Below are positions 1 to 29,355 of a stretch of DNA of 29,355 bases, one piece after another. Positions within the stretch are counted from its first letter, which is position 1. Every line of letters begins with the position of its first letter. The translations under genes were made by a program, and so were the position numbers. The stretch is from a virus (lineage: Duplodnaviria; Heunggongvirae; Uroviricota; Caudoviricetes). The notes below the pieces were generated by a model. That model had not been told where the DNA came from. It worked only from the letters and a program-made list of their open reading frames with translations, and did not search any database. Location: the IMG/VR virus record IMGVR_UViG_2541047722_000019; one strand, 5' to 3'.

Positions 1-1917
1 GCCTGCCGGCGACCAGTTAATCAGCAACTTACCAATTCCCACAATGCCGCCGTTAAAGGCTTCCTGAATGTCAGCCCAGCGCTGTTTAAACCAACCACTG
101 ACAGCCCCCCAGTTGCGGTAGATAAGGTAAGCTGCTGTCGCGACAGCGGTGATAACGAGACCGATGGGATTCATCATCAGCGCTCGCCCAATCCAGAGAA
201 CGGCACGTGCAGCGCTCATAAAACCGCGAACGAGGCTGCCCGCCAGAACTTTGCTGAGTTTCAGTCCTCCGCTGGTCAGTCGGCTGAATCCAGTGACAAG
301 CCAGCGTAATTTGCCACCTTCTCCGAGTGCGGTAGTCAGTCGATGCCAGTTGGTCCGGAGTAAAACAGTAGTTTTCCAGACGTTCACAAAGGGGGAAATA
401 AGGAGATTCAGCCCCAGTTTGAGACCAATAGTCGCTATCTTAATCGCAAGGAGCGCACTGATGAGCTTAAAAGCCCCACTGACAAATTGCGGGTGAGTCG
501 CTACCCAGTGTTTTGTCCCCTGAATGAGTGGGAGCAGTTCCTGAGTCAGAGAAATAAAAGATGGAGCTAATTGATCGCCCAGCGTAATTGCCAGATCGCG
601 ACTGCTGACCATAAGTGTTTTAGTGGCTTCAAGGGGAGATTTCAGCCGCTGATCATAAGCACTGGCAAGCAAATCGTTATCCGCAGCCCTGAGAGCACCG
701 GCACGGATCTCTCGATATCTGTCCATGTTGGCCAGCATCGGGCGGATAAATGCCATGACCTGCATATCCGCGAACATATCGCCCAGACCAAAGTTTTTCG
801 CCAGAGCCTGAAGTGCCTCATCTCTTGCCGTATCATTCTTTATTTTCATGGCTGATTTGAAGCCGGCCAGCGCTTCGGGGCTTTTGGCATTGAGGTAACG
901 TTCTATAACACTCAACATCCCTTCAATCGGAGAGATCCCCGCAGCTTTATAACTCGCAATAGATCCCTGCAAATCAATACCCAGATCAGCAAACTGTTTC
1001 TGAGTATCGCGGGCAAAAATTTTGGTAAGAAAGTTTTTAAAATTATTGGCTGCTTCGTCGGTGGAACCTGCACCGATTTTTGCTATCTGGAGACTGGCCC
1101 CGATTTCAGCAACAGCCTCTTTTCCACTGGCAAGACCCGCCATCATTGGGGCCAGGGACTGCATCCACTTGACCTGATCCGGGATTTCAAATGACCCCTG
1201 GTCACCGGCATAAGCCATAATATTCTGAACGGCACCAAAATCTCTGGCCGCACCTTTCAGGGAGTTTTGCCAGACTGCGGCCACTTTTGCCCAGTCCTGA
1301 GCAGACGTGCGTGTTGCCGTTGCCGCGCGGGCAATATCCGGCATCAGAAAACCGATATCTGACACATTATCAATATTGTCGCTGATGAGTGAACCCACCG
1401 CCTCCTGCAGCTCATCCTGATACTGATTGTATTTAAGCGCCCAGCCTTTTATCTGTCCGGCAAGTGCATCCCGCGTTTTATTGTCATATTTTGCGGTGAT
1501 CGACATATCAATCATTTTGTCCTGAAAAGACATGGACTGCTGAACGGCAGGGGAAACCGTATGATAAACAGTCTGTGCCATGCCATACGCTTCAATCCCC
1601 TGACCATACAGCGCCATGCGGTTAGCTTTCAGCGCATCACTGGTAGCGGATGCCGCTGACAGACGGCGCTGCTGGCGCTCAATTTGCTCCATGGTGCGGC
1701 TTACCCGCAGCAGCTCGCTGTTGAGATGCTGCATCCGGGAAGAACCCAGTTGACCATAACGTTCTGTTGCACGGGTTAAAGCGTTCTGACGTTCCTGCAG
1801 GCGGCGTGAGGTATCGCTCAGGGAATCAAGCGCACGGCGGGTACCGCTCATTGCAGAACGGAATGTGCTGCCAATCATCCCGCCGATAACAACGCCGACT
1901 GAAAACTGTCCCGACAT
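1..1917 (-). CDS. Tail tape measure protein, N-terminal 639 codons (3' end beyond window)
   Basis: ATG at 1917-1915 preceded by GGAGG; frame stays open to position 1. N-terminus reads MSGQFSVGVVIGGMIGSTFRSAMSGTRRALDSLSD. Sits directly downstream of the frameshifted chaperone pair, as in Mu and P2. Confidence 0.75.
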   Translation of the reverse strand, partial: MSGQFSVGVVIGGMIGSTFRSAMSGTRRALDSLSDTSRRLQERQNALTRATERYGQLGSSRMQHLNSELLRVSRTMEQIERQQRRLSAASATSDALKANRMALYGQGIEAYGMAQTVYHTVSPAVQQSMSFQDKMIDMSITAKYDNKTRDALAGQIKGWALKYNQYQDELQEAVGSLISDNIDNVSDIGFLMPDIARAATATRTSAQDWAKVAAVWQNSLKGAARDFGAVQNIMAYAGDQGSFEIPDQVKWMQSLAPMMAGLASGKEAVAEIGASLQIAKIGAGSTDEAANNFKNFLTKIFARDTQKQFADLGIDLQGSIASYKAAGISPIEGMLSVIERYLNAKSPEALAGFKSAMKIKNDTARDEALQALAKNFGLGDMFADMQVMAFIRPMLANMDRYREIRAGALRAADNDLLASAYDQRLKSPLEATKTLMVSSRDLAITLGDQLAPSFISLTQELLPLIQGTKHWVATHPQFVSGAFKLISALLAIKIATIGLKLGLNLLISPFVNVWKTTVLLRTNWHRLTTALGEGGKLRWLVTGFSRLTSGGLKLSKVLAGSLVRGFMSAARAVLWIGRALMMNPIGLVITAVATAAYLIYRNWGAVSGWFKQRWADIQEAFNGGIVGIGKLLINWSPAG

Positions 1918-1992
1918 AGTGGTTAACCTCCGGGGAAGGTGAAAAGACGTGAGGGGATAACGCAGAACAGCCGCTACTGGCGGCTGTCTGTA

Positions 1993-2089
1993 CTATGATT
2001 TGTCGCCGTACTCGCTTTTGATTTGCTCTTCAGCCTGCTCCAGCCACATCTCCAGATCGTCAGTATCGAGGGCATCAATCTCCCCCGGC
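1993..2089 (-). CDS. Frameshift extension of the tail assembly chaperone (+1/-2 frame relative to 2075..2410)
   Basis: ORF 1993..2250 overlaps the 3' end of ORF 2075..2410 in the +1 frame. Only its distal part (EIDALDTDDLEMWLEQAEEQIKSEYGDKS) looks protein-like. A GGGGG run (plus CCCCC 2082-2086) lies two codons before the upstream stop. Confidence 0.55.
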
Positions 2090-2410
2090 TGAAACCGGAA
2101 CCATCTCGCCAGCAGCCCCTGCGCCTGCGTCAGCGCCCTGGTTGCTCTCACCCATCCCCGTGATGAGCTGAAATCGTTTCTGTAACTGCAGGTAATCAGC
2201 CAGATCCATATTGTCGAGATCTTCCGGGAGAAGACCAGTACTGCGGGCAATCAGCGGTTCGTCCCAGTCTGCCGGGTTTTTGCTGATTTTGCGCACCTGC
2301 TTCAGGTCTTTTACCGTCAGGCGTTTCAGTTCAACCAGCTCAATTCTGGTGCCTGCAGCAGTGGTGAAGGGATAAGACAATTTAAAAGTATCGGATGGGG
2401 TCTGTGACAT
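2075..2410 (-). CDS. Tail assembly chaperone (lambda G / P2 E analogue)
   Basis: 111-aa ORF immediately upstream of the tape measure gene, with AGGAG 8 nt before the ATG and an overlapping downstream ORF in another frame. This is the conserved chaperone arrangement. Confidence 0.65.
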   Translation of the reverse strand: MSQTPSDTFKLSYPFTTAAGTRIELVELKRLTVKDLKQVRKISKNPADWDEPLIARSTGLLPEDLDNMDLADYLQLQKRFQLITGMGESNQGADAGAGAAGEMVPVSAGGD

Positions 2411-2485
2411 GATTGTGCTCCTGTGTAAGTTCAGGGCAGTATGTCGGGAGAAGCGCGTGACGGATATTAAAGGAGATTAAGAAGA

Positions 2486-2501
2486 AGGGGCCGGAGCCCC
2501 T
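2486..2501 (-). terminator. Short GC hairpin (AGGGGC-CGGA-GCCCCT) after ORF 2508..2789; possible attenuator
   Basis: 6-bp GC stem with 4-nt loop, 7 nt after the stop at 2508, followed on the minus strand by a pyrimidine/T-rich stretch (TCTTCTTAATCTCCTTTAAT). Confidence 0.25.
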
Positions 2502-2507
2502 GTGATG

Positions 2508-2789
2508 TCAGCAAGTGCGAAACCCCTTGCAGTTACGCAGGAAAGCGATGAGAAGCGTCTTTCCCTCAGATTTGCCGATGCCGGAGAACCAGTGGTCGGG
2601 AGGCTCCCATGCTTCAATCAAATCCGCCAGTTTGCGGGCCTTTGAACGTGTGCAGTCAATCGGGTCATTGGTTTTACGGGTATTAAAAAGGGTTTCCACC
2701 CCCGGAATATCAAGGAGGGTAAACCACGTACCATTTGACATGCCCAGTGCCGCACATCGTCCTCCTTTATCCGTCAGTTCAACACTCAC
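2508..2789 (-). CDS. Hypothetical tail-region protein (position of Mu gp41/Y)
   Basis: 93-codon ORF with GTG start 2 nt after the tube gene stop, GGGGG 6 nt upstream. The opposite-strand ORF 2515..2808 translates to low-complexity R/S-rich sequence. Confidence 0.4.
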   Translation of the reverse strand: MSVELTDKGGRCAALGMSNGTWFTLLDIPGVETLFNTRKTNDPIDCTRSKARKLADLIEAWEPPDHWFSGIGKSEGKTLLIAFLRNCKGFRTC

Positions 2790-2791
2790 CG

Positions 2792-3313
2792 TCAGCCCCC
2801 GATATTGATACGGTAGTCAGTCAGTTGATCAACACCGCCGACCCGGAAGATGTTGGCCAGATAGTCCAGTTGCAGCAGCTCTTCACCATCCAGTACCTGT
2901 CTGATATACGTGCAGGTGAAGCTACTGGAGAACTCGGCGTTCTCGTGCTGTTTGAACGTCCCCAGCGGGTTCTTCTTGAACATAATCGTCAGGAAGGTGA
3001 CCAGCGGGATTTCGTCAATCAGCCCCTGCGAGCTGTAGCGCTGGACGCTGGAACGACACTGCAGTGCCAGCGACCTGTACGGGTTCGCGGCAGACAGCAT
3101 CGCATCGCGGTAAAAGCTGTTCCATTTGATTTCGCCTTCCAGCTTGTCAAAACCAGCCGGGAGTTCCACCTTACCCACCATCCCCAGCGCCTTGTGTTCC
3201 TGCATAATCATGGAGACATCGGGGAGTTTGACTTCCTCAGCCCGTCCCAGCAGGTTAGTACCATCCAGATAGATGTTGGCATTCGTGATGCGGTTTATCT
3301 CAATCTTTGACAT
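2792..3313 (-). CDS. Tail tube protein (P2 FII / Mu M family)
   Basis: 173 aa; C-terminal CTYIRQVLDGEELLQLDYLANIFRVGGVDQLTDYRINIGG resembles contractile-tail tube proteins. Start overlaps the sheath stop (TGATG). Confidence 0.8.
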   Translation of the reverse strand: MSKIEINRITNANIYLDGTNLLGRAEEVKLPDVSMIMQEHKALGMVGKVELPAGFDKLEGEIKWNSFYRDAMLSAANPYRSLALQCRSSVQRYSSQGLIDEIPLVTFLTIMFKKNPLGTFKQHENAEFSSSFTCTYIRQVLDGEELLQLDYLANIFRVGGVDQLTDYRINIGG

Positions 3314-4740
3314 CAGTTGCCCCCTTTCAGGGTTAACAGGTATTCCGAGGTGATCTCAGTCTCAAACGTCAGTCGCTCCAGCGGCGGTGGTGGCGTATAT
3401 TTGTAGCTCAGCAACAGGTGCCCGGCGGCCAGCTCCGTCTCCGGATTGCGGGCCGGATCAAACCAGCAACGGAAGCCCAGTACCGCACCATCACCAGTCA
3501 TTTTGCGACCGTAGGCGTTGACCGACTCCGTCAGTGCATCAATCAGCGCCTGAGTAATCGGCATGTCGATGTACTGCTGGCTGAAATAACGAATGGACTC
3601 GTTGATCACATCACCGGTGCGGCGAACGTTCTCAAAGTTACGCATATGGGTGACCGTTGGCCATGCTGCCGTCCGGTTACCCCACAGACGAAGGCCGCTG
3701 CCGTAACTGCTGAATACCGTGGTGATCCCCTGTTCGTTAAGCAGGTTCACCTCACTCTGCGGGTCATCAATCATCGCGGACAGCTGGCGCTCCACGCCGG
3801 TGATCCCCAGAATCTCCTGATTGGAGGATGACCACCAGTAGCCCTTGTCCAGATCGACTCTGGCACGCAGACCTGCTGCACGCTGGCTGAGCGGCTCCAG
3901 ACGCTCTGTGTTTGTCACCGGGTCATATACCTTCACATGCGGATAGCACAGACGGACGCGGTCGGAGCTGGTATTGAAGTTGATGGTGCCTTCCGGGCCA
4001 CGACCTGCCAGAGCCTGTGCAAAGGTGGTACCGACAGGCGCATCAATGTAGGTTACCGCGCCCAGCTTCTCTGCCATGGCGATAAGCTCAACTGCGACAC
4101 TCTTCTGGGTGCAGAACACCGGCGCAATCAGAATTTTGGCGAAATAGCCGTACAGGTTGAAGCTGTCGTTAAGCAGCTTCATGCCGGTTCGGTTTCCGGC
4201 GCTGTTCACCCCGCCGATGATGTCCGCCGCAGTCACCTTCGACGGGTCCGCGTACTCATAGCTCACCTTCACGCTGCCACCGGCCTCAATAGCCTTGCCC
4301 AGGTTCGTGAGCACACCCGCCTGCGCATCAACACGGTAGTCCGTGTTCGCCGTGTGGGTGGTGCTGCCTTCACTGTTTTTCACCACCACATTAGCGACAA
4401 CCGGATGCGCCAGTCTGGCCTGCCCTGTCGATTTGTCAAAGGTAACCACCTCATCCTCGATCGCCGTTTTATGTTTCGCCGGGTCGAGGACGTTAATGAC
4501 CAGAACGGTGCCTGCACCATGGTCATAAATCGCATCCAGCGCCTGCGGAATGGTAAAGCCGGTGAACTGGCTGCCAAATGCCGCTGCGTCTTTCTCAGAC
4601 AGGCACTGTACCAGCGTATTGACATCCCCCATCGGGGCGGTACCAATCAGGCCAATAACGGCAGATTTCACCGTTTTAACCGGGCGGGCACCGTTTTCCA
4701 CCTCAATGGTTTCGGGACCATGCAGATAGTTAGCTGCCAT
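3313..4740 (-). CDS. Tail sheath protein
   Basis: 475 aa, GGAGG 7 nt upstream of ATG, immediately upstream of the tube gene. Sheath-like motifs GYWWSSSN and RLWGNRT. Confidence 0.8.
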   Translation of the reverse strand: MAANYLHGPETIEVENGARPVKTVKSAVIGLIGTAPMGDVNTLVQCLSEKDAAAFGSQFTGFTIPQALDAIYDHGAGTVLVINVLDPAKHKTAIEDEVVTFDKSTGQARLAHPVVANVVVKNSEGSTTHTANTDYRVDAQAGVLTNLGKAIEAGGSVKVSYEYADPSKVTAADIIGGVNSAGNRTGMKLLNDSFNLYGYFAKILIAPVFCTQKSVAVELIAMAEKLGAVTYIDAPVGTTFAQALAGRGPEGTINFNTSSDRVRLCYPHVKVYDPVTNTERLEPLSQRAAGLRARVDLDKGYWWSSSNQEILGITGVERQLSAMIDDPQSEVNLLNEQGITTVFSSYGSGLRLWGNRTAAWPTVTHMRNFENVRRTGDVINESIRYFSQQYIDMPITQALIDALTESVNAYGRKMTGDGAVLGFRCWFDPARNPETELAAGHLLLSYKYTPPPPLERLTFETEITSEYLLTLKGGN

Positions 4741-4981
4741 GGGTGTCCTCCGTTTTCACTTCGCTGTCACTGCTGCTTCTGCGCTTTGGTGACTGCACAG
4801 CCGGTGTGCCGGCGGGTTTAGTCTCTTCAGGTACCGGCGTCAGATGTTTCAGCGCCACCAGTACCTTCACGTAGTCATGCTCCTCCGGCAGGGAAACCGT
4901 CTTCCCCGGCCAGAGCAGGATTTCGGTTCCGTCCGACAGCGTGACGCCGCTGGCCGGGCCGGAATAGCGGTATTCTTTCAT
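4730..4981 (-). CDS. Hypothetical protein (position of Mu gp38)
   Basis: ATG at 4981 overlaps the upstream stop (TGATG). 83 aa, last cistron before the sheath gene. Confidence 0.45.
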   Translation of the reverse strand: MKEYRYSGPASGVTLSDGTEILLWPGKTVSLPEEHDYVKVLVALKHLTPVPEETKPAGTPAVQSPKRRSSSDSEVKTEDTHGS

Positions 4982-5445
4982 CACTCGCTTTCCTCATAGT
5001 TCACTTCGGTTAACAGCGGGCCGGACGGTAAATCGCTGTCTTCGATAAAGACGCTTTCAGTCGCGAAGTCGAGGGCGTACTGCCACAGCCCCCTGACTTC
5101 ACCGATAAACACCTCGCGGGTCAGCCAGATACGGCGGCGGCAGCCGGGCGGGGTGTGGCCACCGAGAATGCGGCGGACAGCATCCAGGACATTAATCGCC
5201 CCTTTTTTACCGTTGAGCTGGCGGAAGACCACCGTGACGCAGAGCTGGATAGTCTGAGACTGGATCACCGCACCGGTATCATCCGGCCTGTCAAAGCGCG
5301 AACCGGCATAGCTCAACAGCAACGCGCCAACCGGATGGTTCAGGCGATATTCAGCCGGTTTCTCCGGGAAGTACTCCACCTGCAGTTGCGGCAGCTTCTC
5401 GCGTAACCGGGCCAGTACCGCATCAAGGACGGGCAGAACGTTCAT
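4981..5445 (-). CDS. Head-tail connector / tail completion protein (Mu gp37-like by position)
   Basis: 154 aa; ATG overlaps upstream stop (TGATG). Assignment is by position between the capsid and sheath genes. Confidence 0.5.
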   Translation of the reverse strand: MNVLPVLDAVLARLREKLPQLQVEYFPEKPAEYRLNHPVGALLLSYAGSRFDRPDDTGAVIQSQTIQLCVTVVFRQLNGKKGAINVLDAVRRILGGHTPPGCRRRIWLTREVFIGEVRGLWQYALDFATESVFIEDSDLPSGPLLTEVNYEESE

Positions 5446-5891
5446 CAGTATTTCTCCAGTAAACCGTCACGACCGCCGAAAGTAGCCGGGCGACTGCGTA
5501 CACGAAACTCGCCAGGCTCAGGCACATCTTTCTGAGTGGACGGCAGCCCCAGCGTGAGCCTGTTATCACGTAACTCCCTGAGTTGCCGCAGCGCTTCTTT
5601 GTGGTCATCCTTCACCGTATCCGGGAGGTCACCTTCCGGGCGGCGGGCGTAGAGCCGGTAACGGACCAGCGTGATGGCAATGTCCCGCAGAACAGTCGGT
5701 ATCTCTGCCAGTGGCAGGATATAGCGTCCGCGCAGATGGGCATCAATCAGCTCGTCGGCATAGCGGATACAGCTGTCCACCACACGGGTATTCACTGTTG
5801 CAGGTGAGTCGAAGTCCATCTCTTCACTGGTGAGCTCGATAAGCGTCCGCTCCGGCACCTGCGCAAGCAAATCCTCCAGGGTGCAGTACAT
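5445..5891 (-). CDS. Head-tail connector protein (Mu gp36-like by position)
   Basis: The track ORF begins with TTG at 6053. The first ATG (5891) lies 1 nt after the upstream stop and gives a 148-aa protein starting MYCTLEDLLAQ. Confidence 0.5.
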   Translation of the reverse strand: MYCTLEDLLAQVPERTLIELTSEEMDFDSPATVNTRVVDSCIRYADELIDAHLRGRYILPLAEIPTVLRDIAITLVRYRLYARRPEGDLPDTVKDDHKEALRQLRELRDNRLTLGLPSTQKDVPEPGEFRVRSRPATFGGRDGLLEKY

Positions 5892-5892
5892 G

Positions 5893-6231
5893 TCACACCC
5901 CGCGCAGGATACGAATGACGTCGCCTTCACCCCCGGCTTCATCAAGTGCAATACCACAGGATTTACCGTCGCCGGACTGCGGCACGGCTCTGGCCTGAGC
6001 ATCTGACTGAACAGCCACACCACGGCTGACAGCGGCCCCGGCCTCGACAGCAATAATGCCCAGAACGCTCACCGGCGTGCTGTCGCCGGTAACAGCATCC
6101 ACTTCGGCAACCCCGAGCGCTGCGGCACCGGCTTTACAGGGGGTATTATCTGCCCCGACAAAACGCTGCTGTGCCAGTGCTGCCCCTGCCGTTACGGTTG
6201 TGATCAGAATGACCTGCTGAGTGGTTCCCAT
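5893..6231 (-). CDS. Small head-associated protein (Ala/Gly/Val-rich)
   Basis: 112 aa; ATG with AGGAGG upstream, directly after the major capsid gene. Confidence 0.55.
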   Translation of the reverse strand: MGTTQQVILITTVTAGAALAQQRFVGADNTPCKAGAAALGVAEVDAVTGDSTPVSVLGIIAVEAGAAVSRGVAVQSDAQARAVPQSGDGKSCGIALDEAGGEGDVIRILRGV

Positions 6232-6240
6232 AACGCCTCC

Positions 6241-7194
6241 TTATTTACTGATACCGGTAATGAGATACCCGGCATCGCCACCAACCACGGCGACTTTGTA
6301 GATATCGGTATAACGGCAGTACTTCACCTTGCCACCGGCTCCGTCGTATTTGTCGGCAACAGGCATCCCCTTACGACGCAGGGTGTAGCCGAAGGACGGC
6401 TCGTTCTCGTCCGCGCTGTCCGCCCCCGGCTGCGGTTTGCCGACATAGTGCAGCATCAGATTGTCTCCCCAGATATCCGCCGGCACGCTGTTCTTATCCA
6501 TTGCCGCTTTCATGGACGGCAGGGAGACTGGGGCACCGATGACGATCTCTTCGATCTGAAAGAGGTCCTGCAGGATTTCTGTGGTGATGCGCTTGCGTTC
6601 GTTGGCTCCGATGGCGGCCTGAATCGCCGGGTGGAACTTCAGCAGCGCCATCACGCCGGCCCCCATGGTCATCAGGTTAGGACGCAGCCCCGTGGCCGTA
6701 CGGACCGCTTCCATACCGGCTTCAATCACCCCGATGGGGTCCCCCTTACCACCGGCCCAGCGATCACTGGCTGTCAGTTTTTTGACGTGCCCGGTACGGT
6801 AGACCTTTTCATCCTGAGCCAGACGGGCAGCGATAAGTTCACGGCGCAGGTTCACGCCATTCGTGGCGCGACGGATGGCCTTGCTCTCTTCGTTAAACAT
6901 GGACTCCGCCTGCTCGCGATAGTCCACCGGCGCAGCCAGATCGTGTTCACCCAGCACCAGGTCCAGCGTGCCTGTTTTTTCACGGACCAGAACATTGCTG
7001 TCCGCCCCGACGGCACGCTCGGTGTCATATTCCACAAAGGCGGTTTTCCCGAAGGTCGGTACACGCACGCCTTCCTTGTCCGTCAGCACGACGGGGAAAA
7101 TACGTTCGCCGATGAATGCGGCATTTTTATAGCCACGGGCGATACTGGTCAGTACCGGATCAACGACACGTTTACCTTTTAAGTAATCAGACAT
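6241..7194 (-). CDS. Major capsid protein (Mu T-like by position)
   Basis: 317 aa, AAGGAG upstream of ATG, immediately downstream of the protease/scaffold gene. Confidence 0.7.
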   Translation of the reverse strand: MSDYLKGKRVVDPVLTSIARGYKNAAFIGERIFPVVLTDKEGVRVPTFGKTAFVEYDTERAVGADSNVLVREKTGTLDLVLGEHDLAAPVDYREQAESMFNEESKAIRRATNGVNLRRELIAARLAQDEKVYRTGHVKKLTASDRWAGGKGDPIGVIEAGMEAVRTATGLRPNLMTMGAGVMALLKFHPAIQAAIGANERKRITTEILQDLFQIEEIVIGAPVSLPSMKAAMDKNSVPADIWGDNLMLHYVGKPQPGADSADENEPSFGYTLRRKGMPVADKYDGAGGKVKYCRYTDIYKVAVVGGDAGYLITGISK

Positions 7195-7208
7195 GCTCTC
7201 TCCTTAAA

Positions 7209-8324
7209 TTACAGGCAGCGTGCGACAGCAGCCTCATAGCTGATGCCTTCTTTTTTGGACAGGGCCACTGCTTTCTGATGCAGGGCCAGACGCTCAGGAT
7301 CGGCTTCCGCAAACTCTGCCACATCCACCTTCACCGTGTCGCCGACACGCTCTTTTGTGGCCTGTTCGGCGAAATTCATCACCGGCTCCCCGTCGGAGAG
7401 CAATGAACGAAAGGCGGTGGCCAGCGGTGTGCGGCTTTCCCCCTCAGCAAACTCCACCGGCTTGTCGCCACCGGCGACGGCATCCAGCAGGGCAACCACC
7501 ACGGAGGAGGCGCGGGGAGCCAGACGGCCCTCTGCGACCAGTTTTTCTGCAAAGGCCACATTGTCCTTATGCAGTTGCTCCTGTCTGACCTGTGCATCAC
7601 GCGCATCGCGATCAGCAGCCTGCTGCTTCAGGCGGCGGTTCTCCTCCTGAAGGGCTTCAATCTCTTCTTTTGTCATCGATGATTCCTCGTTACTTGCGGA
7701 AGACGGCCCCGGGCCTGTCTCACTGAATTGTGCACCTGCTGCATCCTGCGACAGTGTGTCGCGGTACGCCTCTTCGCGCAGACTGTTGAGCTGCCATTCC
7801 GGCAGGACTTTTTCTGCCTCGTCCAGACTGAAGCGGGCGATCAGAAAATCGCGCAGCTTTCCCCACAGGGAGGCATTCGTGATGGCCTGCCAGTCGGCGA
7901 ACTCCACCACACCTTCTTCCTGCTCACTGAAGGACACCTGTTTCAGCCCCTTGACGGAAGGTGGCTGTGCCCCGAGAAAGCCCACATGGCGAAGGTAGAG
8001 CACGCCGGGCTTCGGATTGGACGGTGAATCCGGGAGGTAGAAAGAGGCGGACACTTTTTTGAATCGTCCGTCGGTGACCATCTCAGCAAACTGCGGGTCC
8101 AGCTGGGCAGGCTCTGCCATCAGATCGACGCCGCTGAGCGACAGGGCTTTCACCCAGCCCCACGCCGGGTCTTCCGTTCTGGGATGACCAATCACGAGTG
8201 GTGCTTCATGGACGGACGGGTCATAGGCTTTCACGCAGGCGGCAAGATCGTCTGGCGTGAACGGCAGTTTTTTGCCGTGCATATCGGTATGAGTACCGGC
8301 TTTAAAAATGTGAATGGCTGACAT
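7209..8324 (-). CDS. Head maturation protease / scaffold (Mu I-like); possible internal scaffold start near 7676
   Basis: 371 aa; C-terminal third is charged and coiled-coil-like (EEIEALQEENRRLKQQAADRDARDAQVRQEQL). An in-frame ATG (7676-7674) precedes this part. First cistron after the G-I intergenic region. Confidence 0.6.
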   Translation of the reverse strand: MSAIHIFKAGTHTDMHGKKLPFTPDDLAACVKAYDPSVHEAPLVIGHPRTEDPAWGWVKALSLSGVDLMAEPAQLDPQFAEMVTDGRFKKVSASFYLPDSPSNPKPGVLYLRHVGFLGAQPPSVKGLKQVSFSEQEEGVVEFADWQAITNASLWGKLRDFLIARFSLDEAEKVLPEWQLNSLREEAYRDTLSQDAAGAQFSETGPGPSSASNEESSMTKEEIEALQEENRRLKQQAADRDARDAQVRQEQLHKDNVAFAEKLVAEGRLAPRASSVVVALLDAVAGGDKPVEFAEGESRTPLATAFRSLLSDGEPVMNFAEQATKERVGDTVKVDVAEFAEADPERLALHQKAVALSKKEGISYEAAVARCL

Positions 8325-8460
8325 TTTGCTGTCCCGCGTTATGTTGTCGGAGACAGTTTGTGAGAAATGCAGGCCCGGCGATTTTAATCTGCTTTAGAAA
8401 ACATCAGGGGAGAAGGACAGGGAAAGCAATGCGGTGAACCGGAGGCGGTTATAAAACAGA
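8325..8460 (-). promoter_or_regulatory. Candidate late promoter region for the I-to-tail operon (Mu P_I analogue)
   Basis: Non-coding stretch inside the late cluster, upstream of the I-like gene and downstream of a terminator-like hairpin. Contains TAAAAT and a TGTCTCCGACA palindrome 18-28 nt before the ATG. Promoter elements are not verified. Confidence 0.35.
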
Positions 8461-8492
8461 GGCTGTAAAGCCTTTATAAAGGTAATACAGCC
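8461..8492 (-). terminator. Dyad-symmetry hairpin with T-tract after the G-like gene
   Basis: GGCTGTA ... TACAGCC arms enclosing the palindrome CTTTATAAAG, followed on the minus strand by TCTGTTTTAT. Lies 47 nt after the stop at 8539. Confidence 0.45.
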
Positions 8493-8538
8493 CCTCATTC
8501 GCTGGCAATGATAAATCACCCGCCTGAAGAGAGAAAAC

Positions 8539-8997
8539 TCAGCGACGGGCCGCTGATTCAAGATGGCGGACAATGGTATCGAGGATGGGGATTACCACTT
8601 CAGGCTGTAGTTCTCCATCCCCCGTCACCGGCAGGAACGGGCGGGCCGGAAGTTCAACAGACTCATTACGCCCCGTTTTACCCCCGAACTGGTGAATGGC
8701 ACCGTAAACAACGTTGGTCCCCACAACAGCCTGCCGGTCGTCATGGTCGGTTGATACTGACCCCATCAGACGCCCGGTATCCTGCAGTGTCTGCCCGTCA
8801 CGTTCTTCCGCTGCCAGCGAGGGCATCCACCCCGGACGCCCCTCATCAAGAAAGTTAAACTGTGTTTCCGCCAGCAGGGTTCCGGCGATTTTGCGCATCG
8901 CGGGCTCCAGGTCTGTGGCAGCAAGATCCAGCGCACGGAGGCTCCGGCGCAGGGACTTATCGTTAATGGTGATACTGACCAGGTTATCGGAAGCCAT
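8539..8997 (-). CDS. Virion morphogenesis protein (Mu G-like by position)
   Basis: 152 aa, GAGAGGA upstream of ATG, between the F-like gene and the intergenic terminator. Confidence 0.6.
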   Translation of the reverse strand: MASDNLVSITINDKSLRRSLRALDLAATDLEPAMRKIAGTLLAETQFNFLDEGRPGWMPSLAAEERDGQTLQDTGRLMGSVSTDHDDRQAVVGTNVVYGAIHQFGGKTGRNESVELPARPFLPVTGDGELQPEVVIPILDTIVRHLESAARR

Positions 8998-8999
8998 TG

Positions 9000-9821
9000 T
9001 TATCCTCTCAGTTCCTGTTGTGCCAGTGGCTGAAGCGTACCCTGATAGCGGGCCAGGTCGGGACGGTATGCTGCCCCCGGTGCATAAGACCAGCCGACGT
9101 CGGTGGTCACCTTCGTGGTGCCGGTATTAAAGGTGGCCACGTTCCGCATTTCGCCGGTTTTCTCTGAGACCAGTTTCAGTTCCTGGCCCATGGCAGAGCC
9201 GGAGCTGATAACCTTCAGGCCACGGGCACGGACATCCGCCGCACTCAGGGCAATCACACTACAGCGGCAGCGCCAGCCGTTCGGCGGGTAAAATGCCTGC
9301 CAGAACGGGTCATCCCAGCGCAGCACCAGACCATGCAGCGCCAGATGGCTCCTGCGGGTATGGCTGTCGTTGATGCCGGTATACATCCAGTACGGCCTGT
9401 CGTCGACGTTTTCCATCTGCTCCGCCCAACGACCGGCGCTGTAGAGTACGGACATATTGGTGCGAAAGATGGTGTCGAGCCGCCACGGGCTGCCCTGCTG
9501 AATGGTGACCGGCTCACCCGTTACCGGGTCAGTCGTGTCACGTGGTCCCCACCATCCCTTACGCTTCAGCACCGGCTCCAGCTCCTGCCGGAACCAGCGA
9601 TCGGTTTTTCCTTCATCGACAGCCTGCTGCAGTGCCCCGCGAATATCTTCCAGAATATCCAGGCGGGTCACTTTAGCGACGGTAAAGGCGCGGGCATGGG
9701 CTTCCTGCCACATTTCTTCCCAGTCCCAGGTAATCTGATACCCTTTGGACTTCAGGTAACTGACTGCCCGCTTCGGGGGAAGCGTCATGCAGTACGCCAG
9801 TTCAGCCGTTGTCACGCTCAT
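9000..9821 (-). CDS. Head morphogenesis protein (Mu F family)
   Basis: Contains the NGWRCRCSV (N-x-x-R-C-R-C) motif typical of Mu F-like proteins. The track start is TTG at 9848; ATG 9821 with GGGGG upstream is preferred; ATG 9788 is an alternative. Confidence 0.7.
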   Translation of the reverse strand: MSVTTAELAYCMTLPPKRAVSYLKSKGYQITWDWEEMWQEAHARAFTVAKVTRLDILEDIRGALQQAVDEGKTDRWFRQELEPVLKRKGWWGPRDTTDPVTGEPVTIQQGSPWRLDTIFRTNMSVLYSAGRWAEQMENVDDRPYWMYTGINDSHTRRSHLALHGLVLRWDDPFWQAFYPPNGWRCRCSVIALSAADVRARGLKVISSGSAMGQELKLVSEKTGEMRNVATFNTGTTKVTTDVGWSYAPGAAYRPDLARYQGTLQPLAQQELRG

Positions 9822-11298
9822 GCAGACGCCCCCAGATATTTGCCACAAAGAGAATGCGGGCCAGCCGTTCCTGCAGATCGTCCGTGTTCATCTGAGGGTA
9901 GAGCTCCGCCAGTTCGCCCAGCAGCTCAGACGGGTTAACCCCGTTTTCGACCCGCTTAAACAGAGGTGCCAGGACGGGTTCCAGCGTGCCATTTAACACA
10001 CCTCCGTTCATCAGAATGTCCAGCGCGTCGTCAAGCTGCTGCTGAGCCTGAATATCGGCATCAATCGCCTCGGCAAATGACAGCGGCAGCATGTTATTCT
10101 GGCGTTCCGACGGTGGTGTCTCGTCAATATCGCCGTCCTGCAGCTGGTACTCACGCTTAAAGTATTGCGGGGTCAGACGCAGACCCGCCCGGGTGAGTTT
10201 TTCGTCGCGGGTGGCGCGGGTGTCATCAATGGTCTCCTGTTCCCACATGGCCCAGACCGGACACGGCACATCGCCGAAGTTCAGGGTGACCACCGTTCTG
10301 ATAACCTGATTCACTGCTGCCTGAATGATGTCCGCATCCGCATCGCGGATATCAGCCGTTACCTCCAGCCCGGCCTGTGCAGAGGCCTTGTTACTGTTCG
10401 CTTCCGTGGTCTGATTCTGACCAAGTAATGCAATGGAGATCTCACTGCGTGACAGTGTGATCAGCTCGCGGAATACCTCGCTGCTGTCCGCCTTACCATC
10501 CGCGGCTTTGAGTTCGATGCTGCTGTCATCGGGGATGGCGGCCACCGCGTCCTCCACCATCTGCTCCATGGAGTCCAGCAGTTTTTCAATCTCTGCATCA
10601 TTTGCACCCCTCGGGTGCTTACCGATCACCCACGGGGAGCCAAACTTTTCGGCAAAGCGGAGCCAGAATTTCATCCCGCCTTTCTTGAAGGCGACCGGCC
10701 AGAAGCACATGGACAGGTCCGGGAAACCGTAAGGATTGTCATACGAGGCATCCTGTGCCGGCACCACGAATTTTGACGGTGACAGCAGCTCACCCTCCAC
10801 ACCCGCATCACGCGCCCGGAAGCGCAGGCAGTTGTCCGTATCAAACTGAAACCACTCAGGCGGTTTGCCGACAATATCCGTCACTGCCCACGCCCTGACC
10901 GAACGGCCCCACATGATTTCACAGGGCTGATACCCGTAGAGCACGGCATCACTCATCTCACCGATGATGCGGGACAGATCCAGATCGTCGAGCATGTCGC
11001 GGATGAAACGGAAGACCCGGGCAGAAGCGTGACCGCGCTCCAGTCCACGCTCCAGTGATTTGAGCGCTGCTTTACGTCTGCGGATACAGCCCCCGACCAG
11101 CGGGTCGGTGCGCAGTTCGCGGTAGATACGGATATCCCGTCCCTGAGCCTTGAGAATGGGATCAGGATTGGGCAGATACATGCCCAGTCCGTAAAAGTCG
11201 ATCGCGCGGCTGCGGGAGGCAATCTGCGCGGTCAGTGATTTCTGAGGCTCAGAAAAAGCAACAAATTCATCGGGTGAAACCCAGATACCCCTCGCCAT
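9802..11298 (-). CDS. Portal protein (Mu gp29-like)
   Basis: 498 aa between large terminase and the F-like gene; ATG overlaps the terminase stop (TGATG). Confidence 0.7.
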   Translation of the reverse strand: MARGIWVSPDEFVAFSEPQKSLTAQIASRSRAIDFYGLGMYLPNPDPILKAQGRDIRIYRELRTDPLVGGCIRRRKAALKSLERGLERGHASARVFRFIRDMLDDLDLSRIIGEMSDAVLYGYQPCEIMWGRSVRAWAVTDIVGKPPEWFQFDTDNCLRFRARDAGVEGELLSPSKFVVPAQDASYDNPYGFPDLSMCFWPVAFKKGGMKFWLRFAEKFGSPWVIGKHPRGANDAEIEKLLDSMEQMVEDAVAAIPDDSSIELKAADGKADSSEVFRELITLSRSEISIALLGQNQTTEANSNKASAQAGLEVTADIRDADADIIQAAVNQVIRTVVTLNFGDVPCPVWAMWEQETIDDTRATRDEKLTRAGLRLTPQYFKREYQLQDGDIDETPPSERQNNMLPLSFAEAIDADIQAQQQLDDALDILMNGGVLNGTLEPVLAPLFKRVENGVNPSELLGELAELYPQMNTDDLQERLARILFVANIWGRLHERDNG

Positions 11299-12821
11299 CA
11301 GAATCCCTCCAGCATACGGGCCGCCTGACGACGACGGCGTGAGCTTGCCTTCACCGGCCCTTTGTTAATTTCACGGCTGGCGAAATACGCCAGCGCCAGT
11401 GCGATGGCTGAATCCCCGTGACGTTTACCACCATCAGCCTTTGCTTTTGAGCGTTGCTCCGGCACGCGGGGGACACCGTTCACCACCTGAACGGCCCGCA
11501 GGTCATCCAGTGTGTCTTCATCCTTTGGTAAGTCCACCAGGTTACCGTCTTCCAGTGCAGCTTTGACCGGAGGCATATGCTCCCGGTACCAGCCTTCGGT
11601 TGGCATCACCTGCTGAACCCGGCCGGAGCCGTAGCGCTGCATGGCGTATTCAGCCAGATAGGCACCATTACCACGGGCATCAAACGCTGCACCCAGCAGA
11701 CCGGGCAGGCCATCCATCAGATACCAGGTGATTTGCTCCTGCTGCCTGAACGGCACGTTACGCAACTCCAGTACGAATGGCACGCGTCGTATCAGGTTCT
11801 TCTCCTGCAACAACGGGTAGTCCACCGACAAATCCCCGCTACGGCCAAAGTCACGCCCCAGAAAAGAGCGGGCACCAGCGGGGAGCGCCTCCAGTAATGG
11901 TTTCAGATGCTCATCAAGCCAGTCCTGCGTCTCGCGGAAGCGAACCTCATCAGACAGCAGTTCATAACCTTCCTTGCAGGTCAGACGCAATACCGGCGTA
12001 TCAGCGGACATGCGGGACTCTATCAGGGCTCGGGACAGCCAGGCACCGCCACCGTTGGCCGGAATACAGTCAAGCTCTTCGGATGCACCGGCACCGTAGA
12101 ATTTGTACACCGACGCCATCCAGGCCTGCTCGGATGCCTCCGACCATTCCTTCCCGGTGCGCAGACAAACGCGCCGGAACAGCCCCTCAGATACGGCTTC
12201 CCGGAAAGTGATGCGATGTACGCTGCCTCCCTGACGTCCGGCACGGATATCCCCGATAAGCGTATTGAACGGATTGTCGTCACCGTCATGGGTGGAGATA
12301 ACGCGTACCTTTCCCCCCCAGATAAGCATCGCCAGCGCCGCTTTCAGCAGTTCGTCCAGTTGCTCATGGAACGCCGCTTCGTCGATAACAATAATACCCT
12401 GACGGCCACGCAGGTTAGACGGGCGGCTGGAGAGCGCAACAATACGAAAGCCGGAGTCAGGAAATTTGATGGTGTAAGTCCTGATGTGTTTGTCGTCGTC
12501 GTCCTCTTCCCAGAATCCTTCTTCAATTTCACTGGCCGCATAGTTGAATGCCCGTGCCCACATCGCACACGCCTGAATGTATTCGACGGTCATGTCCTGG
12601 TTATAAGCGATGTAATACACATTCATCCCGCCTGCTGGCGCAGAAGAGGCGGCGGTCAGTACGTTATCGGATGCCTCAGCCCATGTAATACCGGTACGAC
12701 GGCTCTTTTCTATCACCTTAAGCGGAGAGGCATCTGCCACCCAGCGCTGCTGGTAGGGCAACAGAACGGGAGGGGCCTTATAACTCGCGGTGTCAGGAAT
12801 GTGCGGCGGCAGCTCCGTCAT
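11298..12821 (-). CDS. Terminase large subunit
   Basis: 507 aa; terminase-type P-loop variant KSRRTGIT and Walker B IIVIDEAAF; acidic EEDDDD linker. Start overlaps the upstream gene (ATGA). Confidence 0.8.
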   Translation of the reverse strand: MTELPPHIPDTASYKAPPVLLPYQQRWVADASPLKVIEKSRRTGITWAEASDNVLTAASSAPAGGMNVYYIAYNQDMTVEYIQACAMWARAFNYAASEIEEGFWEEDDDDKHIRTYTIKFPDSGFRIVALSSRPSNLRGRQGIIVIDEAAFHEQLDELLKAALAMLIWGGKVRVISTHDGDDNPFNTLIGDIRAGRQGGSVHRITFREAVSEGLFRRVCLRTGKEWSEASEQAWMASVYKFYGAGASEELDCIPANGGGAWLSRALIESRMSADTPVLRLTCKEGYELLSDEVRFRETQDWLDEHLKPLLEALPAGARSFLGRDFGRSGDLSVDYPLLQEKNLIRRVPFVLELRNVPFRQQEQITWYLMDGLPGLLGAAFDARGNGAYLAEYAMQRYGSGRVQQVMPTEGWYREHMPPVKAALEDGNLVDLPKDEDTLDDLRAVQVVNGVPRVPEQRSKAKADGGKRHGDSAIALALAYFASREINKGPVKASSRRRRQAARMLEGF

Positions 12822-13360
12822 GATACCACCCCCAGAATTTCCCGGCGCAGTGCCTGTACGGCTTCCGCAGAGAGCCCGCCCTTACGGGCAATTTTCTCGG
12901 CGGCAGCGGCAGCACGTTCAACCCTCTCTCTGACTTCTGCCTGATAGCGCTTGAGGTTGACCGAGGCGCGGGTCAGTGTGGCGATATTTTTTGAAGCCGT
13001 TGCCAGCAGTTTTGCCCGGGCGAAGGGATCGTCGTTTTCCCGCGACTCCTGCAGGCGCATCAGGATATCCGTCATTTCGGTCTGGACGAGGGTTATCAGC
13101 CCGGCTGAACGGTCATCAGGATCGTCTCCGGCCTCCCGGGCAAGCAGACGCGCTGCCTCGGTTGCCGCCCGCACCCGGGCCAGTTGCTGCTCCATTTTGT
13201 AGCCAAACCGCTGCAGGGAAGAGCGGGTGATGCTGTACCCCTTTTCCTTCAACAGACTTTCAAGCTCTGCATAGCCGGTGAAATTATTCTCCGTCAGTGC
13301 CCGCTCAAGCCAGCGACGGACCTCCTTCGGCAGAGAATCAATGCTGCTGCGACGTCCCAT
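12818..13360 (-). CDS. Putative terminase small subunit (Mu gp27-like by position)
   Basis: Basic/helical protein directly upstream of the large terminase. The track ORF starts GTG at 13366; first ATG is 13360. Confidence 0.55.
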   Translation of the reverse strand: MGRRSSIDSLPKEVRRWLERALTENNFTGYAELESLLKEKGYSITRSSLQRFGYKMEQQLARVRAATEAARLLAREAGDDPDDRSAGLITLVQTEMTDILMRLQESRENDDPFARAKLLATASKNIATLTRASVNLKRYQAEVRERVERAAAAAEKIARKGGLSAEAVQALRREILGVVS

Positions 13361-13362
13361 AA

Positions 13363-13674
13363 TCACTCACTCCAGTATTTTTCCGGGCGGGCAATACCGG
13401 GGCCGCATTCCACGGTGTATTCCACAATATCCACACCAAGGCGACTCAGATCGGCAAACCAGTCACCGGAAGGCCTCTTCTCCAGTTCCACCATCTTGCG
13501 ATCTGCCAGGTAATCAAGCTCACGGCGCAGCTCCAGTTGCGTGGTGTCCGGGTAGATGGCGCGGGACACTTCCAGCAGCAGCGTCTCGCTGGCGGTATAA
13601 GGGCGGGTTTTGTTCAGGGCAACCAGCAGACTCCAGCGCAGGGATTCGCGGCGTACCCGGGTAATATCGACCAT
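13363..13674 (-). CDS. Hypothetical protein
   Basis: 103 aa; ATG overlaps upstream stop; between lysis cassette and terminase genes. Confidence 0.4.
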   Translation of the reverse strand: MVDITRVRRESLRWSLLVALNKTRPYTASETLLLEVSRAIYPDTTQLELRRELDYLADRKMVELEKRPSGDWFADLSRLGVDIVEYTVECGPGIARPEKYWSE

Positions 13675-14000
13675 TATTGACCTCCGGTATTGCGGTACTG
13701 CTGTACCACTTCCAGTTTGTTGTAGAGCGCGTCCAGTTTGGCCTCGATGACTGTCTGGCCACGGATATAATCCTCGCGACGGACATAATTCAGCGGTAAA
13801 TCCGCTTTAAATCGCATAAATTCTTTTTCCAGTTCGCCCCAGTTGGAGGCGGACTGTTGCAGGGCCTGCTCAAGGGAGGCGAATCGTGCCGCCTGGCGTT
13901 CTTCTGTTTTACTGAACAACCATTTGGCGAGCCCTCCCACAAACCCCATGAAGGTGAGCAAAAAACTCACCACCGTCCAGAATTCAACCTGCAGTGTCAT
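13674..14000 (-). CDS. Membrane-anchored coiled-coil protein (possible lysis accessory)
   Basis: 108 aa with N-terminal hydrophobic segment FWTVVSFLLTFMGFVGGLAKWLF then a helical region; GGAAGGA upstream of ATG; immediately after the spanin pair. Confidence 0.4.
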   Translation of the reverse strand: MTLQVEFWTVVSFLLTFMGFVGGLAKWLFSKTEERQAARFASLEQALQQSASNWGELEKEFMRFKADLPLNYVRREDYIRGQTVIEAKLDALYNKLEVVQQYRNTGGQ

Positions 14001-14650
14001 TTCTGTAATCCTTCCCGTTCATCCAGTAGCGCGTTTATCTGGTTTCGCCAGCGACGACATTGCCCTGCGTTGTCGATGATGTTGGCAAGGACGTCAAGCT
14101 GGGAGACACCCGAATTGCGTAACCGGGCGTCAGCGGTTTCAGGTTGCCCGGTCGCTGCGCCAGTGCCGGTGCCAGCGGCGGCAACTGAGTCTGAATGACC
14201 GGTGTCGACGGATGCGTTGTCGTATCCGAGTGCGGCGTTGTACTGGCGCACGAAACCGCGAGTAAACACGCACTCAATGGGATGGCTCTTACCTTTTTCA
14301 TCAATCCAGCGCTGTGTGACATCGTTAATTTGCCCCTGTAGTTGTTTGTTCTGGTCCTCCAGTTGAGCAATCTGCTCAAGATAACCAGCTTCAGCCCGTT
14401 GCCCGGCGGCTACCTGCTCCTGATAACGCTCAGACCATGCGCGCAACGCCGCCACCTCACGCCGGGCCTGTTCTGCCCGGTATCCGTCAAAATCCGCCTG
14501 CAGGCGGCTGAGCGCCGCCTGACCGTCAGCGGAGGCCCGGTCGTGGCCTGTGCTGTATCCCAGCCACCAGATCGCCAGCAGGAAGGTGTTCAGGAGAATG
14601 GCCAGCATAATGACCCGCCACGGCAGCGACCGTAACTTACGTACCCACAC
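13997..14650 (-). CDS. i-spanin (Rz-like)
   Basis: Short basic N-terminus then TM (RKLRSLPWRVIMLAILLNTFLLAIWWLGY), followed by a long Q/A/E-rich coiled-coil. GTG 14650 has GGGGAGGGG upstream; in-frame alternatives are ATG 14752 and ATG 14608. Confidence 0.6.
   Translation of the reverse strand: MWVRKLRSLPWRVIMLAILLNTFLLAIWWLGYSTGHDRASADGQAALSRLQADFDGYRAEQARREVAALRAWSERYQEQVAAGQRAEAGYLEQIAQLEDQNKQLQGQINDVTQRWIDEKGKSHPIECVFTRGFVRQYNAALGYDNASVDTGHSDSVAAAGTGTGAATGQPETADARLRNSGVSQLDVLANIIDNAGQCRRWRNQINALLDEREGLQK
14035..14301 (-). CDS. o-spanin (Rz1-like lipoprotein) embedded in the i-spanin gene
   Basis: Alternate frame wholly inside 13997..14650. Lipoprotein signal MKKVRAIPLSACLLAVSC followed by a Pro/Thr/Ser-rich periplasmic domain. 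Confidence 0.6.
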   Translation of the reverse strand: MKKVRAIPLSACLLAVSCASTTPHSDTTTHPSTPVIQTQLPPLAPALAQRPGNLKPLTPGYAIRVSPSLTSLPTSSTTQGNVVAGETR

Positions 14651-15374
14651 AGCTTGCCCCTCCCCATGAGAGATAACGCGGGGCCAGCGTGAACAGGATG
14701 CGCTGGGGATAATGACGGTTCTCCCGCCAGCTGGCAGTGCTGCGTCCGGCATTCACCGTGGCGACATGACCAAACCAGCGGGTGCTGTCCAGCCCTTTTT
14801 GTGATGCAAGCCGCCTGTCCCGCTGTACCCAGCCCAGACCACCGTTATAGCCCGACAGTGTCATGGCCATACGCTCGCAGTCACTGGCGGCGCTGACGCG
14901 CTGCCACAGCCAGCGGTCATAGCTGACCAGCGCCCGGATGGCCCATGCCGGATTAAATGGCTCACGGCTGTTAAGCCCCGGCATCAACTGACTTATCCAG
15001 TCGGCGGTGGCGGGCATGAACTGCGCCAGTCCCTGAGCGCCAACCGGCGAGATCGCATCAGGTCGCCAGCCGCTTTCCTGATGCAGTTGCGCAGCGAAAT
15101 CAGCCACCGGCGCAGACAGTCCCCATTCAAGCCGGGCATTACGGATCACATCATCGCGATACTGCAGCGCTGCCTGCGGAGGCTGCGCTGCGCGGGCCTG
15201 ACTGAAGAAGCCGCCACACCAGAGCAACATTGCGACAAAGAATACCCGTGCCATATGAACCAGAAAGGTCCCGGCGCGGACTGACAGGCGTTCGGTTCTG
15301 ATGAAGACCCTAAAGGCTTCGAAAGCCAGTTTCAGGGACATGCATACAATCCAGGTGATCTGCGGCCAGTTCAT
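14637..15374 (-). CDS. Endolysin, lytic transglycosylase with N-terminal signal or SAR-like segment
   Basis: Family-1 transglycosylase motif HQESGWRPDAISPVGAQGLAQFMPATA. Hydrophobic N-terminal segment MARVFFVAMLLWCGGFF. True start may be ATG 15254 (M41) rather than 15374. Confidence 0.75.
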   Translation of the reverse strand: MNWPQITWIVCMSLKLAFEAFRVFIRTERLSVRAGTFLVHMARVFFVAMLLWCGGFFSQARAAQPPQAALQYRDDVIRNARLEWGLSAPVADFAAQLHQESGWRPDAISPVGAQGLAQFMPATADWISQLMPGLNSREPFNPAWAIRALVSYDRWLWQRVSAASDCERMAMTLSGYNGGLGWVQRDRRLASQKGLDSTRWFGHVATVNAGRSTASWRENRHYPQRILFTLAPRYLSWGGASCVGT

Positions 15375-15376
15375 GA

Positions 15377-15727
15377 TTAAAGCCCCATCGCAACAGCCAG
15401 ACAGACCGCTGCAACAATCAGTGCACGGCGGATTAACGCAGCAGAAAACACCAGGTGAAGGCCGGTCTGTACCGGGAAACGCCCATCAGCCATCAGCCTG
15501 TCGTCATGTTTCAGGTACTGACCGGGACGGGCTTTGGGGAAGAGCGAACGGTCAAGCCAGTAACCCAGCACTGCTGCCAGCGTGATGAGTGCCAGCTTGT
15601 AGATCACAACAGGCAACTGCTGTGGCGAGACCAGAGCGATGGTGCCCAGCAACAGCACTGAGGTCAGCAGCCAGCCGCTGAGGCGAGGTTTTTTAACAGG
15701 GGGAATGAATTTTTTCAGGTTTTTCAT
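15377..15727 (-). CDS. Holin-like membrane protein (first late cistron)
   Basis: Three predicted hydrophobic helices. ATG 15727 has GGAG 6 nt upstream; the track ORF extends to GTG 15760. Sits directly upstream of the endolysin gene. Confidence 0.45.
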   Translation of the reverse strand: MKNLKKFIPPVKKPRLSGWLLTSVLLLGTIALVSPQQLPVVIYKLALITLAAVLGYWLDRSLFPKARPGQYLKHDDRLMADGRFPVQTGLHLVFSAALIRRALIVAAVCLAVAMGL

Positions 15728-15857
15728 GTGTGTCTCCTTGTCTGGTGGAGACAGCATCACAAATACAGGGCGCGAAGGATTTTAAAGCGCGTTAAGAGAG
15801 CCGGGGATACGGGATGTGCAGGATAAACGATGAATTATTCACAGAGGAGAATACGAT
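15728..15857. promoter_or_regulatory. Divergent promoter region (late operon leftward, cargo operon rightward) with RBS-overlapping inverted repeat
   Basis: 130-bp gap between divergent starts 15727 (-) and 15858 (+). Perfect inverted repeat TGTCTCC(9)GGAGACA at 15731-15753, whose one arm is the GGAG ribosome-binding site of the late gene. Confidence 0.4.
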
Positions 15858-16601
15858 ATGACGCAGACACTGAATCCGGTCATCACTGTCACCGTGTCCG
15901 GTCCTGTGGGCAGCGGTAAAAGTTACATATTGGCGCGGATAGAGGAAGTGGTGAAACAGGAATTCGGGGGCAGCGTCATTGTCGATGCTGCAGACGTAGA
16001 TGATGAGCGGCGTATGAGTGGCGATGATCTGACGACCTGGCAGAAGCCACGGGGTGGCACAGTGATCAGGCTGGAGGAATACACGGGACAGGGCCTGTTG
16101 TCATACGGCGAGGAGCGTATCTGTCGGACGAATGAGCTGCTGGATGTTATATGCCCCACGGGCCGGCAACCCTGGATACTGCCCGATGCACTGCATGCCA
16201 CCATTGCGGCACTGATGACAGTTTACGATCAGGAGCTGCTCATGAAGGAGCTACGTAAACTCACCGGTCAGCCAACAGAATGTTTTTCTGCCCCGAAGTA
16301 CGGGAAACAGGAACACATCCCGGTGAACACGCTCCCCGTTAACCAGCCTCCCCGGTTCTTCGACGAATACATTCTGACACCGGAAAATAAAGCTGAGCAC
16401 GAAGAGATCAAAGCGGCGTTGTTCCGGGAAATCAGGAAGATTGCTGAAATGCAACTGGGGGGCGGGCTGGACAGAGTGATGGCGAGAGGAGAATGGGAGT
16501 CGCTGTTTGAAAGAGTTTCCCCGGAATTACTTCCCCTCGCACTGGCTATCGGGATTATGCAGACAGCGGATAAACCTCACTTACGTTCATTAAACACGTA
16601 A
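15858..16601 (+). CDS. P-loop NTPase of unknown function
   Basis: ATG with AGAGGAGA 7 nt upstream. Walker A GPVGSGKS at residues 15-22. No resemblance to phage structural, lysis or transposition proteins that I recognise. Confidence 0.6.
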   Translation: MTQTLNPVITVTVSGPVGSGKSYILARIEEVVKQEFGGSVIVDAADVDDERRMSGDDLTTWQKPRGGTVIRLEEYTGQGLLSYGEERICRTNELLDVICPTGRQPWILPDALHATIAALMTVYDQELLMKELRKLTGQPTECFSAPKYGKQEHIPVNTLPVNQPPRFFDEYILTPENKAEHEEIKAALFREIRKIAEMQLGGGLDRVMARGEWESLFERVSPELLPLALAIGIMQTADKPHLRSLNT

Positions 16602-16981
16602 CGCATAATCCGGGATACGCATTCAGCGATGACTGCATTTTCACCGGTTTTTACTGCATCCAGAAGTGACTCTTTAAATGGTGCGGGCCGGGGCTGCAGA
16701 AGGGTCGGCGTGGCATTGAGCAGACGGAGCGTTTTTTCCGTGAGGACGACATCAGCCGCTCCCACAGCCAGCAACTGAGAGTAACGAATATAGCTGTTAT
16801 CCCGAAGCCATATCAGCGTATCAATAAAATACCGGCACTTTTTCTGGTCGTGATCAACCTGGTCCGGGATATCGAAAAAACCAGAATAAATCAAAACCTG
16901 AGGTGCCGGATGCGTGTTCAGTAATCGGCAGAATATTTTGCCGGTGAGTGCATAAAAATCATCATTTAAGGAGTGCATCAT
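16577..16981 (-). CDS. Hypothetical protein, convergent with and overlapping the P-loop gene 3' end
   Basis: 134-codon ORF that exactly fills the 378-bp stretch where the plus strand has no ORF. 3' ends overlap by 25 bp (16577-16601). Lower GC by eye. Confidence 0.4.
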   Translation of the reverse strand: MMHSLNDDFYALTGKIFCRLLNTHPAPQVLIYSGFFDIPDQVDHDQKKCRYFIDTLIWLRDNSYIRYSQLLAVGAADVVLTEKTLRLLNATPTLLQPRPAPFKESLLDAVKTGENAVIAECVSRIMRYVFNERK

Positions 16982-17195
16982 GAATCCCCGATTAACGTTA
17001 ACAGAACATCAGCGCCGTGCTGAAGCAGTGAACAATGTTCTGGAAGATATTATCCGGTTACATCGCGGAGAACTGAGTGTCTGTCGTGCCGCTTTTCATT
17101 TTCAGGGAATACAAAAGCAGTTTGATACTTCTGTTTTTGCAGAAGGTATTACTTATGCCCTGGACCGGATAAGGTCAGAAAATCGCCCCGGATAA
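16980..17195 (+). CDS. Small hypothetical protein
   Basis: 71-aa ORF with AAGGAG 7 nt upstream of ATG. Its start codon is back-to-back with the start of the minus-strand ORF, so both are unlikely to have independent promoters. Confidence 0.3.
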   Translation: MNPRLTLTEHQRRAEAVNNVLEDIIRLHRGELSVCRAAFHFQGIQKQFDTSVFAEGITYALDRIRSENRPG

Positions 17196-17251
17196 TCCCT
17201 AAACCACATTAACAGAAATCCCACTATCCCTGCCGCATCATGAAAGAACGA

Positions 17252-17282
17252 CCAGCCCGGTGCTTCGGACCCACCGGGCTGG
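17252..17282. other. GC-rich perfect hairpin (11-bp stem, CTTCGG-containing loop)
   Basis: CCAGCCCGGTG-cttcggacc-CACCGGGCTGG. No clean T-tract on the plus strand; a weak one (TCGTTCTTTCA) on the minus strand. Confidence 0.35.
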
Positions 17283-17386
17283 CCATCGTCCCACAGAAGT
17301 GGCTGTGAGCCGACCGAGGTTCAGTCAGTCTCGCGAGACCAGACTAGCCTGCCATATTTTTAATAATTGTAAAAGGCTTACAGATT

Positions 17387-18151
17387 ATGAAAATGAAGAC
17401 ATTACCCATCGTTCCATGGATTGGTGGCAAACGTCGCCTGGCAAAACACATCCTGCCGCTGTTTCCGGCGCATGAATGTTATGTGGAGCCGTTTTGTGGG
17501 GCAGCAGCGCTCTATTTTCTTAAGACACCCGGCAAGATCGAAGTCATCAATGATATCAACGGTGAACTGGTGAATCTGTACCGGGTGGTAAAGCATCACC
17601 TGGAAGAATTTGTCCGCCAGTTCAAATGGGCGCTGGTCAGCCGTCAGATCTACAAATGGCTGCAGATCACCCCGGAAGAAACACTGACGGATATCCAGCG
17701 TGCGGCACGGTTCTACTACCTTCAGAAGCAGGCGTTTGGCGGCAAGGTGGCAGAGCACAGCTTCGGTACCTCCACCACATCCCCGCCACGCTTCAACCTG
17801 CTGCGTATTGAAGAAGAACTGTCAGCAGCACACCTGCGGCTTTCCAGAACAGTCATAGAACACATGGACTGGCAACAGTGCATTGAGCGTTATGATCGTC
17901 CGCACACACTGTTCTACTGCGACCCACCGTACCTGGGTACGGAAGGCTATGGTGTGGATTTTCCTGAAGGGAACTACTCGCGGCTGGCAGAGCTGGCCCG
18001 GTGCATCAGAGGAAAAATGATAATTTCGGTGAACGATATCCCACAGATGCGCGAGGTGTTCACTGGACTGAACATACAGACAGTGAACATCAACTACAGT
18101 CTGGCGGGGAAATCTACGCCGCGCCGTGAACTGGTAATCTGCAACTTCTGA
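17387..18151 (+). CDS. dam: N6-adenine DNA methyltransferase, Dam family (orphan, no adjacent restriction gene)
   Basis: N-terminal WIGGKRRL and VEPFCGAAALYF (SAM-binding motif I) plus FYCDPPY catalytic motif. 254 aa, close to E. coli Dam in size and motif order. Confidence 0.85.
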   Translation: MKMKTLPIVPWIGGKRRLAKHILPLFPAHECYVEPFCGAAALYFLKTPGKIEVINDINGELVNLYRVVKHHLEEFVRQFKWALVSRQIYKWLQITPEETLTDIQRAARFYYLQKQAFGGKVAEHSFGTSTTSPPRFNLLRIEEELSAAHLRLSRTVIEHMDWQQCIERYDRPHTLFYCDPPYLGTEGYGVDFPEGNYSRLAELARCIRGKMIISVNDIPQMREVFTGLNIQTVNINYSLAGKSTPRRELVICNF

Positions 18152-18181
18152 AACAAAACCGGAAAGCACAATGCTTTCCGG
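18151..18181 (-). terminator. Intrinsic terminator for the repressor transcript
   Basis: Perfect 10-bp stem CCGGAAAGCA / TGCTTTCCGG with 3-nt loop, followed on the minus strand by TTTTGTTT. Lies 87 nt after the repressor stop. Confidence 0.5.
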
Positions 18182-18267
18182 TAAACCAAACAACTTCCAC
18201 TATGTCACTGGCGATGTTTTCTGAAAGCATCCAGATCAACCACCTGTCCTTTGTGTCCAGGTCAAAA

Positions 18268-18606
18268 TCAGCCTGCGAGTTTGCTTGGTTTGGGTTGAAT
18301 GAAGACTTTGCCGACCTCAAGAATTGCCCTCCGTTGTTCGGGGCTCATTTCGTCGAATGCATCCATTAACTCTTTCTTTTCTTGTGACACATAAGGTGCA
18401 ACAACAGGCTGACTCCGCACCCCAGTAACTACATACAAAATATCTACACCGATTTCTGATAGTGCAGATAACTGCACTGCAGTAGGAGAAGTGCGATCTT
18501 TTTCCCAATCAATGAAAGTTCTCTTTGCCACACCTATAGCATCAGCCAACCCTTGCTGTGTAAGAGATAGACGCTCTCTTTCTTCTTTAATACGTAACCC
18601 GATCAT
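18268..18606 (-). CDS. Prophage repressor, HTH XRE family
   Basis: MIGLRIKEERERLSLTQQGLADAIGVAKRTFIDWEKDRTSP is a classic XRE helix-turn-helix. The track ORF starts with GTG inside the divergent ner-like gene; ATG 18606 is the likely start and has no obvious SD (possibly leaderless). Confidence 0.7.
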   Translation of the reverse strand: MIGLRIKEERERLSLTQQGLADAIGVAKRTFIDWEKDRTSPTAVQLSALSEIGVDILYVVTGVRSQPVVAPYVSQEKKELMDAFDEMSPEQRRAILEVGKVFIQPKPSKLAG

Positions 18607-18706
18607 GTGAGTTTTTCTGCACTCTTTAAGTTGACTGGTGAGGTAATCTGCACCATAATCTATCACACATAAGGCAAACATCATTGCATCAACAAAGGAG
18701 ACAACG
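18607..18706. promoter_or_regulatory. Switch region: early promoter and candidate operators
   Basis: Near-consensus sigma70 promoter on the plus strand: TTGACT (18631-18636), 17 bp, CATAAT (18654-18659). Direct repeats TCTGCAC at 18616-18622 and 18647-18653, the second inside the spacer. Confidence 0.45.
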
Positions 18707-18895
18707 ATGACTGCAGAACAAGTCAAAGCTCTCTTCCGCCAGCGCGGGATCACTTTCACCCGCTGGGCAGAAGAAAACGGCTACAACCGCAATGAGGTAT
18801 ACCGCGTTCTCAATGGGCAGACCAAAGCCCGTTACGGTAAATCCCATGAAATCGCCGTGAAGTTGGGGCTGAAATCAACAGCTCAGGCAGCCTGA
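18707..18895 (+). CDS. Ner/Cro-like small DNA-binding regulator
   Basis: 62 aa, AGGAG 6 nt upstream, first gene of the early operon divergent from the repressor. Residue pattern RQRGITFTRWAEENGYNRNEVYRVLNG parallels Mu Ner. Confidence 0.55.
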   Translation: MTAEQVKALFRQRGITFTRWAEENGYNRNEVYRVLNGQTKARYGKSHEIAVKLGLKSTAQAA

Positions 18896-18947
18896 AGATT
18901 TTGAGTCTTTGTAAAAGGTTATCACATATCGCAAAAGAGGTATGCAG

Positions 18948-19256
18948 ATGAGTAAGACGAATGTTTCAAGCTCCGGCAGTCGCATCCTCCGGGTACTCAA
19001 AGCGCTGCGCGGTCATGCCCTGAACGGTATTTCCAACGGTGAACTGGCGGCAGCACTGCACGAGTCACCGGCAAACATCAACCGGGCACTCAACACCCTC
19101 ATTGAAGAAGGGTTGGCCCTGAAACTGGAAAACGGGCGTTTCGCGCCGGGCATCCAGTTACTGCAGATCGCTATGGCCCACAGTAACGAGATGGCACGTG
19201 CACAGGATCGCATTAACGAAATCAACCAACGTGTCATTTCAGGTAGTCGTTTGTAA
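18948..19256 (+). CDS. Winged-helix-like small DNA-binding protein
   Basis: Segment RILRVLKALRGHALNGISNGELAAALHESPANINRALNTLIEEGL looks like a wHTH. Start taken at the second ATG (18948), which has better SD spacing to AAGAGG. Confidence 0.45.
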   Translation: MSKTNVSSSGSRILRVLKALRGHALNGISNGELAAALHESPANINRALNTLIEEGLALKLENGRFAPGIQLLQIAMAHSNEMARAQDRINEINQRVISGSRL

Positions 19257-19266
19257 GGAGTAATAA

Positions 19267-20178
19267 ATGGGACGCACCAAATCACCGATTAACACTGAAC
19301 TGAACGCCGAGGTACCGCTGTCGGATGATCTCAATGTCAGTCTGAACGCCATGACACAGCATCGTATGGAGATCATGCAGCAGTTTGGCGATGGTCAGCC
19401 CTATGAGCGTGATCGCATAGTTCATGAGGCTCGGTTTTATATGGCACAGAGCGCTGAGGCCATGCTGGAAGCAGGTAAACGACTTATTATTCTCAAAGAA
19501 AATGAACCTCACGGGGACTTTGTTGGAATTGTAGAAGAACAACTTGGTCTGCATGTGCGCGCAGCACAACGAATGATGAAAGCATCTTTGAAATACCTTT
19601 CACCAAAACTAGAGCCAAAAGCGACAACGTTGTCGCTTTTAGGTAAGGCAAAATTATTTGAACTTGTTGCTGAAGATGACGACGACCTTGCTGAACTGGC
19701 CGACGGTGGCACAGTTGCCGGACTGACGCTTGACGATGTTGATCGCATGTCAGTACGTGAATTGCGTCAGGCCCTGCGCGAAGCGCGCGAAACCAACGCA
19801 GCACAACAGCGCGTACTCGCCGACAAAAATGAAAAAATAGACTCACTCTCCACCAGACTGGAGAAGAAATCCCGTATTCAGCCACCTGAGCCTGATGAAG
19901 AGGTGAAGAAACTGCGGGCAGAAGTGACCGCGTTAGCGGTTGAGGCGGAATCTGCCATCGCCGTTCGACTGTCCAGCGCTTTTGAGACGCTGTGCGCATA
20001 TTGTGCTGAAAACATGATTGATACCCCCAGAGACTTCATGGCAGGCCTGGTCTGTCAACTGGAAAGCACAGCGCGTAGCCTGCGCTCCACATTTGACCTG
20101 CCGGACGAGCCAACAGGCAATGCAGCGCCTTCATGGCTGACTGAGCCGACGCCACAGATTAACGGGCTGGAGGCATAA
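19267..20178 (+). CDS. Hypothetical early protein, acidic with coiled-coil segments
   Basis: 303 aa, AAGGAG 6 nt upstream; stop 3 nt before the transposase ATG. No motif recognised. Confidence 0.5.
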   Translation: MGRTKSPINTELNAEVPLSDDLNVSLNAMTQHRMEIMQQFGDGQPYERDRIVHEARFYMAQSAEAMLEAGKRLIILKENEPHGDFVGIVEEQLGLHVRAAQRMMKASLKYLSPKLEPKATTLSLLGKAKLFELVAEDDDDLAELADGGTVAGLTLDDVDRMSVRELRQALREARETNAAQQRVLADKNEKIDSLSTRLEKKSRIQPPEPDEEVKKLRAEVTALAVEAESAIAVRLSSAFETLCAYCAENMIDTPRDFMAGLVCQLESTARSLRSTFDLPDEPTGNAAPSWLTEPTPQINGLEA

Positions 20179-20181
20179 CCA

Positions 20182-21951
20182 ATGAATGCTGCCCTGACTG
20201 AACGACTGGTTTATGTCGCCCGCGCGGCACGTGACGCGGGGCATGGTAAACGCGGCGCAGTATACGACGCTGCCTGTGCTGAACTTGGCATGTCCCGCGC
20301 CACTCTGCTGCGCAGGCTGAAGGAGGTATCTGTGACTGATAAACGCAAAAAACGCGCCGATGCCGGGCGCAGCGCCCTGACCCGCGACGAAGCCGCGCTG
20401 ATATCTGCCACACTGCGTGAGGCCACCCGCAAGAACGGTAAGCGTCTCTATTCCATCGCGGATGCAGTGGAAACCCTGCGGGCTAACGGCTTTATATCCG
20501 CAGGCAGAACAGATGAAACCACCGGTGAGTTTTTCCCGTTGTCCGAAGATGCCATCAGCCGAGCCCTGCGTAACTATGGCCTGCACCCGGAACAACTGGA
20601 TGCCCCTGCGCCGCATACCGAAGTGGCCAGTCTGCATCCCAATCATGTCTGGCAGATTGACGCCTCACTCTGCACGCTTTACTACCTGAGCAATGGACAT
20701 AAAGGGCTGCAGGTGATGGACAGCGCGAAGTTCTACAAGAACAAGCCCGCTAACCTTGCCCGTATCGCCAGTGACCGCGTGTGGAGTTACGAGATTACCG
20801 ACCATGCCAGCGGCTGGATTTACGTTGAGTATGTGACGGGCGCGGAATCAGGTGAGAACCTGTGTTCTGTGCTTATCAACGCCATGCAGGAGCGTGGCGG
20901 CGCAGACGTGCTGCACGGTGTGCCGAAAATACTCTATCTCGACCCCGGCTCGGCAAACACCGCGGGTATGACGAAAAACATGTGCCGCTCACTGGGCATC
21001 GACCTGATAGCGCACAAGCCGCATAACGCCCGCGCCACCGGACAGGTGGAAAAGGCGCGGGACATTATCGAACGCAAGCTGGAGCCGGGTCTGAAGTTCC
21101 GGCCGGTTCACAGTCTGGAAGAACTCAACGCGCTGGCCGCGAAATGGCGCAGCCACTTTAACGCCACGGCTGTTCACAGCCGCCACGGTAAAACCCGCAC
21201 GGATATCTGGCTGAAGATTACTGCTGAGCAGCTGAAAAAAGCGCCTTCCGTTGAGGTATGTCGTGAACTGGCTGTGGCGGCACCAGAACTCCGCAAAGTC
21301 ACGCCAAAACTTCGTGTCTCGTTCCGGGGCACTGAATTTGACGTATCAACGGTACCGGGCGTACTGGTTGGTGAAAAACTGATGATTACCCGTAACCCGT
21401 GGCGCAGCGATGTGGCACAGGTGGTTCTGACCGGTGAGGACGGCCACGAGACGTTCTTCCTGGTCGAAGAGGTCAGAAAGAACGAGTTTGGCTTTGCTGA
21501 AGGCGCGGCGGTATTTGGCGAAAGTTACAAAGCCCTGCCGGAAACCCCGGCGCAGATGGCGGCAAAAGAAACCGAAGCGCTGGTCACCGGTACAGACAAC
21601 GCCGCAGATGCAGCTGCCGCACGCAAGGCGAAGGCGCTGCCGTTCGGCGGGCGGCTTGACCCGTATAAACATATCGACGACACCACACTTCCGGCCTATA
21701 TGCCGAAGCGTGGTCAGGCCTCTGACGTACGCGGGCCGCGCACTGAACAACGTCCCATGACTTATGTGGAGGCCGCGAAAGCCCTGCGCGATAAGTTCAG
21801 CGCCAACGGCTTTACCTGGACGCCGGAACATTACCGCCAGTTAACGGCACAGTATCCGGACGGCGTACCGGAAGCCGCACTGGATGAAGTCATGGCCACG
21901 CTGACCACGCCGGCCCGCAGCAGCGTTATCAGTATTGTTAACGGCAACTGA
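20182..21951 (+). CDS. DDE transposase (retroviral-integrase fold)
   Basis: 589 aa. Catalytic triad candidates D in HVWQIDAS, D in LYLDPGS and E in GQVEKARD, with exactly 35 residues between the second D and the E. GGAGG SD. Confidence 0.85.
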   Translation: MNAALTERLVYVARAARDAGHGKRGAVYDAACAELGMSRATLLRRLKEVSVTDKRKKRADAGRSALTRDEAALISATLREATRKNGKRLYSIADAVETLRANGFISAGRTDETTGEFFPLSEDAISRALRNYGLHPEQLDAPAPHTEVASLHPNHVWQIDASLCTLYYLSNGHKGLQVMDSAKFYKNKPANLARIASDRVWSYEITDHASGWIYVEYVTGAESGENLCSVLINAMQERGGADVLHGVPKILYLDPGSANTAGMTKNMCRSLGIDLIAHKPHNARATGQVEKARDIIERKLEPGLKFRPVHSLEELNALAAKWRSHFNATAVHSRHGKTRTDIWLKITAEQLKKAPSVEVCRELAVAAPELRKVTPKLRVSFRGTEFDVSTVPGVLVGEKLMITRNPWRSDVAQVVLTGEDGHETFFLVEEVRKNEFGFAEGAAVFGESYKALPETPAQMAAKETEALVTGTDNAADAAAARKAKALPFGGRLDPYKHIDDTTLPAYMPKRGQASDVRGPRTEQRPMTYVEAAKALRDKFSANGFTWTPEHYRQLTAQYPDGVPEAALDEVMATLTTPARSSVISIVNGN

Positions 21952-21961
21952 GGAGGGAAAC

Positions 21962-23128
21962 ATGCTGGTACTGAAGCAGCAACTGAAAGAAGCCCGTATT
22001 CCACAGGCGGTGGTGGCGAGAGCTGTCGATGTTTCTGAGGCCACGCTGGCCCAGATTGTGAATCATAACGCGTGGCCCCGCACCAGCCCCGGAGAAGTGC
22101 GCCGGCGTCTTGCGTCCTGGCTGGAAAGTCAGGGGATTGATACAACGAAGAGTTTTGATGCTGTACAGGGCGCGGCCACGCCCCGTACAGCGGGTACCAC
22201 AGATAAAACGAGCCTCAGTGAGGAAGAGAATATGTTACTCAAAAAACAGGTGTTATTTCCAGCAACCAAAAAAGCGTTTGGTCTTTTCCGTGACCCGTTC
22301 GCCGACGAAGCCATGCAGGGTTCTGATGATGTGTTCACCACCCCGGATATTCGCTACGTGCGTGAGGCGTTGTACCAGACAGCCCGTCATGGTGGGTTTA
22401 TGGCCGTCATCGGTGAGTCCGGTGCGGGTAAATCCACGCTGCGCCGCGACCTGACTGAACGTATCAACCGCGAGAATGCGCCGGTAATTGTTATCGAGCC
22501 ATACATCATCGCTATGGAAGACAACGATGTGAAAGGGAAAACCCTGAAGGCAGCAGCGATTGCCGAAGCCATTATCAGTACCATCGCACCACTGGAAAGC
22601 ATCAGACGCAGTCAGGACGCCCGCTTTCGCCAGTTGCATCGCGTCCTGAAAGACAGCAGCCAGGCGGGGTTCAGCCACGTTCTGGTGATTGAGGAGGCCC
22701 ACAGTCTGCCCATTCCGACACTGAAACACCTCAAACGCTTTTTTGAGCTGGAGTCCGGTTTCAAAAAACTGCTGTCCATCGTGCTGATTGGCCAGCCGGA
22801 ACTGGCGACAAAACTGTCTGAACGCAATATGGAAGTCCGTGAAGTCGTTCAGCGCTGTGAGGTGGTCGAACTTCTGCCTCTGGACAATAACCTTGAAGAG
22901 TTTCTGACGTTCAAACTGCAACGGGCCGGTAAACAACTGACGGACATTATGGACGCCAGCGCAGTGGATGCCATACGTGCCCGCCTGAGCAATCCGGGAA
23001 GTCATCGTAAAAATATGGTCAGCCTGCTGTATCCGCTGGCCGTCAGTAACCTGGTAATAGCCGCCATGAATCTGGCCGCTGAAATCGGGGTTCCACAGGT
23101 CAACGCTGACGTTGTCAAAGGGGTTTAA
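21962..23128 (+). CDS. Transposition ATPase (MuB / TniB-like)
   Basis: Walker A GESGAGKST and Walker B-like HVLVIEEAH. ATG 21962 with GAGGAGGGA upstream (the track ORF starts at TTG 21935). Immediately downstream of the transposase. Confidence 0.8.
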   Translation: MLVLKQQLKEARIPQAVVARAVDVSEATLAQIVNHNAWPRTSPGEVRRRLASWLESQGIDTTKSFDAVQGAATPRTAGTTDKTSLSEEENMLLKKQVLFPATKKAFGLFRDPFADEAMQGSDDVFTTPDIRYVREALYQTARHGGFMAVIGESGAGKSTLRRDLTERINRENAPVIVIEPYIIAMEDNDVKGKTLKAAAIAEAIISTIAPLESIRRSQDARFRQLHRVLKDSSQAGFSHVLVIEEAHSLPIPTLKHLKRFFELESGFKKLLSIVLIGQPELATKLSERNMEVREVVQRCEVVELLPLDNNLEEFLTFKLQRAGKQLTDIMDASAVDAIRARLSNPGSHRKNMVSLLYPLAVSNLVIAAMNLAAEIGVPQVNADVVKGV

Positions 23129-23130
23129 TA

Positions 23131-23400
23131 ATGAAATCCACCACAGGTATCAACCAGCAAATCAGCAAAGTGCAGTCAGCCATTATGGCGCTTAAGGCGA
23201 CGAACACGGATGTACAAAGCATCACCATCAGGGGTAACAAACCTGTCATCCGCGTTTCCCGGAGTGCGCATTGCATGCGCATGCTTGAGCAGGGAAAGGC
23301 CTGTTATCTGTATACCGGTCATGACCACAGGGGACATTTCCGTCAGGGCGTTTTCGAACTGCACGGCTGTCGCGTCGTGTGGCCGGAATCTTTGTGGTAA
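23131..23400 (+). CDS. Hypothetical early protein
   Basis: 89-aa ORF starting 3 nt after the B-like gene stop. Confidence 0.4.
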   Translation: MKSTTGINQQISKVQSAIMALKATNTDVQSITIRGNKPVIRVSRSAHCMRMLEQGKACYLYTGHDHRGHFRQGVFELHGCRVVWPESLW

Positions 23401-23427
23401 TCAGCACAACAGGAGGAGTCATAAAAT

Positions 23428-23958
23428 ATGGCAAAAAGTACAAAAGGGGCAAAACGTATCAAAGCCGCAGCAGCACTCTGGGTGCCGGGGACACGCGAAG
23501 AGGTCATTGAGGGAATCAGACTGCTTGGTGACGCGCAACGTGAACTGGTCAGGGCTGAAACAGAAATGAATGACACCATTGGCGACATCACCGCACGTTA
23601 TGCCCCGCTCACCGAGAGCCTGAAAAAACGCATGGCCGAACTGCAGTCCGGTATTCAGACATGGTGTGAGGCACACCGTGATGAACTGACCGGCAACGGG
23701 AAGGTGAAGTTCGCTAACCTCACCACCGGCGAGGTGCAGTGGCGAAACCGTCCGCCGTCAGTCAGTATCCGTGGGGCGGATAATGTTATTGAATTACTGA
23801 GACGTCTGGGGCTTGAGCGCTTTATCCGTGTAAAGGAGGAAATAAATAAAGACGCCATCCTGAATGAAAAGGACGCCGTGAAAAATATTCCCGGTATTAC
23901 CATAAAAAGTGATATTGAGGATTTTTCAATAATTCCTTTTGAGCAGAATGTGCAGTAA
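23428..23958 (+). CDS. gam: Gam, host-nuclease inhibitor (Ku-like DNA end-binding protein)
   Basis: 176 aa with extended identity to Mu Gam as I recall it, including TEMND, WCEA.RDELT, RPPSVSIRG, LGL.RFIR.K.EINK and the C-terminal GIT.KS.IEDFSIIPFEQ. Confidence 0.9.
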   Translation: MAKSTKGAKRIKAAAALWVPGTREEVIEGIRLLGDAQRELVRAETEMNDTIGDITARYAPLTESLKKRMAELQSGIQTWCEAHRDELTGNGKVKFANLTTGEVQWRNRPPSVSIRGADNVIELLRRLGLERFIRVKEEINKDAILNEKDAVKNIPGITIKSDIEDFSIIPFEQNVQ

Positions 23959-24054
23959 AAACAGCATATAAGCTATTTAAAACAGCCTTTTCTTTTTTAT
24001 TCCGGCATCAGCGCCGTGGGCTTCTGCACGCCGGAAACAGAGGAGAATTAAATC

Positions 24055-24249
24055 ATGATATTTAAATGTATTCAGTGCGAGAGGGATATAACAGCCCTGC
24101 GTTTTCACAGCGCCATCGCCGTGATGTCCGGTAAGTACCACGTACCTGCAGTACGCGTCACCCTGGTCTGTCCGTACTGCAGTCAGCATTTTTCGGCAGA
24201 CGTGCCCGTCATGGAATTCTCCCGCCCTGACAGGGAGGACTCGCAATGA
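24055..24249 (+). CDS. Small zinc-ribbon-like protein
   Basis: 64 aa with two CxxC pairs (CIQC ... CPYC); GAGGAG upstream. Confidence 0.45.
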   Translation: MIFKCIQCERDITALRFHSAIAVMSGKYHVPAVRVTLVCPYCSQHFSADVPVMEFSRPDREDSQ

Positions 24250-24518
24250 TTACCCCACAGGAAGCACGACAGCGCACCCGAACCCTTGTTGAACACTATG
24301 TCAACGAGTGTGAATGCCGCGACCTCACCGATGTGAAGCACGTCCTGACGGCGCTAATCAGCATGACCGCTCAGGCCATTGTGGCGACCAACGGAAAGGC
24401 GGCTGCCCTGCAGGTACTGGTGAACACACTCACCCACACGGCAGAGCACGATGTGCCGTACCGGATGGAAACCACTGCAGAAGGCGGCCTGAACATCACC
24501 GTCGACCGGAAACACTGA
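24246..24518 (+). CDS. Hypothetical early protein
   Basis: 90 aa; ATG overlaps upstream stop (ATGA); GGGAGGA upstream. Confidence 0.45.
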   Translation: MITPQEARQRTRTLVEHYVNECECRDLTDVKHVLTALISMTAQAIVATNGKAAALQVLVNTLTHTAEHDVPYRMETTAEGGLNITVDRKH

Positions 24519-24527
24519 GGGCGCGGC

Positions 24528-24833
24528 ATGACACGGAACACCGAACTCACCCGCACCGCCCTCTACCGTCTGGCCCTGCAGCGTTTCGGGCCGGACGCAC
24601 AGGCCCTGAAACTGACAGAAGAGGCCGCTGAACTGGCGGCCAGTGCCGCCCGCAACCTGAACGGACAGGGCAGCGAAAGTGACCTCGCGGCAGAGCTGGC
24701 AGACGTGGAAATCATGACAGAGCAGCTGCGCCTTCAGGGAATGGACCGGCTGATTGACTTCCACAAACAGAAAAAACTGGAACGCCTTGCCGCACGGCTG
24801 GGCGTCATGTACACCGGAGATACTGAACAATGA
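24528..24833 (+). CDS. MazG-like nucleotide pyrophosphohydrolase
   Basis: 101 aa, all-helical, with the MazG metal-binding pattern EEAAE ... AELADVEIM. Confidence 0.6.
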   Translation: MTRNTELTRTALYRLALQRFGPDAQALKLTEEAAELAASAARNLNGQGSESDLAAELADVEIMTEQLRLQGMDRLIDFHKQKKLERLAARLGVMYTGDTEQ

Positions 24834-25513
24834 CAGACCAGGATAAACACATTGAGAAACTGAAAAAGTTGCTGGCGCTGGCCGCATCCGGCAACCCTCA
24901 CGAGGCCGCTCTGGCACTGCGCCGTGCCCGTAAACTGATGGATGTTCACGGCATCACACATTCCGACATCGCCATGAGTGATATTGATGAAACCATCAGT
25001 CACTACTGGCCGACAGGCAGCCTCCGTCCACCGCGCTACATGCTGGGCCTGATGAACATCATCCGCGAGGCATTTGGTGTTAACTCCATCATTCACCCCG
25101 GCACATATCCGGGTGTGGGGTTCTACGGCAACCGGGAACGGGCTGCACTGGCTGCGTACACCTGGGAAGTGCTGGCCCGCCAGCTGAAAAAGGCGCGTCA
25201 GCAATATATCAGCGCACAGAACAAAAGAATAAAAACTGCCACCCGTACCAGCCGTGGTGACCAGTTTGCTGAAGGCTGGGTGCTGGCCGTTATCAGTGAA
25301 ATACAGTCCTTCGCCCTGACCGATGACGAACGTGAACTGATGCAGCAGTGGCTGGAACATAAATACCCGCAGACGCAAACCACCAGGGCGCGTAAACCGG
25401 GAAGAAGCCGCAATGGCGACGCCTCGCGCTATGCGGGGTTTCTTGAAGGGCAGAACGTCAGACTGCACCGCCCGGTCAGTGGGCAGGAACAACAGAAACT
25501 GGAGGCCAGATGA
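24830..25513 (+). CDS. Hypothetical early protein with helical N-terminal domain
   Basis: 227 aa; ATG overlaps upstream stop (ATGA). N-terminus EKLKKLLALAASGNPHEAALALRRARKLM. Confidence 0.5.
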   Translation: MTDQDKHIEKLKKLLALAASGNPHEAALALRRARKLMDVHGITHSDIAMSDIDETISHYWPTGSLRPPRYMLGLMNIIREAFGVNSIIHPGTYPGVGFYGNRERAALAAYTWEVLARQLKKARQQYISAQNKRIKTATRTSRGDQFAEGWVLAVISEIQSFALTDDERELMQQWLEHKYPQTQTTRARKPGRSRNGDASRYAGFLEGQNVRLHRPVSGQEQQKLEAR

Positions 25514-25740
25514 TTACGCTATCAGGTAAAAGCCGGAAATTAAAAGCCTGCCGAATATCTGCCAGATACCTTTTTGCCCGCGCCTTTTTTAAGAACGTCA
25601 GGCCGGGGATCACAATTGGTGTTATTGCCGGACGCGAACAGGTTGAAAAATACATGTCAGGTGCATGGTGGAATAACGACCCTGTCATTGCTGCCCGTAA
25701 TATTCATATCAGTTGGGGGGATATTCAGAATGACGGCTGA
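25510..25740 (+). CDS. Hypothetical small protein
   Basis: 76 aa; GGAGG upstream; ATG overlaps upstream stop (ATGA). Confidence 0.4.
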   Translation: MITLSGKSRKLKACRISARYLFARAFFKNVRPGITIGVIAGREQVEKYMSGAWWNNDPVIAARNIHISWGDIQNDG

Positions 25741-25945
25741 ATCTGTTGTATGTGCCCTGTTCTGGTATTGTTTTGTCGGTTGGTGTACTGCTGAACTGCA
25801 CCGCCGTTCAGGGTTTTATTCACGTTACAGTGGTGCTGGCTACTGGATTAGCTGGTCGGTGATGTTCCTGTGCTGGCCTGTGGCGCTTCCTTTATATGTC
25901 GATTATATCGGTGGCGCAGGTAAAAGGAGCAACGATGATGACTAA
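25730..25945 (+). CDS. Small membrane protein
   Basis: 71 aa from ATG 25730 with two hydrophobic helices (VVCALFWYCFVGWC and WISWSVMFLCWPVALPLYV). The track ORF 25574..25945 has a non-protein-like N-terminal extension. Confidence 0.4.
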   Translation: MTAESVVCALFWYCFVGWCTAELHRRSGFYSRYSGAGYWISWSVMFLCWPVALPLYVDYIGGAGKRSNDDD

Positions 25946-26387
25946 ACAACGTCTTATCCAGCTCATTCATATTGCCCGTAATGAACTGGGTATGGATGAA
26001 GACACCTACCGCCAGATGTTACAGGGGCTGACCGGTAAAGCCTCAACCAAAGGAATGGATACCACACAACTAAACTGCGTGCTGGAATCCATGAAAAGGA
26101 AAGGCTTTCGCGTTAAGCCTGCCGGAAAAGCCAGCTCCGGTTTACCGCTGGATAACCATCCGCAGTCCAGGAAAATCCGTGCGCTATGGCTTGAAATGGC
26201 TGCTGCCGGCATTGTTCGTGACCGTTCAGAAAATGCATTAGCGCGGTGGATCAAGCGGGAAACGGGCATCAGCGCCCTGCGCTGGCTCAGTACTGAACAG
26301 GCAAGCAGTGTTATTGAGAAACTGAAGAAGTGGCAGCGCAGAGCTGCGGGAGTCAAACATGAGCGACCTGAATCAGTTTCGAAGTAA
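25934..26387 (+). CDS. GemA-like early protein
   Basis: ATG with AAGGAG upstream; immediately upstream of the Mor-like gene, as gemA is in Mu. Confidence 0.55.
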
Positions 26388-26757
26388 AGGGCCGGAACTC
26401 CTGGTGGAGCTGGCACAGCATACCTCTGAGACCGTTCGCGAGATTATTGATATTGAGCCCGCAATTGCCGACCAGATTGGTCAGGCCGTCGCGAACCGAA
26501 TGATGCAGGTCTGGGGCGGGCAAAACGTTTATTTCCCGATGGGCATGGTATGGAAGGTCAGTCAGCGCGACCGGGAAATCTTCAGGGAGTTTAACGGACG
26601 CAACCACCACGAACTGGCCCGCAAGTTTGGTGTTTCGCTTCAGTGGGTCTACAGCGTGGTTAAGCGGGTCAGAAAAGAAGAACTGGATCGGATGCAGGGC
26701 AGGTTGTTTGATGAAGATCTGCCAGAGGAGACGAAAGACGTTAACAAATCCAGATAA
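26359..26757 (+). CDS. mor: Mor/C-family transcriptional activator
   Basis: 132 aa; GGQNVYFP and FNGRNHHELARKFGVSLQWVYSVVKRVR match the Mor/C C-terminal DNA-binding region. Last early cistron. Confidence 0.8.
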   Translation: MSDLNQFRSKGPELLVELAQHTSETVREIIDIEPAIADQIGQAVANRMMQVWGGQNVYFPMGMVWKVSQRDREIFREFNGRNHHELARKFGVSLQWVYSVVKRVRKEELDRMQGRLFDEDLPEETKDVNKSR

Positions 26758-26801
26758 TTCCTGCTTGTTAAAGTCCTTTCAAAAATCTCCTTATTGTATA
26801 A

Positions 26802-26835
26802 AAGCACGGTAGACCCCTTACCGTGCTTTTTTTAT
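26802..26835 (+). terminator. Rho-independent terminator ending the early operon
   Basis: Perfect 10-bp stem AAGCACGGTA / TACCGTGCTT, 7-nt loop, followed by TTTTTTTAT. Confidence 0.65.
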
Positions 26836-26871
26836 GCTCTCTCTTTAGTATTCAGGATGCAGGGAGAAAAT

Positions 26872-27504
26872 ATGTTTGACGTTTCGTTGTTAAATCTGCC
26901 ATGGGCAACACTGGTGACCCTGACCAGTGGCTATATTGGGTATTTTATTGCGAATGTGGGACTGAAGGATCACCACAAGCCCATTGAGGTGACTTTTTCT
27001 TCGCTGATTTTTGGCCTGACAGCAATGATGGCTTACCAGGCTGTTATGTGGGCAGGTCTGAATGCCTGGCTGGCAACACCACCAGCACTTCTGTGTGCCC
27101 TTACATGCGGTGCGTGGTGGCGCAGGTACGGTCGCAAATGGATGTACAGATTACTGTGGAATAATGATATTTCATGGTCTGACGATACCAGCTCAGCATG
27201 GCAGGCAATGTTTGATCAAACAGGCTTCAGCGTTACCGAGGTCAGAGTGATTCTTCGCGATGGTTCCGGTATGATGTCACGGCTGCCAGGGAACTTTGAA
27301 GAGTGGCCTAACGGTCCGTTTACCCTGGGGAATAAAGGCGATATGGTTCTTTACGTCACGCACAGCAGCCCTTCAGGCAGTAACGAATGGGAAGAGTATA
27401 AAGGCGTGGTTGATAAGTACTGGGGAGCTCTGGCAACCTATATTCCAGCAGATCAGATTGCCAGAGTGGAGATCAGGCGCGTTCGTGCAACGAACGATGA
27501 ATGA
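26872..27504 (+). CDS. Membrane protein with three N-terminal helices and a soluble C-terminal domain; end-proximal cargo candidate
   Basis: ATG 26872 with GGGAG 7 nt upstream; the track ORF from 26794 would start inside the terminator. Located after the terminator, as the last gene before the prophage end. Confidence 0.55.
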   Translation: MFDVSLLNLPWATLVTLTSGYIGYFIANVGLKDHHKPIEVTFSSLIFGLTAMMAYQAVMWAGLNAWLATPPALLCALTCGAWWRRYGRKWMYRLLWNNDISWSDDTSSAWQAMFDQTGFSVTEVRVILRDGSGMMSRLPGNFEEWPNGPFTLGNKGDMVLYVTHSSPSGSNEWEEYKGVVDKYWGALATYIPADQIARVEIRRVRATNDE

Positions 27505-27507
27505 TGT

Positions 27508-27669
27508 TTATTTTTTCCCTGGGGCAGGGGCTGCCGGCATAGTGGTTTTATTGGCAGAGGAAGACGATTCTCCTTTTCTACCGGAATCGCGCTCGAACGT
27601 CACGATGTGCTTGCTTTTGGGCTTTTCTGAGTAATCCAGGCTATCATGCTTATTGTTTTGAGTAGTCAT
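27508..27669 (-). CDS. Possible 53-aa hydrophilic ORF convergent with the membrane protein gene
   Basis: ATG with AGGA upstream; MTTQNNKHDSLDYSEKPKSKHIVTFERDSGRKGESSSSANKTTMPAAPAPGKK. Short and partly low-complexity, so could be spurious. Confidence 0.2.
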   Translation of the reverse strand: MTTQNNKHDSLDYSEKPKSKHIVTFERDSGRKGESSSSANKTTMPAAPAPGKK

Positions 27670-27819
27670 TGGAATCATCCTTTTTGTTGCGGGTCATGTT
27701 TCAGCAAACTCGATTCTAAGTTGCCAGGAAGGATGATTTCAATGCCCGACTTATCTATCGTATAGCGGAAAAGAATTTCAGTTCTGTTCACCAGAACCCA
27801 TGTTAACCCACTCCAATTC

Positions 27820-27865
27820 GTTATTTATCTCACGGATCCCCCTTCATTTATCTCATGTCTGATCA
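27820..27865. repeat. Prophage terminus with direct repeats (candidate transposase-binding sites)
   Basis: ATTTATCTCA occurs at 27823-27832 and 27846-27855, with a related CTTATCTATCG at ~27750. On the host-facing strand the element end reads 5'-TGATCAGACATGAGATAAATG. Confidence 0.45.
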
Positions 27866-29355
27866 CTGCCGTGAGCAGAGGCGCGCAGGATCGACCGTAG
27901 TTGTGTGGTAAACAACGACGCGTATTCTTCATAAATACGCACCGCGCGATAACCGAGGAACGGGTTAGCTTCTGCCGGAATGTTCAGATAATCAACGGGT
28001 TTATCACCGCCAATGTCCATAGTGCGCACAATAATGCTGCGTCCGTTGGCAGACTCCAGCGCCTGACAAAAAATGTTGTACAGCTCGCTTTCGCCCGGTG
28101 CACTGGTGCGATCCATATAGAGCATTTCAGTGCGGAACAAACCAACGCCTTCCGCACCATTGCCGAATGCGGCCTGCGCTTCCACGGAGTGAGCGATGTT
28201 AGCGGCAATTTCAATGCGGATACCGTCAGCGGTACGCGCTTGCTGGGTCAGCCAGACACGCTGTTGCTCACGCAGAGCGTCCTGTACGCGGGCTTCTTGC
28301 TGATAATAACGGGCCACGGATTCCCCTGGCTCAACCACAATCGCCCCTGCGTTGCCGTCGATATAAATCGTCTGATGCTGCCACGGAGTAAGGGCAGCAA
28401 TATCCACACCTACCAGCGTCGGAATGTTGAACGAACGGGCAAGGATCACAGTATGTGAGGTGGTGCCGCCACTTTTCAGTAACAGACCTTTGAGATGATT
28501 TTTATCCAGTTCGAGGAACTGGCTGGGGGTCAGTTCATCAGCCATACAAATGGCGGGCTGCGTCAGTTTGCCCGGTGCCGGGAAGCGTTGCTCACCGTAG
28601 ATTTGCTGGAGTAACTGGAAGCAGACGTCGCGTACGTCCAGGGCACGTTCTTGCAGGTAGCTGCTGCTGGAACGGGCGAACTCTTCGCAAAAGTGATTCG
28701 CACTGGCAACAATCGCTTCGGCGCAGCTTAATCCGGCGCTGACACCTGCCAGTAAATGTTCGCGCAGGGAAGTATCGCCAGCCAGGGATCGGTGCGCTTC
28801 CAGAATCGCGCTGGTAGCACCGTCGCTATCCAGCAGACGAAACTCTATGTTTTTCAGTACCAGCGTCAGACCGTTTTCCAGTGCGGATTGTTCGGCGTCA
28901 ACGCCTTTGGCTGCGGGAAGATTACCCAGCGCATTGAGATCTAAAGAAGAGATCGGCGTCAGAATGCCGCCTGCGCTACCACTGCACACGGTGCGAGCAC
29001 GGATAATTTGCGGATTCAGATTGGTCAGTGAAACCGGCAGTGGTTCCAGTTCGTCAGATTTTACTTCCGCCAGCGGTGCGTCGCAGTGGGGGAATTCATC
29101 GCGCAGCCATTGGCTTAAACGCTGGTACGCTTCCTGTTCGTCGGCCCCGGAAATCAGTAACTGGCAGTTATCGCCCACCAGCGTATCGGTGCCAATCAGC
29201 GCAAGGGCGCTTTTGGCGTTGCCCTTGCGGTCAGTGCGCAGGTTATGCCACTCAATTTGTGATGAAAAAGTATTACACAGCGTTTCAACGTGGCTTGCCG
29301 GACGCGCATGGACGCCGTTAGGTAGCTCACAAATAAATTCCACAATCAGGGCCAT
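27866..29355 (-). pseudogene. ptsA: Host PTS multiphosphoryl transfer protein (HPr-Enzyme I fusion), 5' ~1.5 kb only, interrupted by prophage insertion
   Basis: HPr signature GVHARPASH at the N-terminus, EI phospho-His motif GGTTSHTVILARSFNIPTLVG, and PEP-utilising motifs GAEGVGLFRTEMLYMDR and NPFLGYRAVRIY. The reading frame ends at ...LRASAHGSDQT*, mid-domain. Symbol is from recollection of the E. coli PtsA/FrwA N-terminus; a FryA-type paralogue is not excluded. Confidence 0.6.

Follow-up and report, generated by a model that had tools for sequence, protein, structure and literature searches.

The closest described systems to the locus studied here are the early regions of the transposable phages B3 and Fc02 (Beetrevirus) and BcepMu (Bcepmuvirus). 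In B3, the repressor gene repc (ORF18) is divergent from the ner-like ORF17, and ORF14, ORF13, the transposase and the ATPase follow, with ORF15 and ORF16 lying between the ner-like and winged-helix genes. The interval from the ner-like to the winged-helix gene of Fc02 carries gene 10 together with the antisense olg1 and olg2. The BcepMu layout is gp17 / gp16 and then gp12, gp11, gp10, gp9 and gp8. RNA-seq of Fc02, a member of the B3 family, has shown that the repressor is transcribed from a distal promoter, pC1, and from a proximal promoter, pC2, which overlaps pE (PMC9936078). Our literature search on operators of BcepMu/B3-type phages and on intragenic operators returned nothing specific, and we found no operator-mapping paper for this prophage type.

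We analyzed a stretch of 29,355 nucleotides of viral DNA (IMG/VR record IMGVR_UViG_2541047722_000019; hereafter the window), for which sequence anatomy, homology, conservation and the co-variation of operator and repressor type were computed. A prophage of E. coli ABU 83972 matches the window at 100% identity. This prophage type was matched in 622 of 5426 complete E. coli genomes, among them ABU 83972 and ST131 strains, and its close relative PhiKM is classed under Bcepmuvirus. The early region follows the B3/BcepMu gene order, with the repressor divergent from a gp16-like gene and then winged-helix, DUF3102, rve transposase and ExeA-like ATPase genes, and the encoded proteins are homologous. 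The genes and the adjoining hairpin are as follows.

18158..18182, minus strand: intrinsic-terminator-like hairpin beyond the end of the repressor gene, with an 11-bp stem and then a T-run
18268..18606, minus strand: immunity repressor, 112 aa from ATG 18606, with an N-terminal XRE helix-turn-helix and a C-terminal region of about 50 aa
18707..18895, plus strand: first early gene, a 62-aa helix-turn-helix protein of the BcepMu gp16 family (phrog_925), Shine-Dalgarno (SD) sequence AAGGAG at 18695-18700
18948..19256, plus strand: 102-aa winged helix-turn-helix protein, an IclR-type DNA-binding domain with a 32-residue C-terminal helix (phrog_1368, E 8.6e-45)
19267..20178, plus strand: DUF3102-like early protein, encoded next in the operon (phrog_1748, E 1.9e-140; 44% identity to BcepMu gp10), given for context
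20182..21951, plus strand: rve-type transposase of the BcepMu type (Pfam rve; 68% identity to BcepMu gp9), given for context

Identity to the B3 proteins is 73% for the gp16-like protein (ORF17), 56% for the winged-helix protein (ORF14) and 37% for the repressor. The corresponding BcepMu values, beyond those listed, are 45% (gp16) and 33% (gp12). As in B3 and Fc02, the divergent intergenic region is short and the promoters overlap. Unlike in B3, ORF15 and ORF16 are missing, and the window differs from Fc02 in the same interval. Compared with BcepMu, it has fewer accessory early genes, another immunity specificity and an E. coli host. The hairpin lies in the gap at which the Dam methylase and repressor genes converge, in a stretch kept in PhiKM (93.9% over 18101-18298); no Rfam family was found in 17300-20300. 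We consider it likely that the locus is the switch between lysis and lysogeny of an E. coli transposable prophage of the BcepMu/B3 type; this, taken with the operators and mechanism proposed below, is the best explanation of the whole. A preliminary description had already read the region as a transposable prophage's immunity switch at which three small DNA-binding proteins are encoded; our analysis bears this out, and the features it listed were found where it had placed them. The prophage is an ordinary member of its family, and the candidate intragenic operator is its single modestly new point.

The repressor belongs to the XRE/HTH_3 family (Pfam HTH_3 matches residues 6-51 with 31.7 bits; cut-off 23). 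Its best PDB sequence relatives are the DNA-binding domains of P22 C2 and the 434 repressor, generic XRE domains only, and neither Pfam nor NCBIfam identified an S24 peptidase of the cleavable lambda CI/LexA type in its 112 residues. The first early protein matches TIGR04111, the BcepMu gp16 family, over all model positions (1-55 of 55) with 97.4 bits against a cut-off of 34, and its AF2 model (pLDDT 88.7) has five helices. It had been called Ner-like, which holds for its position as the first early-operon gene, divergent from the repressor, but not for its sequence. The protein reaches 17.9 bits with HTH_35, whose cut-off is 25, its BLASTP E-value with Mu Ner is 5.9, and there is no PDB sequence hit. 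Foldseek ranks 434 repressor/Cro highest, with E values of 0.3 and above, and names no Ner entry among the best 50. The gp16-family protein is thus a positional analogue of Ner/Cro.

For the winged-helix protein, the more likely start is ATG 18948 (102 aa), with AAGAGG 7 nt upstream and homologues of 101-102 aa. The N-terminal domain is of IclR type (HTH_IclR 27.3 bits, cut-off 22), and the best Foldseek matches of its AF2 model (pLDDT 90.5) are IclR N-terminal domains (TM 0.6-0.69, rmsd about 2 Å). The IclR C-terminal effector-binding domain of about 170 aa is absent, one 32-residue helix following the wing in this 102-aa protein, which is therefore not an IclR-family regulator. No link to the Mu repressor or MuA DNA-binding domains appeared among the best 50 Foldseek matches. 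The gene had been described as an extra one. It is indeed absent from Mu proper, but it is standard in B3 and BcepMu, and Mu is the wrong reference for a phage with this transposase. In B3/BcepMu-type phages the winged-helix gene is a conserved member of the early core.

The regulatory elements lie within and beside these genes.

18631..18659, plus strand: early promoter Pe, TTGACT (18631-18636), 17-nt spacer, CATAAT (18654-18659), matching at 10/12 positions
18607..18622: predicted near-dyad operator O1, minus strand GTGCAGAAAAACTCAC, adjoining the repressor ATG and 8 bp upstream of the Pe -35
18638..18653: predicted near-dyad operator O2, minus strand GTGCAGATTACCTCAC, occupying 16/17 positions of the Pe spacer, 31 bp from O1
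18462..18477: O3, perfect dyad GTGCAG-ATAA-CTGCAC, candidate auxiliary operator within the repressor gene (codons 44-49, VQLSAL)
18657..18665, minus strand: extended -10 TGaTAGATT, which overlaps the opposite-strand Pe -10; a weak, statistically unsupported candidate for the proximal promoter of the repressor
18660..18687, plus strand: early-operon leader with CACAC-type motifs and GCAAACATCATTGC, a candidate operator of the gp16-family (Ner-like) protein
18919..18936, plus strand: conserved 18-nt island TTATCACATATCGCAAAA directly upstream of the winged-helix gene, repeat family D4

Pe is the sole promoter-like site in 18100-19300 and the sole high scorer in a weight-matrix scan (12.4, against 12.0 for the 95th percentile of the best score in shuffles). 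The near-consensus promoter of the preliminary description is thus confirmed, including the copy of TCTGCAC within its spacer. Its position is kept in relatives, and its transcript is expected to start near 18666. The leader that follows is common to immunity types keeping the same gp16 protein, and B3 and Pseudomonas relatives have related motifs in this position; it may be the operator of the gp16-family protein. The island at 18919..18936 resembles the element at Pe +1.

Two TCTGCAC direct repeats 31 bp apart had been reported, and both are present (18616-18622 and 18647-18653). The true repeat length is 16 nt (GTGAGTTTTTCTGCAC and GTGAGGTAATCTGCAC), and each heptamer is the stronger arm of a 16-bp near-dyad, GTGC-N8-TCAC. 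The copies are thus real, but "direct repeats" understates them, and a third site, inside the repressor gene, had been missed. Across the window, GTG-N7-CTGCAC has five matches where 0.34 are expected, a count reached in 0/100 shuffles, and three distinct sites fall within 192 bp. Neither the heptamer alone (7 observed, 5.05 expected) nor the minimal dyad GTGC-N8-KCAC (6 against 3.4) is enriched across the window; it is the clustering and conservation of the sites, rather than their number, that carry the operator argument. We set aside as chance a fourth site, GTGCAG-N6-TCAC at 5881-5896, which is in a coding region and 100% identical in PhiKM despite the other immunity type. It is an example that matches to this pattern do arise.

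The start of the repressor bears on how the operators are read. The best anti-SD pairing upstream of ATG 18606 is -2.4 kcal/mol, in keeping with the earlier remark that this start has no recognizable SD; the ner-like, winged-helix, DUF3102 and transposase starts reach -7.1 to -9.3 kcal/mol. RefSeq is inconsistent for the same sequence, giving either 112 aa from ATG 18606 (as in WP_000579778.1) or 152 aa from TTG 18726. Repressor homologues align from residue 1-2. We rejected the longer frames, from TTG 18726 (PGAP) and from ATG 18684, on the grounds that homologues begin at MIGLR and that lineage L006 has an in-frame stop just upstream; ATG 18684 also has no SD. The scan gave no statistically supported sigma-70 promoter for the repressor, and we identified no convincing distal promoter or pC1 equivalent. 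The candidate at 18657..18665 scores 7.0, below the median maximum of shuffles (9.1), although TGnTAGATT is retained in lineages A and C and in PhiKM. The putative leader RNA has no unusual structure (z = 0.03).

Conservation across lineages bears on what O1 and O2 are. Both are retained in lineages at 57-94% repressor identity while adjacent bases vary, and O1 is kept in lineages A, B and C even with different flanks and a different neighboring gene. The overlap of the repeats with the Pe spacer and the -40 to -60 region could mean that they are elements of the promoter itself (UP-element or spacer) or targets of the gp16/Ner-like protein. We regard this as highly improbable, since in independent lineages the repeats follow the repressor type and not the Ner-like gene. 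In PhiKM the gp16 gene is essentially identical, yet window 18299-18654, with the repressor, O1, O2 and the -35, is swapped for one cassette that has its own dyad, TGCTCATAATTATGAGCA, in the spacer. Conversely, L006/L007 have a different neighboring Cro-like gene with the same repressor domain, and O1 and O3 are still kept. Each immunity type has its own dyad. Repressor body, O1, O2 and -35 form an immunity cassette that changes hands in one piece, its right end falling precisely at the Pe -10. Many distinct relatives repeat the design, as a Pe-spacer dyad, then GTCAA, then a one-arm repeat 29-32 bp away over the repressor start. It is found also in the B3 (with Fc02) and BcepMu prototypes, the operator sequence varying with immunity type. 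Dyads at the regulated promoter thus co-vary with repressor specificity, which supports the earlier operator claim. We infer from these patterns that O1 and O2 are repressor operators bracketing the Pe -35. The same two sites could instead be read as in lambda, where cI is a known leaderless precedent: a leaderless repressor mRNA would start at the A of ATG 18606, like cI from PRM, with repressor at O2 activating its own promoter and O1 serving as OR3. The missing SD (-2.4 kcal/mol), the adjacency of O1 to the ATG and an O2 centre (about -39.5 relative to the ATG) close to where a class II activator would sit all fit such a model. We nevertheless judge it quite unlikely. There is no -10-like hexamer 6-8 nt upstream of the ATG, nor one ending 5-9 nt upstream (the bases are AGAAAA/CAGAAA), and the weight-matrix scan gave neither a -10 placing the start at the A of the ATG nor a minus-strand promoter of such geometry. 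In L050/L051, which share the DNA-binding domain, the place of O1 is taken by a canonical GAGGA SD, 8 nt upstream of the ATG. The SD or start codon lies within O1 in many relatives (B3, BcepMu and Pseudomonas relatives), which implies a leader, and the Fc02 repressor transcripts from pC1 and pC2 are leadered. The suggestion that the repressor is leaderless thus finds no support; its start is SD-less and probably served by a leadered transcript.

The intragenic dyad O3, 145 bp from O1 and 176 bp from O2, can be weighed in the same way. It is identical in four lineages at 49-94% protein identity, and over the first 186 nt of the repressor gene the longest run without any change (17 nt) falls on it. 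It occurs at +129 in 5/5 lineages with GTGCAG-type operators and is absent from other operator types. An alternative is that O3 is no operator and that the match is a by-product of common gene descent and of selection for the peptide AVQLSALS. That peptide is invariant in every lineage, intragenic copies were not found in B3, BcepMu or most Pseudomonas-type relatives, most other immunity types lack one, and the codon evidence weakens when a further lineage is included. Codons 44-48 are identical in four lineages in which 27/38 codons for invariant amino acids vary (permutation P = 0.026), and the run test is no longer significant once a fifth lineage, L015, is added (P = 0.32). Selection on the peptide would leave unexplained why five consecutive degenerate codons are fixed where neighboring invariant residues use 2-4 codons, and why the intergenic O2 of L050/L051 equals O3 at 16/16 positions, asymmetric centre included. 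The PhiKM type, of unrelated immunity, also speaks against a by-product. It has TGCTCA-N6-TGAGCA, its own operator, at +187 of its own repressor gene, with arms perfect in four lineages (64-100% identity) and a variable centre; we estimate the chance of such a 12-base match in the 10.9-kb PhiKM locus at below 0.001. On balance we think the by-product explanation unlikely. The O2-O3 distance is 172-176 bp depending on the lineage, and strict helical phasing is therefore not maintained. Our joint reading, offered tentatively, is that E. coli BcepMu-type prophages carry an auxiliary operator copy in the repressor coding sequence, acquired independently in two unrelated immunity types (+129 and +187). 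The copy would form a loop of about 175-230 bp with the promoter operators, the promoter-proximal one of which would have displaced the repressor SD.

Taken together, these features suggest a mechanism, in which we infer binding, repression, looping, autoregulation and the roles of the gp16-family and winged-helix proteins. The 112-aa repressor, probably as dimers, would bind the two GTGC-N8-TCAC near-dyads, three helical turns apart, that sandwich the Pe -35 hexamer, O2 in the spacer and O1 on the upstream flank. Occupancy of O1 and O2 would keep RNA polymerase off Pe, and the early operon (gp16-like, winged-helix, DUF3102, transposase and ATPase genes) would stay silent. O3 would most likely serve as an auxiliary operator, strengthening repression by a DNA loop or acting as a roadblock to transcription. 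Because O1 adjoins the repressor ATG and the repressor promoter would lie at or beyond O2, the same occupancy may also throttle repressor synthesis, a negative autoregulation; with no supported repressor promoter, this step hinges on the true promoter position. The SD-less repressor start would be translated weakly, probably from a leadered mRNA. The gp16-family protein may act as a Cro/Ner analogue, probably binding the CACAC-containing leader just downstream of the Pe -10, and the winged-helix protein, itself conserved, would be an early DNA-binding protein.

The comparative analysis yields exact coordinates for the predicted operators and corrects the inconsistent RefSeq repressor start. 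If the joint reading is true, one DNA element governs both repression of the early promoter and transcription of the repressor and, in its RNA form, provides a weak translation start with no SD, and the recurrent intragenic operator adds a looping element to the B3/BcepMu switch. Such an operator could explain tight repression by a small repressor that has no cleavage domain. The general picture of transposable-phage immunity is unchanged.

Among other known systems, Mu (c/ner/A/B, operators O1-O3) is alike in outline: its repressor gene points away from that of a second, small repressor, after which come transposase and ATPase genes, and it has several operators over about 200 bp and, partly from established knowledge, no LexA-type cleavage domain. 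It differs in that neither its Ner protein nor MuA has detectable similarity to the window's counterparts, its repressor comes from another DNA-binding family, and it has no winged-helix or DUF3102 genes; the IHF consensus WATCAANNNNTTR has no match in the window. The P2 C repressor offers a possible parallel as a small XRE-type protein without a cleavage domain whose direct-repeat targets at Pe share one polarity and flank promoter elements. For O3, the likeness, drawn from established knowledge, would be to lac O2 in lacZ and gal OI in galE, where a promoter operator and a distant coding-region copy 150-230 bp away form a loop. Unlike in lac, gal and P2, the candidate auxiliary site of the window lies in the repressor's own gene.

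Over its 1.1 kb, the region matches a prophage segment in E. coli ABU 83972, and in many further strains, with 100% identity; 622 of 5426 complete E. coli genomes contain matches to it. The genes are arranged as follows.

Genes of the switch region and its surroundings
17387-18151, plus: Dam methylase
18268-18606, minus: XRE repressor
18707-18895, plus: 62-aa helix-turn-helix protein
18948-19256, plus: winged-helix protein
19267-20178, plus: DUF3102 protein
20182-21951, plus: rve transposase
next after the transposase, plus: ExeA-like AAA ATPase

The ATPase gene has an ambiguous start, either TTG 21935, where the longest ORF begins and overlaps the transposase stop, or 21962, the PGAP choice.

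The early promoter reported in the preliminary description (Pe, TTGACT-17-CATAAT, 18631-18659) is the sole promoter-like site in the region, and no other site scores strongly in a weight-matrix scan. The pair of TCTGCAC direct repeats is also present, at 18616 and, within the Pe spacer, at 18647, but the real repeat is 16 nt long (18607-18622 and 18638-18653) and fits a dyad. A third site of this repeat lies inside the repressor gene. All three candidate operators match GTGC-N8-(G/T)CAC, perfectly in O3.

Candidate operators of the XRE repressor, read on the repressor strand
O1, 18607-18622: GTGCAGAAAAACTCAC
O2, 18638-18653: GTGCAGATTACCTCAC
O3, 18462-18477: GTGCAGTTATCTGCAC

Of the 17 positions in the Pe spacer, O2 occupies 16. 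O1 directly adjoins the repressor ATG and is 8 bp upstream of the Pe -35. The operator pattern is matched a fourth time at 5881-5896 (GTGCAGTACATGTCAC), within a late-gene coding region; this match is probably due to chance, since it is 100% identical in Escherichia phage PhiKM, which is of a different immunity type. PhiKM, filed under Bcepmuvirus, is the closest isolated phage.

Genomes and viral contigs supplied loci that encode relatives of the repressor. O1 is retained beside the ATG in the lineages at 57-94% identity (Mixta, Symbiopectobacterium, Klebsiella and several viral contigs), and an intact O2 occupies the spacer in all of them except Symbiopectobacterium, where it is degenerate; the bases around both sites differ. 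The Symbiopectobacterium lineage has a different Cro-like neighbour gene, yet retains O1 and O3. PhiKM and the window share an essentially identical gp16-like gene, the one for the 62-aa protein. Homology is lost precisely from 18299 to 18654, where the repressor body, O1, O2 and -35 are swapped as one cassette with its own spacer dyad (TGCTCATAATTATGAGCA). It ends within the 3'-terminal part of the repressor gene, leaving the last ~10 codons (window ...QPKPSKLAG, PhiKM ...QPKPGKIAG) in the shared part, and resumes exactly at the Pe -10. As judged from these alignments, the immunity cassette is exchanged as a unit. Taken together, the conservation of O1 and O2, the Symbiopectobacterium locus and the PhiKM cassette indicate that the candidate operators track the repressor, and not the Ner-like protein or the promoter. 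One design recurs in many distinct relatives, B3 and BcepMu included: a spacer dyad, GTCAA (the -35 on the opposite strand) and a one-arm repeat 29-32 bp away, over the repressor start, with an operator sequence particular to each immunity type. A literature search found no earlier definition of operators for the B3/BcepMu switch family.

The intragenic site O3 is found at +129 in all five lineages with GTGCAG-type operators and is absent from loci with other operator types. Codons 44-48 are identical in four of these lineages (49-94% protein identity), in which 27 of 38 amino-acid-invariant degenerate codons vary, and no invariant run of nucleotides within the first 186 nt of the gene is longer than O3 (17 nt). 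In a permutation test the codon run gave P = 0.026 for the four lineages and lost significance with the fifth added (P = 0.32); the peptide encoded by O3 is invariant too. The intergenic operator of lineage L050/L051 is identical to O3 at 16/16 positions, asymmetric centre included. From -45 to +144 around the repressor start, these two IMG/VR contigs carry a canonical Shine-Dalgarno (SD) sequence, GAGGA, instead of O1, and the operator in their spacer is a perfect dyad that matches the intragenic site exactly; they represent a two-operator (O2 + O3) form of the switch.

The PhiKM-type repressor, 33% identical, has TGCTCA-N6-TGAGCA at +187 of its own gene, with perfect arms in four lineages (64-100% identity) and variable central six bases; the probability that the 10.9-kb locus holds a match like this by chance is estimated at < 0.001. 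This copy seems to have arisen independently of O3. No intragenic copy was found in B3, BcepMu or Pseudomonas-type relatives.

Centre-to-centre operator distances
O1-O2: window type 31 bp, PhiKM type 30 bp
O1-O3: window type 145 bp, PhiKM type 198 bp
O2-O3: window type 176 bp, PhiKM type 228 bp

These distances are compatible with DNA looping; phasing is not strictly conserved, because O2-O3 varies from 172 to 176 bp among lineages. We consider the recurrent candidate operator copy within the repressor gene modestly new.

The repressor ATG had been described as lacking an SD, and its pairing energy agrees (-2.4 kcal/mol, versus -7.1 to -9.3 for other genes). Comparative evidence indicates that ATG 18606 is the true start: alignments with homologues begin at residue 1-2, a stop codon lies in frame shortly before the ATG in one lineage, and RefSeq includes a 112-aa version. 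The identical repressor is in fact in RefSeq twice, as WP_000579778.1 (112 aa, ATG 18606) and WP_224154089.1 (152 aa, TTG 18726); the 152-aa reading overlaps the ner-like start, and the comparative data favour the 112-aa form.

The suggestion that the repressor might be leaderless fared less well, with four lines of evidence against it. The weight-matrix scan found no -10-like hexamer at the distance needed for a leaderless start, the L050/L051 lineage has its GAGGA where O1 would be, and an SD or start codon lies within O1 in B3, BcepMu and Pseudomonas relatives. In the B3-family phage Fc02, strand-specific RNA-seq detected repressor transcripts from a distal promoter, pC1, and a proximal one, pC2, which overlaps the early promoter pE (PMC9936078). 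The best local repressor-promoter candidate, an extended -10 (TGaTAGATT, 18665-18657) overlapping the Pe -10, is weak, below the shuffle background, and no special structure was found in the putative leader. The start is SD-less, and the mRNA is probably leadered. Operator O1 in place of the repressor SD is likewise modestly new. Both this replacement and the intragenic copy are directly testable.

The 62-aa protein, previously called Ner-like, is a Ner/Cro analogue by position, but its similarity to Mu Ner is not significant. It is a full-length member of the BcepMu gp16 family (TIGR04111, 97.4 bits; phrog_925), 73% identical to B3 ORF17 and 45% to BcepMu gp16. Its confident model (pLDDT 88.7) is a five-helix bundle most like 434 repressor and 434 Cro, a resemblance that is not significant. 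The leader at 18660-18687, directly after the Pe -10, is common to immunity types keeping the gp16-like protein and contains CACAC-type motifs; B3 and Pseudomonas relatives also have such motifs in this position. An 18-nt island (TTATCACATATCGCAAAA, 18919-18936) is conserved before the winged-helix gene in otherwise diverged intergenic DNA and resembles CTATCACACATAAGGCAAAC at Pe +1 (18660-18679). We infer that both segments are candidate binding sites of the gp16-like protein; the island may be a second such site or an internal control element. On the strand opposite the ner-like gene there is a 52-aa ORF (18689-18847, minus). In Fc02, the antisense genes olg1/olg2, which face gene 10 and the ner-like gene's 3' end, are expressed.

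The preliminary observation is thus confirmed and sharpened, and its interpretation was partly right. The winged-helix gene, regarded there as extra to the Mu layout, is a core early gene of the B3/BcepMu family, since homologues occupy the same order in both phages. Its product (phrog_1368; model pLDDT 90.5) has an IclR-type winged helix-turn-helix, then a 32-residue helix, and no effector domain. The ORF has two in-frame ATGs: 18948 has AAGAGG 7 nt upstream and fits the 101-102 aa length of homologues, and 18942 is just 1 nt from AAGAGG. The DUF3102-like protein (phrog_1748), with a long charged stretch around ELRQALREARE...RLEKK, is 44% identical to BcepMu gp10; in B3/BcepMu-type phages its gene always separates the winged-helix gene from that of the transposase. 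The transposase shares 68% identity with BcepMu gp9, and it has no detectable similarity to MuA. Because the gene order is that of B3/BcepMu and the transposase is BcepMu-like, not MuA-like, Mu proper is the wrong yardstick. Within the B3/BcepMu switch family the locus is an ordinary member, with homologous proteins in the same order in Pseudomonas phage B3 (ORF18, then ORF17, 16, 15, 14, 13, 12, 11) and Burkholderia phage BcepMu (gp17, then gp16 ... gp12, 11, 10, 9, 8).

Follow-up and report, generated by a model that had tools for sequence, protein, structure and literature searches.

Phage Mu duplicates 5 bp of its target on insertion. The early operon of B3-like phages is inverted relative to that of Mu (PMC5977238), and TG…CA termini characterise the BcepMu-related elements with an rve transposase, as described in the KS10 paper (PMC2628397). 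BcepMu itself (NC_005882; genus Bcepmuvirus) is a phage of Burkholderia which carries the Mor and GemA genes by its left end, an early operon reading outward and divergent immunity genes, followed by the lysis and head genes, the genes of a P2-like contractile tail and the tail fibre genes. No paper giving the length of the BcepMu target duplication was found in the searchable literature. Among the deposited phages the nearest to the element described here at the nucleotide level (megablast with positions 3000-27865) is Escherichia phage PhiKM (PQ738613.1), from uropathogenic E. coli, on which the searchable literature yielded no publication; neither did it yield a description of the 6-bp target duplication or of the very recent spread that we report below.

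The window analysed here, a stretch of 29,355 nucleotides, consists of phage DNA up to position 27865 and of a bacterial gene from position 27866 to its end. The phage part (1..27865) matches a prophage copy in E. coli G749 at 99.99% identity along its whole length of 27,865 bases, with two mismatches at 3900 and 20043, and differs by a single mismatch from the copy in strain 3347558. Since these copies are complete and 38.3 kb long, the window holds the right-hand ~73% of a BcepMu-like transposable prophage, starting inside the tape-measure gene; the second end of the phage lies beyond base 1, and the window also lacks the 3' part of the interrupted gene. The annotation of the identical copies places the late genes (tape measure fragment, sheath, tube, head, portal, terminase and lysis) on the minus strand within 1..27865, and the complete copies carry tail fibre genes and a Gin-like recombinase of 190 amino acids, which adjoins an invertible tail fibre segment, in the part outside the window. 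Independent assemblies of the same insertion also break within the prophage at the tape-measure gene; a tandem repeat that would explain the break was looked for in this gene and none was found.

The immunity and early regions lie on the plus strand and read towards the phage end present in the window, which we call End A. A candidate cI-type HTH repressor (18268..18759, minus strand; HTH_3, Phage_CI_repr and phrog repressor families, PGAP) is divergent from the early operon, which starts with small HTH DNA-binding proteins (18707-18895 and 18948-19256, plus strand; PGAP, Pfam and phrog) and a DUF3102 protein (19267-20178, plus strand; Pfam). The genes that follow, all on the plus strand, encode a predicted DDE (rve) transposase of 589 amino acids (20182..21951; PF00665; phrog_310, E = 2e-147) and, side by side with it, a predicted AAA+ ATPase or DNA transposition protein (21962..23128; PF13401, AAA_22; phrog_296, E = 1.5e-93). 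The latter is named 'ExeA family' by PGAP, takes the position of BcepMu gp08 and is a putative functional equivalent of MuB. Such a pair of a DDE transposase and an AAA+ target-DNA ATPase in adjacent genes is what is looked for in a transposable phage. Further towards End A we find a Gam host-nuclease inhibitor (23428..23958, plus strand; PF07352, E = 8e-41), a GemA-like protein (25938..26387, plus strand; PF06252, E = 1e-40) and a Mor-family activator of middle/late transcription (26359..26757, plus strand; PF08765, E = 1e-43). Two more genes lie between Mor and the phage end: one for a predicted membrane protein of 210 amino acids (26872..27504, plus strand), which belongs to phrog_12870, a family of unknown function, and can be regarded as accessory cargo absent from BcepMu, and a 53-aa ORF reading inward from the phage end (27508..27669, minus strand), present as WP_001571575.1 in all four complete copies. 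Neither protein has a Pfam, NCBIfam or PADLOC match.

In a tblastn search the transposase gave 69 hits at E <= 1e-5, among them gp09 of BcepMu, with which it shares 68% identity over 98% of its length; the gene order outlined above for BcepMu is the same from the Mor end to the tail fibres, and all four ends of the two phages start with TGA and carry G(A/C)GATA(A/T)(A/T)T at nucleotides 12 and 35. On the strength of the transposase identity, the common synteny and the same end geometry we assign the phage to the BcepMu-like (BcepMu/B3-type) group and regard it as no close relative of Mu; the Tn552/IS1604-related rve transposase, the Mor-proximal end with an outward early operon and the terminal repeats are those by which this group is recognised. 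The resemblance does not extend to the DNA: a megablast search with 24.9 kb of the E. coli phage found no nucleotide match to BcepMu, and by the ICTV nucleotide criterion of ~70% or more genome identity, as judged from this search, the phage would fall outside the genus Bcepmuvirus. It also differs from BcepMu in its host, E. coli, in its additional genes (the Gam homologue, a Dam-like methylase and the 210-aa and 53-aa genes between Mor and the end) and in a Gin-type invertible tail fibre segment at the place where BcepMu has an acyltransferase. The transposase A of Pseudomonas phage B3 is more distant, at 56% identity over the full length; the B3 group shows the same inverted arrangement of the early operon (PMC5977238), and B3 is a siphovirus whose structural genes are not common with this phage at the DNA level. 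PhiKM, on the contrary, is 96.6% identical over 90% of positions 3000-27865 and 98.1% identical in its transposase, so that the two would belong essentially to the same phage species group as far as these identities go, although the PhiKM record is 34.7 kb long and the prophage copies 38.3 kb. Klebsiella phage KP12 and Escherichia phage Phi06_2974 B follow with ~85% nucleotide identity.

Mu shares with this phage the near-random DDE transposition that inactivates genes, the TG…CA ends, the pair of A and B proteins, the Gam, GemA and Mor homologues and the Gin-type invertible tail fibre segment. However, the transposase had no tblastn hit to Mu at the same threshold, the early operon is inverted, so that Mor and not the repressor adjoins the phage end, and the target duplication measures 6 bp instead of 5 bp. 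The absence of detectable similarity to MuA together with the two other differences places the phage outside Muvirus.

The host part of the window, on the minus strand (27866..29355), corresponds to nucleotides 1-1490 of the 2502-nt ptsA gene, the ATG being the last triplet of the window. The gene encodes an FrwA-type HPr-EI-EIIA fusion, or multiphosphoryl transfer protein, which in its intact form has 833 amino acids; PGAP calls it 'ptsP', and in K-12 it is ptsA, b3947. From 27866 on the sequence is 100% identical by megablast to that of ATCC 11775, UTI89, APEC O1 and other B2 strains. In ATCC 11775 ptsA is flanked by frwC-frwB-pflD and, at its opposite end, by fsa(B)-gldA; both the domain order and the position in the frw locus (frwCB-pflDC / fsaB-gldA) are those of the PtsA/FrwA family. 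The original prediction of a prophage inside an HPr-Enzyme I fusion gene, with a junction at about 27865/27866 and an ORF some 330 codons short of the usual ~830 amino acids, has thus been borne out by megablast and Pfam, and it could be sharpened, because comparison with the 833-aa intact allele, which has a full PEP-binding domain and an EIIA_2 domain, shows that exactly 333 codons are missing.

What is left of the gene is a chimeric ORF of 500 codons and a stop (27853..29355, minus strand). The break falls after nucleotide 1490, so that 496 codons and two bases are retained; codon 497 (AG|T) is completed by a phage T and remains Ser, and the following GAT CAG ACA TGA is phage DNA. The ORF consequently has 497 native residues and ends with Asp-Gln-Thr-stop from the phage end. 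Pfam finds in it the PTS-HPr domain at residues 7-84, PEP-utilisers_N at 123-237, the mobile phospho-His domain at 265-337 and only profile positions 2-135 of the 293 of the PEP-binding domain PF02896 (residues 363-496). The NCBIfam PTS enzyme I model is covered at positions 68-383 of 565 with a score under the cut-off, as expected of a truncated protein. The intact ATCC 11775 allele has the full PEP-binding domain at 363-653 and a C-terminal EIIA_2 domain at 690-829 (Pfam), and thus carries five domains (HPr, EI-N, mobile His, PEP-binding and EIIA_2), of which the copy in the window keeps the first three and a half. His16, His301, Asn566/Asp567 and Cys614 of PtsA align with the catalytic residues of HPr and enzyme I, and the comparison with enzyme I structures gives a constant offset of 112 residues (PtsA 181-680 = EI 69-568), so that the break at PtsA 497 corresponds to EI 385, within the C-terminal barrel. 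Of the PEP-binding barrel the fragment therefore keeps the first ~135 positions, along with His16 of HPr and His301 (EI His189), and Asn566/Asp567 (EI Asn454/Asp455), Cys614 (EI Cys502) and the whole EIIA domain lie beyond the break. The roles of EI His189, Asn454/Asp455 and Cys502 we take to be established knowledge. As the insertion cuts off the HPr/EI-N part from the EIIA domain and from what remains of the barrel, ptsA is, judging from its sequence, inactivated, and the predicted fusion protein cannot be functional.

The phage terminus in the window (End A, 27822..27865, minus strand) is the equivalent of the BcepMu left end and is recognisable by its TG/CA tip and two repeats. Read inward it is 5'-TGATCAGACAT-GAGATAAAT-G…-GAGATAAAT, the strand beginning with 5'-TGATCAG; the phage-end-like direct repeats and the terminal 5'-TG on the inward strand, noticed in the original prediction, are both there. 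The repeat ATTTATCTCA lies at 27823-27832 and 27846-27855 with a spacing of 23 nt; counted from the tip, the two repeats of the terminus occupy nucleotides 12-20 and 35-43. Apart from these two the 29-kb window has no match to GMGATAAAT, where chance alone would give 0.22, and by their sequence the repeats are of the transposase-binding type and thus putative binding sites.

Four complete copies of the same phage, each of 38,335-38,342 bp, allowed us to define both ends of the element: the copies in G749 (USA; in gabP), 3347558 (Switzerland; in phnP), MS20675 (Australia; in irp1) and 98194 (Egypt; at the yfaV-yfaU boundary). All four start with 5'-TGATCAGACATGAGATAAAT and end with …ATTTATCGCGCGGCGCATCA-3', the termini being TG…CA, and the G(A/C)GATAAAT repeats occur at nucleotides 12 and 35 of both phage ends in inverted orientation, as seen for End A in the window and for End B in the four copies. 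Each copy is flanked by a 6-bp target duplication: CATTCC in gabP, CCTCGC in phnP, GCAAGT in irp1 and GTTGCG at yfaV-yfaU. The base that follows the terminal CA differs among the four copies (c, c, g, g); hence CA marks the limit of the phage, and each of the four duplications measures 6 bp. The 5-bp duplication CTGCC proposed in the original prediction has therefore to be replaced. Since the four sister copies all show 6 bp, the predicted target in the window is CTGCCG (27866..27871; CGGCAG in the ptsA direction), and the same sequence is predicted to recur at the unseen other junction, provided that the insertion is simple. The empty site, defined by comparison with uninterrupted alleles, reads …ATGATTTTCAGG CTGCCG TGAGCAGAGG…, with a single copy of CTGCCG in L001.

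These data lead us to the interpretation, which we hold with high confidence, that a BcepMu-type transposable myovirus integrated by DDE transposition into the chromosome of a phylogroup-B2-like E. coli and that its target chanced to lie within ptsA. The 589-aa rve transposase would bind the paired G(A/C)GATAAAT sites at nucleotides 12 and 35 of both termini and, together with the AAA+ B-like target-capture ATPase, would join the 3'-CA ends to a target cut with a 6-bp stagger. Gap repair would then leave the 38.3-kb prophage between 6-bp duplications, predicted to be CGGCAG. This sequence of steps is modelled on the established chemistry of DDE transposases. The other junction would accordingly be composed of End B (…GCATTTATCGCGCGGCGCATCA), CGGCAG and the 3' part of ptsA (CCTGAAAATCATG… / CCTGAAAATCATGATCCCG…).

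One might argue that the insertion was not a simple one, and that the other phage end is now at a different locus or that transposition was linked with a deletion or inversion of the adjoining DNA. Phages of the Mu type can cause such changes, the other junction lies outside the window and the assemblies break in the tape-measure gene. However, the insertions of all four complete copies are simple, with clean duplications, and a ptsA remnant of exactly 333 amino acids (MIPMISS…), which starts at Met501, 11 nt past the break, is found in the public protein records. One of its accessions, EQP13092.1, is 689 numbers away from EQP12403.1, the record of the exact 500-aa protein in E. coli HVH 59, and the two are therefore probably from the same genome. 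The remnant is weak evidence for the other junction, because such an ORF would be called after any disruption of ptsA and because the 333-aa protein occurs on 69 contigs. When End B, a duplication of 5 or 6 bp and the 3' part of ptsA were joined in a model, exact lookup found the internal-start remnants of 333, 330 and 326 amino acids on record, and two fusion ORFs that are possible only with a 5-bp duplication were absent from the protein records, which fits a 6-bp duplication, albeit weakly. Neither of the modelled junction patterns was present in IMG/VR. We consider a non-simple event improbable, and a simple insertion, with no adjacent deletion or rearrangement at ptsA, is the reading that we infer.

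A smaller chance still, and a very slight one, is left to the idea of an artefactual junction, produced by an assembly chimera or by virion DNA with a packaged host end. The idea has some ground in that virions of Mu-type phages have variable host DNA at their ends and that the window comes from a draft assembly. Yet the exact 500-aa protein is found by exact-sequence lookup not only in HVH 59 but also on five Logan contigs, so that the same junction has been obtained in at least three sequencing runs (SRR785324, SRR800419 and SRR800516) and in an NCBI assembly, and it is base-identical across the three Logan contigs compared. On a Logan contig of 58.8 kb the host side comprises over 10 kb, with the genes arranged as they normally are in the chromosome, from frwC through frwB, pflD, pflC and frwD to ppc. 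Moreover, the break coincides with the terminal nucleotide of the phage as fixed by the four complete genomes: the phage-side alignment to independent copies stops at 27865, and in a megablast search with positions 27300-29355 against 5,426 complete RefSeq E. coli genomes every genome gave a match, at up to 100% identity, and all alignments of the host side begin only at query base 567, that is, window position 27866. The junction 27865/27866 is thus exact to the base. With an identical junction in independent assemblies and more than 10 kb of host genes in their usual order, packaged host DNA is ruled out and an assembly chimera is very unlikely.

The genomes searched also bear on the sites of insertion. 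The 1,866 bases left of the junction are 99.9-100% identical in 119 complete genomes, where the phage end abuts an amino-acid permease gene, irp1, yfaV, yodD, gspL, a DUF905 gene and others, and in IMG/VR the identical 43-nt end was found on eight contigs, where it adjoins host sequences of seven more kinds. Altogether, this phage occupies at least 12 unrelated sites, often inside genes, and the flanks of the different insertions have no common core sequence. No genome of the 5,426, on the other hand, spans the 566 bases left of the junction together with ptsA: the ptsA insertion is carried by none of these complete genomes, and a probe of 601 bp across the break site is unbroken in every one of them. 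The random insertion of a transposable phage that had been proposed from the sequence of the window therefore agrees with both the DDE module and the many unrelated sites. Some E. coli prophages do enter coding genes by means of an integrase and an att site, and such site-specific integration inside ptsA might be considered here as well; but the diversity of insertion sites leads us to reject it, the more so as nothing was found at this site in any of the complete genomes and as the PGAP annotation of the 99.99%-identical copies contains no tyrosine or serine integrase besides the Gin-like invertase, the DDE transposase being the only other recombination enzyme, and its probability appears to us negligible. 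Least credible of all is the view that ptsA is short by nature in this strain, or carries a simple nonsense mutation, and that phage-like sequence just happens to follow it. This view has the stop codon in its favour and nothing further, and is rejected since all 5,426 genomes read on through the site, which excludes a natural end of the gene at ...SAHGSDQT, since homology to every other allele ends sharply at 27866, and since phage DNA supplies both the final three codons and the stop.

DDE transposition into ptsA by a BcepMu-type phage is therefore the reading on which we consider the consequences. The operon ptsA-fsaB-gldA is transcribed as one unit in which ptsA is dispensable, its deletion being viable; when a cassette inserted in ptsA carries an outward promoter, the expression of fsaB rises 123-fold and that of gldA 28-fold (PMC6643234). 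In the interrupted chromosome fsaB and gldA, which follow ptsA, would now be 38 kb away from the ptsA promoter, and they would also lie downstream of the phage late genes and gin, which read in the same direction as ptsA. We infer that the prophage should change the expression of fsaB and gldA, in either direction. If so, late or gin transcription upstream of fsaB-gldA could act like the kan cassette in the Keio ptsA mutant (PMC6643234).

Hundreds of the E. coli genomes sequenced so far contain near-identical copies of the phage. Copies at no fewer than 12 loci, from four countries, differ by 0-2 bases per 27.9 kb, which would imply a very recent spread; the copy in the window is presumably active. 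The consistent 6-bp duplications would imply a strand-transfer stagger wider than the 5 bp of MuA. Only tentatively, and with more doubt than confidence, we put forward the wider picture in which this stagger holds for the phage throughout, the phage is apparently moving actively through extraintestinal E. coli and the ptsA insertion could alter dihydroxyacetone/glycerol metabolism.

The event itself is real but ordinary, an insertion of a known type by a phage already common in sequenced E. coli; it is nothing new in kind, and a close relative has already been deposited as a phage. For annotation it means that 'disrupted ptsA' is the proper label for the 500-aa 'multiphosphoryl transfer protein 2' and that the prophage boundary can be fixed to the base at 27865, and tools that assume the 5-bp duplication of Mu would set the boundaries of phages of this group one base off. 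Biologically it is a textbook case of insertional mutagenesis, in which a transposable phage has disrupted a dispensable gene. As near-identical copies are scattered through clinical E. coli, including one in the yersiniabactin gene irp1, the phage would still be generating gene knock-outs in these lineages.

The tail-fibre and tail-fibre-assembly segment, which adjoins the Gin-like recombinase, lies outside the window and was compared between two sister copies of the phage, those in G749 (L003, 35706-39685) and 3347558 (L007, 35143-39326). Its orientation is opposite in the two, and the tail-fibre gene is annotated as partial in the G749 copy and is intact in the 3347558 copy. The comparison indicates an active, invertible host-range switch like the G segment of Mu.

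The tape-measure gene is 3.2 kb long, and the window, which holds its part at 1-1918, begins some 1.9 kb inside it; the SRR785324 contig from Logan ends no more than about 60 bp from the same point. No tandem repeat was found at the tape-measure break (1-1918), and window positions 1-6000 have a median of 2 and a maximum of 8 matching places per genome. Therefore, the breaks in the assemblies probably fall at tail genes that are common to other prophages.

Two genes separate Mor from the phage terminus: one for a 210-aa protein (26872-27504, plus strand), which has hydrophobic segments towards its N-terminus and is soluble in its C-terminal part, and a Lys/Ser-rich 53-aa ORF (27508-27669, minus strand). 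BcepMu, contrastingly, has only 364 non-coding bases in this space. Neither protein had a match in Pfam, NCBIfam or PADLOC, and it is possible that the two genes are accessory cargo, perhaps for exclusion or defence. Directly upstream of the 53-aa ORF lies a 16-nt inverted repeat (27667-27682 / 27729-27744; 94% complementary, arms 46 nt apart), which overlaps a sigma-70-like site on the minus strand (27742-27713, 10 of 12 positions matched). The repeat may be an operator or a regulatory hairpin close to the phage terminus.

The last ~145 bp of the phage end (27712-27856), including both ATTTATCTCA repeats, match at about 90% an unannotated stretch found on some 65 conjugative IncF/ColV-type E. 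coli plasmids, where it is flanked by an IS1 and a LysR-family gene. On pAPEC-O2-211A-ColV (L011) the counterpart is at 3501-3644. In this plasmid stretch, a related transposable phage seems to have left a lone end behind as a fossil.

The immunity region is adjoined by a gene for a Dam-like N6-adenine methyltransferase (17387-18151, plus strand; PF02086; PADLOC type II/orphan MTase, E = 6e-113), whereas BcepMu has no equivalent at that position. A 247-aa ORF (15858-16601, plus strand; phrog_3787), which is read in the opposite direction to the late genes, occupies a place between lysis genes and immunity region. It gave only weak, P-loop-like matches in its N-terminal part; its PADLOC match to mad8 is marginal (E = 0.005).

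In the cerebrospinal-fluid (CSF) isolate MS20675 (NZ_CP082056.1; copy L008) the same phage is inserted within irp1, which encodes the yersiniabactin synthase HMWP1. Therefore, the phage is able to knock out a virulence-associated siderophore gene.

Follow-up and report, generated by a model that had tools for sequence, protein, structure and literature searches.

Paired 23-bp direct repeats as putative transposase-binding sites at an end of a BcepMu-type prophage from Escherichia coli

MuA and TnsB, the transposases of Mu and Tn7, bind the end repeats of their respective elements. The MuA consensus sites are 22 bp long, and Mu makes target duplications of 5 bp. In Tn552 of Staphylococcus aureus, each terminal inverted repeat contains two directly repeated 23-bp transposase-binding motifs, and the target duplications are 6–7 bp long. 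The Tn552 transposase, p480, was reportedly footprinted on these 23-bp repeats by Rowland et al. in 1995.

The phage system closest to the one described here is BcepMu. Imperfect 23-bp direct repeats at the ends of BcepMu and phiE255 have been presented as putative transposase sites (Ronning et al. 2010, PMC2920897). There, the description of the BcepMu repeats is attributed to Summer et al. 2004 (J Mol Biol 340:49), and the statements about the end sites of both phages are also predictions from sequence. Elements of the BcepMu type have TG...CA termini and an rve transposase related to that of Tn552 (KS10 paper, PMC2628397), and the early operon, which in BcepMu is inverted relative to Mu, is inverted likewise in B3 (PMC5977238).

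Here, we describe the equivalent sites in a prophage of E. coli. The window, i.e., the whole stretch of DNA that was analysed, is 29,355 nucleotides long (IMG/VR record IMGVR_UViG_2541047722_000019). The original prediction, which was made from the letters of the sequence, had proposed that direct repeats close to one end of a transposable phage in this window were binding sites for its transposase, and that they differed from those of Mu. This part of the proposal is supported by the comparisons presented below, which point to inverted sites at the other end of the prophage, to movement by transposition and to a predicted DDE transposase with an AAA+ partner. A reading of raw sequence can thus recognise the end of a transposable phage. 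Two corrections were required: the phage is of the BcepMu type and not of the Mu type, and there are two sites at each end, not three. What was found is the E. coli member of a described kind. The architecture has been known from BcepMu since 2004, and the biological addition made here is correspondingly small.

The prophage and its insertion into ptsA

Positions 1–27865 of the window comprise the larger part of the prophage. Genes for a Mu-like head and a P2-like tail occupy the minus strand from 1 to 15760, and the start of the window falls within the tape-measure gene, in its 261-bp tandem repeats. The rightward early operon encodes a ner-like HTH protein, an IclR-like wHTH protein, a DUF3102 protein, TnpA, an ATPase and Gam and, further on, gp16/GemA and Mor. 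No integrase gene is encoded in the prophage. The main features are the following:

18268–18759, minus strand: repressor gene, between the structural genes and the early operon
18942–19256, plus strand: IclR-like wHTH protein of the transposition module
19267–20178, plus strand: DUF3102 protein of the transposition module, directly upstream of tnpA
20182–21951, plus strand: tnpA, a 589-aa DDE (rve) transposase, presumed to be the site-binding protein
21962–23128, plus strand: transposition ATPase, AAA_22/ExeA-like
26359–26757, plus strand: Mor, late in the early operon, followed by a membrane protein and then the end at 27865
27863–27865, minus strand: phage terminus, 5′-TGA when read inward, i.e., ...TCA-3′ on the plus strand
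27866–27871, plus strand: predicted 6-bp target-site duplication, CTGCCG, in ptsA, based on six of six other insertions
27866–29355, minus strand: 5′ part of host ptsA (called ‘ptsP’ by PGAP) at the frw locus, the gene into which the prophage has inserted

At 27745–27865, the window reads ...GTTATTTATCTCACGGATCCCCCTTCATTTATCTCATGTCTGATCA|CTGCCG, where the bar marks the junction between phage and host. The match to uninterrupted E. coli ptsA begins at 27866 in all of the complete genomes compared (5426/5426), and none of these 5426 matches extends leftwards beyond 27866. Since host DNA begins at this position, the last base of the phage is 27865, and the junction is 27865|27866. The phage sequence ends in ...TGTCTGATCA-3′, a CA terminus with TGATCA-3′ as its final bases, which bears out the TG...CA-type end that had been noted originally. 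The terminal CA-3′ is presumably the point of cleavage and strand transfer.

The interrupted gene, ptsA, which functions in sugar transport, has 833 codons and is neighboured by frwC, frwB and pflD; the stretch of it that is present in the window is 100% identical to that of ATCC 11775. The truncated ORF continues for 13 nt into the phage and ends at a TGA stop codon (27853–27855) within the outer of the two end sites described below. The other end of the prophage is not in the window, in which the left flank of ptsA had no match, and the second copy of CTGCCG would be expected to adjoin that end, beyond the window.

Positions 1–27865 are 99.99% identical, in one collinear block, to a copy of the prophage in strain G749 (locus L002). 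The last 1166 bp of the phage were found in 118 complete E. coli genomes, and all of the matches end at the identical terminal base, while the genes at the junction vary from genome to genome (an amino-acid permease gene, irp1, yfaV, kefF, yodD, clbG and the gene of a GspL-domain protein). Six complete copies at six loci all have the termini TGATCA...GCATCA, and each of the six insertions is flanked by a 6-bp target duplication, with unrelated sequences (CATTCC, GCTTAA, GCAAGT, GTTGCG, TCCTGT and GCGCGG). The variable loci, the 6-bp duplications and the TG...CA termini demonstrate that the element moves by transposition with a 6-bp stagger. Very probably, the window contains the left, or early, end of a transposable prophage of the BcepMu type, ≈38.3 kb long, that has inserted into E. 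coli ptsA; the left terminus is fixed exactly at 27865, and a 6-bp duplication is predicted.

Among pathogenic E. coli, the prophage is widespread and inactivates genes at random, with copies beside or within irp1, clbG and kefF and, in the present case, within ptsA. An exact definition of its ends therefore aids the annotation of such disruptions. In deposited phage records, the ends are often trimmed or misplaced; that of KP12, for example, is without ≈45–55 bp at each end.

Fragments of the phage were also observed elsewhere: a 145-bp piece of the end found in the window occurs by itself on ≈70 IncF plasmids. A search of the whole window against Rfam gave no match.

Paired sites at both ends

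The end in the window is denoted End A, and the opposite end End B; inward positions are counted from the terminal base of the phage. The following elements are found at End A:

27846–27856, minus strand: outer (terminal) site A1, ATGAGATAAAT, inward positions 10–20, which includes the ATTTATCTCA copy at 27846–27855
27834–27845, minus strand: variable 12-bp spacer, GAAGGGGGATCC when read inward, with low information content across the family
27823–27833, minus strand: inner site A2, GTGAGATAAAT, inward positions 33–43, which includes the ATTTATCTCA copy at 27823–27832 and is conserved in the family
27749–27759, minus strand: candidate third copy, GATAGATAAGT when read inward, with the related copy CTTATCTATC at 27750–27759

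The two repeat copies proposed to lie 23 bp apart near the junction are present as exact copies of ATTTATCTCA, which occurs twice in the 29-kb window. The start-to-start distance is 23 bp, and the outer copy lies 10 bp inside the junction. Read inward, End A is TGATCAGAC-ATGAGATAAAT-GAAGGGGGATCC-GTGAGATAAAT-AAC, in which the second and fourth parts are the sites; the cores of the paired sites are GAGATAAAT.

Judged alone, the 10-mer repeat is no better than chance. The ATTTATCTCA pair is the sole exact local direct repeat of at least 10 nt within 50 bp in the whole window, and 1.07 such repeats per window were expected from first-order Markov simulations; with one mismatch allowed, three matches were seen where 0.95 were expected. 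The pair becomes highly non-random once the opposite end, an independent weight matrix and conservation in the family are considered.

End B was seen in complete copies of the prophage elsewhere, which are 99.99% identical to positions 1–27865 of the window. It had been suggested that the opposite end be searched for the same repeats in inverted orientation, and related repeats were indeed found there, at identical distances from the terminus. G(C/T)GCGATAAAT occupies offsets 10–20 and 33–43, inverted relative to End A, so that GATAAAT is present at both offsets. Read inward, End B is TGATGCGCC-GCGCGATAAAT-GCACTCTATCTT-GTGCGATAAAT-GGC, with the cores in second and fourth place, or in short form TGATGCGCCGCGCGATAAATG...GTGCGATAAATG, with the cores at offsets 10 and 33, as in End A. 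The two ends are identical at 27 of their first 46 positions, and these matches cluster in TGAT and in the two 11-bp cores. [quoted passage not shown]

The weight matrix was trained on 20 ends, all from other genera (Enterobacterales, Burkholderiales, Neisseriales and Pseudomonadales) and thinned at 85% identity. In the window, A2 ranked first with 20.0 bits, the maximum score, and A1 second with 15.7 bits, and the four end sites were the top four matrix matches in the 40-kb locus L002. Within 200 bp of the terminus, neither of the E. coli ends has a further match of at least 7 bits beyond its two sites. Among the 20 thinned ends, the information content was high at positions 1–3 (TGA, nearly invariant), 10–20 (GTGAGATAAAT) and 33–43 (GcGAGATAAaT), and low at 21–32. 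Across the family, the inward sequence has the consensus TGA-N6-G(T/C)G(A/C)GATAAAT at 10–20, repeated at 33–43.

For a wider survey, family loci were collected by TnpA alignment from one genome per species, which yielded 80 loci at 51–94% identity that were scanned with 10-kb flanks. A strict two-site pattern matched in 28 of the 80 loci, once in each and always on the transposase strand, 3.4–6.3 kb downstream of tnpA (starts at 15118–18084, with the gene end near 11770, in locus positions); by our own calculation, ≈0.01 matches per locus would be expected by chance. The weight matrix recovered ≈25 further ends, some of which, in Photorhabdus and Xenorhabdus, have 22-bp spacing. Both blocks are conserved in ≈50 related prophage ends with a varying spacer, a conservation that is partly circular for the cores of loci picked by the pattern, but not for the flanking conserved positions, the single match per locus or the fixed location. 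On the outer side of position 1, family loci carry DNA that is unrelated from one locus to the next. The consensus, repeated at +23, pinpoints the ends of BcepMu/B3-type prophages.

A third related copy of the repeat had also been proposed, further in. The sequence is physically there, but it did not hold up as a site: its score of 6.2 bits gives it rank 28 in the window, in which ≈19 matches of at least 6.9 bits would be expected by chance, it has no counterpart at its position in relatives, and it is mutated in the plasmid-borne relic. Both main copies are kept in this relic, and the two End A sites are intact there, while the spacer has diverged. An L3-like role for the third copy was rejected because of the chance-level score, the lack of conservation and the mutation in the relic; it is probably a chance match outside the end-site system. 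Dam control of the end was considered in view of the GATC sequences at the terminus and within the spacer, and it was rejected, since GATC is not conserved in the family.

The resemblance to BcepMu extends from the genes to the termini. TnpA and the ATPase are orthologous, the termini are of the TG...CA type, there are two sites per end at 10–20 and 33–43, and the early operon, inverted relative to Mu, reads toward the left end and closes with GemA and Mor. The cores are nearly equal, G(T/C)G(A/C)GATA(A/T)(A/T)T, with TGAAGAGAGGTGAGATATTTCC...GCGCGATATTTCC at the left end of BcepMu and TGAAGCGCGGCGCGATATTTCA...GCGCGATAAATTC at its right end. The terminal bases are TGAAGA in BcepMu, compared to TGATCA here, the spacers differ, and the present host is E. 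coli. The genes carried at the ends also differ: the right end of the E. coli phage bears a Gin-like invertase together with an invertible tail-fibre segment, and its left end has one additional membrane protein as well as a small ORF. To our knowledge, the end sites of the E. coli phage have not themselves been described previously.

Upstream of the invertase gene in L002, outside the window, an internal ‘pseudo-end’ (38120–38153 of that locus) was noticed, with matrix matches of 10.5 and 10.8 bits that are 23 bp apart. It is without a TGA at the right distance, and its inner match overlaps a sequence resembling the gix/hix crossover site. The pseudo-end was rejected as an end and read as an inversion site together with a chance match.

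B3 (Beetrevirus) likewise has an inverted early operon, in which, as in BcepMu, the gene order equals that of the present phage, a GGGA array at the left end only, and cores at matching offsets (GTGAGAAATAC/GCGCGATAAAG on the left and GCGCGAAATTT/GCGCAATAAAT on the right). Its cores, however, are more degenerate (7.7–12.1 bits), its inner right-end site is displaced by 1 bp, and B3 is a siphovirus with other tail genes. Tn552 was compared by the one end present on pMW2, from which the second end is absent and in which the p480 gene is frameshifted. It has two adjacent direct repeats with 23-bp phasing beside the terminus (pMW2 4877 and 4900), a DDE transposase with a homologous core and following domain, and an AAA-type partner (p271). 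In contrast to the phages, Tn552 is a transposon with a resolvase; its repeat is unrelated (CTTTAC...ATGAGAA), and the N-terminal DNA-binding regions of the transposases do not align.

Like the present phage, Mu has TG...CA termini and more than one transposase site per end, together with an ATPase partner, Gam and Mor, a head and packaging module of the same kind, and a GGGA array beside a left-end site. However, a MuA-family transposase and Mu-specific Pfam domains were not found here; Mu has three sites per end (L1–L3 and R1–R3), with L1 spaced from L2, instead of two adjacent ones; its target duplication is 5 bp, compared to 6 bp here (6/6); and its early operon has the opposite orientation. 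The expectation that the sites would be unlike those of Mu was well founded: the family matrix had no match at Mu L and a single weak one, of 8.7 bits, at Mu R, and the transposase has no detectable similarity to MuA. Since the transposase family, the site consensus, the number and arrangement of sites and the duplication length all fail to correspond, the feature is not a Mu att site. By sequence comparison, the prophage belongs to the BcepMu-type transposable phages (Bcepmuvirus and relatives, including those with a B3-type transposition module). It has an orthologue of TnpA, an adjacent ExeA/AAA_22 ATPase, an inverted early operon, TG...CA termini with many insertion sites, and inverted pairs of 23-bp repeats at its ends. 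Escherichia phage PhiKM, which is 95% identical to the early region of the prophage, is classified in Bcepmuvirus.

The transposase and the reading of the end sites

TnpA matched the Pfam rve domain with 35.8 bits, compared to a cut-off of 32.6, and D160, D254 and E290, in a DD35E arrangement, are invariant in 30 homologues. Over its full length, the protein shares 68% identity with gp09 (TnpA) of BcepMu (581 aa aligned) and 56.6% with the Pseudomonas phage B3 transposase. When the TnpA family profile was compared with Tn552 p480, hhalign gave a probability of 96.5% (E = 7e-10, 25% identity), with TnpA residues 151–423 aligned to p480 residues 155–409, corresponding to the core and the following domain; in this profile comparison, the N-terminal regions of the two proteins did not align. 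The pairwise match was marginal (E = 0.001 over 46 aa), with identity limited to the catalytic motifs. On this evidence, TnpA is a superfamily-level relative of p480, not a member of its family.

Between the TnpA family profile and MuA, no similarity was detectable (hhalign probability 0.4%), and TnpA matched only rve above the Pfam cut-offs, with no Mu-specific domains. When the PDB was searched by sequence, using TnpA or its family profile, retroviral integrase cores were the only hits, at weak E-values, and neither MuA nor TnsB was returned. Among NCBIfam models, the nearest were the IS481 and IS21 transposases, both below threshold. An N-terminal HTH in TnpA was weakly predicted (HTH_8, E = 0.009, below the cut-off), and the IS481 model aligns from residue 25, taking in this region. 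The neighbouring ATPase (AAA_22, E = 3.6e-20; phrog_296, ‘DNA transposition protein’) is 59% identical to BcepMu gp08 and is the presumed functional counterpart of MuB.

We consider it likely, with a probability of about 0.8, that each ATTTATCTCA copy forms the core of one of two neighbouring 23-bp end sites in direct repeat, putative targets of TnpA that are matched by an inverted pair at the other end. In the most likely mechanism, TnpA monomers would bind the four sites (A1 and A2 at End A, B1 and B2 at End B) through their N-terminal HTH region, and four protomers would pair both ends in a tetrameric transpososome like those of Mu and Tn552. TnpA would then nick at the terminal CA-3′, and the 3′ ends would be joined to target DNA with a 6-bp stagger, while the adjacent AAA+ ATPase would select or activate the target. 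The roles of TnpA as the binder and of the ATPase, as well as the stoichiometry, are inferred. In the literature on members of the family, we found no biochemical demonstration of end-site binding.

In the main rival to binding by TnpA, it is another protein encoded in the module, either the IclR-like wHTH or the DUF3102 protein, that as an accessory factor binds the end sites and recruits TnpA. Genes for these two proteins lie just upstream of tnpA in the present phage, in BcepMu (gp12 and gp10) and in B3 (ORF14 and ORF13), and the DNA-binding domain of TnpA itself is only weakly predicted. We nevertheless regard this arrangement as unlikely, since it is the transposase itself that binds the end repeats in the characterised relatives (p480, MuA and TnsB), and since the alignment of the IS481 model from residue 25 of TnpA covers the N-terminal HTH region. 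The sites might instead serve as operators through which a phage regulator (a repressor or a Ner-like protein) or a host factor controls the inward promoter at 27742–27713, a sigma-70-like sequence (10/12 matches) that is accompanied by a small ORF ≈100–350 bp inside the end. Such a function is very unlikely, however, for sites that are conserved in relatives without this promoter and ORF, that are also present at the opposite end beside unrelated genes, and that persist in lineages with differing repressors.

It was also considered that the small terminase might recognise the repeats as a packaging signal (pac). Mu-type phages package from the left end, End A is the left (early) end, and the small terminase is Mu gp27-like. 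However, pac is needed at one end, whereas these sites occur at both, inverted and with a constant distance to the point of cleavage, and the separate array found only at End A (described below) is a better candidate for pac; we therefore find it very unlikely that the paired repeats have this function. A functionless chance duplication of the 10-mer, of which about one exact local example is expected per 29-kb window, would not be conserved at both ends and across the family. The same conservation argues against the core of an integrase-type att site, as do the missing integrase and the insertion sites, which vary and are flanked by 6-bp duplications of unrelated sequence. These last two explanations are effectively refuted already. 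Binding by TnpA thus remains the preferred explanation of the paired sites.

A phased GGGA array at End A

Two further conserved elements lie inside the paired sites of End A:

27786–27820, minus strand: sub-terminal stretch with GGG(A) motifs in helical phase, inward positions 46–80, at End A only
27767–27780, minus strand: TGAAA-N5-TTTC element (family form TG.AAA-N5-TT.C), conserved, just inside the GGG array

In the family consensus, GGGA recurs at ≈46, 56, 67 and 77, with a spacing of ≈10.3 bp, directly inside site A2. The motifs are partly degenerate in the window, where the best-conserved part of the array is TGGGTTAACATGGG (27797–27810). The array is absent from End B of both the E. 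coli phage and B3; the right end of BcepMu carries a single GGGA. At the left end of Mu, a similar array is found at 33–66 (CCGGGAG..TTGGAT..CGGGAT..TGGGAT, followed by GCTTGCAAGCCTGTAGTGCAA) between L1 and L2, the region to which Mu pac is reported to have been mapped. The small terminase of the prophage (12818–13366) is 53% identical to BcepMu gp27 and homologous to Mu gp27, with 27% identity over the full length (E = 2e-12).

The array is a candidate pac or accessory element, separate from the paired sites. Its likeness to the Mu left-end array, its location at End A only and the Mu gp27-like small terminase make it a good candidate for pac. A more specific proposal, on which we are evenly divided between belief and doubt, is that the GGGA array and the TGCAA/TTGCA-like element together form the pac of the family, homologous to that of Mu, i.e., that the cis-acting signal was kept while the transposase and its sites were replaced by an unrelated module of the Tn552/IS481 type. 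If true, cis and trans elements would have been exchanged as modules at one phage end, a clean case of this process in nature, and the array would provide a sequence rule for locating the left ends of transposable prophages. The phased array at End A is the sole part of the present description that might be new.

In relatives, the TGAAA-N5-TTTC element is often a TGCAA/TTGCA palindrome. In the window, it overlaps the T-rich tail of a terminator-like hairpin that reads inward from 27798 to 27780. This hairpin is part of a group of features at 27508–27798 that also includes an inward-facing promoter, a small ORF and an inverted repeat.

Conserved GGGA array at End A

Immediately inside the two predicted transposase sites at End A, the left (early) end of the BcepMu-type prophage, we observed an array of GGGA motifs followed by a second short element:

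27786-27820, End A: GGGA array, of which 27797-27810 is the most conserved portion
27767-27780, after the array: TG.AAA-N5-TT.C or TGCAA/TTGCA element

The GGGA motifs are spaced about one helical turn apart, at family positions (counted inward from the phage terminus) of about 46, 56, 67 and 77. Both the array and the element that follows it are kept across Enterobacterales, Burkholderiales and Pseudomonas, and the array was also found in L006 (1-110), L092 (1-110) and L097 (30-105). No such array was present at End B, the opposite end, of either the E. coli phage or B3, and the right end of BcepMu contains a single GGGA. The left end of Mu has a matching array, located between L1 and L2. As a candidate pac site, the End A array would be recognised by the phage's small terminase, a Mu gp27-like protein encoded at window 12818-13366.

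Further features near End A are read inward from the phage end:

27798 to 27780, minus strand: terminator-like hairpin, reading inward from the phage end
27742 to 27713, minus strand: sigma-70-like promoter, TTGAAA-18-TAGAAT, reading inward
27678 to 27508, minus strand: 56-aa ORF downstream of the promoter (phrog_15726, annotated WP_001571575.1)
27667-27682 / 27729-27744: 16-nt inverted repeat, 94% complementary

Through the inverted repeat, the -35 region pairs with the ribosome-binding site and start codon of the 56-aa ORF. The inward-reading features at window 27508-27798 could insulate the phage against read-through from the host.

GATC sites at End A and internal matches near End B

The phage terminus (27860-27865, TGATCA) overlaps a GATC, and a second GATC lies in the spacer between the two transposase sites (27835-27840, GGATCC). 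The phage also encodes an adenine methylase:

17387-18151: Dam-like DNA adenine methylase

It is conceivable, by analogy with IS10 and IS50, that use of the ends is under methylation control. However, the GATCs at the terminus and spacer are not conserved in the family, in which many ends are TGATTA, TGAGGG or TGAAGA.

In L002, the 99.99% identical prophage copy in E. coli strain G749, the end-site matrix gives a pair of moderate hits at 38120-38153, scoring 10.5 and 10.8 bits, 23 bp apart and in the End B orientation. The pair lies outside the window, ≈690 bp inside the true right end and upstream of a Gin-like recombinase (38185-38757). Its inner match overlaps what we take to be a gix/hix-like inversion site, and the pair is probably not a functional end.

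End sequences on plasmids, in the KP12 record and at the host junction

In E. coli, Klebsiella and Citrobacter, about 70 conjugative IncF plasmids contain a 145-bp solo fragment that is ≈90% identical to the phage end:

L095 2501-2644 (NZ_CP019909.1 36274-36417): plasmid solo fragment, matching window 27712-27856

Both ATTTATCTCA cores are intact in the fragment, the spacer between them has diverged, and the final ≈9 terminal bases differ from those of the phage end. No phage genes lie beside the fragment, which adjoins a LysR-type gene. The fragment either was left behind by an old insertion or has been co-opted.

The deposited record of Klebsiella phage KP12 (OM835952.1, L003) stops ≈45-55 bp short at both ends, and all four predicted transposase-site cores are missing from it. 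The genome is BcepMu-type, yet is filed under Vequintavirinae. With the family consensus obtained in this analysis, records of this kind could be filled in or corrected.

Window 1-101 has three matches within the tape-measure gene (L002 28265-28886), spaced ≈261 bp from one to the next, and the window, or its contig, probably starts there because of this tandem repeat. Annotation of the repeat varies, being split or a pseudogene in several genomes. At the host junction, the truncated ptsA frame runs 13 nt into the phage (27853-27865) and stops at a TGA within the predicted outer transposase site, so that the 500-residue N-terminal fragment of PtsA gains four phage-encoded residues (…HGSDQT*).
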